Virus record (IMG/VR): IMGVR_UViG_2737471839_000014
Direction: 5' to 3' (one strand)
From: a virus
Lineage: Duplodnaviria; Heunggongvirae; Uroviricota; Caudoviricetes
Length of the DNA stretch: 24,071 nucleotides
Shown here: one piece after another, positions 1 through 24,071 of the stretch
Layout: every line of letters starts with the position of its first letter
Position numbering within the stretch: position 1 is the stretch's first letter
Notes under the pieces: model-generated
Database searches by the model: none
The model's input: the letters and a program-made list of their open reading frames with translations, nothing else
What the model was told of the DNA's origin: nothing
Made by a program: the position numbers and the translations under genes

Positions 1-14
1 TAAAACATTTTGCA

Positions 15-662
15 TCAGCGGCCAATCACCACAACCTGACCACCGTCCCCTTCATCTGCCGTGCTGATCTCCTGAGAAACCACACGAGACCCCACACGCA
101 TTTCACCGTACAGAACAGGCAGAACATTGCCCTGGGCAACCATGTTATCCAGTGACGAGAAATACGTGTTCTGTTTGCCGTTATCTGTACTGGCTGCCGT
201 GGGCGTCCTGGCTTTCGGTGCCAGCATCTGCGCCACACCACCCAGGATCATACTGGCCCCTGCTGCATACAGACCCGATACAGCCGCGGCCCCCAGCCAG
301 CCAACAGGGTTCCACCATGCCACCGCAATCAGCGCCGCACCCAGCACCGCCTGAAACACACCGCCACTTTTGGCACCCGCCAGACGCGGAACGACGTGGA
401 TCACGGCACCATTTGCCAGCGGTTCATTAAGACGGGCAGATAATTCATTTTCGCCTGCATCACGCCCGGAAATGCGCACCTGATACCAGCCCTCATTCAG
501 TTTCTGGCGAAACGACGGAAGCTGTGTGGCCAGCGCCCGGATGGCTTCAGCCCCCGTTTTCACACGAAGGTCGATGCGGCGGCCAAATCGTTGTAAATCC
601 CCGTAAAGGCAGATGCGTGCCATGCCCGGTGACGCCAGAGGGAGTGTGTGCGTCGCTGCCAT
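15..662 (-). CDS. I: tail assembly protein I (lambda gpI-like)
   Basis: 215 aa ORF; N-terminus MAATHTLPLASPGMA...LYGDLQRFGRR and C-terminus ...NGKQNTYFSSLDNMVAQGNVLPVLYGEMRVGSRVVSQEIS match recalled lambda gpI; ATG at 662; stop overlaps an ATG at 15..13 that would start J (TGATG), only 5 J codons in window; synteny K-I-J. Confidence 0.85.
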   Translation of the reverse strand: MAATHTLPLASPGMARICLYGDLQRFGRRIDLRVKTGAEAIRALATQLPSFRQKLNEGWYQVRISGRDAGENELSARLNEPLANGAVIHVVPRLAGAKSGGVFQAVLGAALIAVAWWNPVGWLGAAAVSGLYAAGASMILGGVAQMLAPKARTPTAASTDNGKQNTYFSSLDNMVAQGNVLPVLYGEMRVGSRVVSQEISTADEGDGGQVVVIGR

Positions 663-1303
663 TTGTCGGTATACCTCTCTCGTTTGCTCAGTTGTTCAGG
701 AATATGGTGCAGCAGCTCGCCGTCGCCGCAGTAAATGGCGGCGTGATTCGGCACTGATGAACCAAAACAGCACAGCAGCACATCGCCCGGCTGCGCCGCT
801 GACAACGGCACCTGATACAGCCCTGTGGCCTCCAGATTATCCAGATAGAGATTCTGACCGTGACGCCACCAGTCATCCTCGCGATGAAAATCCGGCATCT
901 CAATCCCCGCCAGATGGTAAGCATCCCGGAACAGCGTGTAACAGTCCGTCACCCCGTGCTCAAAGCGCCGCCCGGTAAGATGTGGCACACAGCGGAACTT
1001 GTGAATCGCCCCCCGGCAGACCAGCCACCACGGCAAATCACTCTGCACCTGCAGCCGCCGGTCGGCCTCACTCAGCCAGGGCAGACCACCGGGGTGGCTG
1101 TGGACCAGTGCCACAATCTCACCCTGCATCTCTGCCTGCAGCCAGTCCTCCGGAGCCATCCGGAAATAATCCTCCGGCTCACCGGAAATATTCACGCAGG
1201 GAAAATATCTTTCCCCCTCCGGCGCTCTCACCACGAAGCCGCACGACTCCGCTGGCGCACATCGCCGGGCGTGCGCCAGAATCGCTGATTCTGTCTCTGT
1301 CAT
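560..1303 (-). CDS. K: tail assembly protein K (MPN/JAMM + NlpC/P60 domains)
   Basis: 247 aa; JAMM-type motif VALVHSHPGG...SEAD and downstream Cys/His peptidase-like region; ATG at 1303; position between L and I as in lambda; 3' end overlaps I by about 100 nt. Confidence 0.85.
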   Translation of the reverse strand: MTETESAILAHARRCAPAESCGFVVRAPEGERYFPCVNISGEPEDYFRMAPEDWLQAEMQGEIVALVHSHPGGLPWLSEADRRLQVQSDLPWWLVCRGAIHKFRCVPHLTGRRFEHGVTDCYTLFRDAYHLAGIEMPDFHREDDWWRHGQNLYLDNLEATGLYQVPLSAAQPGDVLLCCFGSSVPNHAAIYCGDGELLHHIPEQLSKRERYTDKWQRRTHSLWRHRAWHASAFTGIYNDLAAASTFV

Positions 1304-1308
1304 GGGAT

Positions 1309-2007
1309 TTACTGCGAAAGTTTGTTAATGGAAAGGAAGCCGCCAAAGTTGCCGACGTTATTGCGAAACTTACAGCCGCTCAGGCATTTGCTGCATTTAT
1401 CCTTCGTGATATCGGACGTCGGCTGGTCATATTCATCCGCGACCGCCGGACCGCTATAACCGCACTCATCGCCGCGATAGGTCCAGGTGCAGGTGTTGGC
1501 CAGCATGATACGCCCCGGAAAAACAGAGCCATCCGTTTCAGTCGGTGTGGACAGTACAAAAGAGACACTGACCGCGCTCAGTTCGCTGCACTGCTCGATG
1601 CGCCAGCGGCTGATCACCTCCTGCTCCGGATCGGCGTCACTGTTTCCGTTGACGAAGTTCACCGCATCCAGAAAACGGGCGTAAACCTTACGCCGGACCA
1701 CCGTTCCGCCGACCAGACTCTGCAGATCTTCCGCCATCCCGGTGACCATACCGTACAGGTTAGAAACCGTCAGCGTGGGGCGCGTACTGGTGCCTTTGCC
1801 ATTCAGTTCAAATCCCGTCCCCTGAATGGGATACGGCTGATACTGCCACCCCTGCCAGGTGACCGGCTCACCTTTTTCGTTCTGCTCATTACAGAAAAAA
1901 TAACGTTCACCACCGACCTCTGTCAGATCGATTTCCCAGAGCACCACCTGGGCTGACTGAGTGAGGCGTGTCGTCTCATGATGTGTTTCCTGTGGAATAT
2001 CCTGCAT
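1309..2007 (-). CDS. L: minor tail protein L
   Basis: 232 aa, same length as lambda gpL; C-terminal Cys cluster (CSKCLSGC) consistent with gpL Fe-S site; ATG at 2007 preceded by AGGAGG. Confidence 0.9.
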   Translation of the reverse strand: MQDIPQETHHETTRLTQSAQVVLWEIDLTEVGGERYFFCNEQNEKGEPVTWQGWQYQPYPIQGTGFELNGKGTSTRPTLTVSNLYGMVTGMAEDLQSLVGGTVVRRKVYARFLDAVNFVNGNSDADPEQEVISRWRIEQCSELSAVSVSFVLSTPTETDGSVFPGRIMLANTCTWTYRGDECGYSGPAVADEYDQPTSDITKDKCSKCLSGCKFRNNVGNFGGFLSINKLSQ

Positions 2008-2016
2008 CAGAGCCTC

Positions 2017-2346
2017 CTATGCCACGACCTGTTCAAAATCTGCCGTTATGGTTACCCACAGCGCCCCTACGCTTGCCGACCATTTACGACAAACCACCCT
2101 GATCGGCTTCCAGTCATAAGGTGGCGTCCACTGAAATGCGCGGACGCCACCGTGCCGTTCCAGAAAGGCTTTTAAAGATGGGTGTTCACATTTACGAACA
2201 CGTATCGTCACGCTGTAAGTCGACAACTGGTTATTCAGTCCCGCCGCACGACGCTGTTCATAACCATCGCCCAGCTTCACTGTCACCACTTTCGGCTCTG
2301 ATACCACATTCATATCCGGGCGCACTTTCCAGTGAAACGTCTCCAT
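2017..2346 (-). CDS. M: minor tail protein M
   Basis: 109 aa, same length and position as lambda gpM; ATG at 2346 overlaps H stop (TAATG). Confidence 0.9.
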   Translation of the reverse strand: METFHWKVRPDMNVVSEPKVVTVKLGDGYEQRRAAGLNNQLSTYSVTIRVRKCEHPSLKAFLERHGGVRAFQWTPPYDWKPIRVVCRKWSASVGALWVTITADFEQVVA

Positions 2347-5300
2347 TACCGATATGCTCCACTTAACCGACCACCATCACGGGCCTGCTGTTGCATAAAG
2401 TCCGCTGCCGCTTTTTTCCCAAGGTCATAAACCACCTTCAGGGCAGCCGGACCTATCTGCCCGTTCGTGCCATCGTTATTGATCTCGATGTTGTACTGCG
2501 GGGCAAACATCGCCATACCTGAACCACCAATATCCGCCACAACCCCCAGCTTACCGTCAGCACCACGACGCAGAGGCAGAATGGCTTCAGGTCCCGCTTC
2601 ACCCATCACACCCGCGCCTTTTGCAAAAGCAAAAAACGTCGGACGGTTAACCACCGTGCCACTGTAACGACTCAAATCAGCAGACTGATAAATCCCCCCA
2701 TTGGCATTCAGGGAAAGGCTGCTGAGATCAAATCCCAGTACACTGCCAATCCCTTTTATCGATTTCATCATGGTTGCCTGCGCCAGGATTTTCGCCATAT
2801 CTGACAGCACAGAAGAGGTGAAGGATTTGAAATTGAGTTTGCCGGTAGTGACAAAAGTTGCCAGGCCATTTCCCATGTTGCTGAAGGCTGACGAGAACAC
2901 CTGTTCTGCTGTTCCTGCCGTATTATCTGCATCCACGGTAAAATCCTGAAATGCACGCAGGACTCCGTTTTTCCAGTTACCCTGCACAACTTCAAGCTGT
3001 TGCCAGTAACGGCGATTCTCATTCAGTTGTCGGTTCAGGCTCTCCGTCAGCGCCTGCTCGGCCTTTCTGTAGTCATCCGTGTTATATGTCCCTTTCTGCT
3101 CACTATCCCGCCTCAACTGCTCCAGCTGTTGCTGGTATTTCTGGCGAAGACTCAGTTGTACCTGATATCGCTGCCGCTGCTGATCACCCATACCCACCGT
3201 GGCGATATCCAGGTCATGTTGCTGACGCTGAGCGCGCTCTTCTTCAGCCAGTTGACTGGTCAGCTGAATTGTTTTTTTCTTCAGATCGTTGAGTGCCGTC
3301 TGTTTCTGAAGCTCCTGCTGTTTTACATCCAGCAGCGTCAGTGCCTGAATCAGTTCATCTTTACGGGCCAGCACACTCTTTTCATCTGCCGTCAGTTTTT
3401 TCCCGTCCAGATCGCTGATGCGCTGCTGCAGAGCCAGAAGCTGTTTATGCGCTTCTGTCATCTTTTCAGTGACAATGCCTGCTGACTGTCTTGCAGCAGC
3501 AATCTGTCCTTCCACCTGTGCCTGTTGCTGACTGTACTGCAGCAATAACCGGGTGGCCTCATCATTACGGGTTTCGCGTGTTTTTTTCTTACCGGATGCC
3601 AGGGCTTTCTCGTAACGTTCATTTTCACGTTGTATCGCTGCATCCCTGACAGCCTGATCGGCGTACTGCATGGAATTAATACGCGCAATTTCACGCTGAT
3701 GTCGTGCTGCTTCCGTTTCATTCATCCGGTTCAGTGCAGCATTTTCAGCATTACGTCGTTTCTGTTGCTCCTGATAATTCCGCTCTGCCTGCTCTTTTGC
3801 ATCCTGCAAATCCTTCTGGCGTTTTTTCTCCTGAAGATCGTTAAGACGCTGCTGATCGTATTCAACCTGAGAAGATGATGCCGTCCAGGGGAGTCTTTTC
3901 GCCCGCGACACTTTCTCCTGTAAAGCGGCAATCTGTTCATCCAGCGAGTCTTCACGACCAATATTCATGGCCGCATCCCAGAAACGACTCCACAAATCAG
4001 ACAGATACTTCAGCGTACTGCCAAGCGCATTGAGGTTATTATCAATATCCGCAGTACGCCGACCGGTTTCCTCTGCCAGTGCAGACATGGCTATCCGTGC
4101 AGCATCACTGGACCGTCCCTGATCCCCAAGGACACGTATCTGCTCAAGCTGAGTGGCAGTAAGAAAATGCAGCTCATTGTCCAGAGCCTTCGCGGCATTT
4201 ACAGGATCATCCTTCAGCCGCTTAAACTGATTTATGGTATCGCTGACCGACTGGCCAACCGATCGCTCCATCTGTGCGGCAGCTCTCGCCACCATACCGA
4301 TATCGTTTCCACGAAATGCACCACTCCCCACCACCTGAGCCAGCGCACCGGCTGCAGCATGTTGCGTGATACCATTCCCGGAAATAGCACGACTGAGCGT
4401 CCACAGCTGCCCGGCAGTGACTCCGGCATAATGCCCCGTCAGCGACAACTGGCGGTTAAATTCTTCCCCCTCCTTCTGACCGTCATACCAGGCTTTACCC
4501 AGACCATAGACGGACGCGGCAATACCGCCAATAACCCCGCCAAGCATCATGCCTTTCGGTGACATCAGAGTGTCTATCCATCCGGCACGGTTAGCCAGCG
4601 TTATCCCGGATCCCCTCAGCGCCCCTAAATTGCCGCGGGCCAGTTCACCTATCAGAACGCCAATCTCCTGGCGGGCCGCTGCACTTTTCAGACCCAGCGA
4701 ATGCGTGGCTTTTCCTGCCTGCTCCATTTTGCGGATATACACTTCTGCAGCACTGCTTACCCCCAGCTGGGCAGCCTTAGCACGAAGCAACTCAGAAGAA
4801 GAAAGATTCTGGCGGGTTGCCTGCTCTTTAAGCTGACGGATAAACGCCACTTTCTGTCGGGTAGCCTCTTCCTCAGCCTGCGTAAGAACACGGGTTTTCG
4901 CCGTAACCTCAGAAATCAGCGCCAGATAATCCTGCTGACCAATCCCGCCACTGTTTCTGGCCTGTCGGATCTGCTGCTGAATACGCTGTAATTCCTGCAG
5001 CCCCGCACTGGCCTGTTTCACACTGTCAATCTGACGATAAAACGCGGCAGCCGCTTTATCCTGAGCCTCCGCCAGAGCCATGGCCTGCGCCTGTTCCTCG
5101 CGCATTTTCTGGCTCAGTGCCTCCATACGCTGGCGGGTTTGCTCCACCTCGCGGGCCATGCGTTCATGAGCCTGTGCGCTCTTCTCCACCGTCTGCGCAT
5201 GGACGGATGCGGCTGTTGCAGCCGAAGAAGCCGCCTGCATTGTCTGCCGGGCGGCCTGAGTCTGACGCTCCATAAAACGCTGCATACGGGCAGAAGACCG

Positions 5301-5411
5301 TTCTGCATCGCTGGCTGCACCATTCAGAAGGTTTTTGATACGGGGAATTTCATTTTTAAACTCTGCCGCATCAATCCCCAAATCAATGACCAAGTTGGCT
5401 ATCTGGTCCAT
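2346..5411 (-). CDS. H: tail tape measure protein (gpH-like)
   Basis: Track ORF 2346..5441 begins with TTG; in-frame ATG at 5411 preceded by GGAGGTG gives N-terminus MDQIANLVIDLGIDAAEF resembling lambda gpH; about 1021 aa, long coiled-coil-rich middle, Gly-rich C-terminus; between T and M. Confidence 0.9.
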   Translation of the reverse strand: MDQIANLVIDLGIDAAEFKNEIPRIKNLLNGAASDAERSSARMQRFMERQTQAARQTMQAASSAATAASVHAQTVEKSAQAHERMAREVEQTRQRMEALSQKMREEQAQAMALAEAQDKAAAAFYRQIDSVKQASAGLQELQRIQQQIRQARNSGGIGQQDYLALISEVTAKTRVLTQAEEEATRQKVAFIRQLKEQATRQNLSSSELLRAKAAQLGVSSAAEVYIRKMEQAGKATHSLGLKSAAARQEIGVLIGELARGNLGALRGSGITLANRAGWIDTLMSPKGMMLGGVIGGIAASVYGLGKAWYDGQKEGEEFNRQLSLTGHYAGVTAGQLWTLSRAISGNGITQHAAAGALAQVVGSGAFRGNDIGMVARAAAQMERSVGQSVSDTINQFKRLKDDPVNAAKALDNELHFLTATQLEQIRVLGDQGRSSDAARIAMSALAEETGRRTADIDNNLNALGSTLKYLSDLWSRFWDAAMNIGREDSLDEQIAALQEKVSRAKRLPWTASSSQVEYDQQRLNDLQEKKRQKDLQDAKEQAERNYQEQQKRRNAENAALNRMNETEAARHQREIARINSMQYADQAVRDAAIQRENERYEKALASGKKKTRETRNDEATRLLLQYSQQQAQVEGQIAAARQSAGIVTEKMTEAHKQLLALQQRISDLDGKKLTADEKSVLARKDELIQALTLLDVKQQELQKQTALNDLKKKTIQLTSQLAEEERAQRQQHDLDIATVGMGDQQRQRYQVQLSLRQKYQQQLEQLRRDSEQKGTYNTDDYRKAEQALTESLNRQLNENRRYWQQLEVVQGNWKNGVLRAFQDFTVDADNTAGTAEQVFSSAFSNMGNGLATFVTTGKLNFKSFTSSVLSDMAKILAQATMMKSIKGIGSVLGFDLSSLSLNANGGIYQSADLSRYSGTVVNRPTFFAFAKGAGVMGEAGPEAILPLRRGADGKLGVVADIGGSGMAMFAPQYNIEINNDGTNGQIGPAALKVVYDLGKKAAADFMQQQARDGGRLSGAYR

Positions 5412-6110
5412 AACGCACACCTCCGGAAATACCTTCCCCAAGATGCATCAGTTCTTCGTCCGTTCGCTCCGGTATCCCGTTCTCTTCCGGTAAAAGGCTG
5501 AAATCAGCCACCGCAGCATCACTGCTACCGGACACCATTCTCACGATCAATGCCTTCAGCGAGGCAAACTGCGCATCCATCCACACATCACTGAAGCTCT
5601 GCATCCGGAAATAATCGCCCCACTCACCAAGCTCAGTGGCCGACATTTCCGACAGCATCCGCCGCCAGTCTGCCCGCCGGAACTCCCGGGCAAGCCGCAT
5701 GACAAACTGCATTTCCCGCGTCAGGACTTTTCCGGCGTCAGCACCTCATGCTCCAAATCCCCGGCATTCTCAATGACTCCCATACCGCTCAGCGACAGAA
5801 CCATCTCCGCCCCCGCTCCCAGGGCATCATACGACCATGTTGTAATAACGGATGCGCAAAGCGTCTCAACATCCTGAGACTGTTCCGCATTCCACAGTGA
5901 GCGGGAAACCAGCCAGGCATTGATATCCATCCCCATCCGCAGAAAAGCAATCTGTCGTTCAGCCTCCGGCAGTTCTCCCTCTTCGGCATCAAACTTTGCC
6001 GTTCGCTGCTGAACAAACGCCAGATATTCAATTCTCTGCAGCCCGGACAGCTCACTGAGCACCACGGACTGCTTTTCATAATTAAACGTGCCCTGTTTCA
6101 GAAACATCAT
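5383..6110 (-). CDS. T: G-T tail assembly chaperone fusion made by programmed -1 ribosomal frameshift
   Basis: -1 frame relative to G is open from 5745 through the 109 aa T ORF (5383..5712); slippery-like GGAAAAG at 5733..5727 lies 4 nt before the G stop; same arrangement as lambda G/GT. Confidence 0.6.
5721..6110 (-). CDS. G: tail assembly chaperone G
   Basis: ATGATG at 6110/6107 preceded by GGTGGAG; product MMFLKQGTFNYE...SELSGLQRIEYLAF resembles lambda gpG; stop TGA at 5721-5723; track ORF is extended upstream because an earlier non-ATG codon is in frame. Confidence 0.85.
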   Translation of the reverse strand: MMFLKQGTFNYEKQSVVLSELSGLQRIEYLAFVQQRTAKFDAEEGELPEAERQIAFLRMGMDINAWLVSRSLWNAEQSQDVETLCASVITTWSYDALGAGAEMVLSLSGMGVIENAGDLEHEVLTPEKS

Positions 6111-6123
6111 GTTCTCCACCTGC

Positions 6124-6146
6124 AAAAAAGCCCCGGATAACCGGGG
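6124..6146 (-). terminator. intrinsic terminator-like hairpin between V and G
   Basis: minus strand reads CCCCGGTTATCCGGGG followed by CTTTTTT, immediately upstream of the G ribosome binding site. Confidence 0.45.
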
Positions 6147-6167
6147 CAAATGATGAGTATCGTCCTG

Positions 6168-6911
6168 TTAACCTGCGGCGCTGACAGCCACCGCAGCCAC
6201 TGCCACAAAATCGCCGTCAGAAGTCATGCCCACAATGCTGACACTGCCCTGCTTCACGCCTTTCACCGTGGCCACAAGCCCGTTCAGGGTCACCGTGGCA
6301 GTCTGTGGATCTGTCGAATGCACACTGATCGCTTTGTCACTGGCTCCGTCAGGTTTTACTGTAAAGGTCAGCGTGGTGGTTGCTCCCACTTTTACACTGG
6401 CAGATGCCGGTGCCACCGTCAGCCCGGTAACGCTCACTGTTTCAGTGCCTTCCTCTGCCAGATACGGACGCCCCACACCGCTGATTTTCACTGTGCGGGT
6501 CATCACGTCTTTTGAGGCAATGGTTTTACCCAGTGAGCTCAGCCAGCCACGGAAAACATCAACAGTGCCGTTGGGATATTTGATACGAAACGCGCAGACT
6601 TCACCGGAGTCGAACAACTGAACCAGTTTTTTCTGCCCGCTGTCACCCGGACGCCAGGCCAGCGTCGCCGAAGTATCACCGACGGATTTCTGCCCCTGGG
6701 TTGTCGTTTTCCAGTCTGCATCTTCATCATCGAGATAAGTGTCATCTTCTGCATCAGCGGTCATTTCGCCAGGTTGCAGATCCTTCACCATCGCAAGACG
6801 CAGCCAGTCAGTGTCCGATAAAGGGTTCGCAAACGCATCGCCCTTGCCGGTGTACATCCAGAACGTCGTTCCCGCACCTTTCGTTTTTGCCAGTGGATTT
6901 GGTGTGGTCAT
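6168..6911 (-). CDS. V: major tail protein V with C-terminal Ig-like domain
   Basis: ATG at 6911 preceded by AAAGGAGG; N-terminus MTTPNPLAKTKGAGTT and internal YLDDEDADW, FPNGTVDVFRGW match recalled lambda gpV; track start at 6917 is a GTG two codons upstream. Confidence 0.9.
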   Translation of the reverse strand: MTTPNPLAKTKGAGTTFWMYTGKGDAFANPLSDTDWLRLAMVKDLQPGEMTADAEDDTYLDDEDADWKTTTQGQKSVGDTSATLAWRPGDSGQKKLVQLFDSGEVCAFRIKYPNGTVDVFRGWLSSLGKTIASKDVMTRTVKISGVGRPYLAEEGTETVSVTGLTVAPASASVKVGATTTLTFTVKPDGASDKAISVHSTDPQTATVTLNGLVATVKGVKQGSVSIVGMTSDGDFVAVAAVAVSAAG

Positions 6912-6922
6912 TGCCACCTCCT

Positions 6923-7324
6923 TTAATTCGTGTACGTGATCTGGTACGTGATTTCCGCCATCGCCCAGGTGGCCATCTCATTATCACGTTGATAGTTAAA
7001 ACCGAGAGGGATCAGGGTGTCGATGAGTCCGGAAAGTGCCGGTATATCATTCAGGGCCGGGAAAATGGTGCTCTCCATCCACATATCCAGCTCTGAATCC
7101 GGTGCCTGTGCCCGGATGAAGACAGCAATATGCAGAACAGCCTGCCAGTCATCTTCATCCGTCATTTTTCCGGTGTACTGAGCATCACTCAGCCACACCG
7201 CCACGGCAGGCAGTTCCTGCGCATCAATAAATGCCGGAAGCCCGTCAAAAAACGTGGCGCTGTCTCCACACTGTTCCCGAAGGCGTGCCAGTACGGCCTG
7301 GCGGATTTGTGTATGTCGGTTCAT
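6923..7324 (-). CDS. U: tail terminator protein U
   Basis: ATG at 7324 overlaps the Z stop (ATGA); motifs ATFFDG, PAVAV, PDSELD.WMES, IPALS match recalled lambda gpU; alternative ATG at 7336 has a GAGG SD. Confidence 0.85.
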   Translation of the reverse strand: MNRHTQIRQAVLARLREQCGDSATFFDGLPAFIDAQELPAVAVWLSDAQYTGKMTDEDDWQAVLHIAVFIRAQAPDSELDMWMESTIFPALNDIPALSGLIDTLIPLGFNYQRDNEMATWAMAEITYQITYTN

Positions 7325-7899
7325 CGGGTCAGCCATAACCTCAGTTGTTGTTTCAGTGCATACCCCAGCTGTTTCGGCATTTCCGCAGCAATAATGCGGT
7401 CGCGGGCATCTTCAAATGCCTGTGTCAGCGGTCCGGACAGCGGGACTTTCACCACATCAATGGGGTAACGATTTTTGCCATCAATACGCCGCATCACATG
7501 CCAGCGACCATTCGCCAGTTGCTGAATAAACGCATCCCGGAAAAGATATTTACCCACCTTCAGCACACTGCCACGGTACTGCAGTTTTCCACCACGCCGG
7601 GCCAGTCTGACCCGGGCTGTCCCCAGCTTAATAGCGGGCAGATTGCCCCGGTTAACGCGGATCCTGGCCGTCATTTTTCCTGACGGACTGGCTTTAAACA
7701 CCCGGACACGCTGACGTACCAGTTTCAGGGGGATCCCTTTCACCTGGTTATCTCCCGCAACGGTATTCCCGGCAACCTGCCGGGTGGCGACCGAGACCGC
7801 TTTCTGTGCCACACGGTTTATCGCCCATGCGCTGGCCTGTGGCACCATACGGGTATCAAGGCTGTTCAGATTACGGATGGCATTCTCAAGCCCCTTCAT
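7321..7899 (-). CDS. Z: tail completion protein Z
   Basis: 192 aa, same length and position as lambda gpZ; ATG at 7899. Confidence 0.8.
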   Translation of the reverse strand: MKGLENAIRNLNSLDTRMVPQASAWAINRVAQKAVSVATRQVAGNTVAGDNQVKGIPLKLVRQRVRVFKASPSGKMTARIRVNRGNLPAIKLGTARVRLARRGGKLQYRGSVLKVGKYLFRDAFIQQLANGRWHVMRRIDGKNRYPIDVVKVPLSGPLTQAFEDARDRIIAAEMPKQLGYALKQQLRLWLTR

Positions 7900-7910
7900 C
7901 CCACACCTCT

Positions 7911-8186
7911 TTACTCAATAAAGATCATTGGCTTACCGTTAAAACGTTCATGCCGTGTGACCGTCCATTGTTGTCCGTCATAAACAACGCGATCCCCGCG
8001 CCGTGGGCGGTATCCCGAAGAAAACACCACCAGAGAGACCGCAGGTCCGGACAGAGCATTCAGCTCTGCCAGTGTTTCTCCCGGGATCACAGTCATATCG
8101 ACATCATTAATCGAGGCTGTCTTTCCCATCTTTCTAACCGTGATAGCATCCATACGCGCTGCCAGCCGGGAAAAGGGATCAGACAT
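7911..8186 (-). CDS. head-tail joining protein (gpFII-like)
   Basis: 91 aa; N-terminal MSDPFSRLAARMDAI and C-terminal RRGDRVVYDGQQWTV pattern resemble lambda FII (MADFDNLFDAAIARADE ... RRGDTLTIGEENFWV); immediately upstream of Z. Confidence 0.65.
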   Translation of the reverse strand: MSDPFSRLAARMDAITVRKMGKTASINDVDMTVIPGETLAELNALSGPAVSLVVFSSGYRPRRGDRVVYDGQQWTVTRHERFNGKPMIFIE

Positions 8187-8502
8187 TGAGTTTTACCGGC
8201 ACTTCTTCTGCACTGGTTCCGGCATCTGCCCAGACAACCCCGACCAGCGGATCAGAGCCGCTGTTAGTCAGCTGAACTTTTCCGGACTTCAGATAAACCT
8301 TCTTACCCGTTTTCATGTCATCCGTTTTCAGCTTAGGCAGCATAAACACACCTTCGGTCATGCCGTCGCCTGTTTCACCCTGTGGAATATCGGTCAGCGC
8401 CACCGCAAAAACATCGCCCACCTGCACCAGATCTCCGCTGCTGATGGCTGCACTGGCAACAATCGCCACCGTTTTTCCTTCTTCTACAAAATTCTTTGCC
8501 AT
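8179..8502 (-). CDS. head-associated protein of unknown function (FI position)
   Basis: ATG at 8502 preceded by GGAG; 107 aa product MAKNFVEEGKTVAIVASAAISSGDLVQVGDV...; lies between capsid gene and FII-like gene; function not recognised. Confidence 0.45.
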   Translation of the reverse strand: MAKNFVEEGKTVAIVASAAISSGDLVQVGDVFAVALTDIPQGETGDGMTEGVFMLPKLKTDDMKTGKKVYLKSGKVQLTNSGSDPLVGVVWADAGTSAEEVPVKLNV

Positions 8503-8543
8503 AACTGTCTCCGCACAGCCCCGTTCAGGGGCTGATTTCAGGT

Positions 8544-8566
8544 ACAAAAAAAGCCCTTACGGGCCA
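8544..8566 (-). terminator. putative intrinsic terminator after capsid gene
   Basis: minus strand GGCCCGTAAGGGC followed by TTTTTTTG in the 86-bp gap after the capsid stop; stem is short. Confidence 0.3.
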
Positions 8567-8588
8567 TCAGAGTTGTTGTCTGCGACGT

Positions 8589-10547
8589 TTACGCCGTACA
8601 TTTCACCAGACCGCGGTGATCAACTGGCGCGACACCGGCGTCAATACGCACTTTCGTTGTCACGCCATCCACACTGAAGCCCTCCATCTGATCAATATAT
8701 GGCGTATCCACACCGTTGAGATAAGCCACTTCAATCGTATCGGAGCCTTTTGACGCAGCCAGGTAGAAGGTGGTCTGGCTGTTATCATCAAGACGAGGCT
8801 CTGCAATAACGGTCGCAAAATCTTTCACCGGGTTAATAATACCGGCGTTAATGTCAGCCCCCTTGACACTTGAGGAGCGAATGACCTGGTTAGCAACAGA
8901 CTCCATCGCCGTCGGTACCAGTACGAACGCAGGACGAATATTCAGATGACGCTCCCCCTCTTTCTGAACGCGCATCAACTGGCGGGCTTTATCCAGCGAT
9001 GCCACGTCCATTGCAGCGCTCTCCAGTACGTTTGCATGTTTCGCTTTATCGAACAGACTTACATTATCTGTGGAGATTTTCGGGTTAGACGTCAGAATGG
9101 CATAAACCAGATCGGCAATAGTGGATTTCGCCGCACGGCCCAGTTTCATCGGGACATCGGTCAGCATATTCAGATCATCATTGATAATGGCCTGACGGGT
9201 GATACTGAACAGCTCGCCATAGGTCGCCAGTGCAATAGTGGCCTGTTTATCTCCGGTGGTGACGTATTTATATTCCGCCCCTTCACGCACCTGACGTAGA
9301 GCACTGAAGCCCCCCATACCCACACGATGGGCAATTTTAAAATCAGACAACTGACCTTTCCGCGTCCACTGTTCATAGGTTTCAGGGGCATCTTCCCAGC
9401 CCTGCAGAATGGCTTTGTTCGCAACATCCAGCAGAATATTACCGAAGTCAGACGTACTGTGTGTGAACGCCGCACCGACCATCTGCATCGGGTTATAACC
9501 GGAAACCCCAATACCCCGTTCAGTTAGTGACATACGGGCATATTCACGCAGGGTCATCCCGTTGTAGACATTATCACGTTCGGTTTTTTCAAATCCGGCA
9601 CGCGCCATCAGCGCCTGGCGAATCCCGTCCCCCACAAAATTACCGTTACCGGCATAAATATGAGCCGGGGTATTTTTATTGGATGGCGTGGACTCGCGCC
9701 CCATCTCGTTCAACAGCTTTTCACGGGCCTGCTCCAGCGAACATTCAGGATCGGCAAGACACTGGGCCTGCAGCGTCTGATAACGCCCGCCAAACATGGC
9801 AAACAGATCATTAATACCGTTTACACGCGCTTTTTGCTCTGCCAGTACCTGCGCACGGATACTGTTTTCATCCACCACGGGTGCTGCTGCCTGCACTGGC
9901 GTCCGGGAGGCTGCAGGTTCATCATCCTGTACGCGTGGAGCACTGTTGCGTGGCGGAGTAATCATGTTTCGAATGGATTCCGGCATCTTTTTAAATTCCT
10001 CTGTACGTTTTGACTGAATACATGCCATTGCCTTAACGGCTGGTGTCACCTGATCAGCAAATCCCTGTGCCAGACATTCGGCACCGGACATCCAGGTCTC
10101 ATCCGCCAGCATGGCAGCAATTTCATCGGTGGTTTTCCCGGTTTTCTGTGCATAAGCGGGTAACAGAACCGCCTCAACTTTATCGAGCAGGTCGGCATAG
10201 GTGCGCATGTCCTCCGCATCACCGCCCGTAAAGCCAAATGGTTTATGAATCATCATGAAGGAGTTTTCCGGCATAATGACCGGGTTTCCCACCATCGCAA
10301 TGACCGACGCCATTGACGCCGCCACACCGTCGACATAAACGGTAATGGACGCACCATGTGTTTTCAGTGCATTAAAAATGGCGATGCCTTCAAAGACATC
10401 GCCACCCGGTGAATTAATATGGAGATTAATGTGGGTGATATCGCCCAGTGCATTCAGATCACTGATAAACTGCTTCGCTGTAACACCCCAGAAACCAATC
10501 TCGTCATAAATATAAATATCCGCGTCACTCTGGTGACCTGCCTGCAT
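8589..10547 (-). CDS. ClpP-like prohead protease fused to HK97-fold major capsid protein
   Basis: single ORF; N-terminal region YIYDEIGFWGVTA...INSPGGDVFEG...MASVIAMVG has ClpP/S49-like protease motifs; long C-terminal region is capsid-like; ATG at 10547 is the first ATG after the portal stop; track ORF extends to 10808 in a frame overlapping portal. Confidence 0.8.
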   Translation of the reverse strand: MQAGHQSDADIYIYDEIGFWGVTAKQFISDLNALGDITHINLHINSPGGDVFEGIAIFNALKTHGASITVYVDGVAASMASVIAMVGNPVIMPENSFMMIHKPFGFTGGDAEDMRTYADLLDKVEAVLLPAYAQKTGKTTDEIAAMLADETWMSGAECLAQGFADQVTPAVKAMACIQSKRTEEFKKMPESIRNMITPPRNSAPRVQDDEPAASRTPVQAAAPVVDENSIRAQVLAEQKARVNGINDLFAMFGGRYQTLQAQCLADPECSLEQAREKLLNEMGRESTPSNKNTPAHIYAGNGNFVGDGIRQALMARAGFEKTERDNVYNGMTLREYARMSLTERGIGVSGYNPMQMVGAAFTHSTSDFGNILLDVANKAILQGWEDAPETYEQWTRKGQLSDFKIAHRVGMGGFSALRQVREGAEYKYVTTGDKQATIALATYGELFSITRQAIINDDLNMLTDVPMKLGRAAKSTIADLVYAILTSNPKISTDNVSLFDKAKHANVLESAAMDVASLDKARQLMRVQKEGERHLNIRPAFVLVPTAMESVANQVIRSSSVKGADINAGIINPVKDFATVIAEPRLDDNSQTTFYLAASKGSDTIEVAYLNGVDTPYIDQMEGFSVDGVTTKVRIDAGVAPVDHRGLVKCTA

Positions 10548-10560
10548 CCTGAACCAGGAA

Positions 10561-12069
10561 TTATTCTTCGGACTGGTCGTCGGTGTGCTGCGGCTCCTGT
10601 CGTTTCGTTGCGGCACTGCTGCCTCCTTTATCACTGGCCGGATCGGTATCAAATACCAGATCCAGCTTGCGGTTTTCATCAATTTCGGCCTTGCGCCGAC
10701 GTTTGACATCATCCGGATTACGACCACCTGCACGTACCCAGTCTGATTCTGTCGCCGCTCCACCACGAATCTGAATTTTCCAGGCCTCAGCCTCCTTAAC
10801 AGGGTCAATCCACGGCATCACCGGTCCGGAATACACCGCGGTATACAGTGAAGAACGATCAAGATCGCGGGGTAGCCTGATAACACCGGATGCCACAGCC
10901 TGTTTCAGCCAGGCACGATACATCGGGCGGGTGACGGCACCAATAAACCAGTCCTGCAGGATCAGGTAGCCATCAGTGGATTCAACCAGCTCCTGACGCT
11001 GGGCGCTGTAAGTGCCGTTATAGTTGCGTGCCGTACTGGAAAAACTCAGACGACTGCCCGCCGCCACGGCACGCAACTGACCATTACGAAAAGTTTCAAG
11101 GTTAGGATTGGGACGATCCGACTTCACCATTCCGATTTCTTCGCCGGGTTTCAGATCGTCGTAAATAATGCCTGGCTGAATGGTAAGCTCGCGTTCATTC
11201 TCCTTGCTGCCATTACCATCCGGTTCATAGCTCTGCCCGTCGCCTTTCCGGATGTACATCCCCAGAGCAGCGGCGATCCTTGCTGCAGTCAGCTCAGAAT
11301 CTTCATACTCTTTCAGGGCACTGAGGCGGATCAGCACACCGGACAACAAAGACGTCCCGCGCATCTGGTGCAGACGGCGAACAAATTTAAGATGCAGCAT
11401 TCGCTCTGCATCCACTTCTTTGGTTTCCATCTGCCGCCCGGATACGGGACGGCTTTTATACACCAGATATTTTTCGGGACGCCCCCAGTCATCAACAAAC
11501 ACGCCCTGATTCAGCCTGTTGCTCTCATCACTGGTCATGGGAATAAAGTCCGGCTCGAGCGCCTCCAGCCAGAAATGAACACCGGCAGAAGGCGTCAGGC
11601 TGTTTATGCGCCCGGAAACCATCTGGGCAAACACCTCACCATCGCGCAGCCAGGTACGCAGCATCAGACGTTCCAGCATCGGACGGGTAAACTGCCCGGT
11701 GACTTCCGGACTGACAGACCATTCACTCCATCGGGTGCGTATCTCCGCTGCCAGATCACGGGCAATGGCCCCATTGCGTAATACCGGATGTGGCTCGACA
11801 ATAATCCCGTTTTTCCCCACCACCCGTTCTTCCAGCTTGTCAAATACACCAATAACCAGATCGTGGTTGTTATCAAGGTAACGGGCCTGCTCACGTAACG
11901 ACACGGCCCCGTACTGGCTTAACTGGTCGGCAGTTCGGTTTTCCCGCCGGGCTTTGTGTGTCCGTGTCGTTTTTACGGCCTCATAAGCCTGGATCACCGC
12001 ACGGGAACGCAGCCTTGCCGCTTTCCATCCTGGTGAAAAAACGCCAATCACATCATCAAGAATTGCCAT
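10561..12069 (-). CDS. portal protein (lambda gpB family)
   Basis: about 502 aa; ATG at 12069 overlaps W stop; position between W and the protease-capsid gene; size and composition typical of lambda-family portal; track start at 12141 is a GTG. Confidence 0.85.
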   Translation of the reverse strand: MAILDDVIGVFSPGWKAARLRSRAVIQAYEAVKTTRTHKARRENRTADQLSQYGAVSLREQARYLDNNHDLVIGVFDKLEERVVGKNGIIVEPHPVLRNGAIARDLAAEIRTRWSEWSVSPEVTGQFTRPMLERLMLRTWLRDGEVFAQMVSGRINSLTPSAGVHFWLEALEPDFIPMTSDESNRLNQGVFVDDWGRPEKYLVYKSRPVSGRQMETKEVDAERMLHLKFVRRLHQMRGTSLLSGVLIRLSALKEYEDSELTAARIAAALGMYIRKGDGQSYEPDGNGSKENERELTIQPGIIYDDLKPGEEIGMVKSDRPNPNLETFRNGQLRAVAAGSRLSFSSTARNYNGTYSAQRQELVESTDGYLILQDWFIGAVTRPMYRAWLKQAVASGVIRLPRDLDRSSLYTAVYSGPVMPWIDPVKEAEAWKIQIRGGAATESDWVRAGGRNPDDVKRRRKAEIDENRKLDLVFDTDPASDKGGSSAATKRQEPQHTDDQSEE

Positions 12070-12281
12070 CAGAACCTCGCCAGCCGGTACCCGGGATGCC
12101 CCCGTCGTCGTGTAATCAGAGCCGCAAGGCGGCGCTCCCACTCCTGCCGTCCCTGCCGGATCTCAGATAAGTTTTCCATGGTCATCTGCTGACCATTAAA
12201 GGTGACGGATTTTCCGTCCAGCACCGCCATTTCAGCTTCCGTATAACGCTGAATCATGGCTTCGATATCATTCTGGTTCAT
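12069..12281 (-). CDS. head-tail joining protein (gpW-like)
   Basis: about 70 aa; ATG at 12281 overlaps terminase stop (ATGA) and follows GGAGG; C-terminal RRRGHPGY resembles lambda gpW RRRGPAGF; located between terminase and portal as in lambda. Confidence 0.65.
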   Translation of the reverse strand: MNQNDIEAMIQRYTEAEMAVLDGKSVTFNGQQMTMENLSEIRQGRQEWERRLAALITRRRGHPGYRLARF

Positions 12282-14380
12282 AACCATCCTCCGGAAGTCA
12301 GCCAGGGGTTAACATCGTCAGTTACTGTTTTCTTCCGTTTTTGTTTTTTAACAGGCGTGGATACCGGTTCCGGTGTGGGTGACGGTTCGGTACTGTCCGG
12401 GACACACTCCAGCCAGGTTTCCCGGCTCGCCCACTCCGGTGCATCCGGCCAGCGGATCTTTTCGTATCCATGCAGAATGACCAGAGCCTCGGCATACACC
12501 ATCAGGTCAAAAGCTTCGTTGGCACCGCGACCCGGCTTACTCCATTTCCCGTCACTGCTCCGCTCTTCATACGTCAGTTCGTCGTAAAACCAGCTCCCCA
12601 GCCAGTCAGGGAAATGCACATAGCCGGGACCTGGCGAGTCACGCCATAACGCGTTATTCACCCGGTCTTTCAGGGCATCCGTCTGAAGAAGCCAGAGCGG
12701 CACATCACCTGCGGCCTGCGCCCGGCGGCCCGTTCGTCCGGTGTTATCAGGGAATGTACGGCTGATCAGTTTTGCGCGCCGGATGCTGTCACCCTTAAAC
12801 AGGTAAATACGTTTACCAAGGCCATCACGACGGCAACGACGCCAGAATTTATAGGCATTATCAGTGACCCCGTCTTCACCGCCGGAGTCCACCGCCATTG
12901 CCATCAGTCGCATTTGTTGAGAAGGATCGGAGGCCAGCGGCCAGCTTTTATGAAAAACATCCGTCAGCAGGACATCCCAGTCTTCCGGATAGCTGGCCGG
13001 ATCAATTCGCTGGCTCTCCCCGTCGCTGTCACCGCGCAATGACTGCGTGATGTTGTAACGATCAATAATCCAGCGTTCGCCACGGCTGCCATAGCCCGTT
13101 ACCTGAACCACAAAACGGCGATGACGTCCCGCCTGCACATCCACTGTCGCCACAAGGAAATTAACGCCATCCGGCACACTGCGGGAAGGAACTGGCTCTG
13201 CCCGCTGCTCAAGCAATTCACTTTTTCGTTGCTCCATGCTGGCGCGGGGAAGATAAGGTAATCCCCAGTCGGTATTGATAACCGTCTTGAGTGTCTCTTC
13301 ACTTCCGGTTGTCTCGTATTCCTGTTCTGCAGTAAGCAGTTTGTAAACGAGTTGCGAGAGTGTCTGATAAGCAGCTGCCGGACCCTCCATCCAGAATGAC
13401 GCAATACGTGAACGCCGGGGATCACCATAACGACTGCCATCTGCATTGATGGATTCACCATCCCGTAACCAGACCCCACGTCCGTTCAGCTCGCGTTTTT
13501 GTTCAGGCAAAATCCGTCCTGAACAGGAAGGACACTGAATATAAGCCGCCTCACTTGCCAGCACAGGATCGGCAATATCACGGAAACCAGCAACCACATC
13601 GCCGCAGGGCTGAAAATACTCACCACAGTGTGGACAGGGCCAGTACCAGCGACGGCGATCGCCACGGTTATAGAGCGACAGGATCCCCGTGGTTGGTGGA
13701 GCCTCATGCGGTGAAGTCCGTCGCCATTTCACATCCTTCACATCCCTGCCGGGGGAACTCTCCACCAGCGTCATACCACTGGACATAAATGTGGTGGTAC
13801 GTTTTGAGGCAAGAGAGAAGGCATCCCCCTCACCATCAATATCTTCCGGAAAACGGTCATAATCCGTCAGCGCCACGCATTTATAATCTGATGAAGACAT
13901 GATATTGACTGACGGCCAGCCGATTTTCAGGTAGTTGCCAGCAAGGAATGTTCTGTCATAAACGTTGTTGTCATTTTTGTTCGGACTCAGGCGACTGACC
14001 ACTTCCGGGCTGACGCGAAACGTTCTGGCGAGTCGTTTTTTGGAGTGTTCGCGGGCTTTTTCCTCCGTCATCTGAATGATCAGCATATCAGCAGGATCGC
14101 AAATCACGTTGTAAATCACCCAGCCGTCAATCAGGCCGATAGTCTTGCCGGTTCGTGCCGGGCCAACAAATATCACTGCGTCGTATTCACGCGAGGCCAG
14201 GCAGTTCATAGGCTCAATAACATACGGTGCCACCAGCGGATCCCACGGGACTGAGTTCCCTGCCCCCATAGGCACCCGCATATACTGAGCAACGGCATCA
14301 GCAACCCGCATTCGTCTCGGTGCGCGAAGGATATAACCTGAATCGGTTCGTGCTGCCTTTGCGGTTTCCTGATTCAGCAT
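12278..14380 (-). CDS. terminase large subunit (lambda gpA family)
   Basis: 700 aa; Walker A FVGPARTGKT; ATG at 14380 preceded by AGGAGG and overlapping the small subunit stop (TAATG). Confidence 0.9.
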   Translation of the reverse strand: MLNQETAKAARTDSGYILRAPRRMRVADAVAQYMRVPMGAGNSVPWDPLVAPYVIEPMNCLASREYDAVIFVGPARTGKTIGLIDGWVIYNVICDPADMLIIQMTEEKAREHSKKRLARTFRVSPEVVSRLSPNKNDNNVYDRTFLAGNYLKIGWPSVNIMSSSDYKCVALTDYDRFPEDIDGEGDAFSLASKRTTTFMSSGMTLVESSPGRDVKDVKWRRTSPHEAPPTTGILSLYNRGDRRRWYWPCPHCGEYFQPCGDVVAGFRDIADPVLASEAAYIQCPSCSGRILPEQKRELNGRGVWLRDGESINADGSRYGDPRRSRIASFWMEGPAAAYQTLSQLVYKLLTAEQEYETTGSEETLKTVINTDWGLPYLPRASMEQRKSELLEQRAEPVPSRSVPDGVNFLVATVDVQAGRHRRFVVQVTGYGSRGERWIIDRYNITQSLRGDSDGESQRIDPASYPEDWDVLLTDVFHKSWPLASDPSQQMRLMAMAVDSGGEDGVTDNAYKFWRRCRRDGLGKRIYLFKGDSIRRAKLISRTFPDNTGRTGRRAQAAGDVPLWLLQTDALKDRVNNALWRDSPGPGYVHFPDWLGSWFYDELTYEERSSDGKWSKPGRGANEAFDLMVYAEALVILHGYEKIRWPDAPEWASRETWLECVPDSTEPSPTPEPVSTPVKKQKRKKTVTDDVNPWLTSGGWL

Positions 14381-14874
14381 TACTCCTCCTGCTGTAATTC
14401 CTCCTCATCATCCGCACCTGCTTCAGTCACCCGCAGGGCTATCTGATCGCGCAGATCATCAATAATGGACTGAACACGGCTCACAGCGGCAGGCTGCAGA
14501 CCGCAGTCACGTTCAAGAATATCCGGTAATGTCTCCAGCACCTGCACGACCGCTTTTGCCCAGATGGCAAACTCCCGTCTGACATCACTGGCCGGAATGA
14601 GTTGTGCCGTTTCCTGTTCGAACTTAAGACGCTCACGTTCAGACTGATACCAGGCTTTGCGCTCATGCGCGTCCATTTCGCCTTCTGCAACCGGCGGTGG
14701 TAATGCCAGAAATGCCGACACAATATCAACCACCCGATAAAGCTTGAGGTTGCTTTCATGCCCCCCTGCAACGGGTAGATTTTGCAGCCTTGCCGCAGCA
14801 GTCTGGCGATGTACACCTGACAATGCCGCCAGTTGACTGATATTCAGCGTCAGATTTTTTAACTCTCGATCCAT
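14380..14874 (-). CDS. terminase small subunit (Nu1-like)
   Basis: 164 aa; N-terminal HTH-like LTLNISQLAALSGVHRQTAAARLQNLPV resembles lambda Nu1 N-terminus; acidic C-terminus; ATG at 14874 with GGAG SD; about 185 nt downstream of candidate cos. Confidence 0.75.
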   Translation of the reverse strand: MDRELKNLTLNISQLAALSGVHRQTAAARLQNLPVAGGHESNLKLYRVVDIVSAFLALPPPVAEGEMDAHERKAWYQSERERLKFEQETAQLIPASDVRREFAIWAKAVVQVLETLPDILERDCGLQPAAVSRVQSIIDDLRDQIALRVTEAGADDEEELQQEE

Positions 14875-15037
14875 ACCCGCTCCAGAATGTTTTAAACATG
14901 CATCTTGCGAACAACTTTAGGCAAACGGTGTTAGTGATGAACAAAAAACAATCAGAATCGACACCATAAAAATAAAACCACTGTAATATCAATCAATTAC
15001 AGTAGTGGTGATGACGAATAAAATTTCAAAAACTAGC

Positions 15038-15072
15038 CTTTTTCCGCGACGCTCCCGCCCCGTGGTAGGGAC
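15038..15072 (-). other. candidate cohesive end site (cosN-like)
   Basis: minus strand reads ACCACGGGGCGGGAGCGTCGCGGAAAAAGG, close to recalled lambda cosN TTACGGGGCGGCGACCTCGCGGGTTTTCGC; distance to the Nu1-like start is about 185 nt as in lambda. Confidence 0.4.
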
Positions 15073-15426
15073 CCCCACTGGGAGGACCCGACAGCCTGAC
15101 AACCGTTACGAGCATCTGAAACAGAGCTTTACATAATGGCATGGGGATAATTCAGAAGGACATCACAGCATGCCCACACAAATTAGTGTGAGTGTCCTGT
15201 TTCTTACTACGCGCAGGACTGACGAGCATGAGGGGAAAATACGCGAACCGAAATGCCTTATCTTCAGAAATGCAGCCGGCATCCGAACTGGACGATATTG
15301 TAAATTCACCTAAATACGAGGCATTGCTGTAGTTGAATTGCAGTACTGTATTAGCCTTACAGTGACAGAATACGATATTGACTCTGTCACTTGTGAAATG
15401 GTCAGAATGGTTAGCAGTTATGGTGA

Positions 15427-15633
15427 TCAGTCAACCACCAGGGAATAATCCTTCGTATTCTTATCGTGCTTTACTAACGCGGCCTCAATTGCCCTGAATG
15501 CTTCCAGAGATACTTGATGTTCTATACATGCAATTACAACATCCGGGTAACCCATCGAAATGGTGCTATTAAGCATAGTTTTTACACGAACCTGCTCCTG
15601 GGAGGGGGCATCAGTGTATTGATCTTTATGCAT
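15427..15633 (-). CDS. hypothetical protein (moron between lysis genes and cos)
   Basis: 68 aa ORF; ATG at 15633 preceded by GGAG at good spacing; no recognised domain. Confidence 0.45.
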
Positions 15634-15840
15634 TTTGTCGCTCCATTCGTTTGCTCTTCACTTGCGGCTAAAAATATAACGTCAAATCACTCAGCATGAA
15701 AGAGTGAAAGTTTCAGCGCGTTTCCCTTACATAATCTGTCGTTTGTATTCTCTTCAGGCATACCGGAAAGACTAGGTATTGTCACACAACCAATACCATC
15801 GACAATCGAGATTTATATCTATTCGGTAATGTTTAAATAT

Positions 15841-15863
15841 AACAAAACCCCGTAAAAACGAGG
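15841..15863 (-). terminator. putative intrinsic terminator downstream of gnsB-like ORF
   Basis: minus strand CCTCGTTTTTACGGGG followed by TTTTGTTATATTT. Confidence 0.4.
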
Positions 15864-15928
15864 TTTATGGGTAATTTGTATTGTTGAATAGCATCTGATG
15901 AGAAATTGATGCTAATACTATAAACATG

Positions 15929-16101
15929 CTAGATTAAATCAATCTTGATATCATAGCTTTCAAGACCAGTCATTTTTTCCCGTGCAGTAAACTGGATACT
16001 GGTAACTTCTTTCCCGGTCTTTTTCTTAAGCTCAATGATTTTTTTTGTTATATATTCAGAAATATCTGCTTCTGTTTTTGTTTTTAACTCTTCAATGTTC
16101 A
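15929..16101 (-). pseudogene. gnsB-like small protein gene, apparently frameshifted
   Basis: ATGATG at 16104/16101 after GAGGAA; reads MNIEELK, hits stop after 17 codons; a second frame continues KTKTEADISEYITKKIIELKKKTGKEVTSIQFTAREKMTGLESYDIKIDLI to TAG at 15929; one extra A in the A4 run would give an intact 57 aa GnsA/GnsB-like protein (family assignment from memory). Confidence 0.4.
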
Positions 16102-16274
16102 TCATTTCCTCTTTTAGTCTGTTATGACTGTCCTAGTACACAGTAGTGTCAATTATATGGAGCAAACGTATAAAAGATAAGATGAAACATCGCAATAATC
16201 AACATACGACGGTCTAAATTTCACACAAACAGATAAAGATGATTATCATTTATTATCAATGCATTAGAATCAAA

Positions 16275-16466
16275 TCAATTCAAGAGTCTCATTGCTGCTT
16301 CCAGAATTTCTTCTGAAGTTACATGTCGATCCGCTGCTACATAAATGACTTTATGATCTCCGGTCAGAGATGGAAACCCTGCAGCCATTACAGTGAGGTG
16401 TGTTGTTTCGCCATTTGGATATTCACGCATGATGGTGTTAACTCCGGTCATCACTGGCACTACCAT
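16275..16466 (-). CDS. hypothetical protein
   Basis: 63 aa ORF, ATG at 16466 but no obvious SD; no recognised domain. Confidence 0.35.
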   Translation of the reverse strand: MVVPVMTGVNTIMREYPNGETTHLTVMAAGFPSLTGDHKVIYVAADRHVTSEEILEAAMRLLN

Positions 16467-16546
16467 TGCTGGTTCAGAGTTAAAAAAACTATTATTTTTT
16501 TCATAATGTTACCGTAATATGTGAGTATCCATCGACTAGACACTAA

Positions 16547-16569
16547 GCAAAAAAGCTCCCGAAGGAGCC
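16547..16569 (-). terminator. putative intrinsic terminator
   Basis: minus strand GGCTCCTTCGGGAGC followed by TTTTTTGC; about 200 nt downstream of the csp stop. Confidence 0.45.
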
Positions 16570-16775
16570 TTCATTTTCACTTTCTTAAATCTAACGACAG
16601 ATGGCTAACATTTAAGTATTGTGAAATATTATCAAATGTAATCATCATTGATTTACAAAAGATACATTTTGCCCCGAAAGGATTTCTGTCAGAAACATCA
16701 AAAGATGATGTTCTATACTGAGAACCATGGCAACACGGGCATCTAAAGTGAATATGGTTTGTAATATTTTCTACC

Positions 16776-16988
16776 TCAAAGTGCCACTACATGAACAGCT
16801 GCAGGGCCTTTAGGTCCGTTCTCAATACCAAATTCGACTTCCTGATTCTCAGTTAACGTTTTGAAATCGTTGCTCTGAATAGCTGAGAAATGCACAAACA
16901 CATCTTTGCTACCATCTTTCGGCGTGATGAAACCAAAACCTTTTTCAGGGTTAAACCATTTCACTAAACCAGTCATTTTGTTAGACAT
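16776..16988 (-). CDS. cspI: cold-shock protein, CspA family (CspI-like)
   Basis: 70 aa [38 protein letters not shown]... with canonical cold-shock domain motifs (RNP1-like KGFGFI, VFVHF); ATGATG start at 16991/16988; long AT-rich 5' leader typical of csp genes. Confidence 0.85.
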
Positions 16989-17351
16989 CATTATTACCTT
17001 TTGAAGAAGTTAGCCCTTGGGCAGAATGGTCCGAAAAAAAATATCAGAGAGAAAAACCAACAAGGAAATCTCAAGAGGTACAAATAATAAAATTATAACA
17101 ATGACTGCTTCAGATAATTTTGTAACAAACCAGAACACCATTAACGCATGATTAACCAACCATAGCAAGGATTACTTTTGTAAAGAAAAACACACGAATG
17201 AAACAATAGCTTTATTTATTAATAAAACGTGTCATTCTGTCTAATGACCTTTTATCTTACCCTTAAGATTTCAAGGATTTTGACTCATGGAAGAGTCCTT
17301 TTTATTTAAATTTCACATTCAGCGCTAAAAATAATCCGATTTAATATTAAT

Positions 17352-18374
<1,023 letters not shown>

Positions 18375-18378
<4 letters not shown>

Positions 18379-18686
18379 AGATATTTATGATGAGGACGCT
18401 CGTGCTTATTGGCAGGATTTTCAATCTTAAAGGAGTACTGATGCTGCAGATAAGACTCAACTTTTTCTGACAATTTTTCTGCTACTTCCAGGAAGACTTG
18501 CCGGACGCTCATTCTGGCTGCTGCCTCATAAAACTCCAGCGCAGCTCCTTCAACACGGTCCATGGCGACATCCAGGCCAAAAATTTCACCGTCAAAGCGT
18601 TCTTTGTCCCGTAACGCTAAAGTTACCGTAACTTTATTCTCAAAATTGCGGATCCCTTTCACAATCAGTTCATATTTTTGAGTCAT
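18375..18686 (-). CDS. YdfR-like protein (unknown function) between holin and endolysin
   Basis: 103 aa soluble ORF, ATG at 18686 with GGGAGAG SD; same size and position as ydfR of E. coli K-12 Qin (between essQ and rrrQ); identity by synteny and length only. Confidence 0.6.
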
Positions 18687-18690
18687 TGAA

Positions 18691-18906
18691 TTACTCTCCC
18701 CGTGCAGCCTTACGCTTGTCTTCTTTAATCTTGAAATAAAGGTTTGTCAGGTACGTCAGCAGGCCAAATACCAGGCTACCCAGCACACCTATTGCTGCCC
18801 ACTGTGAGGGCGTGACTTTATCGAGCAGCTGTAAAAACCAGTAGCCAGCACTGCCTGCGGAGGTGCCGTAGGCAATGCCTGTTGAAATTTTGTCCATGGA
18901 TTTCAT
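18691..18906 (-). CDS. class II holin (phage 21 S21-like pinholin) with dual-start motif
   Basis: [71 protein letters not shown] closely matches recalled S21; Met-Lys-Ser-Met dual start (ATG at 18906 and 18897); GGAGGTGA SD; track ORF extended upstream in frame. Confidence 0.85.
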
Positions 18907-19007
18907 AGCCTCACCTCCGCACGGAACGGATGGCATAGTTATTATGTGTAAGCTTCCAGACACATCAATCAGAGCCTTAATTGATATATATGCTGGAGAC
19001 GATGCAA

Positions 19008-19032
19008 TATAAAAAGCTCGCCGTAGCGAGCT
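19008..19032 (-). terminator. intrinsic terminator downstream of lipoprotein pair
   Basis: minus strand AGCTCGCTACGGCGAGCT (7-bp stem) followed by TTTTTAT; between lipoprotein 2 stop and holin start. Confidence 0.5.
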
Positions 19033-19157
19033 AATAAAATGTATTTCTCTGATATTATGTTTATTTGTATTAGCTCAGACTTGACATCACAGGTTTCGTA
19101 TATAGAACATCATCAAATCTGTCAGTTTGCTATGAATGAGATATAGTAATTGAAGAG

Positions 19158-19553
19158 CTAACCTCGCATGTCAAAGCCAGATTTCTGAAAATCTCTGTAG
19201 ACTTCCGGATTGTTGAAGGCCGGAAATTTGGCTTTATGAGCTGCGGACTTTATCGCTTCGCAATAGGCTTTATCACCGTTACTGGTAGATATTTTTAACG
19301 CCGTGCCATCCTGAGAGAATTCCATATGCAACCTGCATTTTTTCCCTTTCCAGTTATGCGGCTCATCAAGTTTGGCATTAATTGCAGCTCTGATTCCCCG
19401 CGCTTGCGCCCCCCATTCATCCTGATCATCCCAGCGTCCTGAACTGCAACTACCTGTAGCAGTAGTTTTGTGGCAATCTGAAGGGTGTAAAGGTGTGCAT
19501 CCCGCAACAAAACCGACCCAAAAAGTCAACATAACGATTTTCTTTAATCCCAC
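19158..19553 (-). CDS. lipoprotein with diverged TolA C-terminal domain III-like fold (paralog 2)
   Basis: 131 aa; GTG start at 19553 with GAGGAG SD (alternative ATG at 19532); signal peptide with lipobox VAGC; C-terminal half ...KGKKCRLHMEFSQDGTALKISTSNGDKAYCEAIKSAAHKAKFPAFNNPEVYRDFQKSGFD shares spacing of Cys pair and Gly/Asp positions with paralog 1 and TolA domain III. Confidence 0.75.
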   Translation of the reverse strand: MGLKKIVMLTFWVGFVAGCTPLHPSDCHKTTATGSCSSGRWDDQDEWGAQARGIRAAINAKLDEPHNWKGKKCRLHMEFSQDGTALKISTSNGDKAYCEAIKSAAHKAKFPAFNNPEVYRDFQKSGFDMRG

Positions 19554-19703
19554 TTCTTGCTCCTCAATCCATTAAAATCTCAGCAATAGTAGTTGTTACG
19601 TCCGCCACTGGCTCAGAGCTGACTATCCGCTAAATTTAGCTCAGTGCCGTAGTTGTGTCAGAACAAACCTAAGCCGAAACCGTTTATTACAAAACAATAA
19701 ATA

Positions 19704-20132
19704 TCAGGGTTTAAAATCCAGCACCCCATTTTGAAATACTTTATATACTTCCGGCGAAGGGGGGGCAGGTATATCAGCATTCTTTATCGCATTCATCGCT
19801 TCACGACATAAATCGAGGTATCCACTTTCTCTTTTAACCTCCAGTAGAAGGCCATTCGGGGCCATATGCATTCTCAGTGTACACTCTTTTCCTGAATACT
19901 TACTCGCATCCCCGAACTGTTTTTCGATGGCGCTCTTGATTTGATGGGCATACAGACGGATATCCTCACTAACATCAGAAGTACGTTCAGATGAACTCAC
20001 ATACTGTGTCTCTATTGCTTTATCGGAGTAATATGATGTACGGTCATGATAATTTGTCGATACAGCATCAGTGCACCCGATAATAATCCCACTAATAATC
20101 AACGTAAGAATTGATGCGCTACGAAAACCCAT
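19704..20132 (-). CDS. lipoprotein with TolA C-terminal domain III-like domain (paralog 1)
   Basis: 142 aa; ATG at 20132 with GAGGA SD; signal peptide MGFRSASILTLIISGIIIGC (lipobox IIGC, Thr at +2); C-terminus YAHQIKSAIEKQFGDASKYSGKECTLRMHMAPNGLLLEVKRESGYLDLCREAMNAIKNADIPAPPSPEVYKVFQNGVLDFKP aligns with recalled E. coli TolA C-terminus YAGQIKSAIESKFYDASSYAGKTCTLRIKLAPDGMLLDIKPEGGDPALCQAALAAAKLAKIPKPPSQAVYEVFKNAPLDFKP. Confidence 0.8.
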   Translation of the reverse strand: MGFRSASILTLIISGIIIGCTDAVSTNYHDRTSYYSDKAIETQYVSSSERTSDVSEDIRLYAHQIKSAIEKQFGDASKYSGKECTLRMHMAPNGLLLEVKRESGYLDLCREAMNAIKNADIPAPPSPEVYKVFQNGVLDFKP

Positions 20133-20831
20133 TTTTCCTCACATATGTCATATAGTAAAGGATTATATATACCGTTGTTTTGGACGCTCAAACAGCGAAT
20201 CAGATCAAATAAAACGCACATTTGTTAACATTTACACAAAGTCTGCGTGGGATATTCTGAAAGAATATCCATAATGTGGAGAGAATCTATTGAAGTGCAT
20301 GGTGCCGGGTGCCTCCCGGTGAATTCAGTACCAGCACCTGAATCCACGATTATCCCATATACCTACTCGCTGATTGCCCCTCCGCATAGGGGGATTCACC
20401 ATGCCAGTTTCTTTTAACAAACTCCCCGCAAACCAGACAACAGTCAACCGCCTGAATTGTGAAGTATTTAAAAATTTCTCCCGCTAACTGATACCCGGCT
20501 AACAGTCTGGCGTTTTCTTTTTCAGCAACGGGAAAGCAACAACCACCACACCCGCCACCAGCACACCGTCAGCCAGCACTGACATTATCCGGCTGCTGCA
20601 ATGCCATTCACAAAAACAGTAAGCAATCACTTTTTACCGTAACAGGTGATAATCCAGATATGTATCTACCCCAGATGAGTAATCCGAAGTTCATCCATAC
20701 CACAGGTCCTGGCTATTCTGTTGTACTCCTGAACAAGAGCAAATAATTCTGAATTAGCAACCATGAACTCATCGCAAACCCTCTGTATAGCATCACTATT
20801 CAGAATAATAACGTCTCTTCCCGAAAGACGA

Positions 20832-21245
20832 TCAGGAGTACAGAACAAAACTGTCAAACGGCTGAAGGCCTTTGCTCGTGCTGCATTGACTATACAACAC
20901 CATTGCGCCGGTACCATAACGGTGAATGACGGTTTCGCTGTGATGATAATCGCCGTGTGGCCACTGGCAGGATTTAATATGGCGCAACAGCCAGTCAGAC
21001 AATGCACCAGCACCACCAGCAGCACGAATCACCCGTGCGTTACTGAAAAACGGCAGCAATGTTTTGTCTTCCACCAGCGGCTGGCGAGCGGCAGGGACGA
21101 CCCCGGACGGCAGATTACGCATGCTTTTCGGTTCCGGCTCCACCAGTAACCGGGTATTGTGGAATACCGGCATGGATTCACGGCCCGGCTTAACGATCAC
21201 CAGCCCGAGTTCCGGTACCAGAACAGGTCGAAGTAATACCCGCAC
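20832..21245 (-). CDS. hypothetical protein in the late-regulator (Q) position
   Basis: 137 aa; GTG start directly after upstream ORF stop with GGAGG 4 nt upstream; no recognised motif; overlapped by an alternative-frame ORF (20666..21025). Confidence 0.35.
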   Translation of the reverse strand: MRVLLRPVLVPELGLVIVKPGRESMPVFHNTRLLVEPEPKSMRNLPSGVVPAARQPLVEDKTLLPFFSNARVIRAAGGAGALSDWLLRHIKSCQWPHGDYHHSETVIHRYGTGAMVLYSQCSTSKGLQPFDSFVLYS

Positions 21246-21246
21246 G

Positions 21247-21525
21247 TTACCTCCAGATGCGTTGCTGGAATGTGCGGGACGGACGCGGTGGGCGTTCGGA
21301 GTAAGGAAGCCTGACGGAGATTATCCAGTGACGGTAGTCGAGGCTAAGGGCTTTTTTAACCTCGCATCCGCGCCTGCGGTAACACTGAATGAGCCATTCG
21401 GCCTGTTCTTCAGTGCATGGGGGATGCTGGTACCAGTCTGACTTAAATGTGTGAGAATACCGCTCGTGCGTGTGGGCAAGAACGGTCGAATTATCATGAT
21501 TGTAATATTTTGCGTTGCGTGCCAT
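21247..21525 (-). CDS. hypothetical Cys/His-containing small protein
   Basis: 92 aa; ATG at 21525 with GGAGA SD; three Cys and several His (PPCTEE...CYRRRGCE); function not recognised. Confidence 0.4.
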   Translation of the reverse strand: MARNAKYYNHDNSTVLAHTHERYSHTFKSDWYQHPPCTEEQAEWLIQCYRRRGCEVKKALSLDYRHWIISVRLPYSERPPRPSRTFQQRIWR

Positions 21526-21591
21526 CGGTTTTCTCCGGTGGCACGGTGTTACTCAGCGGGAGTTCAGCCCCGCGCAAGATTGTAGATGAGT

Positions 21592-21843
21592 TTATTCTTC
21601 TGAAAAAGCAGAAAAGCCAGCTTTTATTCCGATCTCTTTCAATGCCTGTAATGAAGTGACAAACTCACCGTCGCGCAAGATAAATCCGTCCGTCACTCGG
21701 GCATCCACAAAATTAATTAACGCAGCCCCATTTTTTTGCAAACACACAATGCGGTAATGACTAGCAATATTTCCATTTTCAACGCACACAGCATAGAGGC
21801 CATCTTCACAAAAAATTTTACGCAGTTCTTCGATGTTCATCAT
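21592..21843 (-). CDS. hypothetical small protein
   Basis: 83 aa; ATGATG start at 21843/21840 with AAGGA SD; N-terminus MNIEEL shared with the gnsB-like ORF; same size and relative position as rem of K-12 Qin (not verified by sequence). Confidence 0.5.
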   Translation of the reverse strand: MMNIEELRKIFCEDGLYAVCVENGNIASHYRIVCLQKNGAALINFVDARVTDGFILRDGEFVTSLQALKEIGIKAGFSAFSEE

Positions 21844-21957
21844 CAGAATCCTTCCGGATAATTAGCTCTCCCCTTTAAGGGACCATCCCTCTTATCCCTG
21901 CGCGCTACTTAAGTATTTTTGATTCTATTCCGGCACCATCCAGAACTTCAAATGCGT

Positions 21958-21990
21958 TGAAAATAAAAACAAAAACCCGCCGAAGCGGGT
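21958..21990 (-). terminator. intrinsic terminator downstream of hokD
   Basis: minus strand ACCCGCTTCGGCGGGT (GC stem, TTCG loop) followed by TTTTTGTTTTTATTTT, about 70 nt after the hokD stop. Confidence 0.65.
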
Positions 21991-22059
21991 TAAGTGCGGG
22001 TGCGTTGAGGATGCCTGCCACATCAGAGGTGGCGAGGGATTTCTCACTCGCCGGGTCTC

Positions 22060-22215
22060 TTACTCCTCAGGTTCGTAAGCTGTGAAGACAGCGACCTCCG
22101 TCTGGCCGGTTCGGATTCGTACCTCGCAGAGGTCTTTCCTCGTTACCAGTGCCGTCACTATGACGGTTAAACAGATGACGATCAGGGCGATTAACATCGC
22201 CTTTTGCTGCTTCAT
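22060..22215 (-). CDS. hokD: Hok/Gef family type I toxin (HokD/RelF-like)
   Basis: 51 aa MKQQKAMLIALIVICLTVIVTALVTRKDLCEVRIRTGQTEVAVFTAYEPEE, matches recalled HokD; ATG at 22215 with AAGGAG SD; track ORF 22060..22272 is an in-frame upstream extension. Confidence 0.9.
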   Translation of the reverse strand: MKQQKAMLIALIVICLTVIVTALVTRKDLCEVRIRTGQTEVAVFTAYEPEE

Positions 22216-22472
22216 AGCCTGCTTCTCCTTGCCTTTCGGCACGTAAGAGGCTAACCTACATGTGTCTAGCATGAAATTGGCCTCAGATTAATGTTAAGCG
22301 TCTTGCAGGACGCGTAATGTTAACTGGGGCTTTTCTCTACCTGCCGTTGGTGTTCGTGCCCGAGGCAGATAGCCTCAAGCACCCGCAGTCATTCTACTTA
22401 ACTAAGATTTCCCCGCAAACCGTTTTGTCCAGCACAGTAAATATCCAACTAAACCAATGGAGTTCGCTGTAT

Positions 22473-22652
22473 TTACCGCCAGTATTCAATGCACATGACC
22501 GCCATGAACACCCCTAAAAAAAGGGCATTTATATATCCAAATATTAATATCAAAACATCAACTTTTTCCATATACCTTGCTGTGAAGATGATGGGCATAC
22601 ATGATGCGAACAACCAGAACGCAACAAACAAAAACTGCAATGCGTTTTTCAT
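22473..22652 (-). CDS. small membrane protein (two predicted TM helices), unknown function
   Basis: ATG at 22652 preceded by GGGGGA; 59 aa MKNALQFLFVAFWLFASCMPIIFTARYMEKVDVLILIFGYINALFLGVFMAVMCIEYWR; track ORF starts at upstream GTG. Confidence 0.4.
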   Translation of the reverse strand: MKNALQFLFVAFWLFASCMPIIFTARYMEKVDVLILIFGYINALFLGVFMAVMCIEYWR

Positions 22653-23134
22653 TATTCCCCCTACAATCAATGTGCAATAACATTTAAACACACCTCAATT
22701 TAGCCGGACATATAAATATCTAAACCAGAAAAAATCACTTACATAGCGTTACAAACTCTTTAGTCTAAATATTCATCGTAAAACATTCCCCATACTTATC
22801 AGCCCGTTCTGCGCCAGGTAGCTCATTGCCTTATCTGGGAACCTGTAATCAGGTTTCCGGATGCTGGTGGATTTTCGCGTTTTAGTTGTTCATAAAAGTG
22901 CACAGCTTTAACCAGTTCTTCTGATGTAACCGGGACTGGCGGGGCAGTGAATAAGGCCTGAATTTCATAGTTCGGCCTATCGTTACAATCCTCTTTTTTC
23001 GGTACATATTTCCAGTCACCAGACCACTACTTCCCCTGAAAGTCCGTAACGCCTTTTTTTCACGTAGCGATATCGCCATGCCACTGTTTTTGCTTGCCCC
23101 GCCGTTTCATGCCCTTCCTGATAATTAACCTCGC

Positions 23135-23311
23135 TCATTCATCGCCCCACTCATCACAATATGCTTCGACCGGAGTTTTTCCTGCTTCATAATCATCACG
23201 CCATGCTTCAGCATCAGCAGCACTGCCACCACGTAACTCTGCATAGTCCATTAACAGTTCATGCCATTCTTCAAAACCGACGTTGTATTTAGTTGAACCA
23301 AAATCAGCCAT
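23135..23311 (-). CDS. small acidic protein, unknown function (below ORF-track cutoff)
   Basis: 58 aa MADFGSTKYNVGFEEWHELLMDYAELRGGSAADAEAWRDDYEAGKTPVEAYCDEWGDE; ATG at 23311 preceded by GAGGAAG; translated by hand from the sequence. Confidence 0.35.
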   Translation of the reverse strand: MADFGSTKYNVGFEEWHELLMDYAELRGGSAADAEAWRDDYEAGKTPVEAYCDEWGDE

Positions 23312-23348
23312 TTTGTTCTTCCTCTTCGTCTTTTATTTCGTGATATGA

Positions 23349-23486
23349 TTAATTGCAGTAGTTAAAGAAAATATCTTTTGCTTCGTCATGTATTTCATCA
23401 GGCGTCGCATCATTATCCACTTCGAATTCATCCTCGAAATCTCCACCGGCTATTCCCGTTTCAATAATTATTTTAAACTTTCGCAT
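23349..23486 (-). CDS. small acidic protein, unknown function (below ORF-track cutoff)
   Basis: 45 aa MRKFKIIIETGIAGGDFEDEFEVDNDATPDEIHDEAKDIFFNYCN; ATG at 23486 preceded by AGGAGG and a GC hairpin; translated by hand. Confidence 0.3.
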   Translation of the reverse strand: MRKFKIIIETGIAGGDFEDEFEVDNDATPDEIHDEAKDIFFNYCN

Positions 23487-23891
23487 TTAACTACCGCCCT
23501 TTCGGGCGGCCTCCTGATGTTCTGAGGGTGCAGAAATCCCTCCGGTTAAGGATTAAATTTTTAACAGTGCTAAATTTAATTATTCAGTTCTGGATTTTGT
23601 CACCCTGCGTATCCGCGCTTTCCCGTTACGCTCAATCTGAATTAGCTTTTCTATATTTTTTCGCCTTTCCCGTTCCTCCTGGCGCAAGAGCCTTACATCA
23701 TCTGCCAGTCTGGTTTCTCTTTTCGCCACAGAGAGCATCCAGTCAAATGGCTCCACAACTGCACCTCAGATTTTACAGCGGACCTGACGCTCTTTTTCGT
23801 CAACCCGGACAGAAGCGTGATGGCAATATGGTCTTTCCGATGGCTCATAAAGAAAATTAACCTGATTACGAGGGTCATCCTCTTTTATCGG

Positions 23892-24071
23892 TGAACCGCC
23901 CCGGGTTTCCTGGAGAGTGTTTTATCTGTGAACTCAGGCTGCCAGATCATTGTTTCCGATGGAAGCATAATAAGCTTTTTCTGCTTCTGCCGGAGGAGTA
24001 TGGCCCAGCCTTCCCAGCAATCGTCGATTGTTATACCAGTCCACCCACGTGAGTGTGGCCAGTTCCACTTC
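23892..24071. mobile_element. end of an IS3-family insertion sequence (IS629/IS1203-like), truncated by window edge
   Basis: terminal sequence TGAACCGCCCCGGGTTTCCTGGAGAGTG starting at 23892 matches recalled IS629-type inverted repeat; followed by transposase 3' end on minus strand. Confidence 0.65.
23934..24071 (-). CDS. IS3-family transposase OrfB, C-terminal fragment (5' end outside window)
   Basis: minus-strand translation ...EVELATLTWVDWYNNRRLLGRLGHTPPAEAEKAYYASIGNNDLAA stop; resembles C-termini of IS3-family transposases. Confidence 0.7.
   Translation of the reverse strand, partial: EVELATLTWVDWYNNRRLLGRLGHTPPAEAEKAYYASIGNNDLAA

What the first reader, a model, noticed from the sequence alone, without database searches (positions are those of the whole stretch)
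5721..5748. G-T programmed -1 frameshift site with a non-lambda slippery sequence
The -1 frame relative to G opens at 5745 and continues through the T ORF to 5383. The only slip-prone motif in the overlap is GGAAAAG (5733..5727, minus strand), 4 nt before the G stop, in place of lambda's GGGAAAG. The A-site Lys codon AAG can re-pair on AAA, but the P-site re-pairing (GAA on GGA) is imperfect, so efficiency and mechanism may differ from lambda.
Basis: partly seen in the sequence, partly recalled or inferred. Interest (0 to 1): 0.4.

Follow-up and report, generated by a model that had tools for sequence, protein, structure and literature searches.

The report
N15-type G-T tail chaperone frameshift site
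This is the ordinary programmed -1 ribosomal frameshift that fuses the two tail-assembly chaperone genes of a lambda-like E. coli prophage; it uses the GGAAAAG slippery sequence already annotated in phage N15 instead of lambda's GGGAAAG.

Summary
On the minus strand, gene G (6110..5721) ends ACG CCG GAA AAG TCC TGA. The -1 frame is open from 5745 and runs through the T domain to 5383. G_GAA_AAG (5733..5727) is the only slip-prone motif in the 25-nt overlap.

Comparison of 213 distinct related G-T regions (36 clusters at 85% nt identity) shows an NNNA_AAR heptamer at exactly the same distance, 42 nt, from a conserved T motif in every one. GGAAAAG occurs in 25 of the 36 clusters.

Three features point to selection on the nucleotides themselves:
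- The first G of the heptamer is a silent third-codon position, yet it is G in 34/36 clusters across six different amino acids.
- Neighbouring third positions vary freely.
- T-frame residues upstream of the window's ATG 5712 are conserved, and in 16/36 clusters no start codon exists before the conserved T core.

Translation therefore has to enter T by a frameshift at this heptamer.

This is not new. GenBank records of phage N15 and phage LLS annotate GGAAAAG as the -1 slippery sequence. The same G-T region is in viable phages (mEp460, Ayreon, cdtI) and in 1848 of 5426 complete E. coli genomes.

One point stays open: G_GAA_AAG is poorly slippery in vitro, so its efficiency and any stimulators are untested.

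The parts
5721..6110 (-). Gene G, tail assembly chaperone (129 aa; ATG 6110, stop TGA 5723..5721)
   Evidence: Translation. Pfam Phage_TAC_2, E 3e-39. RefSeq annotates identical DNA as 'phage tail assembly chaperone G'.
5727..5733 (-). Slippery heptamer G_GAA_AAG. The P-site codon is GAA (Glu) and the A-site codon is AAG (Lys).
   Evidence: Sequence. Same heptamer at the homologous position in 25 of 36 sequence clusters, and invariant in all 66 distinct sequences of the window's own cluster. Annotated as the -1 slippery sequence in N15 and LLS.
5721..5745 (-). G / -1 frame overlap (25 nt), the only stretch where a -1 shift can join G to T
   Evidence: Across relatives the intersection of the permitted windows shrinks to about positions -2..+10 around the heptamer. 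The T frame opens at -2 in L308, and the G stop directly follows the heptamer in the Proteus-type loci.
5383..5727 (-). T-frame part of the G-T fusion (114 aa, VLTREMQFVMRLAREFRRADWRRML...; stop TGA 5385..5383)
   Evidence: Translation. Pfam Phage_tail_T, E 2e-14. Alignments A1/A2 with invariant E5, F8, L12, E15....
5710..5712 (-). ATG in the T frame, used by RefSeq as the start of a separate T gene. It is clade-specific and probably not the main entry to T.
   Evidence: Present in only one of 36 clusters at this position. Weak SD-like pairing (-4.3 kcal/mol) with zero spacing. The conserved T-frame codons CGG GAA (R4, E5; 5718..5713) lie upstream of it.
5742..5747 (-). SD-like GAGGTG, 8 nt 5' of the heptamer. 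This is a candidate frameshift stimulator and is unproven.
   Evidence: Duplex with the 16S 3' end is -9.2 kcal/mol, in the top 7% of windows in its own G gene. It is not conserved family-wide and is polymorphic (GAGGCG) within the clade.
2346..5411 (-). Tape measure gene H, whose start overlaps the end of T (context)
   Evidence: Pfam TMP_2, TMP_4 and Tape_meas_lam_C. Strong SD upstream, -13.3 kcal/mol.
6168..6917 (-). Major tail tube gene V (context)
   Evidence: Pfam Phage_TTP_12 plus Big_2.

Best explanation
A small fraction of ribosomes translating G slip back one base on G_GAA_AAG (5733..5727) and continue in the T frame. They make a G-T fusion (...TPEK|VLTREMQF...) alongside the abundant G protein. 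By homology with lambda gpG/gpGT, the G part binds the tape measure protein and the T part recruits the tail tube protein.

At the slip, the A-site tRNA-Lys moves from AAG to AAA, which is a full match. The P-site tRNA-Glu moves from GAA to GGA, with the first and third positions matched and a central G.U pair.

Shown here: the anatomy, the conservation of the heptamer at nucleotide level, and the absence of any other route into the conserved start of T.

Inferred: the fusion protein itself, its amount, the timing of the slip (tandem or sequential), and any stimulator.
For: 1. Gene order V-G-T-H-M-L-K-I, with Pfam Phage_TAC_2 and Phage_tail_T on the two frames.

2. In 213 distinct related regions the heptamer sits exactly 42 nt before the T motif. 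Positions 2, 4, 5 and 6 are invariant and position 1 is G in 34/36 clusters. Position 1 is the third base of codons for Pro, Leu, Ala, Val, Met and Lys, while the third positions at -3, -6 and -9 vary freely.

3. The Lys codon is AAG in 29/36 clusters, against 24% AAG usage in E. coli. AAG is the shiftiest A-site codon in E. coli (PMC4066793).

4. T-frame residues between the slip site and the first possible start codon are conserved (E5, F8, L12, E15, R18, D20, W21). In 16/36 clusters the first ATG/GTG/TTG in the T frame is at +76, inside the conserved core.

5. The same DNA (97-99.6% identical) is in viable phages Ayreon, mEp460, cdtI and Tritos.

6. N15 (NC_001901, 10027..10033) and LLS (PQ299149) annotate GGAAAAG as the -1 slippery sequence. 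The Gifsy-1, Gifsy-2 and HK225 records describe the T product as part of a frameshift fusion.

7. Homologous positions in other clades hold canonical heptamers: GGGAAAG (lambda-like, 83 loci), AAAAAAG (Stx2 phage) and C_CCA_AAA (Vibrio phages).
Against: - No protein data exist for this heptamer in its natural context.
- In a reconstituted E. coli system, AUG GAA AAG gave mainly 0-frame product, whereas G GGA AAG shifted readily (PMC6924986).
- A bare A_AAG tetramer is near background (about 0.15%) without a strong 3' stimulator (PMC4066793).
- The window has no downstream structure more stable than shuffled sequence (z -1.09 and +0.38; z +0.24) and no conserved family-wide structure.
- The window also has an in-frame ATG at 5712, which could in principle give free T.
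Confidence: 0.86

Rival explanations
1. T is made as a separate protein. Ribosomes initiate at ATG 5712, or reinitiate there after terminating at the G stop 9 nt upstream. The heptamer plays no role.
For: An ATG exists at 5712, and RefSeq and several phage records annotate T as a separate CDS from it. The G stop and the ATG are close enough for coupling.
Against: - The ATG at this position is found in only one of 36 clusters, and 16 clusters have no start codon before +76.
- The invariant T-frame residues R4 and E5 lie upstream of it, outside the G reading frame.
- SD-like pairing is weak (-4.3 kcal/mol) and abuts the ATG.
- This reading does not explain the nucleotide-level conservation of the heptamer.
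Confidence: 0.06
2. The shift is a single-tRNA event on A_AAG only. tRNA-Lys slips alone, either in the A site or in the P site while the next codon is awaited. The preceding GAA codon matters only through the wobble properties of its tRNA, as described for NNA_AAG sites.
For: - Relatives carry GGCAAAA, GGTAAAG, AGAAAAG and CGAAAAG at the same position, where the P-site tRNA cannot re-pair well.
- NNA_AAG single-slip sites are established in E. coli (PMC5009743 section 31).
- All P-site codons seen (GAA, GGA, GCA, GUA) end in A. In E. coli such codons are read by tRNAs carrying a modified U34 (my own knowledge).
Against: - Heptamer position 1 is G in 34/36 clusters although it is a silent position. 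This fits re-pairing of the first base of a GNA-reading P-site tRNA, i.e. a two-tRNA shift.
- A bare A_AAG needs a strong stimulator, and none is evident in the window.
- The peptide product is identical in both models, so sequence data cannot separate them.
Confidence: 0.3
3. The site is a decayed lambda-type site (GGGAAAG mutated to GGAAAAG) in a defective prophage and no longer works.
For: It differs from lambda's heptamer by one base. G GAA AAG is poorly slippery in vitro.
Against: - The heptamer is identical in plaque-forming phages (Ayreon on K12, mEp460, LLS, phi80, N15).
- It is invariant in 66 distinct sequences of the window's cluster and kept in relatives whose T domains are as little as 43-45% identical.
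- The module is present in 1848/5426 complete E. coli genomes.
Confidence: 0.02
4. The fusion arises from RNA polymerase slippage on the A run rather than from the ribosome.
For: The heptamer contains four consecutive A.
Against: From my own knowledge, productive transcriptional slippage in bacteria needs much longer homopolymer runs than four A. The conservation pattern follows codon phase (G_GNA_AAR, with AAG preferred over AAA), which fits tRNA re-pairing and not run length.
Confidence: 0.01

Closest known systems
Phage N15 genes 14/15 (NC_001901), and the related phi80, HK225 and LLS G-T genes
   Same: Identical heptamer GGAAAAG at the homologous position, 42 nt before the T motif. It is annotated as 'slippery sequence for -1 translational frameshift' in N15 and 'minus-one programmed translational frameshift site GGAAAAG' in LLS.
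   Different: - The T domain is only about 41-45% identical to the window's.
- The G stop is 5 codons after the heptamer instead of 1.
- These clades have a 6-8 bp stem starting 5-6 nt after the heptamer, which the window lacks.
- They lack the upstream SD-like element.
Phage lambda G/GT frameshift (Levin, Hendrix, Casjens 1993; Xu, Hendrix, Duda 2004, 2013, 2014, as cited in PMC5009743)
   Same: Same gene pair, same position of the slip relative to the T domain, same A-site Lys codon AAG, and same -1 direction. The fusion is made about 4% of the time in lambda (PMC3296357).
   Different: Lambda uses the canonical G_GGA_AAG, with Gly in the P site. The window has G_GAA_AAG, with Glu in the P site and a central G.U pair after the shift. 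The T domains are about 38% identical.
Gifsy-1, Gifsy-2 and Fels-1 prophages of Salmonella
   Same: Same CCG GAA AAG YCC TGA ending, with the stop one codon after the heptamer. About 67-70% nt identity. The records describe T as part of a frameshift product.
   Different: Different host. The upstream G tail sequence is not alignable apart from the last codons.
NNA_AAG / A_AAG single-slip sites (IS1222 G_CGA_AAG, Bacillus cdd A_CGA_AAG; Licznar 2003 and Sharma 2014, as summarised in PMC5009743 and PMC4066793)
   Same: An in-frame A_AAG decoded by the single E. coli tRNA-Lys. The P-site tRNA is imperfectly re-paired.
   Different: Those sites depend on strong 3' stimulators, and none is evident here. 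In this family position 1 of the heptamer is conserved, which suggests the P-site tRNA does take part.
E. coli dnaX A_AAA_AAG
   Same: A-site AAG to AAA re-pairing. The window has a possible SD-like element 8 nt upstream (dnaX uses an upstream SD-like sequence and a stem-loop; PMC6924986).
   Different: dnaX has a fully canonical heptamer and proven stimulators, and about half of ribosomes shift. No such efficiency is expected here.

Membership tests
Tailed-phage tail assembly chaperone G/GT programmed frameshift (lambda type) | Two overlapping ORFs lying between the major tail (tube) gene and the tape measure gene | tested here: met
   V 6917..6168, G 6110..5721, T frame 5745..5383, H 5411..2346
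Tailed-phage tail assembly chaperone G/GT programmed frameshift (lambda type) | The upstream ORF is a chaperone of the gpG family, and the downstream ORF is in the -1 frame and of the gpT family | tested here: met
   Pfam Phage_TAC_2 (E 3e-39) and Phage_tail_T (E 2e-14) on the modelled fusion. Frame arithmetic.
Tailed-phage tail assembly chaperone G/GT programmed frameshift (lambda type) | The downstream ORF has no conserved start of its own, and coding conservation reaches back to the slip site | tested here: met
   16/36 clusters have no start codon before +76. R4/E5 are invariant in the 12-sequence alignment A1 and E5 also in A2; they lie upstream of ATG 5712.
Tailed-phage tail assembly chaperone G/GT programmed frameshift (lambda type) | A slip-prone sequence conserved in the overlap | tested here: met
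   NNNA_AAR at a fixed distance in 213/213 distinct regions, with near-invariant positions 1, 2, 4, 5 and 6
Tailed-phage tail assembly chaperone G/GT programmed frameshift (lambda type) | A fusion protein is made at a low fixed ratio and is needed for tail assembly | not testable with these tools
   Needs protein analysis or phage genetics
Canonical X_XXY_YYZ tandem-slippage heptamer | Positions 1-3 identical and positions 4-6 identical, so that both tRNAs re-pair fully | tested here: not met
   G_GAA_AAG: positions 1-3 are G, G, A. After the shift tRNA-Glu faces GGA. It therefore works like a heptamer site but is not a canonical one.
N15-type GGAAAAG G-T slippery site | Heptamer GGAAAAG in the G frame as G_GAA_AAG, at the homologous position relative to the T domain | tested here: met
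   Same register as N15, phi80, HK225 and LLS
Stimulator-dependent A_AAG tetramer / NNA_AAG sites | A strong 3' structure 4-10 nt after the motif | tested here: not met
   Window downstream folds are no better than shuffles. There is no family-wide consensus structure.
dnaX-like SD-stimulated -1 frameshift | A Shine-Dalgarno-like sequence at a suitable distance 5' of the heptamer | tested here: inconclusive
   GAGGTG lies 8 nt upstream, at -9.2 kcal/mol, in the top 7% of its own gene. It is not conserved across the family and sits in a Glu-rich tail that makes such strings by chance.

The most novel reading that the evidence does not exclude
The near-universal core of this family is G_GNA_AAR rather than X_XXY_YYZ. 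The intrinsically weak G_GAA_AAG version may reach a useful G-T level through interchangeable, clade-specific helpers:
- an internal SD-like GAGGUG 8 nt upstream in the window's clade;
- a stem 5-6 nt downstream in the N15/phi80 clade;
- a stop codon directly after the heptamer in the Proteus-type clade.

Alternatively, these phages may run at a much lower GT:G ratio than lambda. Because both slipping tRNAs (Glu and Lys) carry the mnm5s2U34 modification, the site may also be unusually sensitive to host tRNA thiolation.
Probability: 0.3. Interest if true: 0.45.

Novelty: already known. Interest (0 to 1): 0.2.

Why it matters
For genome annotation, the G and T genes of this very common E. coli prophage module should be joined by a -1 frameshift at GGAAAAG. 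The module is in about a third of complete genomes, and RefSeq currently gives T its own start.

For the recoding field it is a reminder that the heptamer used as a 'non-slippery' control in vitro is the majority natural site in a large clade of lambdoid tail chaperone genes. Its in vivo efficiency and helpers are worth one reporter experiment. Nothing here changes the known picture of how tail chaperone frameshifting works.

Tried and rejected
- Licznar 2003 (EMBO J) and Xu 2004 (Mol Cell) could not be read. Whether they list or measured G_GAA_AAG is therefore unknown to me.
- Full-text searches for GGAAAAG, 'GAA AAG' and 'GAAAAG' with frameshift or tail terms found no phage paper. They found only the Peng 2019 in vitro study.
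- An exhaustive hairpin scan with shuffles timed out. It was replaced by fixed-window folds and RNAalifold.
- The first viral-contig scan returned only near-identical loci. Diversity came from re-running with distant members as the first sequence.
- A decayed site was considered and rejected because viable phages carry it.
- Transcriptional slippage was considered and rejected because the run is only four A.
- A conserved family-wide downstream structure was looked for and not found.
- The apparent inverse relation between upstream SD-like strength and the downstream stem was not pursued as a claim. It rests on perhaps two or three independent clades and on biased composition.

Full report
WHAT IS THERE

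The minus strand of the window carries a complete lambda-like morphogenesis module:
- terminase (14874..12278) and a lambda-family portal (12141..10561);
- a ClpP-protease/capsid fusion ORF (10808..8589) and a cement protein;
- Z, U, the tail tube gene V (6917..6168), G (6110..5721) and the T frame (5745..5383);
- the tape measure gene H (5411..2346), then M, L, K and I.

G ends ...GAG GTG CTG ACG CCG GAA AAG TCC TGA. The -1 frame has a stop at 5748..5746, is open from 5745, and reads GGT GCT GAC GCC GGA AAA GTC CTG ACG CGG GAA ATG... down to TGA 5385..5383. The heptamer G_GAA_AAG is 5733..5727, one codon (TCC) before the G stop. A modelled fusion (G through Lys, then VLTREMQF...) matches Pfam Phage_TAC_2 (E 3e-39) and Phage_tail_T (E 2e-14).

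IS IT MORE THAN CHANCE?

The string GGAAAAG is not rare in the window: 6 matches against 4.2 expected. The evidence is therefore comparative.

I collected loci from one genome per species, from IMG/VR and from GenBank phages. Of 426 sequences in the first set (425 fetched loci plus the window), 422 carried the T motif E[FM]xRxDWR, and these gave 213 distinct G-T regions. In every one of the 213, an in-frame NNNA_AAR heptamer ends exactly 42 nt upstream of that motif.

Clustered at 85% nucleotide identity, these make 36 clusters:

| Heptamer | Clusters |
|---|---|
| GGAAAAG | 25 |
| GGCAAAA | 5 |
| GGTAAAG | 1 |
| GGGAAAA | 1 |
| GGGAAAG (lambda) | 1 |
| GGAAAAA | 1 |
| AGAAAAG or CGAAAAG | 2 |

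The lambda-like 'LAREM' clade was sampled separately. It has GGGAAAG in 83 of 86 loci, a Stx2 phage type has AAAAAAG, and Vibrio phages have C_CCA_AAA. In the window's own cluster, all 66 distinct sequences have GGAAAAG.

NUCLEOTIDE-LEVEL SELECTION

- Across the 36 cluster representatives, heptamer positions 2, 4, 5 and 6 are invariant. Position 7 is G in 29 and A in 7. Position 3 varies (A 28, C 5, G 2, T 1).
- Position 1 is G in 34. Position 1 is the third base of the preceding codon, which encodes Pro, Leu, Ala, Val, Met or Lys in different clusters.
- By contrast, the third-codon positions at -3, -6 and -9 are close to random.
- The Lys codon is AAG in 29/36 clusters, whereas E. coli uses AAG for 24% of Lys codons (PMC3296357 Table 2). 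The nominal binomial p is 1e-12 and ignores relatedness.
- A_AAG is the most shift-prone tetramer in E. coli (PMC4066793).

These patterns are what selection for tRNA re-pairing predicts. Selection on the G protein would not produce them.

NO OTHER WAY INTO T

In alignments of T-frame translations starting at the slip site, R4 and E5 are invariant among 12 sequences. E5, F8, L12, E15, R18, D20 and W21 remain invariant among 14 sequences that include lambda. In the window, R4 and E5 are CGG GAA at 5718..5713. That is downstream of the G stop and upstream of ATG 5712, so neither G coding nor a T protein starting at 5712 explains their conservation.

No ATG, GTG or TTG occurs in the T frame between its opening and the heptamer in any representative. 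In 16 of 36 clusters the first candidate start is at +76, inside the conserved LAREFxRPDWRxML core. An ATG at +22 (the window's 5712) occurs only in the window's cluster. Its SD-like pairing is weak (-4.3 kcal/mol) and abuts the ATG, compared with -7.0 for G and -13.3 for H.

The permitted shift window also narrows across relatives. The T frame opens at -2 in one cluster and at -5 in three. The G stop follows the heptamer directly in eleven clusters. The intersection of these windows is essentially the heptamer.

NOT A DEAD PROPHAGE REMNANT

The 951-bp region is 97-99.6% identical to phages Ayreon (host K12), mEp460, cdtI, Tritos and others. The 728-bp G-T region is in 1848 of 5426 complete E. 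coli genomes, mostly at 95% identity or more. RefSeq annotates G and T there as separate genes, with T starting at the ATG.

ALREADY KNOWN

- The N15 record (NC_001901) has a misc_feature at 10027..10033, 'slippery sequence for -1 translational frameshift', and the bases are GGAAAAG.
- The LLS record (PQ299149) has a joined CDS and the feature 'minus-one programmed translational frameshift site GGAAAAG'.
- phi80 and HK225 have the same heptamer.
- The Gifsy-1 and Gifsy-2 records call T part of a frameshift product and have the same CCG GAA AAG TCC TGA as the window.

The window is thus one more copy of the N15-type site in a lambda-type G-T gene pair.

HOW IT MOST LIKELY WORKS

After GAA and AAG are decoded, tRNA-Lys re-pairs from AAG to AAA, and tRNA-Glu from GAA to GGA. 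The first and third positions of the Glu pairing are kept, with a central G.U pair. Translation continues with GUC CUG ACG CGG GAA.

The conservation of position 1 argues that the P-site tRNA takes part. All P-site codons in the family are GNA (GAA, GGA, GCA, GUA), so a G at position 1 preserves the first base pair after the shift. Variants such as GGCAAAA or CGAAAAG show that full P-site re-pairing is not essential. This is in line with published work on NNA_AAG sites (PMC5009743 section 31). It also fits thermodynamic data showing that single G.U mismatches in the -1 frame are tolerated when stimulators are present (PMC6787027). Tandem, sequential and single-tRNA routes all give the same peptide, so sequence alone cannot separate them.

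THE OPEN POINT: EFFICIENCY

In a reconstituted E. coli system, AUG GAA AAG gave mainly 0-frame product at all EF-G concentrations. There it served as the 'less slippery' control for G GGA AAG (PMC6924986). A bare A_AAG is near background in vivo (about 0.15%) and reaches 5.6% only with a strong pseudoknot (PMC4066793).

I looked for helpers:
- **Downstream structure.** The window's downstream 50 and 90 nt fold no better than shuffles (z +0.38 and -1.09). There is no family-wide consensus structure.
- **Upstream SD-like element.** GAGGTG at 5747..5742, 8 nt before the heptamer, pairs with the 16S 3' end at -9.2 kcal/mol. That is in the top 7% of windows in its own gene. However, it is polymorphic (GAGGCG), is not conserved across the family, and lies in a Glu-rich tail.
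- **Other clades.** The N15/phi80-type clusters lack the SD-like element. They do have a 6-8 bp stem (GCCAGY...RCTGGC) starting 5-6 nt after the heptamer, with T:A and C:G alternatives at one pair.
- **Adjacent stop.** Eleven clusters have the G stop directly after the heptamer, and every AAA-ending heptamer (7/7) is followed by TAG.

These could be alternative stimulators, but the sample has few independent clades. I treat this as a hypothesis.

VERDICT

The feature is an already annotated kind of site in a very common prophage module. The only residual interest is quantitative: how much G-T fusion this weak heptamer yields, and what helps it.

Noticed in passing
window 6124..6147 (minus strand): A terminator-like hairpin, GCCCCGG-TTAT-CCGGGGC followed by TTTTTT, lies between the tail tube gene V and G. 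The same element is annotated as a terminator in Ayreon, mEp460 and N15. It may lower transcription of G and the genes downstream relative to V.
   Followed up: partly
L515:1039-1072 (N15); also the phi80, HK225 and LLS-type loci: In the N15/phi80-type clades, but not in the window's clade, a 6-8 bp stem (CGCCAGT...ACTGGCG in N15) starts 5-6 nt after GGAAAAG with a loop of about 20 nt. One pair alternates T:A (11 clusters) and C:G (4 clusters). Downstream fold z-scores reach -2.7. It is a possible frameshift stimulator.
   Followed up: partly
Loci L014, L015, L023, L122, L142, L276, L356 (heptamer plus next codon): Every heptamer ending in AAA (GGCAAAA, GGGAAAA, GGAAAAA; 7 of 7 clusters) is followed directly by the G stop TAG. 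AAG-ending heptamers are mostly followed by a sense codon. This suggests that an adjacent stop compensates for the less shifty AAA.
   Followed up: no
window 5383..5712 and 1848 E. coli genomes (e.g. L426:699-1028): RefSeq annotates T as an independent gene starting at the clade-specific ATG, with no frameshift join to G. This is probably a systematic annotation gap for this module.
   Followed up: partly
window 5736..5747 and the homologous positions -14..-3 in relatives: The last residues of G form a conserved peptide pattern E-x-x-[TS]-x-E-K. GA at -14/-13 occurs in 34/36 clusters and C at -4 in 31/36, while the rest of the acidic tail is not alignable. It is unclear whether this reflects protein function, a nascent-peptide effect or RNA.
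   Followed up: no
L507 (Stx2a phage Stx2_14040); L510 and L511 (Vibrio phages): At the homologous G-T position a Stx2 phage has the dnaX-type heptamer AAAAAAG. Vibrio phages have C_CCA_AAA one codon further from the T motif. The family thus samples many heptamers around a constant A_AAR.
   Followed up: partly
window 8589..10808 (minus strand): A single 739-aa ORF combines a ClpP-type protease domain (residues 95-255) with a phage capsid domain (441-736). Its listed TTG start overlaps the end of the portal gene by about 250 nt.
   Followed up: no

Follow-up and report, generated by a model that had tools for sequence, protein, structure and literature searches.

The window analysed here, 24,071 nucleotides of Caudoviricetes DNA (IMG/VR record IMGVR_UViG_2737471839_000014), derives from a lambdoid E. 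coli prophage of the mEp460/cdtI group. Its head genes follow the order of a lambda-family portal gene, a long fusion gene, a cement protein gene and then lambda-type tail genes, and its large terminase matches both GpA_ATPase (E 1.6e-71) and GpA_nuclease (E 1.1e-85). The features surrounding the fusion gene are the following:

10561-12069, minus strand: portal gene of the lambda family (Phage_portal_2, E 6.3e-82; PGAP; BLASTP against lambda gpB, E 3e-9)
10622-10629, minus strand: Shine-Dalgarno (SD) sequence AAAGGAGG, 5 bases before GTG 10616 and inside the 3′ end of the portal gene
8589-10616, minus strand: fusion CDS as called by PGAP, with a GTG start at 10616-10614, 675 codons and a TAA stop at 8591-8589
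10545-10547, minus strand: ATG that opens the 652-residue version used in the original prediction and in several phage records; residue 24 of the longer version
8545-8565, minus strand: terminator-like hairpin GGCCC-GTAA-GGGCT followed by seven T (pattern scan, centroid fold)
8179-8502, minus strand: head decoration (cement) protein gene (Phage_cement_2, E 9.3e-21), immediately downstream of the fusion gene

The fusion gene begins inside the portal gene, whose final 56 bases it shares in a different frame. Portal, fusion and cement genes also stand in this order in Gifsy-2, MD8, mEp213 and Fels-1, and the records of cdtI, mEp460 and MD8 label the cement gene as head decoration. The expectation that no separate scaffold gene exists holds for the interval between the portal and tail genes, which has no separate capsid gene either, and a search of the window's open reading frames, the PGAP annotation and Pfam matches from the terminase to the tail genes returned no further capsid-like gene. 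The apparent terminator noted after the fusion gene is likewise present, in the form of the hairpin and T-run, and is annotated as such in Ayreon and mEp460. We call it terminator-like on the strength of this pattern and its recurrence: a similar element lies 3′ of the stop codon in at least 29 of 71 homologues and in none of the in-gene control windows, while the predicted folding energy of the 53-base stretch is indistinguishable from that of shuffled sequences (z -0.6).

Between ATG 10547 and the stop codon at 8591-8589, the open reading frame list and its translation give 652 uninterrupted codons on the minus strand, as had been claimed. The start codon assumed in that claim is less secure, as the frame remains open 5′ of ATG 10547 and the identical DNA is annotated by PGAP with the GTG 10616 start, yielding a 675-residue, 73.5-kDa product (WP_001136587.1; a ClpP-like prohead protease/scaffold/major capsid protein fusion). 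The anti-SD duplex energy of GTG 10616 is the strongest among the in-frame start candidates (-11.6 kcal/mol vs -2.7 for ATG 10547), and the combination of AAAGGAGG and GTG recurs in mEp213 and an Stx2d phage. At the position of ATG 10547, 43 of the 71 homologues have ATG and the remaining 28 have ATC, ATT, ATA or another non-start codon, and S-W-F/Y is conserved directly upstream. Because SD strength, aligned codons and upstream conservation all favour GTG 10616, the 652-residue reading is probably 23 residues short, and ATG 10547 is probably an internal Met codon (residue 24).

A hidden frameshift or stop codon, which would make protease and capsid separate genes and the long frame a product of sequencing or assembly error, was searched for and not found: the window shows an unbroken frame, and many finished chromosomes carry an identical copy. 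Databases do hold single-base indel variants, including one relative in which a frameshift interrupts the gene 13 codons ahead of the internal ATG discussed below, as well as several 1159-residue frames that join the portal to the fusion, but these variants are singletons with differing junctions, and phage isolates that form plaques retain the fusion, as do more than 100 diverged clusters. An error at the root of this gene is thus extremely improbable. The 1159-residue portal-protease-capsid frames were also considered as cases of programmed frameshifting and rejected: since their junctions fall at many positions and each is a singleton, they represent independent one-base indels or sequencing errors.

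The N-terminal part of the product belongs to the ClpP family, with the following features:

10032-10547, minus strand: ClpP-type (S14) serine protease domain, residues ~24-195 (Pfam CLP_protease, NF045542)
10316-10314, minus strand: catalytic Ser101, invariant in 71 homologues
10247-10245, minus strand: catalytic His124, invariant in 71 homologues
10100-10098, minus strand: Glu173, in the position of the catalytic Asp of ClpP, kept in 70 of 71 homologues

Pfam places CLP_protease at residues 23-168 (E 4.6e-36) and the NCBIfam model NF045542 scores 217 bits against a cut-off of 120. The domain was aligned to the solved ClpP structure 1y7o, and the Asp position of E. coli ClpP was checked against Glu173. 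In the AlphaFold2 model, pLDDT is mostly 73-89 across the domain, with a dip in the blocks covering residues 121-150. Because the third catalytic residue is Glu rather than Asp, protease activity is plausible at most. The equivalog models of cellular ClpP both stay below their cut-offs (TIGR00493, 60 bits vs 308.6; NF011091, 60 vs 361); judged by its sequence, the protease has the ClpP fold and the catalytic Ser and His, yet is not the cellular ATP-dependent ClpP.

At the other end of the frame lies the capsid domain:

8592-9629, minus strand: major capsid protein domain of the Mu gpT/Phage_capsid_4 type, residues ~330-675, ~38 kDa

Here, Pfam reports Phage_capsid_4 at residues 357-649 (E 1.4e-54) together with Mu-like_gpT (E 3.7e-8). 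A search of PDB sequences with the single protein returned ClpP chains only; solved capsid proteins were reached with a profile of the capsid region built from 71 homologues, which matches 8rkc/8rkx (E 3.5e-10) and 9jod (3.4e-8). An AlphaFold model of the whole protein from a 43-sequence alignment has a mean pLDDT of 53 and reaches good confidence in the ClpP domain and the central helices only, and the capsid domain modelled by itself fares worse (mean pLDDT 43.7). Since AlphaFold thus gave no confident model of the capsid domain, its HK97 fold is taken from the sequence-profile links and from the literature.

One might also suppose that the gene encodes only a protease and scaffold and that the true capsid gene lies elsewhere, as record names such as 'head maturation protease', 'protease/scaffold' and 'Nu3' imply. 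This is highly improbable: the C-terminal 300 residues strongly match capsid families, the stretch from the terminase to the tail genes lacks any other capsid-like gene, and other records call the same gene major capsid or head protein. Moreover, the HK97-fold capsid protein of Gifsy-2 was missed by at least one capsid-prediction pipeline, plausibly on account of the capsid protein being hidden inside the fusion; this explanation is ours, the pipeline paper being silent on the cause.

The region linking the two domains comprises three segments:

9870-9941, minus strand: variable Pro/Ala/Gln-rich linker, residues 226-249
9687-9869, minus strand: helical central domain, presumed scaffold (delta-like, Nu3-like), residues 250-310
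9630-9686, minus strand: short variable stretch followed by a conserved A-G-N-G-N motif, residues 311-329

The linker has the lowest mean identity in the protein (0.25), carries indels between homologues and is modelled without secondary structure at pLDDT values below 50. Three helices are predicted in the central domain (residues 250-273, 280-288 and 294-307; pLDDT 73-88), and its presumed scaffold role follows the literature on Gifsy-2 and MD8. Further indels among homologues occur just 5′ of the invariant N324-G325-N326, and in hhalign the similarity to lambda gpC/Nu3 stops within residues 311-329, which makes this the most likely region of the putative maturation cleavage freeing the capsid protein. 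The idea that the central region is removed by autoproteolysis leans on published Gifsy-2 work and would apply here by analogy.

The original prediction of one frame carrying a ClpP-like protease, a central scaffold-like region and a capsid domain is therefore borne out by the reading frame itself, by Pfam and by NF045540, an NCBIfam model that aligns with residues 9-651 over its positions 2-651 of 652 and scores 986 bits against a cut-off of 475. This score, the ClpP-fold Ser and His, the capsid domain in the same frame and the position in the head module together place the protein in the NF045540, or Gifsy-2-type, family on sequence grounds. In PGAP, the identical gene carries the name 'ClpP-like prohead protease/major capsid protein fusion protein'. 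Many complete E. coli chromosomes contain a 2.5-kb stretch of 100% identical DNA, a match is present in 2136 of 5426 complete E. coli genomes, and DNA identity is ~99% in phages mEp460, cdtI, phi458 and Ayreon. Full-length identity amounts to 72.3% for Fels-1, 69.6% for Gifsy-2 and 56.7% for Pseudomonas phage MD8. The fusion is found in Enterobacterales, Pseudomonas, Pasteurellaceae, Shewanella and others, and nearly full-length matches, 35-60% identical to it, come from over 100 representatives of clusters built at 50% identity. The fused arrangement is thus real but ordinary, being already described for Gifsy-2 and found in thousands of genomes. Public records label this same gene in various ways, namely 'head maturation protease', 'Nu3', 'protease/scaffold', 'major capsid protein' and even 'terminase protein'.

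The suggested comparison with Gifsy-type head modules proved apt. Effantin et al. 2010 (Virology 402:355) are said to have described a 'tripartite capsid gene', STM1034.3n, in Salmonella phage Gifsy-2, with proteolytic maturation reportedly producing a capsid protein of ~35-40 kDa and a T=7 decorated shell. Secondary literature lists T=7 and cites trimeric decoration for this phage. The two modules share the order of ClpP-like protease, central region and capsid protein, a lambda-family portal upstream with an overlapping start, a cement protein of ~107 residues downstream and, after the cement gene, a PF13856 connector followed by the Z, U and V tail genes; the internal ribosome-binding site and ATG described below are shared as well. 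Differences are of degree only, the E. coli allele having 675 instead of 696 residues with a shorter N-terminal extension and linker. We therefore regard the gene, with high confidence, as a Gifsy-2-type tripartite capsid gene made up of protease, short conserved boundary helix, Pro/Ala-rich linker, Nu3-like scaffold and Mu-gpT-type capsid.

A second close relative is MD8, which differs in host genus and keeps the Met-Pro boundary and the SD core (cAGGAg). The passages on MD8 gp5 in PMC8508860 attribute the protease, scaffold and capsid functions to one gene, with HHpred matches to the Mu capsid protein (99.9%) and HK97 (98.6%) and, for the protease part, to a lambda-like protease-scaffold (99.9%), alongside published Phyre2 results; these passages make no mention of an internal start. 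More distant is the NF045541 family (scaf_prot_MCP2; e.g. Ralstonia phage YO135_4, 31% identity by tblastn), likewise a protease-scaffold-capsid fusion, which is homologous in its scaffold-capsid part from about residue 197 and carries Met-Pro at the domain boundary, preceded by a purine-rich stretch, whereas its N-terminal domain does not match the ClpP-type part of the window protein. With 402 bits over residues 197-649 and a cut-off of 525 for NF045541, the window protein falls outside that family.

The further claim that the head module is not lambda-like, in contrast to the tail module, stands in part. The differences are confined to the capsid and decoration proteins: in lambda, E and D are separate genes of other families, whereas here the capsid protein is fused and the cement protein is of the Phage_cement_2 type, and lambda gpE aligns to the capsid domain with an hhalign probability of 0.3%, i.e., no similarity. 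Conversely, the large terminase (GpA) and portal families are common to both phages, and a weaker, suggestive similarity extends to the protease-scaffold part, for which hhalign of the protease and central region against lambda gpC including its Nu3 part gives a probability of 88.4%, below the usual 95% comfort level (E 2.8e-6, 262 columns). Lambda also encodes protease and then scaffold in one frame, the scaffold arising from a nested in-frame start, although the lambda C protease is of the S49 type and the one in the window is classed as ClpP (S14) by Pfam and NCBIfam. HK97 gp5, in turn, resembles the presumed layout of the window protein in bearing a scaffold segment, the delta domain, covalently on the capsid N-terminus, from which a prohead protease removes it. 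In HK97, this protease is the separate gp4, whereas here it is fused and of the ClpP rather than the gp4 type, and the capsid domain belongs to Phage_capsid_4/Mu gpT instead of the HK97 Phage_capsid family. HK97 uses covalent cross-links; the window phage has a separate cement protein gene instead.

By analogy with Gifsy-2, HK97 and lambda, the fusion polypeptide would co-assemble with the portal into a T=7 procapsid, its protease and scaffold parts facing inward. The protease would then cut off everything N-terminal of about residue 311-330, leaving the ~38-kDa capsid protein, and DNA packaging would expand the shell, which trimers of the downstream cement protein may stabilise.

The description of the product as a single polypeptide is accurate as regards the one open reading frame, but may be incomplete, as a ribosome-binding site and an ATG, both conserved, lie within the frame where protease meets scaffold and suggest a second, nested product:

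9984-10010, minus strand: candidate nested start, comprising AAA at 10010-10008, an AGGA core at 10000-9997, ten bases and ATG at 9986-9984

ATG 9986 encodes Met211, which is followed by the invariant Pro212, and translation that also began here would add a protease-less scaffold-capsid chain of 465 residues and 50.7 kDa, so that the protease-to-capsid ratio need not be 1:1. In the reading we favour by a small margin over its negation, the AGGA would direct synthesis of this chain next to the 675-residue chain. The shorter chain would form most of the shell, comparable to HK97 gp5 with its delta domain, and a minority of full-length chains would supply the protease, comparable to lambda C relative to Nu3. 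This refines the tripartite-gene explanation and competes solely with its 'one polypeptide' part.

The case for such a start begins with its conservation: ATG and AGGA/GGAG occur at a fixed distance in all 71 non-redundant genome homologues (53-99% identity). Across these homologues and the viral contigs mentioned below, the residues encoded by the SD core vary (EE, ED, QE, KD, KE, GD) while AGGA/GGAG is kept, and in the 71 homologues the first codon of the core is always GAG, CAG or AAG and never GAA, CAA or AAA. Among 23 E/Q/K columns, column 206 is the only one with 100% third-position G; codons 206 and 203 have the lowest synonymous observed/expected ratios of 589 codons (0.00 and 0.09; next 0.32), and the gene-wide sliding-window minimum of synonymous variation falls at codons ~199-211. 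Predicted RNA accessibility near the ATG lies above the gene median, at the 79th percentile by median and in no case below the 40th. The protein itself appears to place little demand on the Met: 130 more distant fusions have Ala, Val, Ile, Thr or Pro in its place while retaining the next Pro, which makes Met211 structurally dispensable. An SD-like core is present in 61 of 61 viral contigs with the Met, including some with new G-D codon pairs, vs 1 of 13 without it. Finally, the region appears homologous to lambda C/Nu3, whose nested start is established; the Nu3 start (gpC residue 239) lies further upstream relative to the protease fold in the hhalign alignment.

Several points temper this reading. 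The support consists of sequence statistics and the product is predicted; the SD core is moderate, at -6 kcal/mol vs -11.6 for the upstream GTG start; and because the Met-bearing homologues form one clade, the co-occurrence of ATG and SD core may stem from few independent events. Many distant fusions have no start codon at the Met211 position, and the fusion architecture can evidently work without an internal start. Two database proteins of 468 and 443 residues that begin at Met-Pro, and might pass for stand-alone scaffold-capsid genes, were rejected as independent calls, one coming from a contig cut 35 bases upstream and the other from a one-base frameshift in a rearranged element.

The same pattern could instead reflect another nucleotide-level signal, such as an elongation pause once the protease domain has been made or an RNA-processing or stability element, with the full-length chain as the only product. 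Synonymous constraint proves selection at the RNA or DNA level and not its purpose, and distant relatives do without Met at this position. Nevertheless, such a signal would leave an invariant ATG at a fixed ten-base spacing unexplained, given that Ala, Val, Ile and Thr are acceptable in relatives, and the geometry is that of a textbook bacterial ribosome-binding site; we therefore rate it as unlikely. For the nested start, the invariant ATG, the constrained AGGA/GGAG and their co-occurrence suggest conservation beyond the needs of the protein sequence. Whether this extends to the gammaproteobacterial clade as a whole (Gifsy-2, the mEp460/cdtI group, long-tailed Stx phages such as VT1-Sakai, and MD8), so that its fusion gene would be a nested pair, we put at an even chance. 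The literature searched, a set to which the primary Gifsy-2 paper did not belong, yielded no mention of an internal start at ATG 9986.

The fusion itself matters mainly for annotation, with one gene bearing many different public labels; that protease, scaffold and shell protein can come as a single chain has been on record since 2010, and NCBI's naming rules already incorporate it. The new element is the sequence evidence for a nested internal start. If true, it would explain how one protease per capsid subunit is avoided in the procapsid. Translation would then set the protease-to-capsid ratio, joining the strategies of lambda C/Nu3 and the HK97 delta domain, and would offer a simple way of testing head-assembly stoichiometry in very common prophages of E. 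coli, Salmonella and Pseudomonas, Shiga-toxin phages included.

The fusion gene of this prophage lies on the minus strand; read from ATG 10547 to TAA 8591-8589, ORF list and translation give 652 codons with zero interruptions, in line with the original prediction of a single frame with no stop or frameshift inside. Protease and capsid domains do share this ORF: in the 652-aa product, Pfam matched residues 23-168 to CLP_protease (E 4.6e-36) and residues 357-649 to Phage_capsid_4 (E 1.4e-54), with an additional, weaker match to Mu-like gpT within the latter region. The apparent terminator noted 3′ of the ORF was also recovered: a stem-loop (GGCCC-GTAA-GGGCT) and a run of seven T, 24 bases 3′ of the stop. 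Records of the near-identical phages Ayreon and mEp460 mark it as a terminator, and at least 29 of 71 homologues have a similar element after their stop; none of the in-gene control windows has one. The fusion ORF is real, as first read, and a chance ORF is ruled out.

The NCBIfam family NF045540 (‘ClpP-like prohead protease/major capsid protein fusion protein’) covers the whole protein, scoring 986 bits (cut-off 475 bits), and PHROG 133 likewise matches along its entire length. What is established is a single ORF made of three modules, with its Ser/His protease signature intact and a place in this family. A 2.5-kb stretch with the gene is 100% identical in many finished E. coli chromosomes, finds a match in 2136 of 5426 complete E. 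coli genomes and shares ~99% identity with phages such as phi458, cdtI, mEp460 and Ayreon. Full-length relatives occur in Stx-converting phages and VT1-Sakai (~77% protein identity), mEp213 and LLS (74%), Fels-1 (72%), Gifsy-2 (69.6%), a Providencia phage (64%) and the Pseudomonas MD8/F10 group (57%). A species-level genome scan returned 370 loci in Enterobacterales, Pseudomonas, Pasteurellaceae, Shewanella, Photobacterium and others, and cluster representatives at 50% identity, searched exhaustively, yielded more than 100 full-length fusions of 35-60% identity. The initial interpretation is essentially right, but the arrangement is already known: NCBIfam has a named family for it, Gifsy-2 was treated in a structural paper in 2010 and MD8 in an analysis of 2021, and PGAP annotates it as a matter of routine. 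Public records carry at least eight different names for the gene, including ‘head-tail preconnector protein Nu3’, ‘terminase protein’, ‘Major head protein’ and ‘head maturation protease’, and Gifsy-2 yielded no HK97-fold capsid protein in one study of capsid architectures.

Two details need correcting: the start codon, and how far the locus resembles lambda. The reading frame is open far upstream of ATG 10547, and in DNA with 100% identity to the window PGAP places the start at GTG 10616 (675 aa). This GTG is preceded at five bases by AAAGGAGG, with an anti-SD duplex energy of -11.6 kcal/mol versus -2.7 for ATG 10547, and in most homologues the start with the best SD lies 22-27 codons upstream of the ATG 10547 position. 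The codon aligned to ATG 10547 is ATG in only 43 of 71 non-redundant homologues (ATC or ATT in Gifsy-2, Fels-1 and MD8), and the Ser-Trp-Phe/Tyr immediately upstream is conserved at the protein level. SD strength, aligned codons and upstream conservation all favour GTG 10616, from which the fusion gene would overlap the final 56 bases of the portal gene. Across the portal 3′ end (window 10561-10817, minus strand), the frame stays open for 67 codons upstream of this GTG. More than 10 singleton ORFs in public databases join portal, protease and capsid in 1159 aa, some in 1135 or 1080 aa; a programmed portal/fusion frameshift was rejected as their source, since the junction position differs between the 1159-aa singletons, suggesting that each arose through its own one-base indel or a sequencing error.

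Counted from GTG 10616, as are the catalytic residues and the nested start below, the protein can be divided as follows.

Anatomy of the fusion protein
Residues 1-23: variable, basic N-terminal extension
Residues ~24-195: ClpP-fold protease
Residues 196-225: conserved boundary segment, S-K-R-x-E-E-F-x-x-M-P
Residues 226-249: Pro/Ala/Gln-rich linker, weakly conserved, with indels
Residues 250-310: three helices, predicted with confidence
Residues 311-329: short variable stretch, ending in an invariant A-G-N-G-N motif
Residues ~330-675: capsid domain

AF2 modelled the protease domain with pLDDT mostly of 73-89 and lower in blocks 121-150. No homologue departs from Ser101 (within G-V-A-A-S-M) or His124 (within M-I-H-K-P), and Glu173 (window 10098-10100, minus strand) takes the place of the ClpP catalytic Asp in 70 of 71, so the predicted catalytic triad would be Ser-His-Glu; the residue before Glu173 is variable. 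All cellular-ClpP equivalog models score far under their cut-offs against the fusion protein: the domain has a ClpP fold, yet is no cellular ClpP. The capsid domain was modelled without confidence in two AlphaFold runs; a profile of the 71 homologues does reach capsid proteins of solved structure with a Mu-GpT domain, 8rkc/8rkx (E 3.5e-10) and 9jod (3.4e-8), and the domain's putative HK97 fold is well supported indirectly. In distant fusions (35-50% identity), a widely conserved boundary motif approximates D-L-S-x-F-x-N-x-P, in which Phe/Tyr and Pro hardly vary; the motif corresponds to residues 204-212 (window ~9981-10007) and could be a docking or cleavage motif.

Gene order around the fusion gene (all minus strand)
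DUF1441 small terminase, first in order
GpA-family large terminase
W-like small gene
Lambda-family portal, directly before the fusion gene
Phage_cement_2 decoration gene, next after the fusion gene
Window 7911-8186: PF13856 ‘Gifsy-2’ connector, 91 aa
Tail: Z, U, V-like tube protein with Ig domain, G/T, tape measure and remaining lambda-type tail

By profile comparison, lambda gpC residues 123-432 align with the protease and central domain (probability 88%, E 2.8e-6), an alignment that takes in the scaffold portion, Nu3, and stops at the A-G-N motif; similarity between lambda gpE and the capsid domain was undetectable. These gene families and the gpC alignment make packaging, portal and tail lambda-like, and the protease-scaffold part distantly so; the shell protein and its cement protein are not. 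The proposed split into a non-lambda head and a lambda-like tail is thus an oversimplification. The PF13856 gene is described as ‘ATP-binding sugar transporter from pro-phage’ by Pfam, as ‘DNA breaking-rejoining protein’ by PGAP and as FII-like in Ayreon; the first two look like misnomers. G+C is 36-47% at window ~15000-24071 versus ~52-58% in the structural genes, and there an identical E. coli chromosome carries Qin-type lysis genes (essD, rrrQ, rzpQ, ydfR) and cargo/cold-shock genes (cspI, ymcF, ynfN, ynfR, gnsB, a DUF1398 gene). By these genes, the prophage looks like a complete relative of Qin, the defective prophage of K-12.

Gifsy-2 heads, in a 2010 cryo-EM study, reportedly showed T=7 geometry, HK97-like capsomers and trimeric decoration. 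By analogy with Gifsy-2, HK97 and lambda, fusion chains would form a procapsid around the portal, their N-terminal parts inward, whereupon the protease domains would excise protease, linker and scaffold parts. The final cut, at a guess, might fall between residues 311 and 330, leaving ~38 kDa; with packaging the shell would expand, and trimers of the cement protein would bind.

The sole potentially new point is a putative nested internal start at the protease/scaffold boundary. Met211-Pro212 is present in 71/71 non-redundant homologues (53-99% identity), each with AGGA or GGAG ten bases before the Met211 ATG (window 9986-9984), an arrangement with the geometry of a ribosome-binding site. The residues encoded at this core vary (Glu-Glu, Glu-Asp, Gln-Glu, Lys-Asp, Lys-Glu; Gly-Asp in viral contigs), and its first codon in the 71 homologues is GAG, CAG or AAG, never an A-ending synonym. 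Among 23 Glu/Gln/Lys columns, only column 206 reaches 100% third-position G (others 2%-79%). Relative to expectation, synonymous variation across 589 codon columns is lowest at 206 (0.00) and 203 (AAA, 0.09), the next value being 0.32, and sliding windows of 5, 9 and 15 place the gene-wide minimum at codons 199-211. Predicted RNA accessibility from -15 to +5 exceeds the gene median in nearly all homologues (median 79th percentile; 94th for the window sequence itself). Because 130 more distant fusions carry Ala, Val, Ile, Thr or Pro before the conserved Pro, Met211 is structurally dispensable; in an independent viral-contig set, the SD-like core accompanies 61/61 Met-bearing versus 1/13 Met-less sequences. 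The core is moderate (-6 kcal/mol), Met211-bearing homologues form one clade, and distant relatives do without this Met.

Two database proteins starting at Met-Pro were rejected as stand-alone genes, one being a truncated contig and the other a frameshifted copy. In a relative from GCA_000755365.1 (BBMQ01000056.1, 2396-4386), a one-base frameshift ends the protease reading frame 13 codons short of the internal Met-Pro, with the AGGA core retained, and the annotation accordingly splits the fusion into two genes, for a protease of 206 aa and a scaffold-capsid protein of 443 aa. Its gene order is unusual: the portal is absent upstream, and a DUF1441 small-terminase gene directly follows the capsid gene. 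This element could be a degraded prophage or be satellite-like. The fusion of Ralstonia phage YO135_4, whose N-terminal part lacks a match to the ClpP-type domain, has Met-Pro at the domain boundary (~2500-2510) with gagagaggaaaacacc before it, and this one sequence may be an independent case of the same internal ribosome-binding site. The related NCBIfam model NF045541 aligns to the prophage protein only from residue 197 on.

Taken from sequence comparison, the prospect that the Met211 ATG is a functional start seems to us evenly balanced. Its computed product would be a scaffold-capsid chain of 465 aa (50.7 kDa), paralleling Nu3 within lambda C, here joined to an HK97-style delta-capsid fusion.

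Follow-up and report, generated by a model that had tools for sequence, protein, structure and literature searches.

A lambda-like cos site lies directly ahead of the terminase genes in the window, the whole 24,071-nt stretch of viral DNA that we analyzed, and very probably serves as the functional packaging site of an intact-looking Qin-like/mEp460-like lambdoid prophage of E. coli. The first-pass annotation had proposed such a site, and the proposal is borne out by a core matching lambda at 16 of 22 positions together with a cosQ element, an IHF site and the terminase context (Table 1). It had also read the divergent 12-nt cohesive end as a possible sign of altered terminase specificity for cos. 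That part did not hold up: all four changes fall within the tolerant base pairs 7-12, and Gifsy-1 carries a nearly identical end. The divergence from lambda is of a kind already documented as natural and tolerated; the site is real but ordinary. Its end sequence is already implicit in GenBank records of 2007 and 2022 and belongs to a very common, sequenced phage type.

The cosN core and its predicted cohesive end

The 29-nt sequence CCACGGGGCGGGAGCGTCGCGGAAAAAGG occurs once in the window, on the minus strand at 15037-15065, and contains the putative cosN. We compared this core position by position with lambda cosN, TTACG/GGGCGGCGACCT/CGCGG (taken from J02459; slashes mark nicks), and found 16/22 identical positions, a score reached nowhere else when both strands of the window were scanned. 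When the window was resampled with a first-order Markov model, 13% of the resamples had one or more matches of 16/22; taken alone, the similarity of the 22-mer to lambda cosN is weak and not significant. We rejected a chance resemblance on context despite this frequency, since the call is carried beyond chance by cosQ, the IHF site in cosB, the adjoining terminase genes and the identity to the cdtI and Tritos genomes. The window cosN follows the ACG/GGGCGG....../CGCGG pattern of lambda-like cos sites, with GGGCGG as its left half and CG dinucleotides at both nick positions, as in lambda. These conserved CG flanks are exactly 12 bp apart, the spacing also found in lambda, N15, phi80 and Gifsy-1; the ends of the latter three were confirmed from sequence records. 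Relative to the lambda end, GGGCGGGAGCGT is changed at positions 7, 8, 9 and 11, all in the right half (bp 7-12). The right end would be ACGCTCCCGCCC, the complement of GGGCGGGAGCGT, on the plus strand.

The predicted nicks are placed by homology and by the ends of deposited records. The linear record of Tritos (OV696610), a plaque-forming prophage of E. coli LF82, starts GGGCGGGAGCGTCGCGG / GGGCGGGAGCGTCGCGGAAAAAGGCTAGTTTTTG and ends ...GGGTCCT(N19)ACG (...CCACG). The cdtI record (AB285204) is filed as circular, but it is opened at the Tritos record junction and its first 33 nt equal the window. The deposited cdtI and Tritos genomes agree with the window without mismatch over 33-34 nt from the predicted left end, and the opening of the one record and the end of the other imply the same cohesive end that had been predicted at first reading. 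The boundaries of these records may themselves have been set by homology; the Tritos paper makes no statement on how its genome ends were chosen. In the Ayreon announcement, cos packaging was predicted from TerL phylogeny and the genome was opened at TerS. We found no report of direct end mapping for the window's cos type in the accessible literature, and literature string searches with the 12-mer, its reverse complement and neighboring variants returned no phage paper.

Table 1. Predicted cos elements and terminase genes of the window; positions with a plus sign are counted from the predicted left end.
Feature	Coordinates	Strand	Sequence	Remarks
Small terminase (TerS), 164 aa	14380..14874	-		DUF1441 / PHROG 141; family match
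Large terminase (TerL), 700 aa	12278..14380	-		gpA family, ATPase and endonuclease domains (PF05876 + PF20454)
Candidate R1	14931..14940	-	TCATCACTAA	+121 to +130
Candidate R2, inverted	14958..14967	+	TCGACACCAT (plus strand); ATGGTGTCGA (minus strand)	+94 to +103
IHF site (I1 equivalent)	14987..14999	+	TATCAATCAATTA	Perfect against WATCAANNNNTTR; +62 to +74
Candidate R3 (TerS binding site)	15005..15014	-	TCATCACCAC	+47 to +56
cosN-to-cosB spacer	15027..15043	-	AAAAAGGCTAGTTTTTG	Alignable with lambda bp 18-34
cosN 22-bp core	15044..15065	-	CCACG/GGGCGGGAGCGT/CGCGG	16/22 against lambda; nick-flanking CG pairs kept
Predicted 12-nt 5' cohesive end (left end)	15049..15060	-	GGGCGGGAGCGT	Equals first 12 nt of Tritos and cdtI records
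Predicted nick, minus strand	15061/15060	-		From homology and OV696610/AB285204 record ends
Predicted nick, plus strand	15049/15048	+		From homology and OV696610/AB285204 record ends
cosQ-like heptamer	15083..15089	-	GGGTCCT	22 nt upstream of predicted top-strand nick (lambda 23 nt)

cosQ, cosB and the terminase module

The cosQ element is highly conserved in lambda-like phages (PMC4669245), and its length of 7 bp and its distance from the nick in the window fit the lambda-like arrangement, in which it lies about 20-25 bp upstream of cosN. The heptamer is invariant in 54/54 distinct copies with the window's cosB type, where the flanking upstream columns are 40-90% conserved; GGCTCCT takes its place in 3/120 IMG/VR copies. 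On the other side of cosN, the spacer aligns with lambda bp 18-34, known in lambda as the I2 segment. It is unchanged across at least four cosB/TerS types, whose sequences diverge directly past +34; within one of the copy sets, its conservation through +24 is built in by the search pattern.

Past the spacer, candidate elements are arranged like the cosB of lambda and N15. Candidate R3 agrees in position with R3 of lambda (bp 50-65) and N15 (bp 48-60; PMC9026076), and it was aligned to CATCATC, a repeat in Fels-1 and VT1-Sakai. The 24 kb contain just two perfect IHF consensus sites, one of them inside the predicted cosB and surrounded by an 11-nt inverted repeat (arms 14977-14987 and 14996-15006). 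Where copies vary at this site, the changes are at N positions of the consensus, and most aligned cosB types carry an ATTGAT-type element at the same place; Gifsy-2 has a near match only, on the other strand. Candidate R2 was aligned to the inverted GATGATGAT of Fels-1 and VT1-Sakai, and candidate R1 to Gifsy-2 TTCGACACTGAA and Fels-1 TTCATCATC, with a T-run preceding all three. Gifsy-2 has its own inverted arm, TTCAGTGTCGAA, which gives the same R2-R1 arrangement at an offset in the alignment; TTCAGTGTCGAA and TTCGACACTGAA form a perfect 12-nt inverted pair. The pattern TC[AG][AT]CAC[CT]A, a motif defined post hoc, occurs three times in the window, always in cosB (+47, +94 and +121) and in direct-inverted-direct order. 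At aligned positions the R-like motifs vary in concert by phage, being CATCATC in Fels-1, CACTGAA in Gifsy-2 and TC(A/G)NCAC in the window, and the triplets of the relatives (Fels-1, VT1-Sakai and Gifsy-2) are much clearer than the window's own. With the same reservation about the motif, the orientation and positions of the candidate R elements fit the R3-I1-R2-R1 array of lambda and N15 (PMC9026076, PMC4669245). A 78-aa ORF overlapping cosB (14756-14992) had no family match and was taken as spurious.

The TerS start codon, an ATG at 14874, falls on base 187 when counting begins at the predicted left end (lambda 191), and the 186 nt that precede it agree with the distance of about 185 nt given by the first-pass annotation. 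Its description of this gene as Nu1-like needs correction. In a profile scan, TerS matched DUF1441 (PF07278) at E = 2.7e-41 and did not match Phage_Nu1 (PF07471), to which lambda Nu1 scored 2.5e-100 in the same scan; BLASTP found no similarity between TerS and Nu1 (E = 20). TerS may have an N-terminal helix-turn-helix; residues 3-33 gave weak HTH_30 and HTH_3 matches. Residues 9-47 were aligned by hhalign onto residues 2-42 of the Nu1 wHTH, weakly (8.6% probability), with the common pattern N..QLA...G....T.........PV..GG...N..LY. This weak profile alignment hints at DUF1441 as a remote relative of Nu1. A single-sequence AlphaFold model of TerS (pLDDT 64, N-terminus <50) was too poor for a fold search.

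TerL is 25% identical to lambda gpA, 99.9% to its mEp460 counterpart and 99.3% to those of Ayreon and phi458. As in lambda-like phages, TerS and then a gpA-family TerL follow directly after cos. The window and Ayreon align as one piece of 14,899 nt on both sides, at 98.8% identity and with no net indels, and we saw no frameshifts in the ORF map of the window. The 14.9-kb head/tail module, like the terminase, is essentially the same as in the plaque-forming phages Ayreon and mEp460, at 98-99% identity. Given the TerL identity to mEp460 and the colinearity with Ayreon, the packaging genes look intact, as had been claimed.

Several further features of the window were recorded. A long ORF at 8589-10808 (minus strand) codes for a ClpP-like prohead protease fused to a major capsid protein (Gifsy-2/mEp213 head type) and overlaps the end of the portal gene; at 5383-6149 (minus strand), a tail assembly chaperone G/T pair is arranged like the lambda G/GT programmed frameshift. 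Two adjacent moron-like ORFs located upstream of the lysis cassette (19158-19553 and 19704-20132, both minus strand) carry TolA C-terminal domains, and the annotation of a close genome relative lists one of the two as a truncated tolA pseudogene. The interval that separates the lysis genes from cos holds small Qin-like moron genes (15633-17350, minus strand), with a gene for a CspI-like cold-shock protein at 16776-16991 and, by comparison with an annotated relative, ynfN-, ymcF- and gnsB-like ORFs. A YbcW-like ORF at 15427-15633 and the stretch from it to about 15280 are 84% identical to the lambda right end.

By analogy with lambda, we infer how proteins contact the DNA at this cos and what part IHF plays. 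The DUF1441 TerS, together with an IHF-induced bend, would bind the R3-I1-R2-R1 array of cosB (14931-15014), and this binding would position the gpA-family TerL on cosN. TerL would then nick each strand just 3' of the conserved CG, 12 bp apart, and the staggered nicks would leave GGGCGGGAGCGT as a 5' overhang on the terminase-proximal (left) end. Nicking in the right half would be governed by cosB anchoring rather than by sequence, so that this half would be free to drift. It is more likely that packaging specificity resides in the pair of cosB and the small subunit than in cosN.

Natural variation and alternative readings

To describe natural variation we used 120 IMG/VR copies chosen by their window-type cosB, not by cosN. 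The 12-mer is GGGCGGGAGCGT in 86 of these and GGGCGGGAGCGG in 22, next to a handful of other alleles. Nearly all substitutions are at positions 7, 11 and 12, and 118/120 copies retain GGGCGG as the left half. Natural differences at bp 7-12 are common in lambda-like phages, with N15 differing at 9 and 12 and Gifsy-1 at 8, 9 and 11; cosQ is preserved in them, as are the left half and the CG flanks (PMC4669245). The Feiss laboratory described the cosN right half as naturally variable and phenotypically tolerant; in lambda, C11G has no phenotype and the symmetric G2C change lowers yield about ten-fold (PMC4669245). To judge from the aligned copies, the window-type variation is this same asymmetry.

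The cosQ-cosN-spacer core (-28 to +34; window 15027-15089) forms a conserved island in about 240 IMG/VR and metagenome copies. An identical core precedes at least four cosB types, and every one of these is paired with a DUF1441 TerS variant of its own. Module types on the upstream (right-arm) side and on the downstream (cosB/TerS) side reassort independently across the core, in a sample that is redundant and was chosen on a 24-mer. The core appears to act as a mosaic junction. The 321-bp region around the site has matches in 2,103 of 5,426 complete E. coli genomes, and the IMG/VR matches to the site are mostly prophages within isolate genomes. None of the 120 site-bearing metagenome contigs starts at the predicted nick, in a search whose pattern is blind to filled-in right ends. 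A few of the 120 end 8-49 nt from the predicted nick, which fits assembly-graph breaks at the prophage-shared core rather than physical ends.

Could the divergent right half reflect a co-evolved endonuclease specificity, such that lambda-type and window-type terminases do not cut each other's cosN? We consider this unlikely. It is true that the right half departs from lambda at four of its six positions, that TerL and gpA share only 25% identity, and that GGGCGGGAGCGT is the clear majority allele within its own cosB type, which could reflect constraint. Against this, Gifsy-1 pairs lambda/21-type Nu1 and gpA homologues with the end GGGCGGCAGCGT, which equals the window's at 11/12 positions; the TerLs of mEp213 and LLS are 79.6% identical to the window's and go with GGGCGGCGCGCT, which differs from lambda's end at only 2 positions but from the window's at 5; and TerLs that are 99% identical occur with both T12 (...GCGT) and G12 (...GCGG). 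From these pairings, the right half does not follow the TerL lineage. The Gifsy-1 end in particular counts against co-adaptation of cosN and TerL, and altered cosN specificity is therefore not indicated. Lambda genetics also argues against it, since right-half changes such as C11G are silent and the lambda and N15 terminases lack cosN specificity (PMC4669245). Gifsy-1 had been considered as a member of the window's TerL clade, an assignment that we rejected because its record shows a lambda/21-type terminase. A more speculative idea, to which we give little credence, is that right-half variants define annealing-compatibility groups of co-circulating lambdoid phages, with GGGCGGGAGCGT marking one large exchange group. 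If so, a common 12-mer could let phages exchange arms at cos through end-joining or recombination, and hybrids and cos-pirating satellites would lose fitness where ends do not match.

Two other readings concern the cut itself and the state of the prophage. The exact nick register in the clade is not beyond doubt, given the 25% identity of TerL to gpA and the relatives in which the conserved ACG and CGCGG flanks are 14 nt (Gifsy-2, GGTGGCTTCGGGCT) or 11 nt (VT1-Sakai) apart, and some clade members may, with low probability, have a different register. Also, the circularly contiguous record LR595868 (mEp460_4F5) has its opening point 4 nt upstream of the predicted nick, and three nucleotides (TCG) are missing precisely where the bottom strand would be nicked, a pattern that resembles an assembly artefact produced where the physical DNA ends. 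Even so, we find it improbable that the window's cos is cut in another register or with an overhang other than 12 nt, so that its true end would not be exactly GGGCGGGAGCGT. Its CG flanks have the 12-bp spacing of the known ends, and the Tritos and cdtI records are cut exactly at the lambda-equivalent position. Nanopore sequencing of virion DNA from LLS (TerL 79% identical) gave reads that halted before the homologous cos, where the authors annotate a 12-nt 5' end, GGGCGGCGCGCT. Less probable still is a relic, a cos no longer used in a defective prophage. Our view is limited to 24 kb of the prophage, which has Qin-like lysis and moron genes, and many E. coli lambdoid prophages are defective, such as Qin in K-12. 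However, the cos core is the majority allele, the ORF map shows no frameshifts, and the whole 14.9-kb module, with TerS, TerL and portal, matches plaque-forming phages colinearly at 98-99% identity. As a separate observation, in the Salmonella phages Gifsy-2 (NC_010393) and Fels-1 the sequence AGGTACT takes the place of the cosQ GGGTCCT seen in the E. coli phages; together with the flank spacings of Gifsy-2 and VT1-Sakai, this suggests a cosQ variant, and possibly another overhang length or register, in part of the TerL clade.

Relation to known phages

Read as a functional cos, the site matters mainly for annotation. RefSeq leaves cos unannotated and labels TerS "DUF1441 family protein"; marking the one and naming the other would aid the definition of prophage boundaries and the reporting of linear virion genomes, and would help to predict which prophages or satellites could be co-packaged. 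The site adds a natural example of the known cosN asymmetry, in which constraint acts on the left half and on cosQ but not on the right half, and it exemplifies a modular split between a common nicking/termination core and exchangeable cosB/TerS specificity modules.

The window shares with phages of the cdtI/Tritos/mEp460 type the common cosQ-cosN-spacer core, a DUF1441 TerS and a TerL at least 87% identical. cdtI, Tritos, phi458, PhiR47_1 and HannyBb all have GGGCGGGAGCGT between CCACG and CGCGGAAAAAGGCTAGTTTTT flanks, cosQ GGGTCCT 22 nt upstream, a DUF1441 TerS and a gpA-family TerL 87.5-99% identical to the window's. Unlike the window, cdtI, Tritos and HannyBb have another cosB and a TerS that is about 30-40% identical, whereas phi458 combines the window's 12-mer with the window's cosB type. 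mEp460 and Ayreon are 98-99% identical to the window across the terminase, head and tail genes and have the same cosB type and the same cosQ, but mEp460 differs in its cohesive end, GGGCGGGAGCGG (T12G), and is about 87% identical upstream of cos. The Salmonella phage Gifsy-1 resembles the window in its end and in cosQ GGGTCCT, and departs from it in the lambda/21-type terminase, in another cosB and in having C rather than G at position 7. Lambda itself shares the cosQ heptamer, the GGGCGG left half, an IHF site between R3 and an inverted R2 (both candidates in the window), a TerS start about 190 bp from the end and a TerL of the gpA family. It differs from the window in the end at bp 7, 8, 9 and 11, in a cosQ 1 nt farther from the nick, in unrelated R-site sequences, in a TerS that is Nu1 rather than DUF1441 and in a TerL only 25% identical.

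Follow-up and report, generated by a model that had tools for sequence, protein, structure and literature searches.

ydfR, a DUF1327 gene between holin and endolysin in a Qin-like prophage, as a candidate late accessory gene

Why a small protein should be encoded between the holin and the endolysin of a lambdoid phage, and whether this position says anything about its function, are the questions raised by a 24,071-nucleotide stretch of caudovirus DNA (IMG/VR record IMGVR_UViG_2737471839_000014), hereafter the window. The first-pass annotation, made from the sequence alone, described a phage-21-type lysis cassette with an extra 103-aa ORF coupled to both of its neighbours, and took the conserved placement of this ORF as a sign of a lysis-related role. 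In this study, we followed the ORF through sequence databases, related phage loci, and the literature. The observation was partly confirmed and its interpretation is partly supported; the function of the gene is still undefined in the literature, as had been stated.

The lysis cassette of the window

The ORF turned out to be catalogued already. It is the gene named ydfR, and the order essQ-ydfR-rrrQ-rzpQ is the canonical layout of the Qin prophage of K-12, which has been annotated before. The encoded protein matches Pfam PF07041 (DUF1327) with 168.2 bits (E 4.6e-50; cut-off 25), residues 1-93 aligning to positions 1-93 of the 93-position profile, and it also belongs to PHROGs 34145, 2735, 2091, 406, and 1085, all of function unknown. 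It is 93% identical to YdfR of the K-12 Qin prophage, with all seven differences within residues 1-60. A megablast search with the cassette gave matches in 5,162 of 5,426 complete E. coli genomes; in RefSeq, the four genes are named essD/essQ, ydfR, rrrQ, and rzpQ. ydfR is a known unknown, a K-12 gene that has stayed uncharacterised for decades, and the cassette around it is a textbook one (Table 1).

Table 1. Features of the lysis region of the window (positions are those of the whole 24,071-nt stretch).
Feature	Positions	Strand	Basis
Embedded Rz1-like o-spanin ORF, rzoQ-like	17402..17698	-	ORF list; PHROG 11621 Rz-like spanin, E 3.4e-8
Rz-like i-spanin, rzpQ, DUF2514	17352..17849	-	Pfam PF10721, 131.6 bits; PHROG 312 Rz-like spanin
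rrrQ-like SAR endolysin, pseudogene	17846..18378	-	CP024243 alignment; Pfam PF00959 on body
ATGA overlap of ydfR stop and ancestral rrrQ start	18375..18378	-	Sequence; intact relatives
ydfR, DUF1327 family, 103 aa	18375..18686	-	Pfam PF07041; K-12 identity
ydfR codons 78-103, derived, poorly conserved tail	18378..18455	-	Alignments; AF2
ydfR codons 1-77, conserved acidic beta-beta-beta-alpha domain	18456..18686	-	Alignments; AF2
S21-type class II holin (essQ/essD-like), 71 aa	18691..18906	-	Pfam; PHROG holin families; hydropathy
Shine-Dalgarno-like GGGGAGAG within final holin codons	18694..18701	-	Sequence
Terminator-like hairpin and T-run, about 110 nt upstream of holin start, putative function	19015..19032	-	Consensus scan only

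The holin upstream of ydfR is, as first proposed, of the S21 pinholin type with a Met-Lys-Ser-Met start. It matches Pfam PF04971 (Bacteriophage P21 holin S) with 122.2 bits (E 8.7e-36; cut-off 26), and its N-terminus, M1-K-S-M4, is encoded by ATG AAA TCC ATG at 18906..18895, with ATG codons at 18906 and 18897 that are preceded by the Shine-Dalgarno sequence GGAGGTGA. The same MKSM is found in 90 of 120 holin ORFs from related loci and M-x-x-M in 116 of them. The hydropathy of the two transmembrane domains, weak for TMD1 (0.46) and strong for TMD2 (1.58), is the pattern expected of this pinholin type, and the protein agrees with S21 pinholins in profile, in its length of about 71 aa, in the weakly hydrophobic, Gly/Ala-rich TMD1, and in the Met1-Lys-x-Met4 motif. 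S21 pinholins form small heptameric pinholes by which the membrane is depolarised and the endolysin is not released. In phage 21, the dual start of S21 yields both the holin and its own antiholin. Only 4 nt separate the TAA of the holin from the ATG of ydfR, and the Shine-Dalgarno signal that had been placed after the holin stop, GGGGAGAG (18701..18694), actually lies within the last holin codons. The 3' end of the holin gene is identical in all related loci, and the signal serves whichever gene comes next after the holin, i.e., ydfR in the window and R in phage 933W.

The endolysin gene requires a correction. The first-pass annotation had described a SAR lysozyme; a SAR segment is indeed encoded, and it is intact in relatives, but the gene of the window is frameshifted, which had been missed. 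In relatives, intact rrrQ starts with ATG AAC ACA AAA ATC AGA TAC, and in the window the G of the sixth codon, AGA, is missing between positions 18363 and 18362, a 1-bp deletion outside any homopolymer run. The ATG frame ends after 15 aa, and the SAR segment and the lysozyme body lie in a frame without an ATG. The proposed ATGA coupling to the endolysin stands insofar as the overlap is there, with rrrQ annotated from its ATG in intact relatives, but in the window this ATG opens the 15-aa frame only. A 71-nt probe spanning the site, run against the 5,426 complete E. coli genomes, matched 7,207 places in 3,246 of them, and every one of these places has the extra base; the deletion is likewise absent from all 137 fetched loci. 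Being private to the window sequence, the frameshift is neither a shared allele nor a programmed event, and the rrrQ of the window would be either a pseudogene by mutation or a product of sequencing error. The intact RrrQ of the CP024243 relative is 177 aa long. From its residue 9 onwards, it can be aligned with the structure of the SAR endolysin of phage 21 (3hde, E 1.2e-16) and also with RrrD (4zpu); it keeps the E-x8-D-x5-T motif and has a weakly hydrophobic, SAR-like N-terminus. The window encodes the SAR segment and E-x8-D-x5-T as well, though not within an intact SAR endolysin ORF.

On the other side of rrrQ, the GTG start of rzpQ overlaps the rrrQ stop (GTGA), and the embedded rzoQ-like ORF carries the lipobox L-T-S-C and probably has an internal ATG as its true start. 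The description of the whole as a phage-21-type cassette of a Qin-like prophage, with an S21 pinholin family member, a SAR-type lysozyme, and Rz/Rz1, is right for the lineage. In fact, the window is 99.3% identical across 20.9 kb to a full-length Qin-like lambdoid prophage of E. coli GPT24-02, with only two indels in the aligned stretch, namely the 1-bp loss in rrrQ and a difference in a T7/T8 run by which ynfN is frameshifted. A further 2.5 kb is absent at positions 20883-20894, marked by a 12-bp overlap of the alignment pieces; in GPT24-02 this block holds two tRNAs, the Q antiterminator, RusA, and two thirds of ydfU, and neither Q nor RusA was found in the window by tblastn. The full set of head and tail genes is retained. 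With a frameshifted endolysin and no Q antiterminator, the lysis cassette is non-functional; judged from its sequence, it is defective and would be incapable of lysis. For functional work on ydfR, the copy in the window, with its frameshifted endolysin and without a Q gene, is therefore the wrong template.

The YdfR protein and its published interactions

YdfR has no transmembrane segment and no signal peptide, which agrees with the earlier call of a soluble protein encoded by a real ORF (18686..18375). In family alignments, conservation is confined to residues 1-77, the core motifs in YdfR being Y-E-L-x-V (5-9), V-x-V-T-V (19-23), and (F/Y)-Y-E-x-E-A (52-57), with Y53 and E54 (numbering of the first sequence) invariant across the family-wide alignment. 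The AF2 model has strands at residues 5-14, 18-27, and 34-43 and a helix at 50-84; its pLDDT is 74-91 in the core and below 50 for residues 83-103. The conserved part is acidic, with a pI of 5.0 for residues 1-77 of YdfR and of 4.5-5.0 in every branch of the family. No informative structural homologue or sequence relative of known function was found for YdfR. It has no match among the PADLOC defence-system models and NCBIfam, nor among the lysis-annotated families of Pfam and PHROGs. A consensus scan found no promoter-like or terminator-like site flanking ydfR on its own strand.

ydfR was still uncharacterised in a 2024 census, and DUF1327 is mentioned in passing in one paper. One recent study (PMC13232886; 2026) reports a partner for the protein. 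A two-hybrid screen baited with RNase G recovered YdfR residues 1-72 three times, as three identical clones, and K-12 YdfR gave a two-hybrid signal with both Rng and Rne1-597, the catalytic N-terminal half of RNase E. Rne1-598 co-purified with Strep-YdfR, and residues 1-72 were sufficient for the interaction with RNase E. The YdfR eluate contained DNase-resistant nucleic acid, contaminants not being excluded by the authors as the source of this RNA. Native ydfR reads were near zero in K-12, and overproduction of YdfR caused no growth defect and few transcriptome changes (PMC13232886). In addition, an overexpression screen found a threefold higher streptomycin MIC with ydfR, and the ydfR deletion is among the hits of an envelope-integrity screen of the Keio collection, where it appears in the supplementary tables only and without follow-up. 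Our literature search found no link of ydfR or DUF1327 to lysis; the terms essQ and rrrQ gave almost only unrelated acronyms.

We read ydfR as an accessory, moron-like late gene in the S/R junction that neither belongs to the holin-endolysin machinery nor regulates it. With a probability of roughly one half, its product is an accessory protein that is expressed late, is coupled to the holin, and binds a host factor through its conserved acidic domain, RNase E being the sole candidate. ydfR starts from the Shine-Dalgarno sequence within the final codons of the holin, which is the initiation site of the endolysin in phages without ydfR. On this reading, YdfR would be made late together with the holin. 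It would act in the cytoplasm by binding its host factor, the reported partner being the catalytic half of RNase E (and RNase G), and its likeliest action may be to modulate host RNA decay or processing in late development. That the gene lies within the lysis operon should not be taken as a guide to its function, and DUF1327 may be better regarded as a portable accessory domain of late genes.

Genomic context and alternative readings

The distribution of the family bears directly on this reading. Word-indexed searches of 5.8 billion proteins gave only 231-282 matches, the named ones all from Escherichia or Shigella, and in a pattern scan with a single genome for each species the gene turned up in E. 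coli, E. ruysiae, E. albertii, and S. flexneri and in two evidently mis-binned MAGs. When 1.84 billion representatives were searched exhaustively with a profile, only 90 proteins were obtained, among them homologues of 72-76 aa at 24-40% identity. Five of these short homologues have a named source (Yersinia mollaretii, Y. bercovieri, Pantoea piersonii, Sodalis ligni, and Serratia), and those with fetched contigs are flagged PF07041 in the source tables. The pattern-based locus scans relied on the subset alignment A5, since A4 and A6, which span the whole family, proved too divergent. The short DUF1327 genes were found between gpM and gpL (L097, L100, and L104; upstream of gpL in Sodalis L098), between gpI and gpJ (L095, L103, L105, L111, and L137), after Rz/Rz1 of a phage-21-like cassette (L108), and within the S/R interval, about 590 nt from the holin and behind another gene (L109). 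The domain thus appears to move between slots of the late operons of Enterobacterales prophages.

In most non-Qin loci, the stop of DUF1327 is faced by a convergent opposite-strand ORF of 70-116 aa, which lies within a few nucleotides of it or overlaps it. These convergent ORFs match phage families of unknown function (PHROGs 10490, 2572, 2411, 1853, 25324, and 6806), with no match in Pfam. That they form a single family was rejected: BLASTP and hhalign comparisons among eight partner groups showed no relationship, and the only hint of kinship is a weak match of two groups to PHROG 7249. The pair of a short DUF1327 gene and a partner of PHROG 10490 recurs, at 26-55% identity, in four slots, namely I/J, upstream of J, after Rz/Rz1, and S/R. 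It is possible, if unlikely, that DUF1327 normally works together with its convergent gene, for instance as a late antagonist or regulator of a protein expressed in the lysogen, and that the Qin type, including the ydfR of the window, is a remnant after loss of the partner. The persistence of the pair and the membership of the partners in real PHROG families speak for such a two-gene module, as does purifying selection that looks weaker in the close, mostly Qin-type copies. Since the partner families are not detectably related, however, the module would need unrelated partners, or else the convergent genes merely share an insertion hot spot; moreover, BP-4795, mEp460, and Sodalis L098 are partnerless and yet keep the DUF1327 gene intact. 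A more specific and equally speculative version holds that DUF1327 is the late-strand half of a convergent pair that moves as a unit (into S/R, after Rz/Rz1, M/L, and I/J) and that its product, made in late lytic growth only, silences or compensates a lysogen-expressed partner, maybe via RNase E acting on the sense and antisense RNAs that convergent transcription yields. The ydfR of the window, which has no convergent partner, would then be an orphan.

Among Escherichia phages, the linkage of the gene is much tighter. DUF1327 was found by tblastn in 100 deposited phage genomes, all of lambdoid coliphages and Stx phages. For the comparison of loci, we used five annotated examples together with a scripted survey that covered 138 loci. 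DUF1327 lies directly 3' of an S21-type holin in all 117 Escherichia-type loci in which both neighbours were identified, in nearly all of them with a gap of 3-4 nt. The claim of conserved placement therefore holds on the holin side; it fails on the endolysin side, where the distance from DUF1327 to the endolysin start ranges from -4 to +881 nt and the gene stops 36-881 nt ahead of R in many phages. Protein lengths vary as well (72, 103-104, 114, 169, 263-268, and up to 385 aa), and of the 81 close viral loci, 78 retain the full 103-codon ORF. The ATGA overlap is derived and belongs to the Qin type. A leader, CCTGATAAATATCCATGAAC, is kept upstream of R in all DUF1327-bearing phages, and the 3' end of Qin-type ydfR, CCTCATCATAAATATCTATGA, corresponds to this R leader minus its stop codons. 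Because of this homology, the last approximately 26 residues of YdfR and the ATGA overlap are a derived read-through.

Despite this linkage, the holin is commonly found without its neighbour. S21-type holins occur in 438 phage records, of which about 338, or approximately three quarters, are without DUF1327. In 933W, R starts 4 nt past the S stop, where DUF1327 starts elsewhere, and in cdtI, an R21-like lysin overlaps the stop of a holin that is 96% identical to that of the window. On these data, the DUF1327 gene is an insertion at the holin-coupled initiation site, which it has taken over.

These data also bear on the possibility that YdfR is a regulator of lysis timing, i.e., a cytoplasmic modulator of the pinholin or of SAR-endolysin release, similar in role to T4 RIII or other antiholin cofactors and kept by translational coupling at a fixed ratio to the holin. 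The invariant adjacency to the S21 holin with its mostly 3-4-nt gap and shared Shine-Dalgarno signal, the additional ATGA coupling to R in the Qin type, and the retention of intact versions in the plaque-forming phages mEp460, HannyBb, and Tritos all speak for this possibility, and so does the envelope-integrity hit of the K-12 deletion. However, three quarters of the S21-holin records, including that of the 96%-identical holin, dispense with DUF1327, S21 already has its own antiholin via the dual start, the motif for which is present in the window, and YdfR matches no lysis-annotated Pfam or PHROG family. As for the envelope phenotype, polarity of the resistance cassette on the SAR endolysin gene that follows could account for it instead. 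What weighs most against a dedicated lysis function is the position of the distant homologues, which occupy non-lysis slots, lying outside Escherichia in tail clusters or after the spanins. We consider a role in lysis timing quite improbable, and the step from placement to lysis that the first-pass annotation had taken is not supported; the one published interaction of the protein concerns RNase E rather than a lysis protein.

Selection on the gene differs with the depth of the comparison. The conserved DUF1327 domain has a dN/dS of about 0.3 across alleles at dS 0.2-1.5, whereas the close, mostly Qin-type copies of ydfR have a dN/dS of 0.6-0.8, an estimate that is noisy at a pS of 0.02; at the same loci, the holin has 0.09 and rrrQ 0.04. 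Frameshifted DUF1327 variants are common in the databases, e.g., P0037 (96 members), P0015, and P0092. On the dN/dS ratios, the Qin-type copy may be decaying and doing nothing. It is nevertheless very unlikely that ydfR is functionless filler, a decaying Qin-type ORF kept only to deliver ribosomes by ATGA termination-reinitiation to an endolysin start whose leader, CCTGATAAATATCCATG, has no obvious Shine-Dalgarno sequence: the high Qin-type dN/dS (0.8 versus 0.04-0.09 for its neighbours), the frameshifted variants, and the scarcity of K-12 reads with little effect of overexpression (PMC13232886) fit this idea, but the low-divergence ratio is the noisy one, the N-terminal domain is conserved across genera with a confidently predicted fold, nearly all close viral loci keep the full ORF, and the distance to R in many phages means that coupling to R is not the general reason for the gene.

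The reading of ydfR as a late accessory gene has its own difficulties. The invariant linkage to the holin in Escherichia would also fit a holin-related role, the link to RNase E comes from one study with overproduced tagged proteins (PMC13232886), and ydfR departs from the classical definition of a moron, as neither a promoter nor a terminator belonging to it was detected. If either the RNase E link or the idea of paired genes is true, it would point to a new late function in host takeover or self-regulation in lambdoid phages, including Shiga-toxin phages.

Comparison with known systems

The closest counterpart of the locus is the essQ-ydfR-rrrQ-rzpQ/rzoQ cassette of the K-12 Qin prophage, which has the same gene order, the same 4-nt spacing between holin and ydfR, and the same ATGA overlap. 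In contrast to K-12 Qin, the window has the private 1-bp deletion in rrrQ and lacks the block of Q, RusA, and tRNA genes, yet it has full sets of head and tail genes. The cassette also resembles that of phage 21 (by way of cdtI and the structures 3hde and 3hdf) in the PF04971 holin, the M-K-S-M start, the weak TMD1, and, in intact relatives, an R21-like endolysin. The difference is DUF1327, which is absent between the holin and the lysin of cdtI and 933W; phage 21 itself has S and R adjacent.

Antiholins and cofactors of lysis inhibition, such as lambda S107, S21-71, T4 RI and RIII, and P1 LydB, are comparable to YdfR in being small, holin-adjacent, and encoded in the lysis cassette, and T4 RIII is also soluble and cytoplasmic. 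However, no similarity in sequence or fold to these proteins was found, and DUF1327 is not confined to lysis cassettes. Neither homology nor a family-wide association with holins places YdfR among antiholins or dedicated lysis regulators.

The lambdoid morons (lambda bor and lom, or the HK97 gp15 type) are similar in their patchy occurrence between late genes, their lower GC content, and their varied slots. At the same junction, ydfR is present in BP-4795, mEp460, and Qin and absent in 933W and cdtI, and its GC content of 0.429 differs from that of the flanking holin (0.495) and rrrQ (0.503). Unlike these morons, ydfR lies on the late-operon strand, starts 4 nt from the upstream stop, and is barely expressed in the K-12 lysogen, and neither promoter nor terminator was detected for it. 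The strand, the missing promoter and terminator, and the low expression in K-12 argue that ydfR is a late-expressed accessory gene rather than a moron of lysogenic conversion.

Phage-encoded modulators of RNase E are known, among them T7 gp0.7, phiKZ Dip, and T4 Srd. YdfR has no homology to these proteins, and its reported binding is to the catalytic N-terminal half of RNase E, not to the C-terminal scaffold. Nevertheless, YdfR is like them in being small and in its reported binding to RNase E (PMC13232886), and it is acidic, as is Dip.

Small genes around DUF1327

The short forms of the DUF1327 gene, the family to which ydfR belongs, have a conserved partner. This protein of about 93 aa (PHROG 10490, a phage protein family) is encoded on the opposite strand at six of the fetched DUF1327-bearing loci, carries the motif AA(S/T)NF...LD..GD..FS..LK...AIN.LMQP, and converges on the short DUF1327 gene every time. 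The pair occupies four different late-operon slots, with 26-55% identity. Small opposite-strand ORFs also occur in E. coli phages in the interval from DUF1327 to the endolysin gene, where they belong to at least four unrelated families (PHROGs 2572, 2411, 1853, and 25324). Because some of them overlap the 3' end of DUF1327, the long C-terminal extensions of that protein may be adventitious.

At locus L109, a 186-aa protein encoded directly after the holin (3410-3970) is the same module as residues ~100-287 of the database protein P0211, and in other Stx-type phages this module is fused C-terminally to the DUF1327 domain; this is a gene fission or fusion in the interval between holin and endolysin. 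The E. coli-type holin-ydfR-lysozyme cassette was also found, with 81-92% identity to the window, in MAGs labelled Veillonella parvula (L008) and Bacillota (L010), which probably reflects binning contamination of these public assemblies.

Coordinates of the features in the window and in the fetched loci (L-numbers)
Feature	Locus	Position	Strand
PHROG 10490 protein	L109	4230-4517	opposite to DUF1327
PHROG 10490 protein	L111	3882-4163	opposite to DUF1327
PHROG 10490 protein	L137	4241-4528	opposite to DUF1327
PHROG 10490 protein	L108	4245-4529	opposite to DUF1327
PHROG 10490 protein	L095	1879-2160	opposite to DUF1327
PHROG 10490 protein	L114	4230-4514	opposite to DUF1327
Small ORF, DUF1327-endolysin stretch	L005	2958-3218	opposite
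Small ORF, DUF1327-endolysin stretch	L092	3467-3748	opposite
Small ORF, DUF1327-endolysin stretch	L012	3311-3589	opposite
Small ORF, DUF1327-endolysin stretch	L003	3317-3631	opposite
Small ORF, DUF1327-endolysin stretch	L006	2744-3040	opposite
Endolysin leader CCTGATAAATATCCATGAAC	window	18378-18400	
Endolysin leader CCTGATAAATATCCATGAAC	L002-L006	~20 nt before the endolysin start in each locus	
rrrQ codon 6, 1-bp deletion private to window	window	18362-18363	minus
ynfN codon 8, T7 run (T8 in relative)	window	~16482	minus
Junction, 12-bp overlap between two alignment pieces	window	20883-20894	
cspA-type thermoregulator leader (Rfam)	window	16730-17146	minus
STnc100 sRNA (Rfam)	window	20243-20433	minus
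sok antitoxin RNA (Rfam)	window	22210-22384	minus
TolA C-terminal domain ORF, lipoprotein-like, 131 aa	window	19158-19553	minus
TolA C-terminal domain ORF, lipoprotein-like, 142 aa	window	19704-20132	minus

Indels, a missing block and RNA elements

The deletion in rrrQ, which shifts the reading frame of the SAR endolysin, lies outside any homopolymer run and was found at none of 7,207 matching places in a search of 5,426 complete E. coli genomes. The run-length difference in ynfN, which frameshifts the gene after 14 codons, may stem either from slippage or from an error in sequencing. As marked by the alignment overlap, about 2.5 kb is missing at the junction, across which identity to the closest relative (a prophage of E. 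coli GPT24-02) falls from 99.3% to 93.5%. In that relative, the block contains tRNA-Arg, tRNA-Ile, the Q antiterminator, RusA, and most of ydfU; ARAGORN found no tRNA in the window.

All three Rfam matches exceed the gathering score. The sok RNA adjoins a Hok/Gef ORF (22060-22272), and the cspA-type leader would belong to the cspI region, judging from synteny with locus L138.

Comparison with Stx phages and 933W

The two TolA-domain ORFs are paralogues with the Q region on one side and the holin on the other, the position of stx in Stx phages. The longer one is intact in the window, while annotations of relatives list it as a pseudogene. A possible role for both is that of periplasmic TolA-domain-III decoys directed against colicins or filamentous phage. 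All phages that carry DUF1327 conserve the endolysin leader, in which no Shine-Dalgarno sequence is obvious, whereas the endolysin of 933W uses one within the 3' end of the holin gene.

Follow-up and report, generated by a model that had tools for sequence, protein, structure and literature searches.

The window analysed here, the whole 24,071-nucleotide stretch of IMG/VR virus record IMGVR_UViG_2737471839_000014, carries two adjacent ORFs on its minus strand, P1 (142 aa, positions 19704..20132) and P2 (131 aa, 19158..19553). Both encode lipoprotein precursors with a TolA domain III (TolAIII) at the C-terminus, divergent in P2, as judged from the ORFs, Pfam and phmmer and, for P1, also tblastn. 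Each gene has its own Shine-Dalgarno sequence, GAGG(A) at 20137..20140 with the ATG of P1 4 nt further on, and GAGGAG at 19560..19565 with the GTG start of P2 6 nt further on (both minus strand). These genes and sites are as an earlier note on this DNA had described them. The roughly 45 nt on the 5' side of P2, including its Shine-Dalgarno sequence, are kept in plasmid, Serratia and Enterobacter copies.

A sigma-70 promoter-like site (TTGAGC-18-TATAAT, 20162..20191, minus strand) with 10 of 12 consensus matches lies upstream of P1; nine promoter-like sites were found against 5.0 +/- 2.5 expected by chance, and they are consensus matches only. In other prophages that carry a 90% P1 variant, the -35 element is identical and the -10 element reads TGTAAT. 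The gap between P2 and the holin gene holds a terminator-like hairpin followed by a T-run (AGCTCGC-TACG-GCGAGCT, 19005..19032, minus strand), likewise a consensus match only, which corresponds to the terminator that the earlier note placed after the pair. The holin, of the P21 S / EssD type (18691..18906, minus strand; Pfam PF04971, E 9e-36), opens a lysis cassette whose other genes, DUF1327 (ydfR), lysozyme (rrrQ) and the Rz-like DUF2514 (rzpQ), occupy 17352..18686 on the same strand according to Pfam and matching annotation. It directly follows P2 in all 80 of 80 IMG/VR loci. From these features P1-P2 is predicted to form a putative promoter-to-terminator cassette directly upstream of the lysis genes.

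The pair had been placed between ORFs in the Q position and the holin. Relatives have Q 1.3-1.4 kb upstream of P1 and the holin after the cassette, so this description is right for the family; in the window, however, the upstream ORFs are not Q. A deletion of 2,353 bp (junction at 20894..20897, from blastn against strain PEC1011) took a tRNA gene, the Q antiterminator gene, rusA and the 3' two-thirds of a DUF968 gene, of which residues 17-133 remain, and tblastn detected neither Q nor RusA in the window. The prophage in the window is decayed, and the cassette is intact despite the lost Q. To test for a domesticated lineage, the same junction was sought elsewhere, but none of 5,426 complete E. 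coli genomes and none of the fetched loci has it. The junction is private to the window, and the loss of Q therefore says little about selection.

By direct reading, P1 starts with MGFR, SASILTLIISGII and the lipobox I-I-G-C20, followed by T21, and IIGC agrees with the lipobox pattern [LVI][ASTVI][GAS]C. The signal peptide with its lipobox (MGFRSASILTLIISGIIIGC, Cys20, Thr at +2) is encoded at 20073..20132, and is followed by a linker of residues 21-54 (19971..20072) that is predicted to be disordered (pLDDT <50 over residues 22-52). The linker varies among P1 variants and differs strongly in a 65% variant that retains the domain. The TolAIII domain itself (aa 55-142, 19707..19970, all minus strand) is modelled by AlphaFold with pLDDT >90, contains Cys84-Cys109, and finishes with the terminal beta3 strand LDFKP, the C-terminal end of the protein being ...VYKVFQNGVLDFKP. 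The PHROGs match of P1, phrog_5772, is labelled function unknown.

P2 reads MGLKK, IVMLTFWVGF and V-A-G-C19, followed by T20, and the start MG-x-KKIV is common to P2 homologues. PGAP places the start later, at Met8, which leaves no charged n-region. As in P1, the export signal was read directly from the sequence: MGLKKIVMLTFWVGFVAGC at 19497..19553 (minus strand) comprises signal peptide and lipobox, with Cys19 and a Thr at +2. It is followed by a conserved N-terminal module (aa 20-44, TPLHPSDCHKTTATGSCSSGRWDDQ, 19422..19496, minus strand) with an extra Cys27/Cys36 pair. Among 131 cluster representatives from many genera, mean column identity was 0.964 over aa 20-48, compared with 0.923 over the domain; the structure of the module is poorly predicted by AlphaFold. 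The TolAIII domain (aa 45-131, 19161..19421, minus strand; pLDDT about 90) has Cys73-Cys98 and the terminal strand FDMRG. PHROGs matches were phrog_5772 (E 7e-65) and, weakly, phrog_5374 (E 0.0035), both labelled unknown function. A colicin TolB-box in the P2 linker (SSGRWDDQDEWG) was considered and dropped, since by eye the essential Asp/Ser are out of register with the motif, which we take to be DG[ST]GWSSE.

All comparisons agreed on the relationship to TolA. Pfam PF06519 (TolA_C, gathering cut-off 25 bits) matched P1 with 78.6 bits (E 4e-22) and P2 with 54.6 bits (E 1e-14). Against E. coli TolA structures, phmmer gave E 1e-26 for P1, gap-free over 88 aa, and E 5e-9 for P2; in tblastn against K-12 tolA, P1 was 59% identical over 86 aa and P2 34% over 77 aa. 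Foldseek superposed the AlphaFold model of P1 on TolAIII 2x9a_B with TM 0.94 and rmsd 0.6 Å, and that of P2 on 3qdp with TM 0.91 and rmsd 1.2 Å, and the three-helix, three-strand alpha/beta fold of TolAIII is present in both. The two cysteines are 25 positions apart in each protein, as are C363-C388 of TolA, and their columns are invariant in the alignments. The similarity is far beyond chance, confirming P1 and P2 as genuine TolAIII homologues. The near position-for-position alignment of P1 that the earlier note had described, with both Cys and the LDFKP end, and the diverged P2 with its Cys pair kept, were thus borne out, also by structure prediction.

P1 and P2 are nevertheless clearly distinct from full-length TolA. 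They measure 131-142 aa against 421 aa, and start with lipoprotein signal peptides of 19-20 residues; the N-terminal inner-membrane anchor that couples TolA to TolQ-TolR is absent. So is helical domain II, the matches covering only positions 293-386/387 of model NF007065 and 265-362/362 of TIGR02794. Both proteins fall below the NF007065 equivalog cut-off of 213 (104 bits for P1, 53.7 for P2). For TIGR02794 (cut-off 59.45), P2 stays below with 47.2 bits, whereas P1 passes with 72.6 bits on its C-terminal domain alone, which probably explains the RefSeq label 'tolA'. The genes lie outside a ybgC-tolQRA-tolB-pal operon, in a Qin-like prophage between the DUF968 remnant and the holin, and their dS against E. 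coli tolA is saturated at 2.5, so they are not recent tolA fragments.

The lipobox Cys is invariant in the family alignments, and the preceding Gly nearly so (at least 90%). As neither protein has Asp at +2 (Thr instead), sorting to the outer membrane is predicted, in line with the earlier proposal, and P1 and P2 are thus predicted outer-membrane lipoproteins. Among 74 short, TolAIII-only representatives, at least 44 had a lipobox, none of these with Asp at +2, indicating at least 44 diverse clusters of short TolAIII lipoproteins. Nearest neighbours of the short forms were mixed (59 short-to-short, 23 short-to-long), and a single origin is accordingly not claimed. A profile search with the family alignment returned the P2 family and nothing further.

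Of 5,426 complete E. coli genomes, 773 (about 14%) carry the P1-P2 cassette with an identity of >=99%. P1-type genes are restricted to E. coli/Shigella and have so far turned up in prophage slots alone, often without P2 in the same slot; for a 65% P1 variant the location is between Q and nanS-p/holin, the stx position of Stx phages. P2-type genes occur across Enterobacterales, including Enterobacter, Klebsiella, Citrobacter and Serratia, and many Enterobacteriaceae have one in the chromosome. About 600 plasmids of the pO157 type and the I-complex carry one; on I-complex conjugative plasmids it lies in the transfer region, 68 bp downstream of the relaxase gene. Identity of this plasmid gene with R64 yggA was ruled out, yggA being unrelated and located across oriT. 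In Serratia marcescens a P2-type gene adjoins GmrSD and HEPN defence genes. Among GTDB species representatives, 29 have P2-type genes, in housekeeping contexts, and synteny of the flanks extends over 5 species of Leclercia and, separately, over 4 of Enterobacter; overall the gene is patchy rather than core, many loci being singletons in unrelated contexts. The family is therefore not confined to prophages, the setting in which the earlier note had described it. Nor did the two genes, which the earlier note called paralogs, arise by a recent duplication: their products share about 30% identity and belong to two lineages with different distributions.

In 50,696 of 50,697 phage genomes the cassette was absent (tblastn), the sole match being mEp460_ev081. 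Foldseek found no TolAIII-fold match among viral structure models at E <= 0.001, and the PADLOC-DB defence models gave no match to P1 or P2 at E <= 1. Databases name the genes 'cell envelope integrity protein TolA' or 'TolA C-terminal domain-containing protein', and PGAP labels P1 'tolA', sometimes as a partial pseudogene.

Compared with plasmid, Serratia and Enterobacter copies, P2 had a dN/dS of 0.08-0.12 at dS 0.5-1.05, a ratio of about 0.1 that indicates strong purifying selection on P2-type genes. E. coli copies differ from those of Enterobacter by a dS of about 1, which points to old divergence and not to recent spread. For P1, dN/dS was 0.28-0.39.

The surfaces through which TolAIII binds its ligands differ in their fate. 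The TolA beta3 strand A415-K420 is the edge to which TolB, g3p-N1 and colicin N each attach a further beta-strand, chiefly through backbone hydrogen bonds, and proline mutants in this strand that do not bind TolB show the full tol phenotype (PMC4339652). P1 is identical to TolA at L417-D418-F419-K420-P421; P2 has F-D-M-R-G there, a conservative, beta-compatible replacement predicted to form a strand. The colicin A site comprises L375-P380 plus K368, K379 and K396 (PMC3365938). It is mostly retained in P1 (L375, L376, K379 and K396 kept; K368H, D377E, I378V, P380R) and lost in P2 (K368E, L375A, D377K, K379S, P380T, K396H). A third element, K351-F352-Y353, includes a Tyr that genetic evidence implicates in TolB binding. 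Its residues occur in 74%, 91% and 70% of 47 full-length TolAs but in 28%, 40% and 22% of 67 short forms, and at the Y353 position P1 has G and P2 has D. This relaxation fits decoys selected to spare Tol-Pal.

The reading that we favour, tentatively and with nearly even chances of its being right, is that P1 and P2, uncoupled from the motor, act as decoys for filamentous phages and for TolA-dependent colicins. Both proteins would most likely be exported and lipid-anchored, suspended by a tether of 25-35 residues from the periplasmic side of the outer membrane. As they have neither transmembrane anchor nor domain II, they cannot couple to the TolQR motor. Expressed in the lysogen, they could capture the TolA-binding epitopes of invaders just past the outer membrane, likely targets being group A colicin translocation domains, the N-terminus of TolB as recruited by nuclease colicins, and the N1 domain of Ff/If1-type g3p; If1 g3p uses TolAIII as a co-receptor (PDB 2x9a). 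A captured invader would stall because no proton-motive force could be applied to it, and the cell would be tolerant with its own Tol-Pal function preserved. Colicin N and g3p bind TolAIII at about 1 µM and TolB at about 40 µM, so that a moderate decoy level should preferentially bind invaders. The two proteins may also split the ligands, P1 as a close mimic of E. coli TolA with both known binding faces, and P2 offering the beta3-like edge strand alone together with its conserved Cys-loop module.

Several observations are in favour of such decoys. The residue-level data fit, P1 retaining LDFKP together with the greater part of the colicin A site, and the genes reside on elements that profit from protection of the host (prophages, about 600 plasmids, a defence neighbourhood). 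The genuine TolAIII domains, the lipoprotein signal peptides in place of anchor and domain II, the dN/dS values of both genes and a cassette that is intact despite the lost Q speak for it as well. In 1993, Levengood-Freyermuth, Click and Webster (J Bacteriol 175:222) directed TolAIII into the periplasm of wild-type cells, which reportedly became tolerant to colicins. The outer membranes of these cells reportedly also became leaky, so a decoy may be costly. Colicin killing is single-hit, and a protective decoy would thus be needed in large excess. Other points count against the decoy reading: P2 is without the colicin A site, a simple tethered decoy does not explain the Cys-loop module that is the most conserved part of P2, no PADLOC model matched, the position upstream of the holin in 80/80 loci also fits a lysis-related role, and P2-type genes at ordinary, partly syntenic chromosomal sites could have a housekeeping envelope role.

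In a wider form, to which we give somewhat less than even chances, prophages and conjugative plasmids of Enterobacteriaceae would share a mobile 'co-receptor decoy' immunity based on outer-membrane-tethered TolAIII, giving broad tolerance to group A colicins and exclusion of filamentous phages, with ligands divided between P1 and P2 and the P2 Cys-loop serving as a second binding element. The I pili of I-complex plasmids are the receptor of phage If1, and the plasmid copy would offset this liability.

A first alternative takes the position of the genes as its starting point. Because the cassette lies between Q and the holin in relatives, it would be part of the late transcript, and P1 and P2 could be Tol-Pal modulators serving the phage: a tethered TolAIII binding the TolB N-terminus or Pal would be dominant negative and weaken the link between outer membrane and wall, easing outer-membrane rupture when made late and Q-dependently, and raising vesicle shedding at the low level of lysogens. 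The invariable place before the holin (80/80 loci, downstream of Q in intact relatives), the exact retention of the TolB-binding strand in P1, the tol phenotype of the beta3 proline mutants and the leakiness reportedly caused by periplasmic TolAIII in the 1993 work all agree with this. We nonetheless consider it unlikely, since P2-type genes have been conserved as well on plasmids and in chromosomal locations that have no lysis genes nearby, and the promoter-like site, the terminator-like hairpin before the holin and retention without Q point to expression independent of lysis. Moreover, Y353 is not kept, the genes occur in one of 50,697 phage genomes and the fold in no viral structure model, and lambdoid lysis works without such a factor.

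The chromosomal copies lead to a second alternative, to which we would give roughly one chance in a handful: an endogenous accessory envelope lipoprotein of Enterobacteriaceae with a non-defence role, for instance buffering or parking TolB or anchoring a partner via the Cys-loop module, which E. coli prophages and plasmids took up as cargo of general benefit to envelope fitness. The 29 species representatives with housekeeping contexts and syntenic Leclercia and Enterobacter flanks, the old divergence at dS about 1, the highly conserved N-terminal module of P2 and the at least 44 diverse clusters of short TolAIII lipoproteins argue for it. However, the gene is patchy, with many singleton loci in unrelated contexts, no P1-type gene is known outside a prophage slot, and the repeated capture of the gene, be it by prophages, by I-complex and pO157-type plasmids or by a defence islet, suggests a benefit that is portable and does not depend on context.

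Far less probable is exclusion by receptor masking in the manner of Cor and Llp, in which the domain or the P2 Cys-loop would block the periplasmic face of a receptor or translocator (e.g. OmpF, BtuB, TolC) used by tailed phages or colicins. Small temperate-phage lipoproteins that are predicted to sit in the outer membrane and point into the periplasm would suit this, as would the otherwise unexplained P2 module, but Pfam gave no similarity to Cor or Llp and only TolA_C above threshold (TonB_2 and But2 matches were sub-threshold). In addition, the ligand-binding edge strand of TolAIII is the strongest conserved feature, and the Tol-Pal papers examined mention no outer-membrane protein partner of TolAIII. 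Functionless debris, i.e. 3' tolA fragments from illegitimate recombination that are passively carried, is hardly credible: the PGAP 'tolA' and partial pseudogene labels and the decayed prophage would agree with it, but the sequence statistics argue strongly against it, both genes having their own Shine-Dalgarno sequences, start codons and complete lipoprotein signal peptides on the domain, with dN/dS about 0.1 across genera, >=99% identity of the cassette in 773 genomes and a saturated dS of 2.5 from E. coli tolA.

TolAIII is a common funnel for colicins and filamentous phages, and cells are known to be protected by an immunity protein specific to one toxin or else by a tol mutation, which is costly. 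If the decoy reading is true, a small transferable gene would confer broad tolerance through co-receptor mimicry, a new principle in bacterial warfare, covering group A colicins whatever their killing domain and helping to explain the natural colicin insensitivity of E. coli isolates. On I-complex plasmids the copy would make up for a phage liability created by the plasmid's own pili, and P2-type proteins, more than passive decoys, might represent a new accessory partner of Tol-Pal. Relatives of the cassette genes lie on resistance or virulence plasmids (pO157-type, I-complex), so that consequences, if there are any, for therapeutics based on colicins or phages, for vesicle production or for the permeability of the envelope would be widespread. 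For annotation, the 142-aa 'tolA' in hundreds of RefSeq genomes is not TolA.

The earlier note knew of no characterised system of this kind, and full-text literature searches found no functional characterisation of P1- or P2-type proteins; passing mentions occur in a UPEC accessory-gene table and as a 'putative colicin uptake protein TolA' of a Cronobacter prophage. The closest relative is TolAIII itself (PDB 1tol, 1s62, 2x9a, 3qdp/3qdr), with the same fold and disulfide spacing. In P1 and P2, unlike in TolA, a lipoprotein signal peptide replaces the anchor and domain II, which would mean attachment to the outer and not the inner membrane; the genes are on prophages and plasmids, and K351-F352-Y353 is not kept.

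Among phage-encoded proteins, Cor of lambdoid phages and Llp of T5 are small outer-membrane lipoproteins that protect the host against further invaders. They have no sequence relationship to P1 and P2 by Pfam, and they bind and inactivate FhuA, whereas P1 and P2 would mimic a periplasmic co-receptor of the host and bind the invader. Lambda-type morons adjoining the lysis genes (bor, lom, and stx in Stx phages) resemble P1-P2 as an additional late-region cassette with promoter- and terminator-like sites, but product and presumed function differ, Bor being a serum-resistance lipoprotein and Stx a toxin. TraT, a surface-exposed outer-membrane lipoprotein of conjugative plasmids, limits foreign entry by acting on mating-pair stabilisation. 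It resembles the P2-type genes in the transfer region of I-complex plasmids, but is unrelated in sequence and does not act on TolA-dependent import. In function, the nearest parallel is the engineered periplasmic TolAIII of 1993, a stand-alone domain in a tolA+ cell that, by competition, reportedly made the cell tolerant to group A colicins; it serves as the functional model for the decoy idea. The engineered domain was artificial and soluble, an over-produced host sequence, whereas P1 and P2 are natural, diverged, predicted to be lipid-anchored, and mobile.

Two neighbouring ORFs on the minus strand of the window, P1 (19704-20132, 142 aa, ATG start) and P2 (19158-19553, 131 aa, GTG start), each encode a lipoprotein signal peptide, a linker and a C-terminal domain related to domain III of TolA (TolAIII). 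Both are preceded on that strand by a Shine-Dalgarno site, GAGG(A) 4 nt before the ATG of P1 and GAGGAG 6 nt before the GTG of P2. On direct reading, the N-termini open with a short n-region that is charged, then run through hydrophobic residues to a lipobox, which is IIGC in P1 and VAGC in P2. The lipobox Cys is followed in both by Thr, and because of this residue at +2 the two proteins are predicted to be outer-membrane lipoproteins.

The homology of P1 and P2 to TolAIII is solid. Pfam TolA_C was matched with 78.6 bits by P1 and 54.6 bits by P2 (cut-off 25 bits). Phmmer against the E. coli TolA structures (1s62, 3qdp, 2x9a and 1tol) gave E values of 1e-26 for P1, gap-free across 88 aa, and 5e-9 for P2, and tblastn against K-12 tolA gave 59% over 86 aa and 34% over 77 aa, respectively. 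The AlphaFold models had pLDDT >90 in the P1 domain (residues 55-142) and ~90 in that of P2 (residues 45-131), with low confidence towards the N-terminus; the top Foldseek matches were 2x9a_B for P1 (TM 0.94, rmsd 0.6 A) and 3qdp for P2 (TM 0.91, rmsd 1.2 A). The Cys363/Cys388 pair of TolA is kept in both proteins with identical spacing. The earlier note had described two exported lipoproteins resembling TolA domain III; the ORFs, their signals and the homology were all found, and the Pfam, phmmer, tblastn and Foldseek matches bear this core observation out.

Neither protein is a TolA, however, since neither has the membrane anchor or domain II, and the NCBIfam TolA models were matched over their last ~95 positions only. 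Domain-based annotations of the genes already exist. The 142-aa P1 is labelled 'tolA: cell envelope integrity protein TolA' in RefSeq, probably because its C-terminal domain alone passes the TIGR02794 cut-off, and in one genome it is flagged as a partial pseudogene despite an intact ORF. For P2, the RefSeq start is Met8, leaving the signal peptide without its charged n-region; the GTG start has a Shine-Dalgarno site and yields a normal signal peptide, and homologues keep the N-terminus MG-x-KKIV.

A promoter-like site, TTGAGC-18-TATAAT (20162-20191, minus strand; 10/12 consensus matches), lies upstream of P1, and a terminator-like hairpin with a T-run (19015-19032, minus) separates P2 from the downstream gene for a P21-type holin (18691-18906, minus). 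The holin gene is followed on the same strand by genes for a DUF1327 protein, lysozyme and an Rz-like protein, beyond which lies a Qin-type cspI/ynfN/gnsB cluster. Embedded out of frame in the Rz-like gene (17352-17849) is an ORF (17402-17698, minus) whose product has LTSC, similar to a lipobox, and a tail rich in proline, and resembles an Rz1-type outer-membrane spanin subunit. A small DUF3927 ORF (20499-20630, minus; Pfam E 2e-27) is found upstream of P1, and is annotated upstream of the P1-P2 cassette in strains 55989 and PEC1011 too.

In comparison with strain PEC1011, the window is missing 2,353 bp, comprising a tRNA, the Q antiterminator gene, rusA and the 3' two-thirds of the DUF968 gene. 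The junction (20894-20897, among ORFs 20666-21245) was found in 0 of 5,426 complete E. coli genomes and in none of the fetched loci, and is private to the window. The upstream ORFs, earlier assigned to the Q position, are not Q, which was lost with the deletion; tblastn over the whole window detected neither Q nor RusA. Relatives do have Q, with its end 1.3-1.4 kb upstream of P1. Since Q is deleted, the window prophage is defective for late transcription, its late operon cannot be antiterminated, and the cassette, if expressed here, must rely on its own promoter.

How widespread the pair is, a check proposed in the earlier note, was determined in two collections: the cassette was present in 773 of 5,426 complete E. 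coli genomes (>=99% identity, >=80% coverage) and in one of 50,697 phage records, mEp460_ev081 (LR597641.1). Judging by its name, this phage may be a laboratory-evolved isolate. From Q to the lysis genes, with the cassette and Qin-type cspG/gnsB included, it matches the window at ~99%, and this region may have been acquired by recombination with a resident defective prophage. Among the best 80 of 147 IMG/VR relatives, P1 precedes P2 in 78 and is partial in the other two, and the holin gene comes next in all 80.

P1-type proteins formed 46 clusters, and those with an organism name come from E. coli or Shigella. Other lambdoid prophages carry variants of 90% and 65% identity, on their own, in the corresponding slot between Q and the holin gene, and one variant lies between Q and nanS-p, the exact position of stx in Stx phages. 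In the prophages with the 65% variant (L007-L010, 2636-4539), a TfpB-domain gene and an AraC-type regulator gene are located between Q and the TolA-like gene; in L009 nanS-p follows. These genes make up another cargo set in the stx slot. The closest relative of P1 beyond its own family is E. coli TolA, and the capture is old, because synonymous sites between P1 and E. coli tolA are saturated (dS 2.5).

P2-type proteins (370 clusters) occur in Citrobacter, Enterobacter, Serratia, Klebsiella, Raoultella and others, and their genes in 29 GTDB species representatives. In most of these genera the gene occupies an ordinary chromosomal site with no lysis genes nearby; its flanks are syntenic within Leclercia and part of Enterobacter, and unrelated elsewhere. 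In Serratia marcescens (L015-L017, 5001-7736) the genes immediately downstream of it encode a GmrSD-family type IV restriction protein and a HEPN-domain protein, and the group looks like a small defence islet. P2-type genes were also found on 601 E. coli/Shigella plasmids at 80-90% nucleotide identity. On I-complex conjugative plasmids (IncB/O, IncK2/Z) the gene (~5004-5435 or 4004-4435 in L004, L021 and L022; 88% aa identity) lies 68 bp downstream of a nikB-type relaxase gene on the same strand, and on pO157-type IncF plasmids (L003, L023) it is flanked by toxB on one side and the hok/psiA/psiB region on the other. The picture thus extends beyond tandem prophage paralogues: P1 and P2 share only ~30% identity, differ in distribution and are two unrelated lineages within a large exported TolAIII family, and the P2 lineage is mainly chromosomal and plasmid-borne.

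An exhaustive search returned many further short (100-200 aa) TolAIII-only proteins. Among 74 fetched, at least 44 have a lipobox, in no case with Asp at +2, and ~10 others a Sec-type signal peptide; the few with an organism name are from Enterobacterales (Serratia, Rouxiella). Exported 'mini-TolA' proteins thus form a broad class.

The dN/dS of P2 was 0.11 against plasmid copies (dS 0.5), 0.08 against Serratia (dS 0.84) and 0.08 against Enterobacter (dS 1.05), and P1 variants gave 0.28-0.39; judged from sequence, P1 and P2 are functional genes. The 'linker' of P2 (residues 20-44, 19422-19496, minus) is a module of the form C-x-PLHPS-x-CHKTTATGSCSSGRWDDQDEWG with an extra Cys pair. In 131 representatives the segment between the lipobox Cys and the domain is more conserved than TolAIII itself (mean column identity 0.964 vs 0.923), which suggests that P2 has another functional element besides TolAIII, probably one for binding.

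In TolA, strand beta3 (A415-K420) is bound through beta-strand addition, mainly by backbone hydrogen bonds, by the TolB N-terminus, g3p-N1 and colicin N; D418P and K420P abolish all three interactions and give a tol phenotype, and affinities for TolAIII are ~1 uM for colicin N and g3p and ~40 uM for TolB (PMC4339652). Colicin A binds the opposite face at L375-P380 and makes cation-pi contacts with K368, K379 and K396 (PMC3365938). P1 keeps L417-D418-F419-K420-P421 exactly, and at the colicin A site L375, L376, K379 and K396 are kept and K368H, D377E, I378V and P380R changed. P2 ends in F-D-M-R-G at the LDFKP equivalent; none of the three lysines is kept, and little of the identity in the 375-380 strand remains. 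There is genetic evidence for a role in TolB binding of the Tyr in K351-F352-Y353, at the end of helix 1. Whereas strand beta3 is kept in both 47 full-length TolAs and 67 short exported forms, these three residues are conserved at 74%, 91% and 70% in the former and 28%, 40% and 22% in the latter, and Y353 is replaced by Gly in P1 and Asp in P2; relaxation of the motif in short forms is suggestive only, because the two sets differ in taxonomic breadth.

The decoy idea of the earlier note is still the best hypothesis, held tentatively: P1 and P2 would be motor-uncoupled decoys for TolA-dependent colicins and filamentous phages. Anchored at the inner face of the outer membrane, with no coupling to TolQR, they would encounter colicin translocation domains or the phage g3p tip right after outer-membrane crossing and bind them through the edge strand that native TolA also presents; import would then stall because no force could be applied. 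Because the invaders bind TolAIII ~40 times more tightly than TolB does, decoys at a moderate level could be protective and still spare Tol-Pal from severe harm, and loss of the K-F-Y motif may lower interference further. In an engineered precedent from 1993, a periplasmic TolAIII fragment reportedly made tolA+ cells colicin-tolerant, and also leaky. The I pili of conjugative I-complex plasmids are the receptor of phage If1. The g3p of If1 uses TolAIII as co-receptor (PDB 2x9a). The carriers (prophages, I-complex plasmids, virulence plasmids and a defence islet) fit a protective cargo.

The invariable position of the cassette in front of the holin gene would suit Tol-Pal dominant negatives that aid lysis or vesicle release, but this role is unlikely given the terminator before the holin, the plasmid and chromosomal copies without lysis genes, and the near-absence among sequenced phages. 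Similarly doubtful is that the proteins are endogenous envelope lipoproteins serving some purpose other than defence, a reading favoured by the location of P2 genes at chromosomal sites, in part syntenic, and by the conserved extra module of P2. Receptor masking in the manner of Cor/Llp is very improbable, and functionless tolA debris is effectively excluded by the signal peptides, Shine-Dalgarno sites and dN/dS values.

Proteins of the P1/P2 type are mentioned in passing in a UPEC accessory-gene table and for a Cronobacter prophage, with the conjecture that TolA aids phage entry; no functional study was found in full-text literature searches, no PADLOC model for P1 or P2 and no viral structure model with a TolAIII fold. 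Phage- and plasmid-encoded exclusion lipoproteins are already known, and copying the host's periplasmic co-receptor would, if the decoy hypothesis is true, be new among them.

Follow-up and report, generated by a model that had tools for sequence, protein, structure and literature searches.

The region at 20133-21525, where a lambdoid antiterminator gene Q would be expected, is most probably (about 93% in our estimate) the scar left when one illegitimate deletion took ~2.4 kb out of an E. coli prophage of the lambdoid mEp460/PEC1011 type, as alignments to intact relatives suggest. The DNA analysed (the window) is 24,071 nt long and makes up the entire contig JUDH01000047.1 from the draft assembly GCA_000798355.1; the contig is a GenBank record and was seen in three samples. 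The deletion would run from codon 117 of ydfU to the interior of the phrog_2873 ORF, upstream of the DUF3927 gene. It would have removed the 3' two-thirds of ydfU, rusA, a lambda-family Q, the late promoter PR' with its sigma-70 pause/qut element, the terminator tR', and one or two tRNA genes. Two ORFs found at the site (137 and 119 aa) would then be by-products of two unrelated frames joined out of register. The scar is a case of ordinary prophage decay in a known prophage type and not a novel regulator, and no new biology is implied. Every gene in this region and its surroundings lies on the minus strand. The features are as follows.

19158-19553, minus: second TolA C-terminal-domain lipoprotein gene (PF06519), a paralogue of the next
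19704-20132, minus: TolA C-terminal-domain lipoprotein gene (PF06519), the moron of the initial annotation
20162-20191, minus: sigma-70 promoter-like site TTGAGC-18-TATAAT (10/12), 30 bp upstream of the TolA-like gene
20243-20433, minus: STnc100-family prophage sRNA (RF02076; Rfam 111.5 bits, gathering score 47, model positions 1-206)
20499-20630, minus: moron gene for a DUF3927/TciB-like small membrane protein of 43 aa (PF13064, E 1.7e-27; phrog_1470)
20666-20893, minus: 3' fragment of phrog_2873, 75 codons and stop, 5' end deleted (phrog_2873, E 2e-69)
20666-21025, minus: 119-aa ORF, GTG start, in another frame than the 137-aa ORF and overlapping it
20832-20893, minus: out-of-frame tail of the 137-aa ORF, 20 codons and stop, encoded 3' of the junction
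20832-21245, minus: 137-aa ORF, GTG start, 1 nt past the stop of the 92-aa ORF
20893/20894, no strand: predicted deletion junction, 1 nt of microhomology; alignments to each relative switch here
20894-21245, minus: ydfU 5' fragment, codons 1-117 (352 nt), predicted truncated pseudogene lacking the entire DUF968/HNH domain
21247-21525, minus: 92-aa ORF, ATG start, intact conserved hypothetical gene (phrog_1212, E 5e-36) that precedes ydfU in all relatives

The initial annotation had described three ORFs (92, 137 and 119 aa) at the expected position of Q, the latter two overlapping in different frames, and had assigned none of them to a Q family. All three were found as described, the overlap was confirmed, and the site is indeed where a lambdoid Q gene belongs. 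Pfam gave no match for any of the three at E≤0.01. Run on the whole window, tblastn of one PF03589 Q and one PF06530 Q reached E 0.14 at best, and no Q family was present among the genes called on the deposited contig. With Pfam, PHROGs, NCBIfam, the PDB sequence search and tblastn all negative, Q-family membership of the three ORFs was rejected; judged by these searches, none of them is an antiterminator. The initial annotation had held that two findings together would speak against its proposal. Clear homology of the ORFs to non-regulatory proteins was found, but a Q gene elsewhere in the window was not.

The closest intact relative is the PEC1011 prophage (NZ_CP159540.1, 2.308-2.320 Mb), with 99.0-99.3% identity over 17000-23891 on both sides of the junction. 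Window positions 17000-20894 correspond to PEC1011 locus L009 1501-5396 (99.3% identity), and positions 20894-23891 to 7754-10751 of the same locus (99.0% identity). Both have the common order hokD, rem, 92-aa gene, DUF968, DUF3927, TolA-like genes, essD, ydfR, rrrQ, and rzpQ. PEC1011, unlike the window, keeps 2358 bp with a full-length DUF968 gene, rusA, a 273-aa antitermination protein, the PR' motif, and a tRNA gene with the anticodon CAT. The same breakpoints were found against mEp460 and against strain 2013C-4991, compared to which 2535 bp and 2536 bp, respectively, are missing. Leftward from 20894, the window is 99.3-99.5% identical to the relatives' DNA upstream of the DUF3927 gene. In the relatives, the missing segment contains the 3' 698 bp of ydfU (with the whole DUF968/HNH domain), rusA, Q, PR', tR', and one or two tRNA genes with the anticodons CAT and TCT; the annotation of this intervening DNA lists DUF968, RusA, antitermination protein, and tRNA. 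No tRNA genes were found in the window, the relatives' copies being located in the deleted segment. Because only one base is common at the join, illegitimate recombination is a better description of the event than a repeat-mediated one. The parental sequence is inferred from the relatives, and the junction is known from one draft assembly.

Phage mEp460 (LR597641.1; lambdoid, deposited as a phage genome) is collinear with window positions 1-22404 at 93.6-99.4% nucleotide identity by segment, and positions 1-14899 are collinear with its structural genes. Thirty of 32 mEp460 proteins tested, from late, lysis, moron, and adjoining genes, lie outside the deletion, and each of these is matched in the window by a reading frame free of stops (89-100% identity); 28 of the frames are full length, and two are short of the first 3-6 residues only. 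Among the proteins tested, only Q, RusA, and the C-terminal two-thirds of the DUF968 protein are missing. Unlike the window, mEp460 has Q-PR'-tR'-tRNA(CAT)-tRNA-Arg, rusA, and an intact DUF968 gene. The deletion is the only visible lesion, and it is probably recent because every other late gene is full length or nearly so. The window ends in an IS fragment (23934-24068, minus strand, the 3' end of a transposase ORF), and the early region of the prophage lies beyond the contig. In PK13 and two related genomes, an IS3 element is located beside this locus. A repeated IS at the contig end probably explains the contig break and hides the early region.

In annotated E. coli relatives, the gene order hokD, rem, 279-bp hypothetical gene, 1050-bp ydfU is fixed, and ydfU, which encodes a 349-aa protein, starts 1 base after the 279-bp gene. 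The start of the 137-aa ORF coincides with the annotated start of ydfU. From there, 352 nt (20894-21245), which are 117 codons plus 1 nt, showed 99.7% nucleotide identity to ydfU of strain 20AR0354, with the match ending exactly at 20894, and 99.0% to PEC1011; by arithmetic, 20 more codons lead to the stop at 20834-20832. Tblastn of YdfU from 20AR0354 against the window matched N-terminal residues only (90% identity over residues 1-133, the alignment extending ~16 residues beyond the junction at codon 117) and revealed no counterpart of residues 118-349 anywhere in the window. The pointer to DUF968 in the initial annotation was apt: the 137-aa ORF corresponds to the 5' third of the DUF968/ydfU gene. 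According to Pfam, the DUF968 domain (PF06147) occupies residues 160-346 of the intact protein. Because this domain is deleted, we regard the 137-aa ORF as a truncated ydfU pseudogene and not as a functional DUF968 member. Its exact product was found solely on this contig.

The 119-aa ORF consists of 44 out-of-frame ydfU codons (20894-21025) fused to the last 75 codons of phrog_2873. The latter ORF is intact in mEp460 (locus L004 5534-5887; 117/108 aa), and the fragment in the window is 98.7% identical to it over residues 43-117. A TerB-family identity of the 119-aa ORF, hinted at by a pseudogene of FORC 064 in the same position, was rejected, as the DNA is unrelated and Pfam gave no TerB match. 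The intact phrog_2873 ORF (~108 aa, between the tRNA genes and DUF3927) belongs to a recognised phage protein family; RefSeq leaves it unannotated in every sampled record among the 1182 E. coli genomes holding most of this DNA. Pseudogene fragment would be the better label for the 137-aa and 119-aa ORFs, or for the 83-aa version among the gene calls of the deposited contig.

Two overlapping frames on the same strand could also arise from programmed ribosomal frameshifting of one gene or from a sequencing indel. We give this explanation practically no weight: in the intact homologue one frame encodes all 349 aa, and nothing in the window corresponds to residues 118-349; the 119-aa ORF begins with 44 codons of ydfU sequence in the wrong frame; and the DNA flanking 20894 derives from loci that lie 2.4 kb apart in the relatives. 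An indel, moreover, would leave the downstream ydfU sequence in place, and that sequence is absent. A chimeric join in the contig, with the real genome keeping the ydfU-rusA-Q-PR'-tRNA segment, is highly improbable as well. Such an artefact would fit a draft-assembly contig with a junction seen in no other genome searched: no locus spanning it was found in 5426 complete E. coli genomes, and a 32-mer across it is absent from GTDB representative genomes. However, the single nucleotide common at the join offers no repeat or k-mer for an assembler to collapse, the same contig was recorded in three samples, and independent deletions of the same module exist in finished genomes, e.g., in ET565.

The flanks of the junction differ in their affinities, which gives some ground to a recombination origin from two resident prophages. 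The Qin cryptic prophage of E. coli K-12, likewise a defective lambdoid prophage, shares the succession of hokD, rem, and ydfU with the window (rem-ydfU-quuQ region in Qin). Qin-type ydfU loci are 99.6-99.7% identical to the window over 20894-21900. Unlike the window, where ydfU is truncated and Q is absent, such loci (e.g., in 20AR0354) have an intact ydfU followed by a Q-family gene of the PF06530 type. Over 20894-22000, the left flank shows 99.7% identity to Qin-type loci and only 92-93% to mEp460, while the right flank is 99.4% identical to mEp460. Illegitimate recombination could accordingly have joined a Qin-type prophage, as the source of rem, the 92-aa gene, and the ydfU 5' end, with an mEp460-type late region. 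We consider this very unlikely: both flanks (99.0-99.3% identity) occur together in the intact PEC1011 prophage, separated by just the genes that would be expected, so that a parent of this type exists and no second prophage need be invoked. Under either origin, Q and PR' are both absent.

The module that would have been lost with the simple deletion resembles that of phage lambda. The relatives' Q has 273 aa and matches PF03589 (E 1e-54) and the structures of lambda Q (7UBM/7UBN; E 2.8e-40). Directly 3' of it, the sequence TTGATT-16-TAAATT-CGTCAT-AAYGATGGG is followed by a GC-rich hairpin and a T-run. In lambda, the -35 and -10 hexamers of PR' and the AACGAT sigma-70 pause element are functionally established. 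The relatives' motif aligns base for base with lambda PR', including the -35 element, the -10 element TAAATT, the AACGAT pause element, and GGG. The three relatives whose Q module is intact (L004, L005, and L009) have it, and the other six loci compared, including the contig of the window, lack it. No match to it was found in the window with up to three mismatches allowed. The initial annotation had placed the late promoter and the Q-utilisation site within 20133-20665. This placement is not borne out: since the motif lies 3' of the relatives' Q and is absent from the window, the late promoter, qut, and tR' must have been located within the deleted segment. The Q/PR'/qut/tR' unit of lambda (PR' with TAAATT and AACGAT-GGG) is thus like the module lost here; it differs from that of the relatives in that their Q carries a DnaJ-like insert and in that tRNA genes and morons follow tR', while the window has no module. 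The insert in Q of mEp460/PEC1011 (L004 6394-7215) is a DnaJ-like CXXCXGXG zinc-finger segment (PF00684, E 7e-7), which is absent from the 207-aa lambda Q.

The 92-aa ORF is an intact, unrelated gene. RefSeq annotates a 279-bp hypothetical gene at the same place in the relatives. Homologues of the protein were found almost exclusively in Escherichia and Shigella, and those with this family alone are all unnamed. The initial annotation had described the ORF as containing Cys/His residues. The ORF is present, but this character is not conserved: among 19 homologues, H34 and C37 alone are invariant, and C48 and C54 are variable. A zinc-finger reading of the protein was rejected because its cysteines are not conserved. 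The AlphaFold model had a mean pLDDT of 65, with a core at residues 30-72 of ~85 that folds, with moderate confidence, as beta-alpha-beta-beta. No match to this model was found by Foldseek against PDB at E≤0.001, and the PDB sequence search with the protein also gave no match.

The position of the 92-aa and DUF968 genes just upstream of the late region might suggest that one or both encode an unrecognised antiterminator replacing Q, all the more as the DUF968 gene of mEp460 (LR597641) bears the RAST label 'Phage antitermination protein Q'. Such a role is extremely unlikely. Both genes neighbour a bona fide Q in relatives with the region intact; the 92-aa protein showed no resemblance to Q in Pfam, PDB, or fold comparisons and lacks conserved zinc ligands; and the DUF968 domain is deleted here. 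The intact DUF968 protein, in turn, matches HNH endonuclease families (phrog_96, E 2e-171; HNHc_6), and a published account (PMC4118853) presents DUF968 proteins as Orf-like mediators of recombination with a fused HNH zinc-finger nuclease. They represent nin-region recombination functions, not regulators. The mEp460 gene with the RAST label (DUF968/ydfU) is located at L004 7599-8648 (LR597641.1 36885-37934), and the true Q at L004 6394-7215. With the true Q two genes downstream, the label is a misannotation, and it is likely the source of a propagated one.

The DNA at 20133-20665, which the initial annotation had described as about 530 bp of non-coding sequence, holds the DUF3927 gene and a full-length match to the STnc100 sRNA. 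The DUF3927 protein scored 95.6 bits against a curated cut-off of 25 and is 100% identical to the mEp460 protein; its gene is annotated by RefSeq in the relatives. The STnc100 copy has, in place of the consensus 3' hairpin (GC-rich, with a U-tail), an AU-rich hairpin (GGAUAUUCUUUCAGAAUAUCC) that lacks a U-run, and the promoter scan revealed no consensus promoter just upstream of it (20243-20433). The sRNA may therefore be a 3'-processed or read-through species and not an independent transcript, in which case the loss of PR' could affect it. As a prophage sRNA, STnc100 is already known; it is related to PasD and lies downstream of stx2 in Stx phages (bioRxiv 10.64898/2026.05.13.724894; PMC12370729). 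The copy in the window sits in a moron slot equivalent to the Stx-phage position.

A scan of 20133-20665 for consensus promoters yielded a single 10/12 site, before the TolA-like gene. This site (20162-20191) is probably the own promoter of the TolA-like moron and not PR'; this is the simplest reading because the site is conserved in mEp460, whose PR' adjoins Q. The two TolA-like genes matched PF06519 with E-values of 4e-22 and 1e-14 and showed 99-100% identity to mEp460. Both paralogues lie between STnc100 and the holin gene. Their lipoprotein products may act as decoys towards colicins or phages that depend on TolA.

Loss of the late-control module appears to be recurrent in E. coli prophages, as suggested by an independent deletion in ET565 and by a truncated DUF968 gene with no Q downstream in FORC 064 (L003). 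The ET565 prophage (NZ_CP100944.1) resembles the window in its late region (99.5% identity over 19600-20894) and in having neither Q nor PR'. It differs in that its deletion is 1313 bp long (equal to mEp460 L004 6100-7412; ET565 L001 5207-5233) and has other end points: Q, PR'/tR', the CAT tRNA gene, and the rusA 3' end are removed, ydfU is intact, and tRNA-Arg is kept. The contig analysed here is thus a further example of independent Q-PR' loss in E. coli prophages that keep STnc100, DUF3927, and TolA-like lipoproteins. The independent losses in this contig and in ET565, together with the absence of Q in FORC 064, could also, though we consider it very unlikely, reflect selection for 'grounded' prophages that keep their morons.

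The lambdoid order of late genes is kept in the window, and Q and the late promoter are absent through a demonstrable lesion, which makes this a Q-less and presumably defective prophage. Because neither Q nor PR' is left, the late operon should be silent, although read-through from upstream promoters is possible, and we infer that the prophage could neither lyse the cell nor make particles. Expression would remain possible for genes that have signals of their own (DUF3927, STnc100, the TolA-like lipoproteins, csp, gns, and hok/sok). The loss of tR' might, on the other hand, have fused the delayed-early (nin-region) unit to the moron and late region. Antiterminated early transcripts could then read on induction into DUF3927, STnc100, the TolA-like genes, and the lysis and morphogenesis genes, a Q-independent rewiring with late expression in place of silencing. 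We regard such rewiring as very unlikely. With the late operon predicted to be silent, the prophage is to be scored as defective despite its intact-looking structural and lysis genes; an intact-looking late region does not imply an inducible phage. The case matters chiefly for annotation.

Several accessory loci surround the region. A hok/sok type I toxin-antitoxin locus at 22060-22384 (minus strand), comprising a hokD-like ORF (51 aa within a 70-aa ORF) and an Rfam sok match of 107.8 bits, is located upstream of rem, as in Qin. At 16730-17146 (minus strand), a cspA-type thermoregulator 5' UTR (Rfam, 110 bits) was detected before a cold-shock protein gene (16776-16991). YmcF-like, YnfN-like, and GnsB genes follow the cold-shock gene, and this moron cluster lies between the lysis genes and cos.

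Follow-up and report, generated by a model that had tools for sequence, protein, structure and literature searches.

A complete hok/mok/sok type I toxin-antitoxin cassette of the hokD/hokW lineage, residing in a defective Qin-like lambdoid prophage, is the reading that we favor, at a probability of about 0.85, for positions 21964-22419 of the 24,071-nucleotide viral DNA record analyzed here (the whole of which is called the window). Every component by which the family is recognized was found in the sequence: the toxin gene, the regulatory leader, a mok frame with its Shine-Dalgarno sequence (SD), a gene for the antisense RNA Sok, and the complementary pairs tac/fbi and SD/ucb. The hokD cassette is almost certainly a complete hok/mok/sok locus and, as far as its sequence can indicate, is probably live; it is a well-known module in its usual state, and in that sense is already known.

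The hokD gene and its 3' end

The hokD coding sequence occupies positions 22060..22215 on the minus strand and was assigned from the list of open reading frames, from identity to HokD of E. coli K-12, and from the Pfam family PF01848. Its translation, MKQQKAMLIALIVICLTVIVTALVTRKDLCEVRIRTGQTEVAVFTAYEPEE (51 amino acids and a stop codon), is 100% identical to K-12 HokD and scores 81.6 bits against HOK_GEF (PF01848; cut-off 22), which bears out the original prediction of a 51-residue Hok-family membrane toxin resembling HokD/RelF. Overexpression of the HokD coding sequence is toxic (bioRxiv 10.1101/2025.08.07.668861). TadA-mediated A-to-I editing is reported to recode Tyr to Cys in hokC, hokD, and hokE (PMC5630033); the reported hokD editing site, a TAC codon for Tyr47 within a TACG motif, is kept in the window and was read at 22074..22077 (minus strand).

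The terminator predicted to follow the gene is also present: an intrinsic terminator of the hok mRNA at 21964..21991 (minus strand) consists of a stem-loop at 21974-21991 with seven pairs, five of them G-C, and a subsequent run of T. Weak Rfam matches sited on this terminator (isrK at 20.7 bits, CRISPR-DR46, and others) fell far under their thresholds and were dismissed. The 3' untranslated region (UTR) also holds the fold-back inhibition element fbi, CCUCAACGCACCC, at 21998..22010 (minus strand), which pairs with tac in the minimum-energy fold.

The leader: mok, Sok, and two promoters

Between the hokD start codon and the stop codon of the next upstream open reading frame (position 22473) lies a gap of 257 nt. 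The original prediction described it as a non-coding leader of about 260 bp; the length stands, whereas the label non-coding does not, since the leader carries mok and an antisense Sok gene. That a Sok-like RNA and fold-back elements would be found in this leader proved correct, all of them being recognized from Rfam, from alignment, or from the minimum-energy fold. On the hok-sense strand, positions 22210-22384 match the Rfam leader model RF01794 over its whole length (model positions 1-157 of 157) with 107.8 bits, against a gathering cut-off of 59, the match ending at the hok AUG. Individual elements were placed by alignment to the R1-type hok/sok locus and three phage copies.

A mok-type reading frame of 70 codons (22060..22272, minus strand), taken from the list of open reading frames, is in frame with hokD and has the length and frame of mokW. 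Its start codon (22270-22272, minus strand), 19 codons upstream of the hokD ATG, and its SD, GAGG at 22281..22284 (minus strand), are the in-frame ATG and GAGG singled out in the original prediction; the SD pairs with ucb in the full-length minimum-energy fold. In this family, translation of mok is needed to reach the hok start (PMC9841398). The predicted full-length hok mRNA, of about 418 nt, would run from 22384 to 21967 (21967..22384, minus strand), its 5' end being set by the start of the Rfam model and by homology to the R1 +1 position. The putative hok promoter (22391..22419, minus strand), as read from the sequence, consists of a -10 box TAGAAT at 22391-22396, invariant in four relatives, and a weak -35 box TTTGCG/TTGCGG at 22413-22419. 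At the mRNA 5' end lies the translational activator tac, GGGUGCUUGAGG (22373..22384, minus strand), which aligns with R1 tac and pairs with fbi; it is followed by the anti-SD box ucb, AGCCCC (22326..22331, minus strand), which sequesters the mok SD in the predicted full-length fold, and by the dcb box, GCCUC (22247..22251, minus strand), which is complementary to the mok SD region in the processed mRNA and is kept in the Rfam consensus.

On the opposite strand lies the predicted Sok RNA of about 71 nt (22264..22334, plus strand), whose coordinates were transferred from the sokW annotation of AP000422. Both the SD and the start codon of mok fall within it, and at its 3' end a long hairpin (-29.4 kcal/mol, z = -5.2) precedes a run of U. 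The sok promoter (22229..22257, plus strand) comprises a -35 box TTGCCT at 22229-22234, a 17-nt spacer, and a -10 box TAACCT at 22252-22257, and was assigned from identity to the prophage VT2-Sakai, the 44 nt at 22222-22265 being base-for-base the same in both; mutation of the corresponding -10 region silences sokW (PMC8621323). A scan for consensus promoters flagged neither the hok nor the sok promoter in the window, both of which were located by alignment to R1 and VT2-Sakai; they are sub-consensus, as expected of this family.

The open reading frame upstream of the leader (22473-22691, minus strand; 72 amino acids from a GTG, or 59 from an internal ATG) had been taken for a small membrane protein with two transmembrane segments. 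It is indeed hydrophobic, but its status as a gene is unproven: it matches no Pfam or NCBIfam family, its homologs are solely near-identical 'hypothetical protein' entries from E. coli and Shigella, and PGAP leaves it uncalled in the nearest genomes.

Predicted folding of the hok mRNA

The predicted 418-nt transcript folds with an energy of -165.5 kcal/mol (z = -6.6). The tac/fbi-like pairing that the original prediction proposed to look for by structure prediction appears in the minimum-energy fold as a helix of 12 pairs with one bulge, joining positions 1-12 of the RNA to positions 375-387; in the same fold the mok SD is paired with ucb, and the mok AUG is buried beside the tac/fbi helix. 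An R1-type control folds to the same full-length architecture. Relative to R1, the tac/fbi helix has one compensatory change from C-G to U-A and one added G-C pair, each on both sides of the helix, and such differences are what selection for pairing would produce. Substitution of G4, C5, U6, A70, or the mok ATG abolishes toxicity in R1 (PMC9841398), and all of these positions are conserved in the window.

When the 3' end was removed in silico, the 5' metastable hairpin became the minimum-energy fold for the window RNA and the R1 control alike. The complementarities of the open form (tac/ucb and SD/dcb) are present, and this form, when enforced, lies 7-8 kcal/mol above the minimum, compared with 3.5 kcal/mol for the R1 control. 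As a guide to function, the thermodynamic prediction of the switch in the processed mRNA is uninformative.

Relationship to known hok loci

Over 433 nt, the cassette shares 92.1% identity with the VT2-Sakai (Sp5) locus mokW/hokW/sokW. That locus (hokW-mokW-sokW of the Stx2 prophage Sp5 / VT2-Sakai / 933W; PMC8621323; AP000422) likewise encodes a 51-residue toxin and a 70-codon in-frame mok, is likewise hosted by a lambdoid prophage, and has tac, fbi, and sok promoter stretches identical to those of the window. The two differ in five of the last seven toxin residues (TAYEPEE in HokD, VDYESEK in HokW), at about six positions in the 5' recognition stretch of Sok, in their 3' terminator regions, which are unrelated, and in their location, which is the nin region in the window and near the right end in VT2-Sakai. 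[quoted passage not shown]

The hok/mok/sok (parB) locus of plasmid R1 has the same order of elements, namely tac, ucb, the mok SD, mok with the sok promoter inside it, dcb, hok, fbi, and the terminator. Its toxin is distant in sequence from that of the window (HokW and R1 Hok share 44% identity; PMC8621323). Whereas mok and hok are out of frame in R1, with starts 58 nt apart, they are in frame in the window, at 57 nt; the Sok hairpin is 16 nt longer in the window, and the host is a prophage instead of a plasmid. The hokC/mokC (gef) locus, in which the mokC frame is in frame with hok, and the other chromosomal hok loci of E. coli belong to the same family, but occupy different sites, outside prophages. 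In K-12, chromosomal hok copies are inactivated by IS elements or point mutations (Pedersen & Gerdes 1999, as cited in later papers).

Two other copies deserve mention. In the Rac prophage of strain 442/2 (L010, 1638-1851), a one-base indel between the mok and hok starts puts mok out of frame, an arrangement that fits the view that what matters is the translation of mok and not its product (PMC9841398); among the copies compared, conservation evidently does not extend to the amino acid sequence of Mok. The phage record PP818812.1, assigned to Actinobacillus pleuropneumoniae, has an E. coli-type hok cassette at about 95% identity, which suggests a mis-assigned host or contamination.

Prophage setting

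Within its lambdoid prophage the cassette belongs to the nin region, with the replication genes on one side and rem-ydfU-Q on the other, and is oriented with early-right transcription. Relative to the best-matching prophage, that of strain PEC1011, the window lacks 2353 bp at 20894-20897, a stretch that holds a gene for tRNA-Met, the Q antiterminator, rusA, and the last two-thirds of ydfU (DUF968), at its 3' end; the prophage should therefore be unable to express its late genes. Similarity to PEC1011 ends at 23891, and the last positions of the window, 23892-24071, encode the C-terminal end of a transposase of the IS3 family, a sign that an IS has inserted into the early region of the prophage. 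Two Rfam matches at gathering level are usual features of Qin-type prophages: the small RNA STnc100 (111.5 bits; 20243-20433, minus strand) and a cspA-type thermoregulator leader on a prophage cold-shock gene (110.1 bits; 16730-17146, minus strand).

The point at which similarity to other phages ends depends on the backbone compared: with mEp460 it is at 22404, in the spacer of the hok promoter, and with VT2-Sakai just 3' of fbi. The cassette seems to pass from one backbone to another as a single piece of about 420 bp.

Proposed mode of action

We infer from homology to R1 hok/sok and Sp5 hokW-sokW how the locus would be transcribed, processed, held in check, and put to use in the window's strain. 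The weak hok promoter (with its -10 at 22391-22396) would give the mRNA of about 418 nt, in which the 5' tac pairs with the 3' fbi and ucb masks the mok SD, so that the full-length RNA would be translationally silent. Slow 3' trimming would remove fbi, upon which the leader would refold and expose the mok SD; translation of mok, in frame with hok, would then open the hok start, and the HokD so made would damage the inner membrane. Meanwhile, an unstable Sok RNA (22264-22334, plus strand), made from the stronger promoter inside mok, would pair with the mok initiation region, blocking it and exposing the mRNA to RNase III cleavage. Toxin would thus appear only upon depletion of Sok, an event that in the Sp5 homolog accompanies RecA-dependent prophage induction, with HokW speeding lysis and phage release. 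With the Q antiterminator deleted and an IS element nearby, the prophage of the window is defective, and a role in phage release is therefore moot here.

The best-surviving alternative is that the cassette looks intact but is an inert relic, hitch-hiking in a decaying prophage, whether through weak transcription with Sok in permanent excess or through subtle inactivating changes. The state of the prophage, which lacks Q, rusA, and part of ydfU and adjoins an IS3-family element, lends this reading some weight, as do the predicted open mRNA form, less accessible than that of R1, and the findings of Pedersen & Gerdes 1999, as summarized elsewhere, in which intact chromosomal hokA, hokB, and hokC reportedly gave no post-segregational killing and IS-free chromosomal hok loci showed neither such killing nor activation by rifampicin. 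Against it, nothing that would disable the locus was detected: the toxin has the exact sequence of a toxic HokD, the sok promoter does not differ from a working one, and tac, ucb, the mok ATG, and fbi are all conserved. Moreover, hokW-sokW, with its 92% identity to the cassette, functions in a K-12 lysogen (PMC8621323), and the cassette is contiguous in 74% of genomes. We consider a silenced relic unlikely, and a complete and probably live hok/mok/sok cassette remains the preferred reading.

Absence of relBE and distribution in E. coli

In K-12, hokD (relF) is the third gene of the relBEF operon of the Qin prophage and is transcribed from the relBE promoter (PMC3598666). The K-12 and window loci share an identical HokD protein, an identical 3' UTR with fbi and terminator, and the downstream neighbors rem and ydfU; K-12, however, lacks everything upstream of position -14, including the promoter, tac, ucb, the mok start, and sok, and relE-relB-ydfV-flxA-ydfW stand where the window has its leader. 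The arrangement of the relBEF operon, with relB-relE directly upstream of hokD, does not occur in the window: the similarity with K-12 breaks off at 22229, which is 14 nt upstream of the hokD ATG and the point at which K-12 runs into relE, and searches of the whole 24-kb window with K-12 RelE and RelB (tblastn) and with K-12 relE..ydfW DNA (blastn) returned no match. The absence of relBE upstream of the gene, as originally predicted, is thereby upheld, and the relE remnant that the prediction had entertained as a counter-indication did not appear, the same tblastn and blastn searches with K-12 sequences giving zero matches.

Among 5426 complete E. coli genomes, the contiguous cassette was found in 4006 (at least 80% of 21960-22400 covered), the K-12-type relE|hokD junction in 1165, and the leader joined to an IS1202-like transposase in 687. 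An IS-free intact hokD homolog is known in strain NRG857c (PMC7232551), and a review (PMC6379469, citing Ramisetty & Santhosh 2016) states that relBE integration cut an ancestral hokD of about 70 codons to 51. On account of these genome counts, the NRG857c homolog, and the review, the arrangement in the window is to be regarded as the ordinary one: it is common and ancestral, and the K-12 relBE-hokD arrangement is derived. Integration of relBE into an ancestral hokD is, as these sources attest, already published.

A relBE-carrying element at hok start codons

The site at which K-12 and the window part company is empty in the window: the unoccupied insertion site AGGAGAAGCAGGCTAT (22214..22229, minus strand) extends from the hok SD to the 'AT' of the ATG, and the target site GGAGAAGCAGGCTAT, from the hok SD to the start, is present once and uninterrupted. 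In strain VE-V11-M, a 3272-bp insert splits the leader from the hokD coding sequence and is flanked on both sides by a perfect 16-bp direct repeat, AGGAGAAGCAGGCTAT. The insert carries genes for an IS1202-like transposase, ydfW, flxA, ydfV, relB, and relE; its ends read 5'-TGTTAAC...GTTGACA-3', with 20 of 27 inverted-repeat positions matching in an end-to-end alignment. A seed-based search of the 3.27-kb insert for terminal inverted repeats found none, the repeats being imperfect. Members of the IS1202 family have TGT/ACA ends and imperfect repeats of 24-26 bp, and one subgroup makes duplications of about 16-17 bp (PMC10132070; bioRxiv 10.1101/2022.12.17.520857); in sequence, the ends and the duplication in VE-V11-M agree with the family and with its long-duplication subgroup.

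In K-12, a 3.3-kb IS1202-family element with flxA-ydfV-relBE entered at the start codon of hok and duplicated 15-16 bp there; only the right 2.08 kb of the element is retained. K-12 YdfW (49 amino acids; L002, 5266-5415) is 100% identical to the C-terminal residues 398-446 of a complete transposase (L015, 1602-2942); by this identity, ydfW is a remnant of an IS1202-like (ISEsa1-family) transposase and not a separate gene.

The element is found at other hok-family genes as well. On an IncI plasmid, at 68.3-71.7 kb of NZ_CP030003.1, a copy with a complete 446-residue transposase sits at the homologous position of a pndA-like hok-family gene, with a different 15-bp duplication, TGGAGGGGCTATGAT; on an Enterobacter IncFII plasmid there is an IRR-15 bp-IRL junction, the spacer of which is an R1-hok-like SD. 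A scan with a left-end 24-mer, using one genome per species, recovered 16 loci from 16 species. The left flank could be read in 15 of these scan loci, and in 12 it was a hok-family leader ending at the SD/start; the hok targets, spread over Enterobacterales plasmids and prophages, comprise at least eight different sequences, and one of the insertions is inverted. The Rfam leader model lies flush with the element in eight loci, when the previously fetched E. coli and IncI loci are counted with those of the scan. In all copies with both ends visible (2575-6093 bp), the transposase is on the left side and relBE on the right, and the duplication measures 13-16 bp. Three insertions are at non-hok sites. 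The loci compared are the empty site of the window (22214-22229), L008 (7139-10442), L015 (1501-4883), L014 (1501-3810), and L016-L031.

We tentatively propose, at somewhat less than even odds, that the SD/start junction of hok is a preferred site of an IS1202-family unit that always carries relBE at its right end, and that insertion severs hok from mok and sok and places it behind relBE, so that the K-12 'relBEF operon' and 'ydfW' would be remnants of one such event. The IS1202-family papers cited above (PMC10132070; bioRxiv 10.1101/2022.12.17.520857) are silent on the targeting of hok as well as on a relBE cargo, and the choice of hok starts and the fixed relBE cargo may be undescribed.

We take relBE to be absent from the window because its copy of hokD escaped the relBE-bearing IS1202-family element by which the gene was split in K-12. 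The converse history, in which relBE was once present and was later deleted, making the window a case of secondary loss instead of the ancestral state, is conceivable inasmuch as relBE-hokD occurs in 1165 genomes and a precise loss could have followed; we hold it to be highly improbable, as the window has a single seamless 16-mer and a complete leader, with no trace of element ends or relE, as the same element is found in other hok loci with different duplications, and as precise excision restoring the full cassette is far less parsimonious than a copy never struck. More improbable still is a true orphan toxin with no cognate antitoxin, controlled solely by upstream prophage promoters, for which nothing but the absence of relBE speaks, and against which stand a full regulatory leader that fits the family model and a Sok gene on the plus strand that overlaps its target and has a promoter and a terminator. 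The word 'orphan', applied to hokD in the original prediction, must accordingly be dropped: the full cognate regulatory set is there, in the same contiguous arrangement as in 4006 of the 5426 E. coli genomes.

Implications

An intact, never-interrupted hok/mok/sok cassette in the window makes K-12 the odd one out. Annotation pipelines mark the toxin alone and leave mok and Sok unlabelled, so that intact cassettes look like 'orphans'. In most E. coli, hokD is a self-contained module under the control of Sok, outside any relBE operon, and conclusions drawn from the K-12 relBEF operon therefore do not transfer to them. Should the targeting of hok starts prove to be new, a relBE transposon homing to these sites would be a case of one toxin-antitoxin module capturing another, and the hok start would be the first known target for the long-duplication subgroup of the IS1202 family.

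Follow-up and report, generated by a model that had tools for sequence, protein, structure and literature searches.

Gene content of the region upstream of hokD

The region studied here is a 1-kb stretch of a 24,071-nucleotide phage DNA that was analysed as a whole (hereafter designated the window), and forms part of the early-right accessory region in an E. coli lambdoid prophage of the Qin/DicB type. It contains ordinary, partly decayed accessory genes of a lambda-like prophage, namely a truncated DUF7167 gene, an intact gene for an acidic 58-residue protein, and a dead phrog_660-type gene, plus an unannotated ORF for a 59-residue protein with two predicted transmembrane (TM) segments, designated o59 (Table 1). 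The three small-protein genes that the initial annotation had placed on the minus strand were confirmed as genuine and lie where it had located them. Their plausible Shine–Dalgarno (SD) sequences were likewise found, namely TAGGGGG for o59, GAGGA for the 58-residue ORF, and AGGAGG, preceding a GC hairpin, for the 45-residue ORF that represents DUF7167.

The stretch sits where lambda has its nin region, with replication genes on one side and hokD-rem-ydfU-Q on the other; in the RefSeq annotation of an identical locus, the order is an O-like replication gene, DUF977, small genes, hokD, rem, ydfU, and Q. The remainder of the window carries lambdoid lysis, head, and tail genes. The region is bounded by the end of an IS3-family element, which truncates the 5' end of an upstream phrog_1621-type gene, leaving a remnant ORF (23580–23756, minus strand) that matches the C-terminal half of phrog_1621 (E = 1.4e-23). 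In uninterrupted loci, homology to the window begins at 23891, just outside the IS3-family end, and an IS3 family transposase is annotated by RefSeq in the related genome H53. Many spurious ORFs of comparable length are present in the window. DUF7167, the peptide sequences, and the RefSeq accessions were not mentioned in any paper found.

Table 1 Features at and around the region upstream of hokD (window coordinates)
Feature	Position	Strand	Evidence or detail
IS3-family element end, bounding the region	23892–24071	-	Transposase C-terminus ORF
AGGAGG, then GCCGCCC-GAAA-GGGCGGT hairpin, 7 nt, and ATG of DUF7167 gene	23493–23515	-	RNA fold
Block A: three small phage genes with overlapping stops/starts	23486–22823	-	DUF7167, 58-aa gene, phrog_660 gene
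45-aa ORF, truncated allele of DUF7167/phrog_1997 gene	23349–23486	-	Pfam PF23768, phrog_1997, RefSeq 'DUF7167 family protein'
Canonical 60-codon DUF7167 frame	23304–23486	-	Premature TAA 23349–23351; native TGA 23304–23306
58-aa acidic protein gene, phrog_519, intact	23135–23311	-	phrog_519 match; RefSeq WP_000753057.1
Dead phrog_660-type gene	22823–23138	-	RefSeq 'frameshifted; internal stop'; A7 run 23054–23060; TAG 23027–23029
40-codon frame, 5' stump of dead phrog_660 gene	23016–23138	-	Start overlaps 58-aa stop as ATGA
Block B: 59-aa two-TM ORF (o59) and hok/sok	about 22790–22060	-	
Putative o59 expression signals	22657–22690	-	Extended -10-like TGnTTAAAT 22682–22690; SD-like TAGGGGG 22657–22663
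o59, unannotated 59-aa two-TM membrane protein gene	22473–22652	-	ORF list, hydropathy, paralogue
T7 run within o59, frameshift-variant site	22516–22522	-	Protein variants, 1-nt deletion
hok/sok locus adjoining o59	22060–22418	-	Rfam RF01794, RefSeq hokD
Promoter-like TTGCGG-16-TAGAAT, hok/sok locus	22391–22418	-	
sok	22210–22384	-	Rfam RF01794 match, 107.8 bits
mok start	22272	-	
hokD CDS	22060–22215	-	

Structure and decay of the acidic genes

The 45-residue ORF exists and is acidic (pI 4.05), as initially annotated, but proved to be a nonsense-truncated allele of a 60-codon gene. It scored 41 bits with the Pfam DUF7167 profile, above the gathering threshold of 24.4 (E = 2.1e-10), and matched phrog_1997 (E = 2.1e-23); its match covers profile positions 1–52 of 60 and is thus shorter than the full-length domain (about 60 residues, beta-beta-alpha-beta), for which the 60-residue copy in phage ArgO145 scores 55 bits. 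In the majority of related loci, DUF7167 has the 60-residue form with the C-terminal end ...NYCNYSYHEIKDEEEEQNG. In the window, a TAC-to-TAA nonsense mutation stops the frame at codon 46, whereas other loci keep TAC; the TAA allele was seen in 10 of 130 loci, and the gene is truncated in further alleles as well. On the predicted beta-beta-alpha-beta fold, the premature stop removes strand 3 (residues 46–51), so that the window protein would have lost its last strand together with its acidic tail (Asp and Glu account for 20 of the 60 full-length residues). Comparison with a 79%-identical copy gave a dN/dS (omega) of 0.18, indicating purifying selection. The hairpin upstream of the start codon has a 7-bp stem in both the minimum-free-energy and centroid structures and is conserved among loci.

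The native TGA of DUF7167 overlaps codons 2–3 of the 58-residue ORF (stop/start overlap read from the sequence as ATGGCTGA), which was described correctly as acidic (pI 4.05; 16 Asp and Glu among 58 residues) and is an intact phrog_519 gene, its residues 1–58 aligning with profile positions 76–137 of 143 (E = 5.5e-22) and its GAGGA lying 9 nt upstream of the ATG. The gene has homologues in Salmonella as well as in E. coli and the Enterobacter cloacae complex. Relative to the Enterobacter homologue, dN is 0.12 with dS saturated, and the gene is under strong purifying selection. The protein is predicted to form a three-helix bundle (pLDDT 81), for which a PDB structure search returned zero neighbours and a wider structure search only uncharacterised viral proteins. 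Both the 45- and 58-residue ORFs are, on sequence grounds, more than chance frames.

The initial annotation had also noted an ATG that overlaps the 58-residue stop as ATGA and opens a 39-codon frame across an A7 run. The overlap and the run are both present, but the frame has 40 codons and is a pseudogene fragment, not a gene. The phrog_660 profile matches the fragments on both sides of the lesions (E = 0.0028 and 4.4e-16), with no intact frame between them: the TAG is in-frame in the ancestral (A6) frame, and the 3' part runs in another frame to 22823. Indeed, an intact 155-residue relative in phage mEp460 (76% identity) aligns straight over the frameshift and the stop, and PGAP likewise calls a pseudogene. 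A programmed frameshift site at the A7 run was considered and rejected, since the downstream ancestral frame also contains the TAG and the length of the run differs between loci, from A5 to A8.

The three small cytoplasmic phage genes of Block A are probably translationally coupled, and in the window the block is half decayed, with DUF7167 truncated and the third gene dead. Of 5426 complete E. coli genomes, 1909 contain the DUF7167/58-residue pair; in resident prophages, both genes have often decayed.

Possible roles of the acidic proteins

What the analysis shows directly is how the genes are built, the families to which they belong, their decay lesions, the signals of selection, and the patterns of linkage; functional roles, as well as expression and localisation, are what we infer for these ORFs. 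[quoted passage not shown] Because the pair is located in this early region of Stx2 phages beside Ead/Ea22-like genes, the most likely role of Block A, put forward tentatively, is that of early-expressed, non-essential modulators, which might bind host or phage proteins in the lysis-lysogeny decision. The exo-xis region of Stx phages is known to affect prophage induction and hence toxin production.

The known ORFs of this region in lambda and Stx phages (orf60a, orf63, orf61, orf73, ea22, and orf55) are likewise strings of overlapping genes of about 60 codons with unknown biochemical function; they are non-essential and highly mosaic and have Ead/Ea22-like genes as neighbours, and it is in precisely that region that the ArgO145 pair sits. 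Moreover, a published model of lambda Orf55 agrees with our DUF7167 model in its predicted beta-beta-alpha-beta fold class and in its three PDB neighbours (PMC8614690). However, the lambda ORFs belong to Pfam DUF1317 and DUF1382, neither of which is matched by the window proteins, and the window genes lie on the other prophage arm, in the interval from the replication genes to Q. We rejected homology with the exo-xis ORFs of lambda (best BLASTP E = 0.56; hhalign probability below 1% for DUF7167 versus Orf55). In position, the window genes correspond instead to the lambda nin region (ren-ninA..ninI, P to Q), which also consists of many short, overlapping, dispensable genes expressed from pR, and in one Enterobacter prophage the 58-residue gene lies in a stretch with NinE and NinG; unlike that region, the four window frames belong to no Nin family, and hokD-rem-ydfU replaces most of the nin genes.

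The acidity of both proteins and the early exo-xis location of both genes are also compatible with DUF7167 and/or the 58-residue protein being early host-takeover or anti-defence inhibitors, that is, acidic mimics like T7 Gp2, phi29 p56, and Ocr. The best PDB match of the DUF7167 model was the RNA polymerase inhibitor T7 Gp2, itself a small acidic beta-beta-alpha-beta phage protein (TM 0.51/0.58), with p56 also listed, and the fold class and three PDB neighbours shared with Orf55 of the same region point the same way. The Foldseek match to Gp2 was, however, not significant (E = 0.97, probability 0.44), and a weak match to ribosomal protein uL23 competed with it; a Gp2-like or uL23-like assignment of DUF7167 from structure was rejected for this lack of significance. 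Profile comparison gave probabilities below 1% with both Gp2 (0.3% by hhalign, for a manually entered Gp2 sequence) and Orf55, the 58-residue model has no PDB neighbour, and the genes are often found decayed in resident prophages. We consider such inhibitors unlikely here, and return to the acidic genes as candidate modulators, which count among the numerous early lambdoid 'dark matter' genes, partly dead in the window and with nothing distinctive about them.

o59 and its linkage with hok/sok

The 59-residue ORF, initially annotated as a two-TM membrane protein, shows two hydropathy peaks (approximately residues 3–26 and 30–57). Its ATG lies within a 72-codon GTG-started ORF (22473–22691, minus strand), and the SD-like TAGGGGG ends 4 nt upstream of this ATG. 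Together with the extended -10-like TGnTTAAAT, it may serve as an expression signal; in the alignment with a paralogue, designated P0162, which resides in a Rac-prophage remnant of other E. coli, the corresponding positions are occupied by TGCTTAACT and AGGGA. Scans around o59 for consensus sigma-70 promoters and terminators gave nothing convincing. o59 had zero matches in Pfam, NCBIfam, PHROG, and PADLOC and no similarity to known type I toxin families, and an exhaustive protein search returned just its own two lineages. Relatives were sought by a word-indexed search, this exhaustive search (HMMER on 1.8 billion representatives), and a survey of 185,579 species genomes, all yielding E. coli and Shigella only, to whose prophages o59 thus appears confined; an Asticcacaulis match over 27 residues was dismissed as chance. 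Among 5426 complete E. coli genomes, o59 was found in 1569 and the paralogue in 1045, the two sets being counted separately. An antisense ORF labelled 'hornerin' in phage records was also discarded, as it is closed in the paralogue and not conserved.

The hok promoter follows o59 on the same strand after 54 nt, a gap in which no terminator is predicted. RNA family searches of the region returned sok as the sole match, and in about 157 of 162 loci o59 is accompanied by both the spacer and sok. In the Rac remnant, a decayed hok 3' fragment, 81% identical to window positions 22086–22147, follows the paralogue at a distance of 55 nt. Block B is a self-contained cassette of about 400 nt, in which o59, encoding a predicted helical-hairpin inner-membrane protein of 59 residues, is joined to a hok/sok type I toxin-antitoxin.

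The most likely site of action of o59 is the inner membrane, where it would be an accessory ('moron'-type) factor of the prophage, serving exclusion or membrane modulation, possibly in connection with Hok. A role as a class II holin or pinholin was rejected because of its location: o59 is situated between the replication genes and hokD, not beside an endolysin, and the lysis genes (essD, lysozyme, and Rz-like) are about 4 kb away, beyond Q.

A closer coupling, in which o59 would either dampen or enhance Hok as its membrane partner, or be a second membrane effector of the same stabilisation or abortive-infection cassette, is suggested by the spacing and shared strand, by the sok linkage in nearly all sampled loci, by the hok fragment beside the anciently diverged paralogue, and by the asymmetry that hok often occurs without o59 while o59 was never observed apart from hok sequence. 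Yet both adjacencies may derive from one ancestral block, and the genes are too close for recombination to part them often. Moreover, the 10,848 hok/sok places found against 1,630 o59 places leave about 85% of hokD-type loci without o59, so that any functional link between the two cannot be an obligatory one. Conversely, both the Rac remnant and loci disrupted by IS elements keep o59 intact with their hok destroyed, and the hok/sok of plasmid R1 functions without any protein partner. Such coupling seems rather improbable to us.

A more specific form of it would make o59 an unrecognised protein component of hokD-type hok/sok loci in lambdoid prophages, a two-TM inner-membrane peptide that physically modulates Hok, giving either immunity against leaky or premature Hok while the phage itself develops or a co-effector in abortive infection. 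This is a long shot; behind it stands the retention of the o59–hok adjacency in two lineages, the o59 copies of which are now 59% identical at the nucleotide level. If true, a protein layer would be added to a system thought to be purely RNA-controlled. Since o59 is always beside hok sequence, its candidacy as an accessory factor of a classic type I toxin-antitoxin system can be tested cheaply. Compared with the known systems (plasmid R1 parB; hokD/relF of K-12 Qin), o59 is likewise a small hydrophobic peptide of inner-membrane type beside a complete hok/mok/sok, and its paralogue adjoins a hok remnant; it differs in its two predicted TM segments and lack of Hok similarity and in its absence from most hokD-type loci, and hok/sok systems are known to need no protein partner. 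Neither a described antisense RNA family (Rfam over o59, even at E <= 1) nor a promoter-like site on the opposite strand was detected. In K-12 Qin, relBE takes the place upstream of hokD, and in many genomes with a prophage of this type the homology to the window is broken within the hok promoter.

Protein-level constraint on o59

o59 is judged to be a real gene under protein-level constraint, mainly by comparison with P0162. The two encode proteins of 59 residues that are 41% identical without gaps (E = 1.2e-8), and share 24 identical residues against an expectation of 16.6 ± 2.4. A neutral simulation of unconstrained substitution gave a joint P of 1.25e-4. In the DNA, identity is 59%, distributed over the codon positions as 58, 69, and 47%, that is, in the order 2 > 1 > 3, with a dN of 0.47, a dS of about 2, and a dN/dS of about 0.24. 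Start, stop, and all 59 codons are nevertheless kept free of indels, whereas the flanking alignments contain indels; the o59 frame is the sole one open in both copies, and an SD-like element stands at a matching distance in each. These features argue against o59 being a frame left open by chance in the T-rich non-coding sequence ahead of the hok promoter, which is improbable on balance, although several observations would fit it: the missing PGAP call in every RefSeq record inspected, the missing protein family matches, and the richness of the window in spurious ORFs of similar length. The argument for coding comes from one deep comparison, that of two lineages each of which is near-clonal.

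Within the o59 lineage, 79 of 81 DNA-anchored loci keep the ORF intact, but this intactness is unusable as evidence, because the block 22790–22385 is uniformly conserved, its non-coding flank as much as the ORF. All 9 polymorphic sites in the ORF among sampled copies are nonsynonymous (0 synonymous) and therefore give no sign of purifying selection within the lineage; this test is uninformative, if anything unfavourable, and these sites, like the frameshifted variants, count for a chance frame. The variants change frame at the T7 run (..ALFF-RGVHGGHVH), where a 1-nt deletion was found in one sampled locus; among database proteins, such variants are not rare. Taken as the gene that it appears to be, o59 is a concrete case of a small-protein gene missed by gene callers, and constitutes a gap in RefSeq annotation.

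Two probably independent mosaic blocks upstream of hokD

The initial annotation had proposed that small membrane and acidic proteins together make up a toxin/immunity or anti-defence module. Their occurrence within 1 kb on one strand, the low pI of the acidic pair, and the prophage accessory region itself, a typical home of such systems, would suit this proposal, but the linkage data largely refute it, and we regard it as very improbable: a dead gene, a spacer of about 170 nt, and mosaic breakpoints separate the acidic pair from o59, two of the four frames in the window are damaged, the fourth being a pseudogene stump, and searches of PADLOC-DB with five proteins returned no match at E <= 1. 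The reading frames of the 58-residue gene, the 60-residue DUF7167, and o59 are each conserved in related prophages, as had been asked of genuine genes, but are not co-inherited. Collectively, two independent mosaic blocks in a prophage accessory region, rather than one module, are likely to be the best explanation. The acidic pair occurs without o59 in Stx2 phages (ArgO145), and the 58-residue gene without o59 in Enterobacter prophages; DUF7167 is truncated, with o59 intact, in the window and in other alleles; and the acidic pair is missing from at least 22 o59 loci with enough upstream sequence, as it is beside the paralogue of the Rac remnant.

Organization and linkage of the small genes

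The four frames lie exactly where the initial annotation had placed them, in a lambdoid E. coli prophage in which every gene is on the minus strand and which carries tail, head, and terminase genes, a lysis cassette, the Q antiterminator, ydfU, rem, and hokD. In a RefSeq genome identical over positions 22300–23600, the gene order is exonuclease, ydfD, dicB, repressor/Cro, a YdaT-like gene, an O-like replication gene, DUF977, the small genes, hokD, rem, ydfU, and Q, and the small genes thus occupy the position of the lambda nin region. Public annotation already covers three of these frames, two as genes of families of unknown function and one as a pseudogene. The remaining frame, a 59-aa ORF (designated o59), has no match in Pfam, NCBIfam, PHROGs, or PADLOC and is absent from the annotation of every RefSeq record inspected.

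The proposal that these frames form one small-protein module of the toxin/immunity or anti-defence kind upstream of hokD is not supported. The DUF7167 and 58-aa genes were missing from at least 22 o59 loci with sufficient upstream sequence, examples of the acidic genes lacking o59 came from both Stx phages and Enterobacter, and mosaic junctions coincide with the pseudogene's 3' end and interrupt the hok promoter. The region is described below as two blocks (A and B).

Coordinates of features in the window, unless another stretch is named
Feature	Position	Strand	Remarks
IS3-family element	23892–24071	-	Terminal repeat TGAACCGCCCCGGG; inserted just upstream of the small genes
phrog_1621-type gene remnant ORF	23580–23756	-	58-codon C-terminal piece; 5' part removed by the IS3-family element
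Leader of DUF7167 gene	23493–23515	-	AGGAGG, 7-bp GC hairpin with GAAA loop, then 7 nt to the start codon
Block A	23486–22823	-	DUF7167 frame, 58-aa ORF, phrog_660 pseudogene
A-run in pseudogene	23054–23060	-	A5 to A8 across related loci
Block B	~22790–22060	-	o59 and hok/sok
o59	22473–22652	-	59-aa ORF
T7 run in o59	22516–22522	-	Length varies among related loci
Loss of homology	~22397–22404		Inside hok promoter region
Match to Rac-remnant hok fragment	22086–22147		Fragment at L165 1063–1124 = L166 6063–6124 (stretches of the Rac-prophage remnant)
STnc100 sRNA	20243–20433	-	Rfam, 111 bits
cspA thermoregulator 5'UTR	16730–17146	-	Rfam, 110 bits
Other hydrophobic ORF (29 codons)	L183 27964–28053	-	Prophage of E. 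coli O91:H21 FWSEC0008; product MLVLKCALAITAVMAIYCLAIVLMDRLSD

o59 is an overlooked small membrane-protein gene

Although it has been overlooked, o59 is a real gene for a small membrane protein. It occurs only in prophages of E. coli/Shigella, is tied to hok, and belongs to the small prophage accessory proteins, an already known kind of element. As described initially, its product contains two hydrophobic segments. Its DNA was found in 1569 genomes with identity of at least 95% throughout, and a one-genome-per-species scan detected the family in Shigella flexneri only. The frame is kept in 79 of 81 DNA-anchored loci; since the flanking non-coding DNA is equally conserved, this retention within the lineage is uninformative. 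All nine polymorphic sites are nonsynonymous, and length variation of the T7 run gives rise to frameshifted variants, some of which may be sequencing errors because many come from raw-read assemblies.

The decisive evidence for o59 as a gene is a 59-aa paralogue retrieved by exhaustive protein search (41% identical, E 1.2e-8, gap-free, sharing both start and stop). It resides in the Rac prophage remnant between ttcA and uspF of B2-type E. coli, e.g., NC101 and 83972, and is present, likewise unannotated, in 1045 genomes. The two DNA sequences are 59% identical (58/69/47% by codon position; dN 0.47, dS ~2). When divergence without constraint was simulated 200,000 times up to the observed level, the frame stayed open in 2.6% of runs, 24 identical residues were reached in 0.25%, and both occurred in 0.0125%; o59 and the paralogue share no other open frame. 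The flanks align over ~170 nt upstream with several indels, while the ORF has none. Furthermore, a stop just upstream of the paralogue's ATG supports the originally assigned 59-codon ATG start. From the alignment, an SD-like element rich in G and a motif TGnTTAAnT can be read at corresponding positions of both copies; a consensus scan flagged no promoter there. Presumably, o59 would form an inner-membrane helical hairpin, expressed from its own small cassette and acting at the membrane.

Association of o59 with hok

Among ~162 sampled o59 loci (some contigs being sampled twice), the spacer and sok accompany o59 in ~157. In the window, 54 nt separate the end of o59 from a hok promoter-like TTGCGG-16-TAGAAT. 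Unexpectedly, a decayed hok 3' fragment (VTKKDLHQVRI*GGQMEV; 81% identical to the corresponding window sequence) is also found 55 nt after the paralogue in the Rac remnant, where deletion has removed sok, mok, and the promoter as well as the 5' part of hok. Because the paralogue, too, precedes a hok fragment, the o59–hok adjacency is older than the split of the two o59 lineages. This association is one-sided: hokD-type loci number 10,848 places across 4722 genomes, far more than the 1,630 places of o59, and hok therefore does not need o59. In the Rac remnant, as in loci disrupted by IS elements, hok is destroyed yet o59 survives. The association may have a functional basis, or the two may simply have stayed physical neighbours since a single ancestral block.

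In many E. coli genomes otherwise matching the window at 98–99%, homology is lost inside the hok promoter region, which marks a recurrent mosaic junction. One mosaic variant, with homology ending at ~22400, carries an unannotated 29-codon ORF directly upstream of the hok promoter (L183, a prophage stretch), with a GTG start, AGGAGG 5 nt upstream, and no match in Pfam or NCBIfam.

Block A: two family genes and a pseudogene

The 45-aa ORF matches Pfam DUF7167 above threshold and also phrog_1997. A product of 60 aa is usual across the 130 related loci; codon 46 is TAC in other loci versus TAA in the window, an allele shared by only 10 of the 130, and another common allele is truncated to 36 aa. 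Against the AlphaFold model of the 60-aa form (beta-beta-alpha-beta, pLDDT 77), the window's TAA deletes the acidic tail together with strand 3. In the full-length frame, the native TGA lies across codons 2–3 of the 58-aa gene (ATGGCTGA). The top fold match, T7 Gp2, is not significant (E 0.97) and is of the fold class proposed for lambda Orf55; profile comparisons following this Gp2/Orf55 lead gave probabilities below 1%, and a weak sequence match to uL23 (E 0.009) also fell short of significance. Upstream, the leader hairpin, if formed, would bring a perfect AGGAGG to normal spacing from the start codon in a split-SD-like manner; it is conserved among loci, with no compensatory changes seen among them.

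The 58-aa ORF is intact and matches phrog_519, with homologues in Enterobacter and Salmonella; comparison with the Enterobacter copy gave a dN of 0.12 with synonymous sites saturated. Structure prediction gave a three-helix bundle (pLDDT 81), for which structure searches returned no PDB neighbours and only uncharacterised viral proteins. The 45-aa and 58-aa products are indeed acidic, both with pI 4.05.

The stop of the 58-aa ORF overlaps the next ATG as ATGA, opening the fourth frame across an A7 run; both features are real, although this frame has 40 codons rather than the 39 first counted. It and a second downstream frame each match phrog_660, and an intact 155-aa relative in phage mEp460 (76% identity) aligns continuously across the frame junction. 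From this alignment, the ancestral frame requires six A residues (A6) in the run and bears TAG at the position of an mEp460 Pro. PGAP labels the gene 'frameshifted; internal stop', and the length variation of the A-run is what slippage would produce once a gene is dead.

In the Stx2a phage ArgO145, the 60-aa DUF7167 gene is gp15 and the 58-aa gene gp14, and the pair is found in 1909 of 5426 complete E. coli genomes. In Enterobacter prophages, an Ead/Ea22-like gene is followed by the 58-aa gene, near xis/int or in a nin-type region. We infer that the Block A genes would act early, as dispensable modulators in the cytoplasm resembling those of the exo-xis/nin type (PMC8614690).

Neighbouring elements

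The IS3-family element stands between the small genes and the early promoter region. The STnc100 and cspA thermoregulator matches, both above the gathering scores, map to the late/lysis portion of this prophage. At 91% identity, this lambdoid region of E. coli also occurs in PP818812.1, a genome deposited as 'Actinobacillus phage vB_Apl-pPE4', whose host assignment to Actinobacillus looks doubtful.

Follow-up and report, generated by a model that had tools for sequence, protein, structure and literature searches.

A probable IS629-type insertion in an already decayed early-region gene of a Qin-like prophage

At the right-hand end of the 24,071-nt stretch of phage DNA analysed here (referred to as the window), an insertion sequence abuts an open frame on the minus strand that has no start codon, which raises the question of what the insertion did to the gene at this site and to the prophage that carries it. 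An earlier note, made from the sequence alone, took the frame for a gene whose 5' portion had been separated by the insertion and took the site for a degraded end of the prophage. The explanation that we consider best overall, and very probably the correct one, is that an IS629-type element inserted into an early-region gene of a Qin-like prophage and that this gene had already decayed. The features on which this explanation draws are collected in Table 1.

Table 1. Features at the right-hand end of the window (positions are those of the window; an empty strand cell means that no strand applies).
Feature	Coordinates	Strand	Basis or remark
IS3-family insertion sequence of IS629 type, its right-hand 180 nt (corresponding to element positions 1131-1310)	23892..24071	-	180/180 to M16807; 178/180 to IS629; 177/180 to IS1203v; window edge cuts the element
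25-bp terminal inverted repeat, right end (IRR), TGAACCGCCCCGGGTTTCCTGGAGA	23892..23916		CP-1639 annotates the same 25 nt as IS629 repeat
C-terminal 45 codons (23937-24071) of IS transposase OrfB and TGA stop (23934-23936), …ELATLTWVDWYNNRRLLGRLGHTPPAEAEKAYYASIGNNDLAA*	23934..24071	-	ORF list; NF033516; orfB position in annotated IS629
Copy predicted for a 3-bp target duplication, CGG on plus strand, CCG = Pro16 on minus strand; TCGG if 4 bp	23889..23891		Inference
Open frame described in the earlier note, codons 16-56 (41 sense codons) of the phrog_1621 gene	23769..23891	-	Translation and alignment
TGA nonsense codon within the gene, in place of TGC (Cys57) in the C-K-I-C motif	23766..23768	-	TGC in both phages, TGA in window and 1EC213; allele table
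Remnant of the 118-aa phage gene, codons 16-118 and natural TAA (23580-23582), without codons 1-15	23580..23891	-	Alignment to ArgO145, vB_EcoS-813R8 and 1EC213; PHROG
Residual 58-aa ORF with GTG start, codons 61-118 of the dead gene	23580..23756	-	ORF list; called separately by gene finders

Alignment to 1310-bp reference elements placed the final base of the insertion sequence at window position 23892, and the similarity to IS-free E. coli stops exactly at the adjoining base; in a megablast search of 23300-24071 against 5,426 complete E. coli genomes, query positions 1-592, which correspond to window 23300-23891, matched IS-free genomes at 99.8-100%. By megablast, 23892-24071 match 'IS3 family transposase' annotations in 6,257 records, the best of them at 100%. 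All 180 bases are shared with the copy in E. coli M16807 and with many other E. coli records (180/180 in each case), 178 of the 180 (98.9%) with the IS629 annotated in phage CP-1639, and 177 of the 180 with IS1203v, the latter two comparisons covering the visible 180 nt only. The IRR is identical to that of the annotated IS629 in CP-1639 and pairs, with 92% complementarity, with the left arm (IRL) TGAACCGCCCCGGGAATCCTGGAGA of a full-length copy that has an identical end. This full-length copy, in M16807, measures 1309 bp in its frameshifted state, is bounded by 25-nt terminal inverted repeats, and is annotated by PGAP as a single frameshifted IS3-family transposase; other copies with an identical end are approximately 1310 bp long, with orfA and orfB joined in a programmed -1 frameshift layout, and the annotation of an intact FDAARGOS_1285 copy gives a programmed frameshift. 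The OrfB end matched the NCBIfam model NF033516 (transpos_IS3) at positions 339-369 of 369 (E 2.6e-4), scoring, as a 45-residue fragment, 20 bits against a whole-protein cut-off of 160. As judged from these alignments, an IS629-type element of the IS3 family has its right end (IRR) at position 23892, in the same (minus) orientation as the neighbouring phage genes, and the earlier note was correct in placing the start of an IS629-like terminal repeat there.

With regard to the family of the element, the 180 nt align end to end with positions 1131-1310 of the 1310-bp element of the group comprising IS629 and its isoforms IS1203, IS1203v and IS3411 (Shigella sonnei; E. coli O157:H7, O111 and O26); the 25-bp terminal repeat starts TGAACCGCCCCGGG in both IS629 and the window, and the OrfB C-terminus is the same, and the window holds only 14% of the element. 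The full copy in M16807 is approximately 96% identical to phage-borne or O157 copies annotated as IS629 or IS1203v, which is inside the reported 4-5% spread between IS629 subtypes. The isoform-level nucleotide identity threshold for IS629 follows ISfinder practice, and transposition in the IS3 family proceeds by a copy-out-paste-in route. A lambdoid prophage, where the window's element sits, is the typical location of IS629, 62% of the IS629 copies in four O157:H7 genomes being found in prophages or prophage-like elements, and the target duplication of IS629 has been reported as 3-4 bp (PMC3271280). E. coli genomes carry a median of three IS629-type copies, with up to 50 places per genome. No second IS629-type sequence or IRL was found within the window, 23892-24071 being its sole IS629-type stretch. 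A consensus scan of 23300-24071 found no promoter, including none directed outward at the IS end; two terminator-like matches in the same interval, both on the plus strand opposite the genes and one of them inside the IS repeat, were regarded as chance.

The minus-strand frame that meets the element belongs to a phage gene assigned to phrog_1621, a family with no annotated function in PHROG. Intact homologues of 118 aa, MEIKPEDELSNIVLFPVKEDDPRNQVNFLYEPSERPYCHHASVRVDEKERQVRCKICGAVVEPFDWMLSVAKRE…SRTE, are found in phages ArgO145 (YP_009907882.1) and vB_EcoS-813R8 (URE76706.1), and the intact homologue matched the phrog_1621 profile with an E value of 1.8e-56 over residues 1-117. Intact phage homologues were found by tblastn against phage genomes; with a 107-aa query (positions 12-118, built on the copy in 1EC213, an IS-free relative, after restoring Cys at codon 57), 11 phage records matched over the full length at 95-97% amino-acid identity. 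Nucleotide alignment placed the IS between TTT (Phe15) and CCG (Pro16) of the 118-aa gene that is intact in both phages, so that the insertion did cut off the 5' part of the gene, as had been proposed. The phrog_1621 family comprises 118-aa hypothetical proteins of lambdoid and Stx phages; the frame of the window copy is interrupted, with no start codon, with codons 1-15 missing, and with TGA as codon 57; on this reading of the frame the window copy is a phrog_1621 pseudogene rather than a functional member. In vB_EcoS-813R8 the intact gene has the same neighbours as the window copy, being located downstream of a 140-aa gene at the DUF977 position (annotated LygF there) and upstream of the small genes that lead to hok. 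The sole domain hint in the 118-aa protein was a sub-threshold match to Pfam Zn_Ribbon_TF (21.6 bits versus a cut-off of 29) over C38-H-H…C54-K-I-C57; no NCBIfam family was found for the protein, and a search for sequence relatives in the PDB returned nothing significant (E 0.55). The protein may consist of a CxH…CxxC zinc-ribbon-like core followed by a charged helical tail.

Minus-strand translation of 23763-23891 gives PIKEDDPRNQVNFLYEPSERPYCHHASVRVDEKERQVRCKI*G, the same peptide as quoted in the earlier note, and the absence of a start codon was likewise confirmed, as the in-frame sequence upstream of 23891 is IS DNA (…VHR*NTLQETRGGS, running into PIKE…) with no ATG, GTG or TTG. The extent of the frame needed correction, in that it comprises 41 sense codons rather than 42 and its stop occupies 23766-23768 rather than 23763; 23763-23765 is the next codon (Gly) of the same frame, after the TGA. 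Nor is this stop the end of the gene, for which it had been taken; it is an internal nonsense mutation, TGC(Cys57) to TGA, beyond which the homologous frame remains open for 61 more codons to the TAA at 23580-23582. The residual 58-aa ORF is a called gene in 409 blocks of a public assembly index, and a lookup in this index returned ten places, all of them without the IS of the window. The change from TGC to TGA also turns GCGGT into GAGGT, a Shine-Dalgarno-like sequence 6 nt before the in-frame GTG at 23754-23756 (minus strand, 23754-23771). A 110-aa ORF on the plus strand (23528-23860), antisense to the pseudogene and annotated in no record, was regarded as spurious.

Codons 8 and 57 were typed in every locus retrieved. 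The two phages, ArgO145 and vB_EcoS-813R8, have GAG at codon 8, TGC at codon 57, and no IS; PEC1011, a close relative and the top-ranked full-window match among complete genomes, has TAG, TGC, and no IS; eleven IS-free loci from isolates and metagenomes (L001, which is 1EC213, and L009-L018) have TAG and TGA; and in the window, where the IS is present, codon 57 is TGA and codon 8 lies beyond the IS. Nucleotide alignment of the IS-free 1EC213 copy gave both substitutions, GAG(Glu8) to TAG and TGC(Cys57) to TGA, and PGAP annotates this copy as a pseudogene with an internal stop; every IS-free copy with TGA at codon 57 (TGA57) also carries TAG at codon 8 (TAG8). The simplest history would thus begin with the change of GAG to TAG at codon 8, followed by that of TGC to TGA at codon 57, with an IS629-type element transposing between codons 15 and 16 as the last lesion, one that is seen only in the window; that TAG8 was present in the window's own ancestor is something that we infer from its relatives. 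Because IS-free relatives already carry both TGA57 and TAG8, the IS almost certainly met a gene that was already dead, and by the nested order of the lesions the 41-codon frame would be the middle part of a triply damaged pseudogene, with no product expected from it. IS-free E. coli carry, on the upstream side of the pseudogene and immediately past the IS site, a gene annotated for a 40-aa hypothetical protein, WP_001345625.1 (L001 4576-4698; L006 13069-13191); its last 15 codons arise from the same G-to-T change as TAG8, the intact phage sequence GAT GAG reading as a TGA stop in that frame.

Other readings of the TGA and of the residual ORF have to be set against this history. Under the reading that comes closest to the earlier note, the gene still worked until the IS inactivated it, and its 3' part is preserved intact as the 41-codon frame that ends near 23763; the start codon and 15 codons are indeed lost to the IS, but the stop is a TGC-to-TGA change in a conserved Cys with the homologous frame continuing to 23580, both TGA57 and TAG8 occur in 11 IS-free loci, and PGAP calls an IS-free copy a pseudogene, all of which makes this course of events most unlikely. 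Recoding of the TGA, as selenocysteine or by read-through, would leave 23580-23891 as one coding unit, and the wide distribution of the TGA57 allele would be consistent with it; in selenoproteins the classical pattern is that some homologues have a Cys codon where others have TGA. However, a fold of the 72 nt that begin at the TGA is less stable than those of shuffled controls (MFE -14.4 kcal/mol, z = +1.14) and shows no hairpin where a SECIS would lie, and the TGA and TGC alleles are one base apart in near-identical DNA (99.8% over 592 nt), which points to a recent point mutation. TAG8 is moreover linked to every IS-free TGA allele, and a start codon is entirely missing from the window copy; recoding was rejected on the missing SECIS hairpin and the allele pattern, and we regard its probability as close to negligible. 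It could also be proposed, from the GAGGT motif ahead of the GTG, that the TAG8/TGA57 allele expresses a new protein of 58 aa, which retains the charged helical tail but not the zinc ribbon, and hence represents domain-shedding under selection rather than decay; in the window, transcription of this ORF could come from read-through of the IS transposase gene, which has the same orientation. Given TAG at codon 8, the GTG at 23754-23756 would be the first conventional start in either codon-57 allele, so that gene-finder calls are no proof of expression, and we consider a new protein of this kind very unlikely.

Returning to the insertion into an already decayed gene, the surrounding gene order indicates where in the prophage it took place. 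Along the plus strand the window carries tail, head, and terminase genes, cold-shock and lysis genes, an antiterminator gene, rusA, a DUF968 gene, rem, and hokD/sok, followed by a frameshifted small gene, a 58-aa gene, a DUF7167 gene, the phrog_1621 pseudogene, and the IS; this order identifies the window as a lambdoid prophage of the Qin-like type from E. coli or Shigella, running from the tail genes to the early region. In IS-free relatives the genes past the insertion site are a DUF977 gene, a 321-aa gene, a ydaT-like gene, dicC/dicA, ydfA-C, dicB, ydfD, an exonuclease gene, xis, and int adjoining rspB, and in PEC1011 the prophage extends approximately 8.7 kb beyond the site to int. The proposal that the site marks a degraded end of the prophage was therefore not borne out, as the prophage of IS-free relatives continues for about 8.7 kb past the site to int next to rspB, and the insertion site lies inside the early region. 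Qin (Kim) of K-12 and Qin-like prophages at rspB/ynfA share DUF968 (ydfU), rem, hokD/sok, dicA/dicC, ydfA-C and dicB, with int adjoining rspB in the relatives; unlike the cryptic K-12 prophage, the version in the window retains full head, tail, and terminase modules. The interval between hokD and dicC, which in the window's version has DUF7167, phrog_1621, and DUF977 genes, is presumably occupied in K-12 Qin by relBE-flxA.

Several other features of this prophage were recorded. An apparently intact type I toxin-antitoxin locus, hokD/sok (22060-22384), is located 1.5 kb from the IS; it consists of a 70-aa hokD toxin ORF containing the Hok peptide (22060-22272, minus strand) and a sok antisense RNA (22210-22384; Rfam RF01794, 107.8 bits). 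Rfam matches were also obtained for the STnc100 sRNA (20243-20433, 111.5 bits) and for a cspA-type thermoregulator leader (16730-17146, 110.1 bits), the latter presumably that of a cspI/cspB-like prophage cold-shock gene. In FDAARGOS_1285 the antiterminator gene is preceded upstream by genes for tRNA-Arg and tRNA-Ile, and an Rfam search of the window found no tRNA. A second decayed small gene is located at approximately 22773-23138 on the minus strand; its equivalent in 1EC213 and PEC1011 is annotated as 'frameshifted; internal stop', and at this position a 119-aa gene without interruption is present on the metagenome contig L015.

Searches for the junction itself returned no second occurrence. 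In the megablast search of 5,426 complete E. coli genomes no record spanned 23891/23892 and none covered 80% or more of the query, while exact junction patterns, as well as the predicted far junction with a spacer of 0-8 nt, were absent from the genome, viral, and metagenome contig collections. The IS junction thus appears strain-specific. FDAARGOS_1285, which appeared to cover the whole window, has its IS629-type copies at other sites, one within the DUF968 gene and others close to the terminase genes. The Qin-like early region has been struck independently by other insertion sequences; in FDAARGOS_1285 the DUF968 gene carries an IS629-type copy (L005 30691-31904), positions 1-55 of the metagenome contig L013 are a different IS end, which we take to be IS3 proper, in the DUF977 region approximately 350 bp further upstream, and three strains have an IS1A inside the stretch that matches window 23300-23891.

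A simple insertion with a 3-4 bp target duplication makes specific predictions for the DNA beyond the window. Approximately 1130 further bases of the IS would follow, ending …TCTCCAGGATTCCCGGGGCGGTTCA on the plus strand, and directly after the IRL end would stand CGG (or TCGG) and then AAATAAAACGATATTGC. The sequence predicted after the duplication, AAATAAAACGATATTGCTTAACTAATCCTCTGG…, would carry TAG8 (CTA on the plus strand), with the DUF977 gene beyond it; the plus-strand continuation past the IS, …(C)CGGAAATAAAACGATATTGC…, would comprise the rest of the interrupted gene and the DUF977 gene, and the rest of the prophage would then be expected to follow. Alternatively, the IS end could be the product of an IS-mediated deletion or inversion, or of recombination between two IS629 copies, in which case unrelated DNA would follow and the prophage would be truly truncated. 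The window reaches only 180 nt into the IS, the part from DUF977 to dicB is found nowhere else in the window, the numerous IS629-type copies per genome are substrates for recombination, and deletions mediated by IS elements are cited as a source of O157 diversity (PMC3271280). No positive evidence for such a rearrangement was found, however; the break coincides exactly with the terminus of the IS, which is also what a plain insertion would produce, and simple insertions are a commoner outcome than IS-mediated rearrangements, so that a truncation of this kind is unlikely, if by no means negligible. The junction could also be an assembly artefact, the end of a contig having been wrongly joined to a repeat. 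The start of the window adjoins that of tail gene J, which is repeated, and its last 180 nt belong to a multicopy IS, a layout often seen in whole short-read contigs; the odd length of 24,071 nt suggests one whole contig of a short-read assembly, bounded by repeats, in which case that assembly would offer no sequence beyond the window. The junction is unique among all collections searched. The join, by contrast, falls at the exact last base of the IS terminal repeat, which is typical of real insertions and rare for misjoins within repeats, and an artefact is accordingly most improbable.

With simple insertion into a decayed gene as the preferred reading, the event is of a known kind and involves a known element, and it is a case of ordinary prophage decay. 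For annotation, this means that the 41-codon frame should not be entered as a gene and that 23580-23891 should be entered as a single pseudogene, marked as having an internal stop and as interrupted by an IS; similarly, the prophage boundary should not be set at the IS junction. The junction could act as a strain or lineage marker, in the same way as IS629 sites are used in the typing of O157:H7 (PMC3271280). Finally, the series that would lead from TAG8 through TGA57 to the IS provides a tidy small example of the stepwise decay of a prophage gene.
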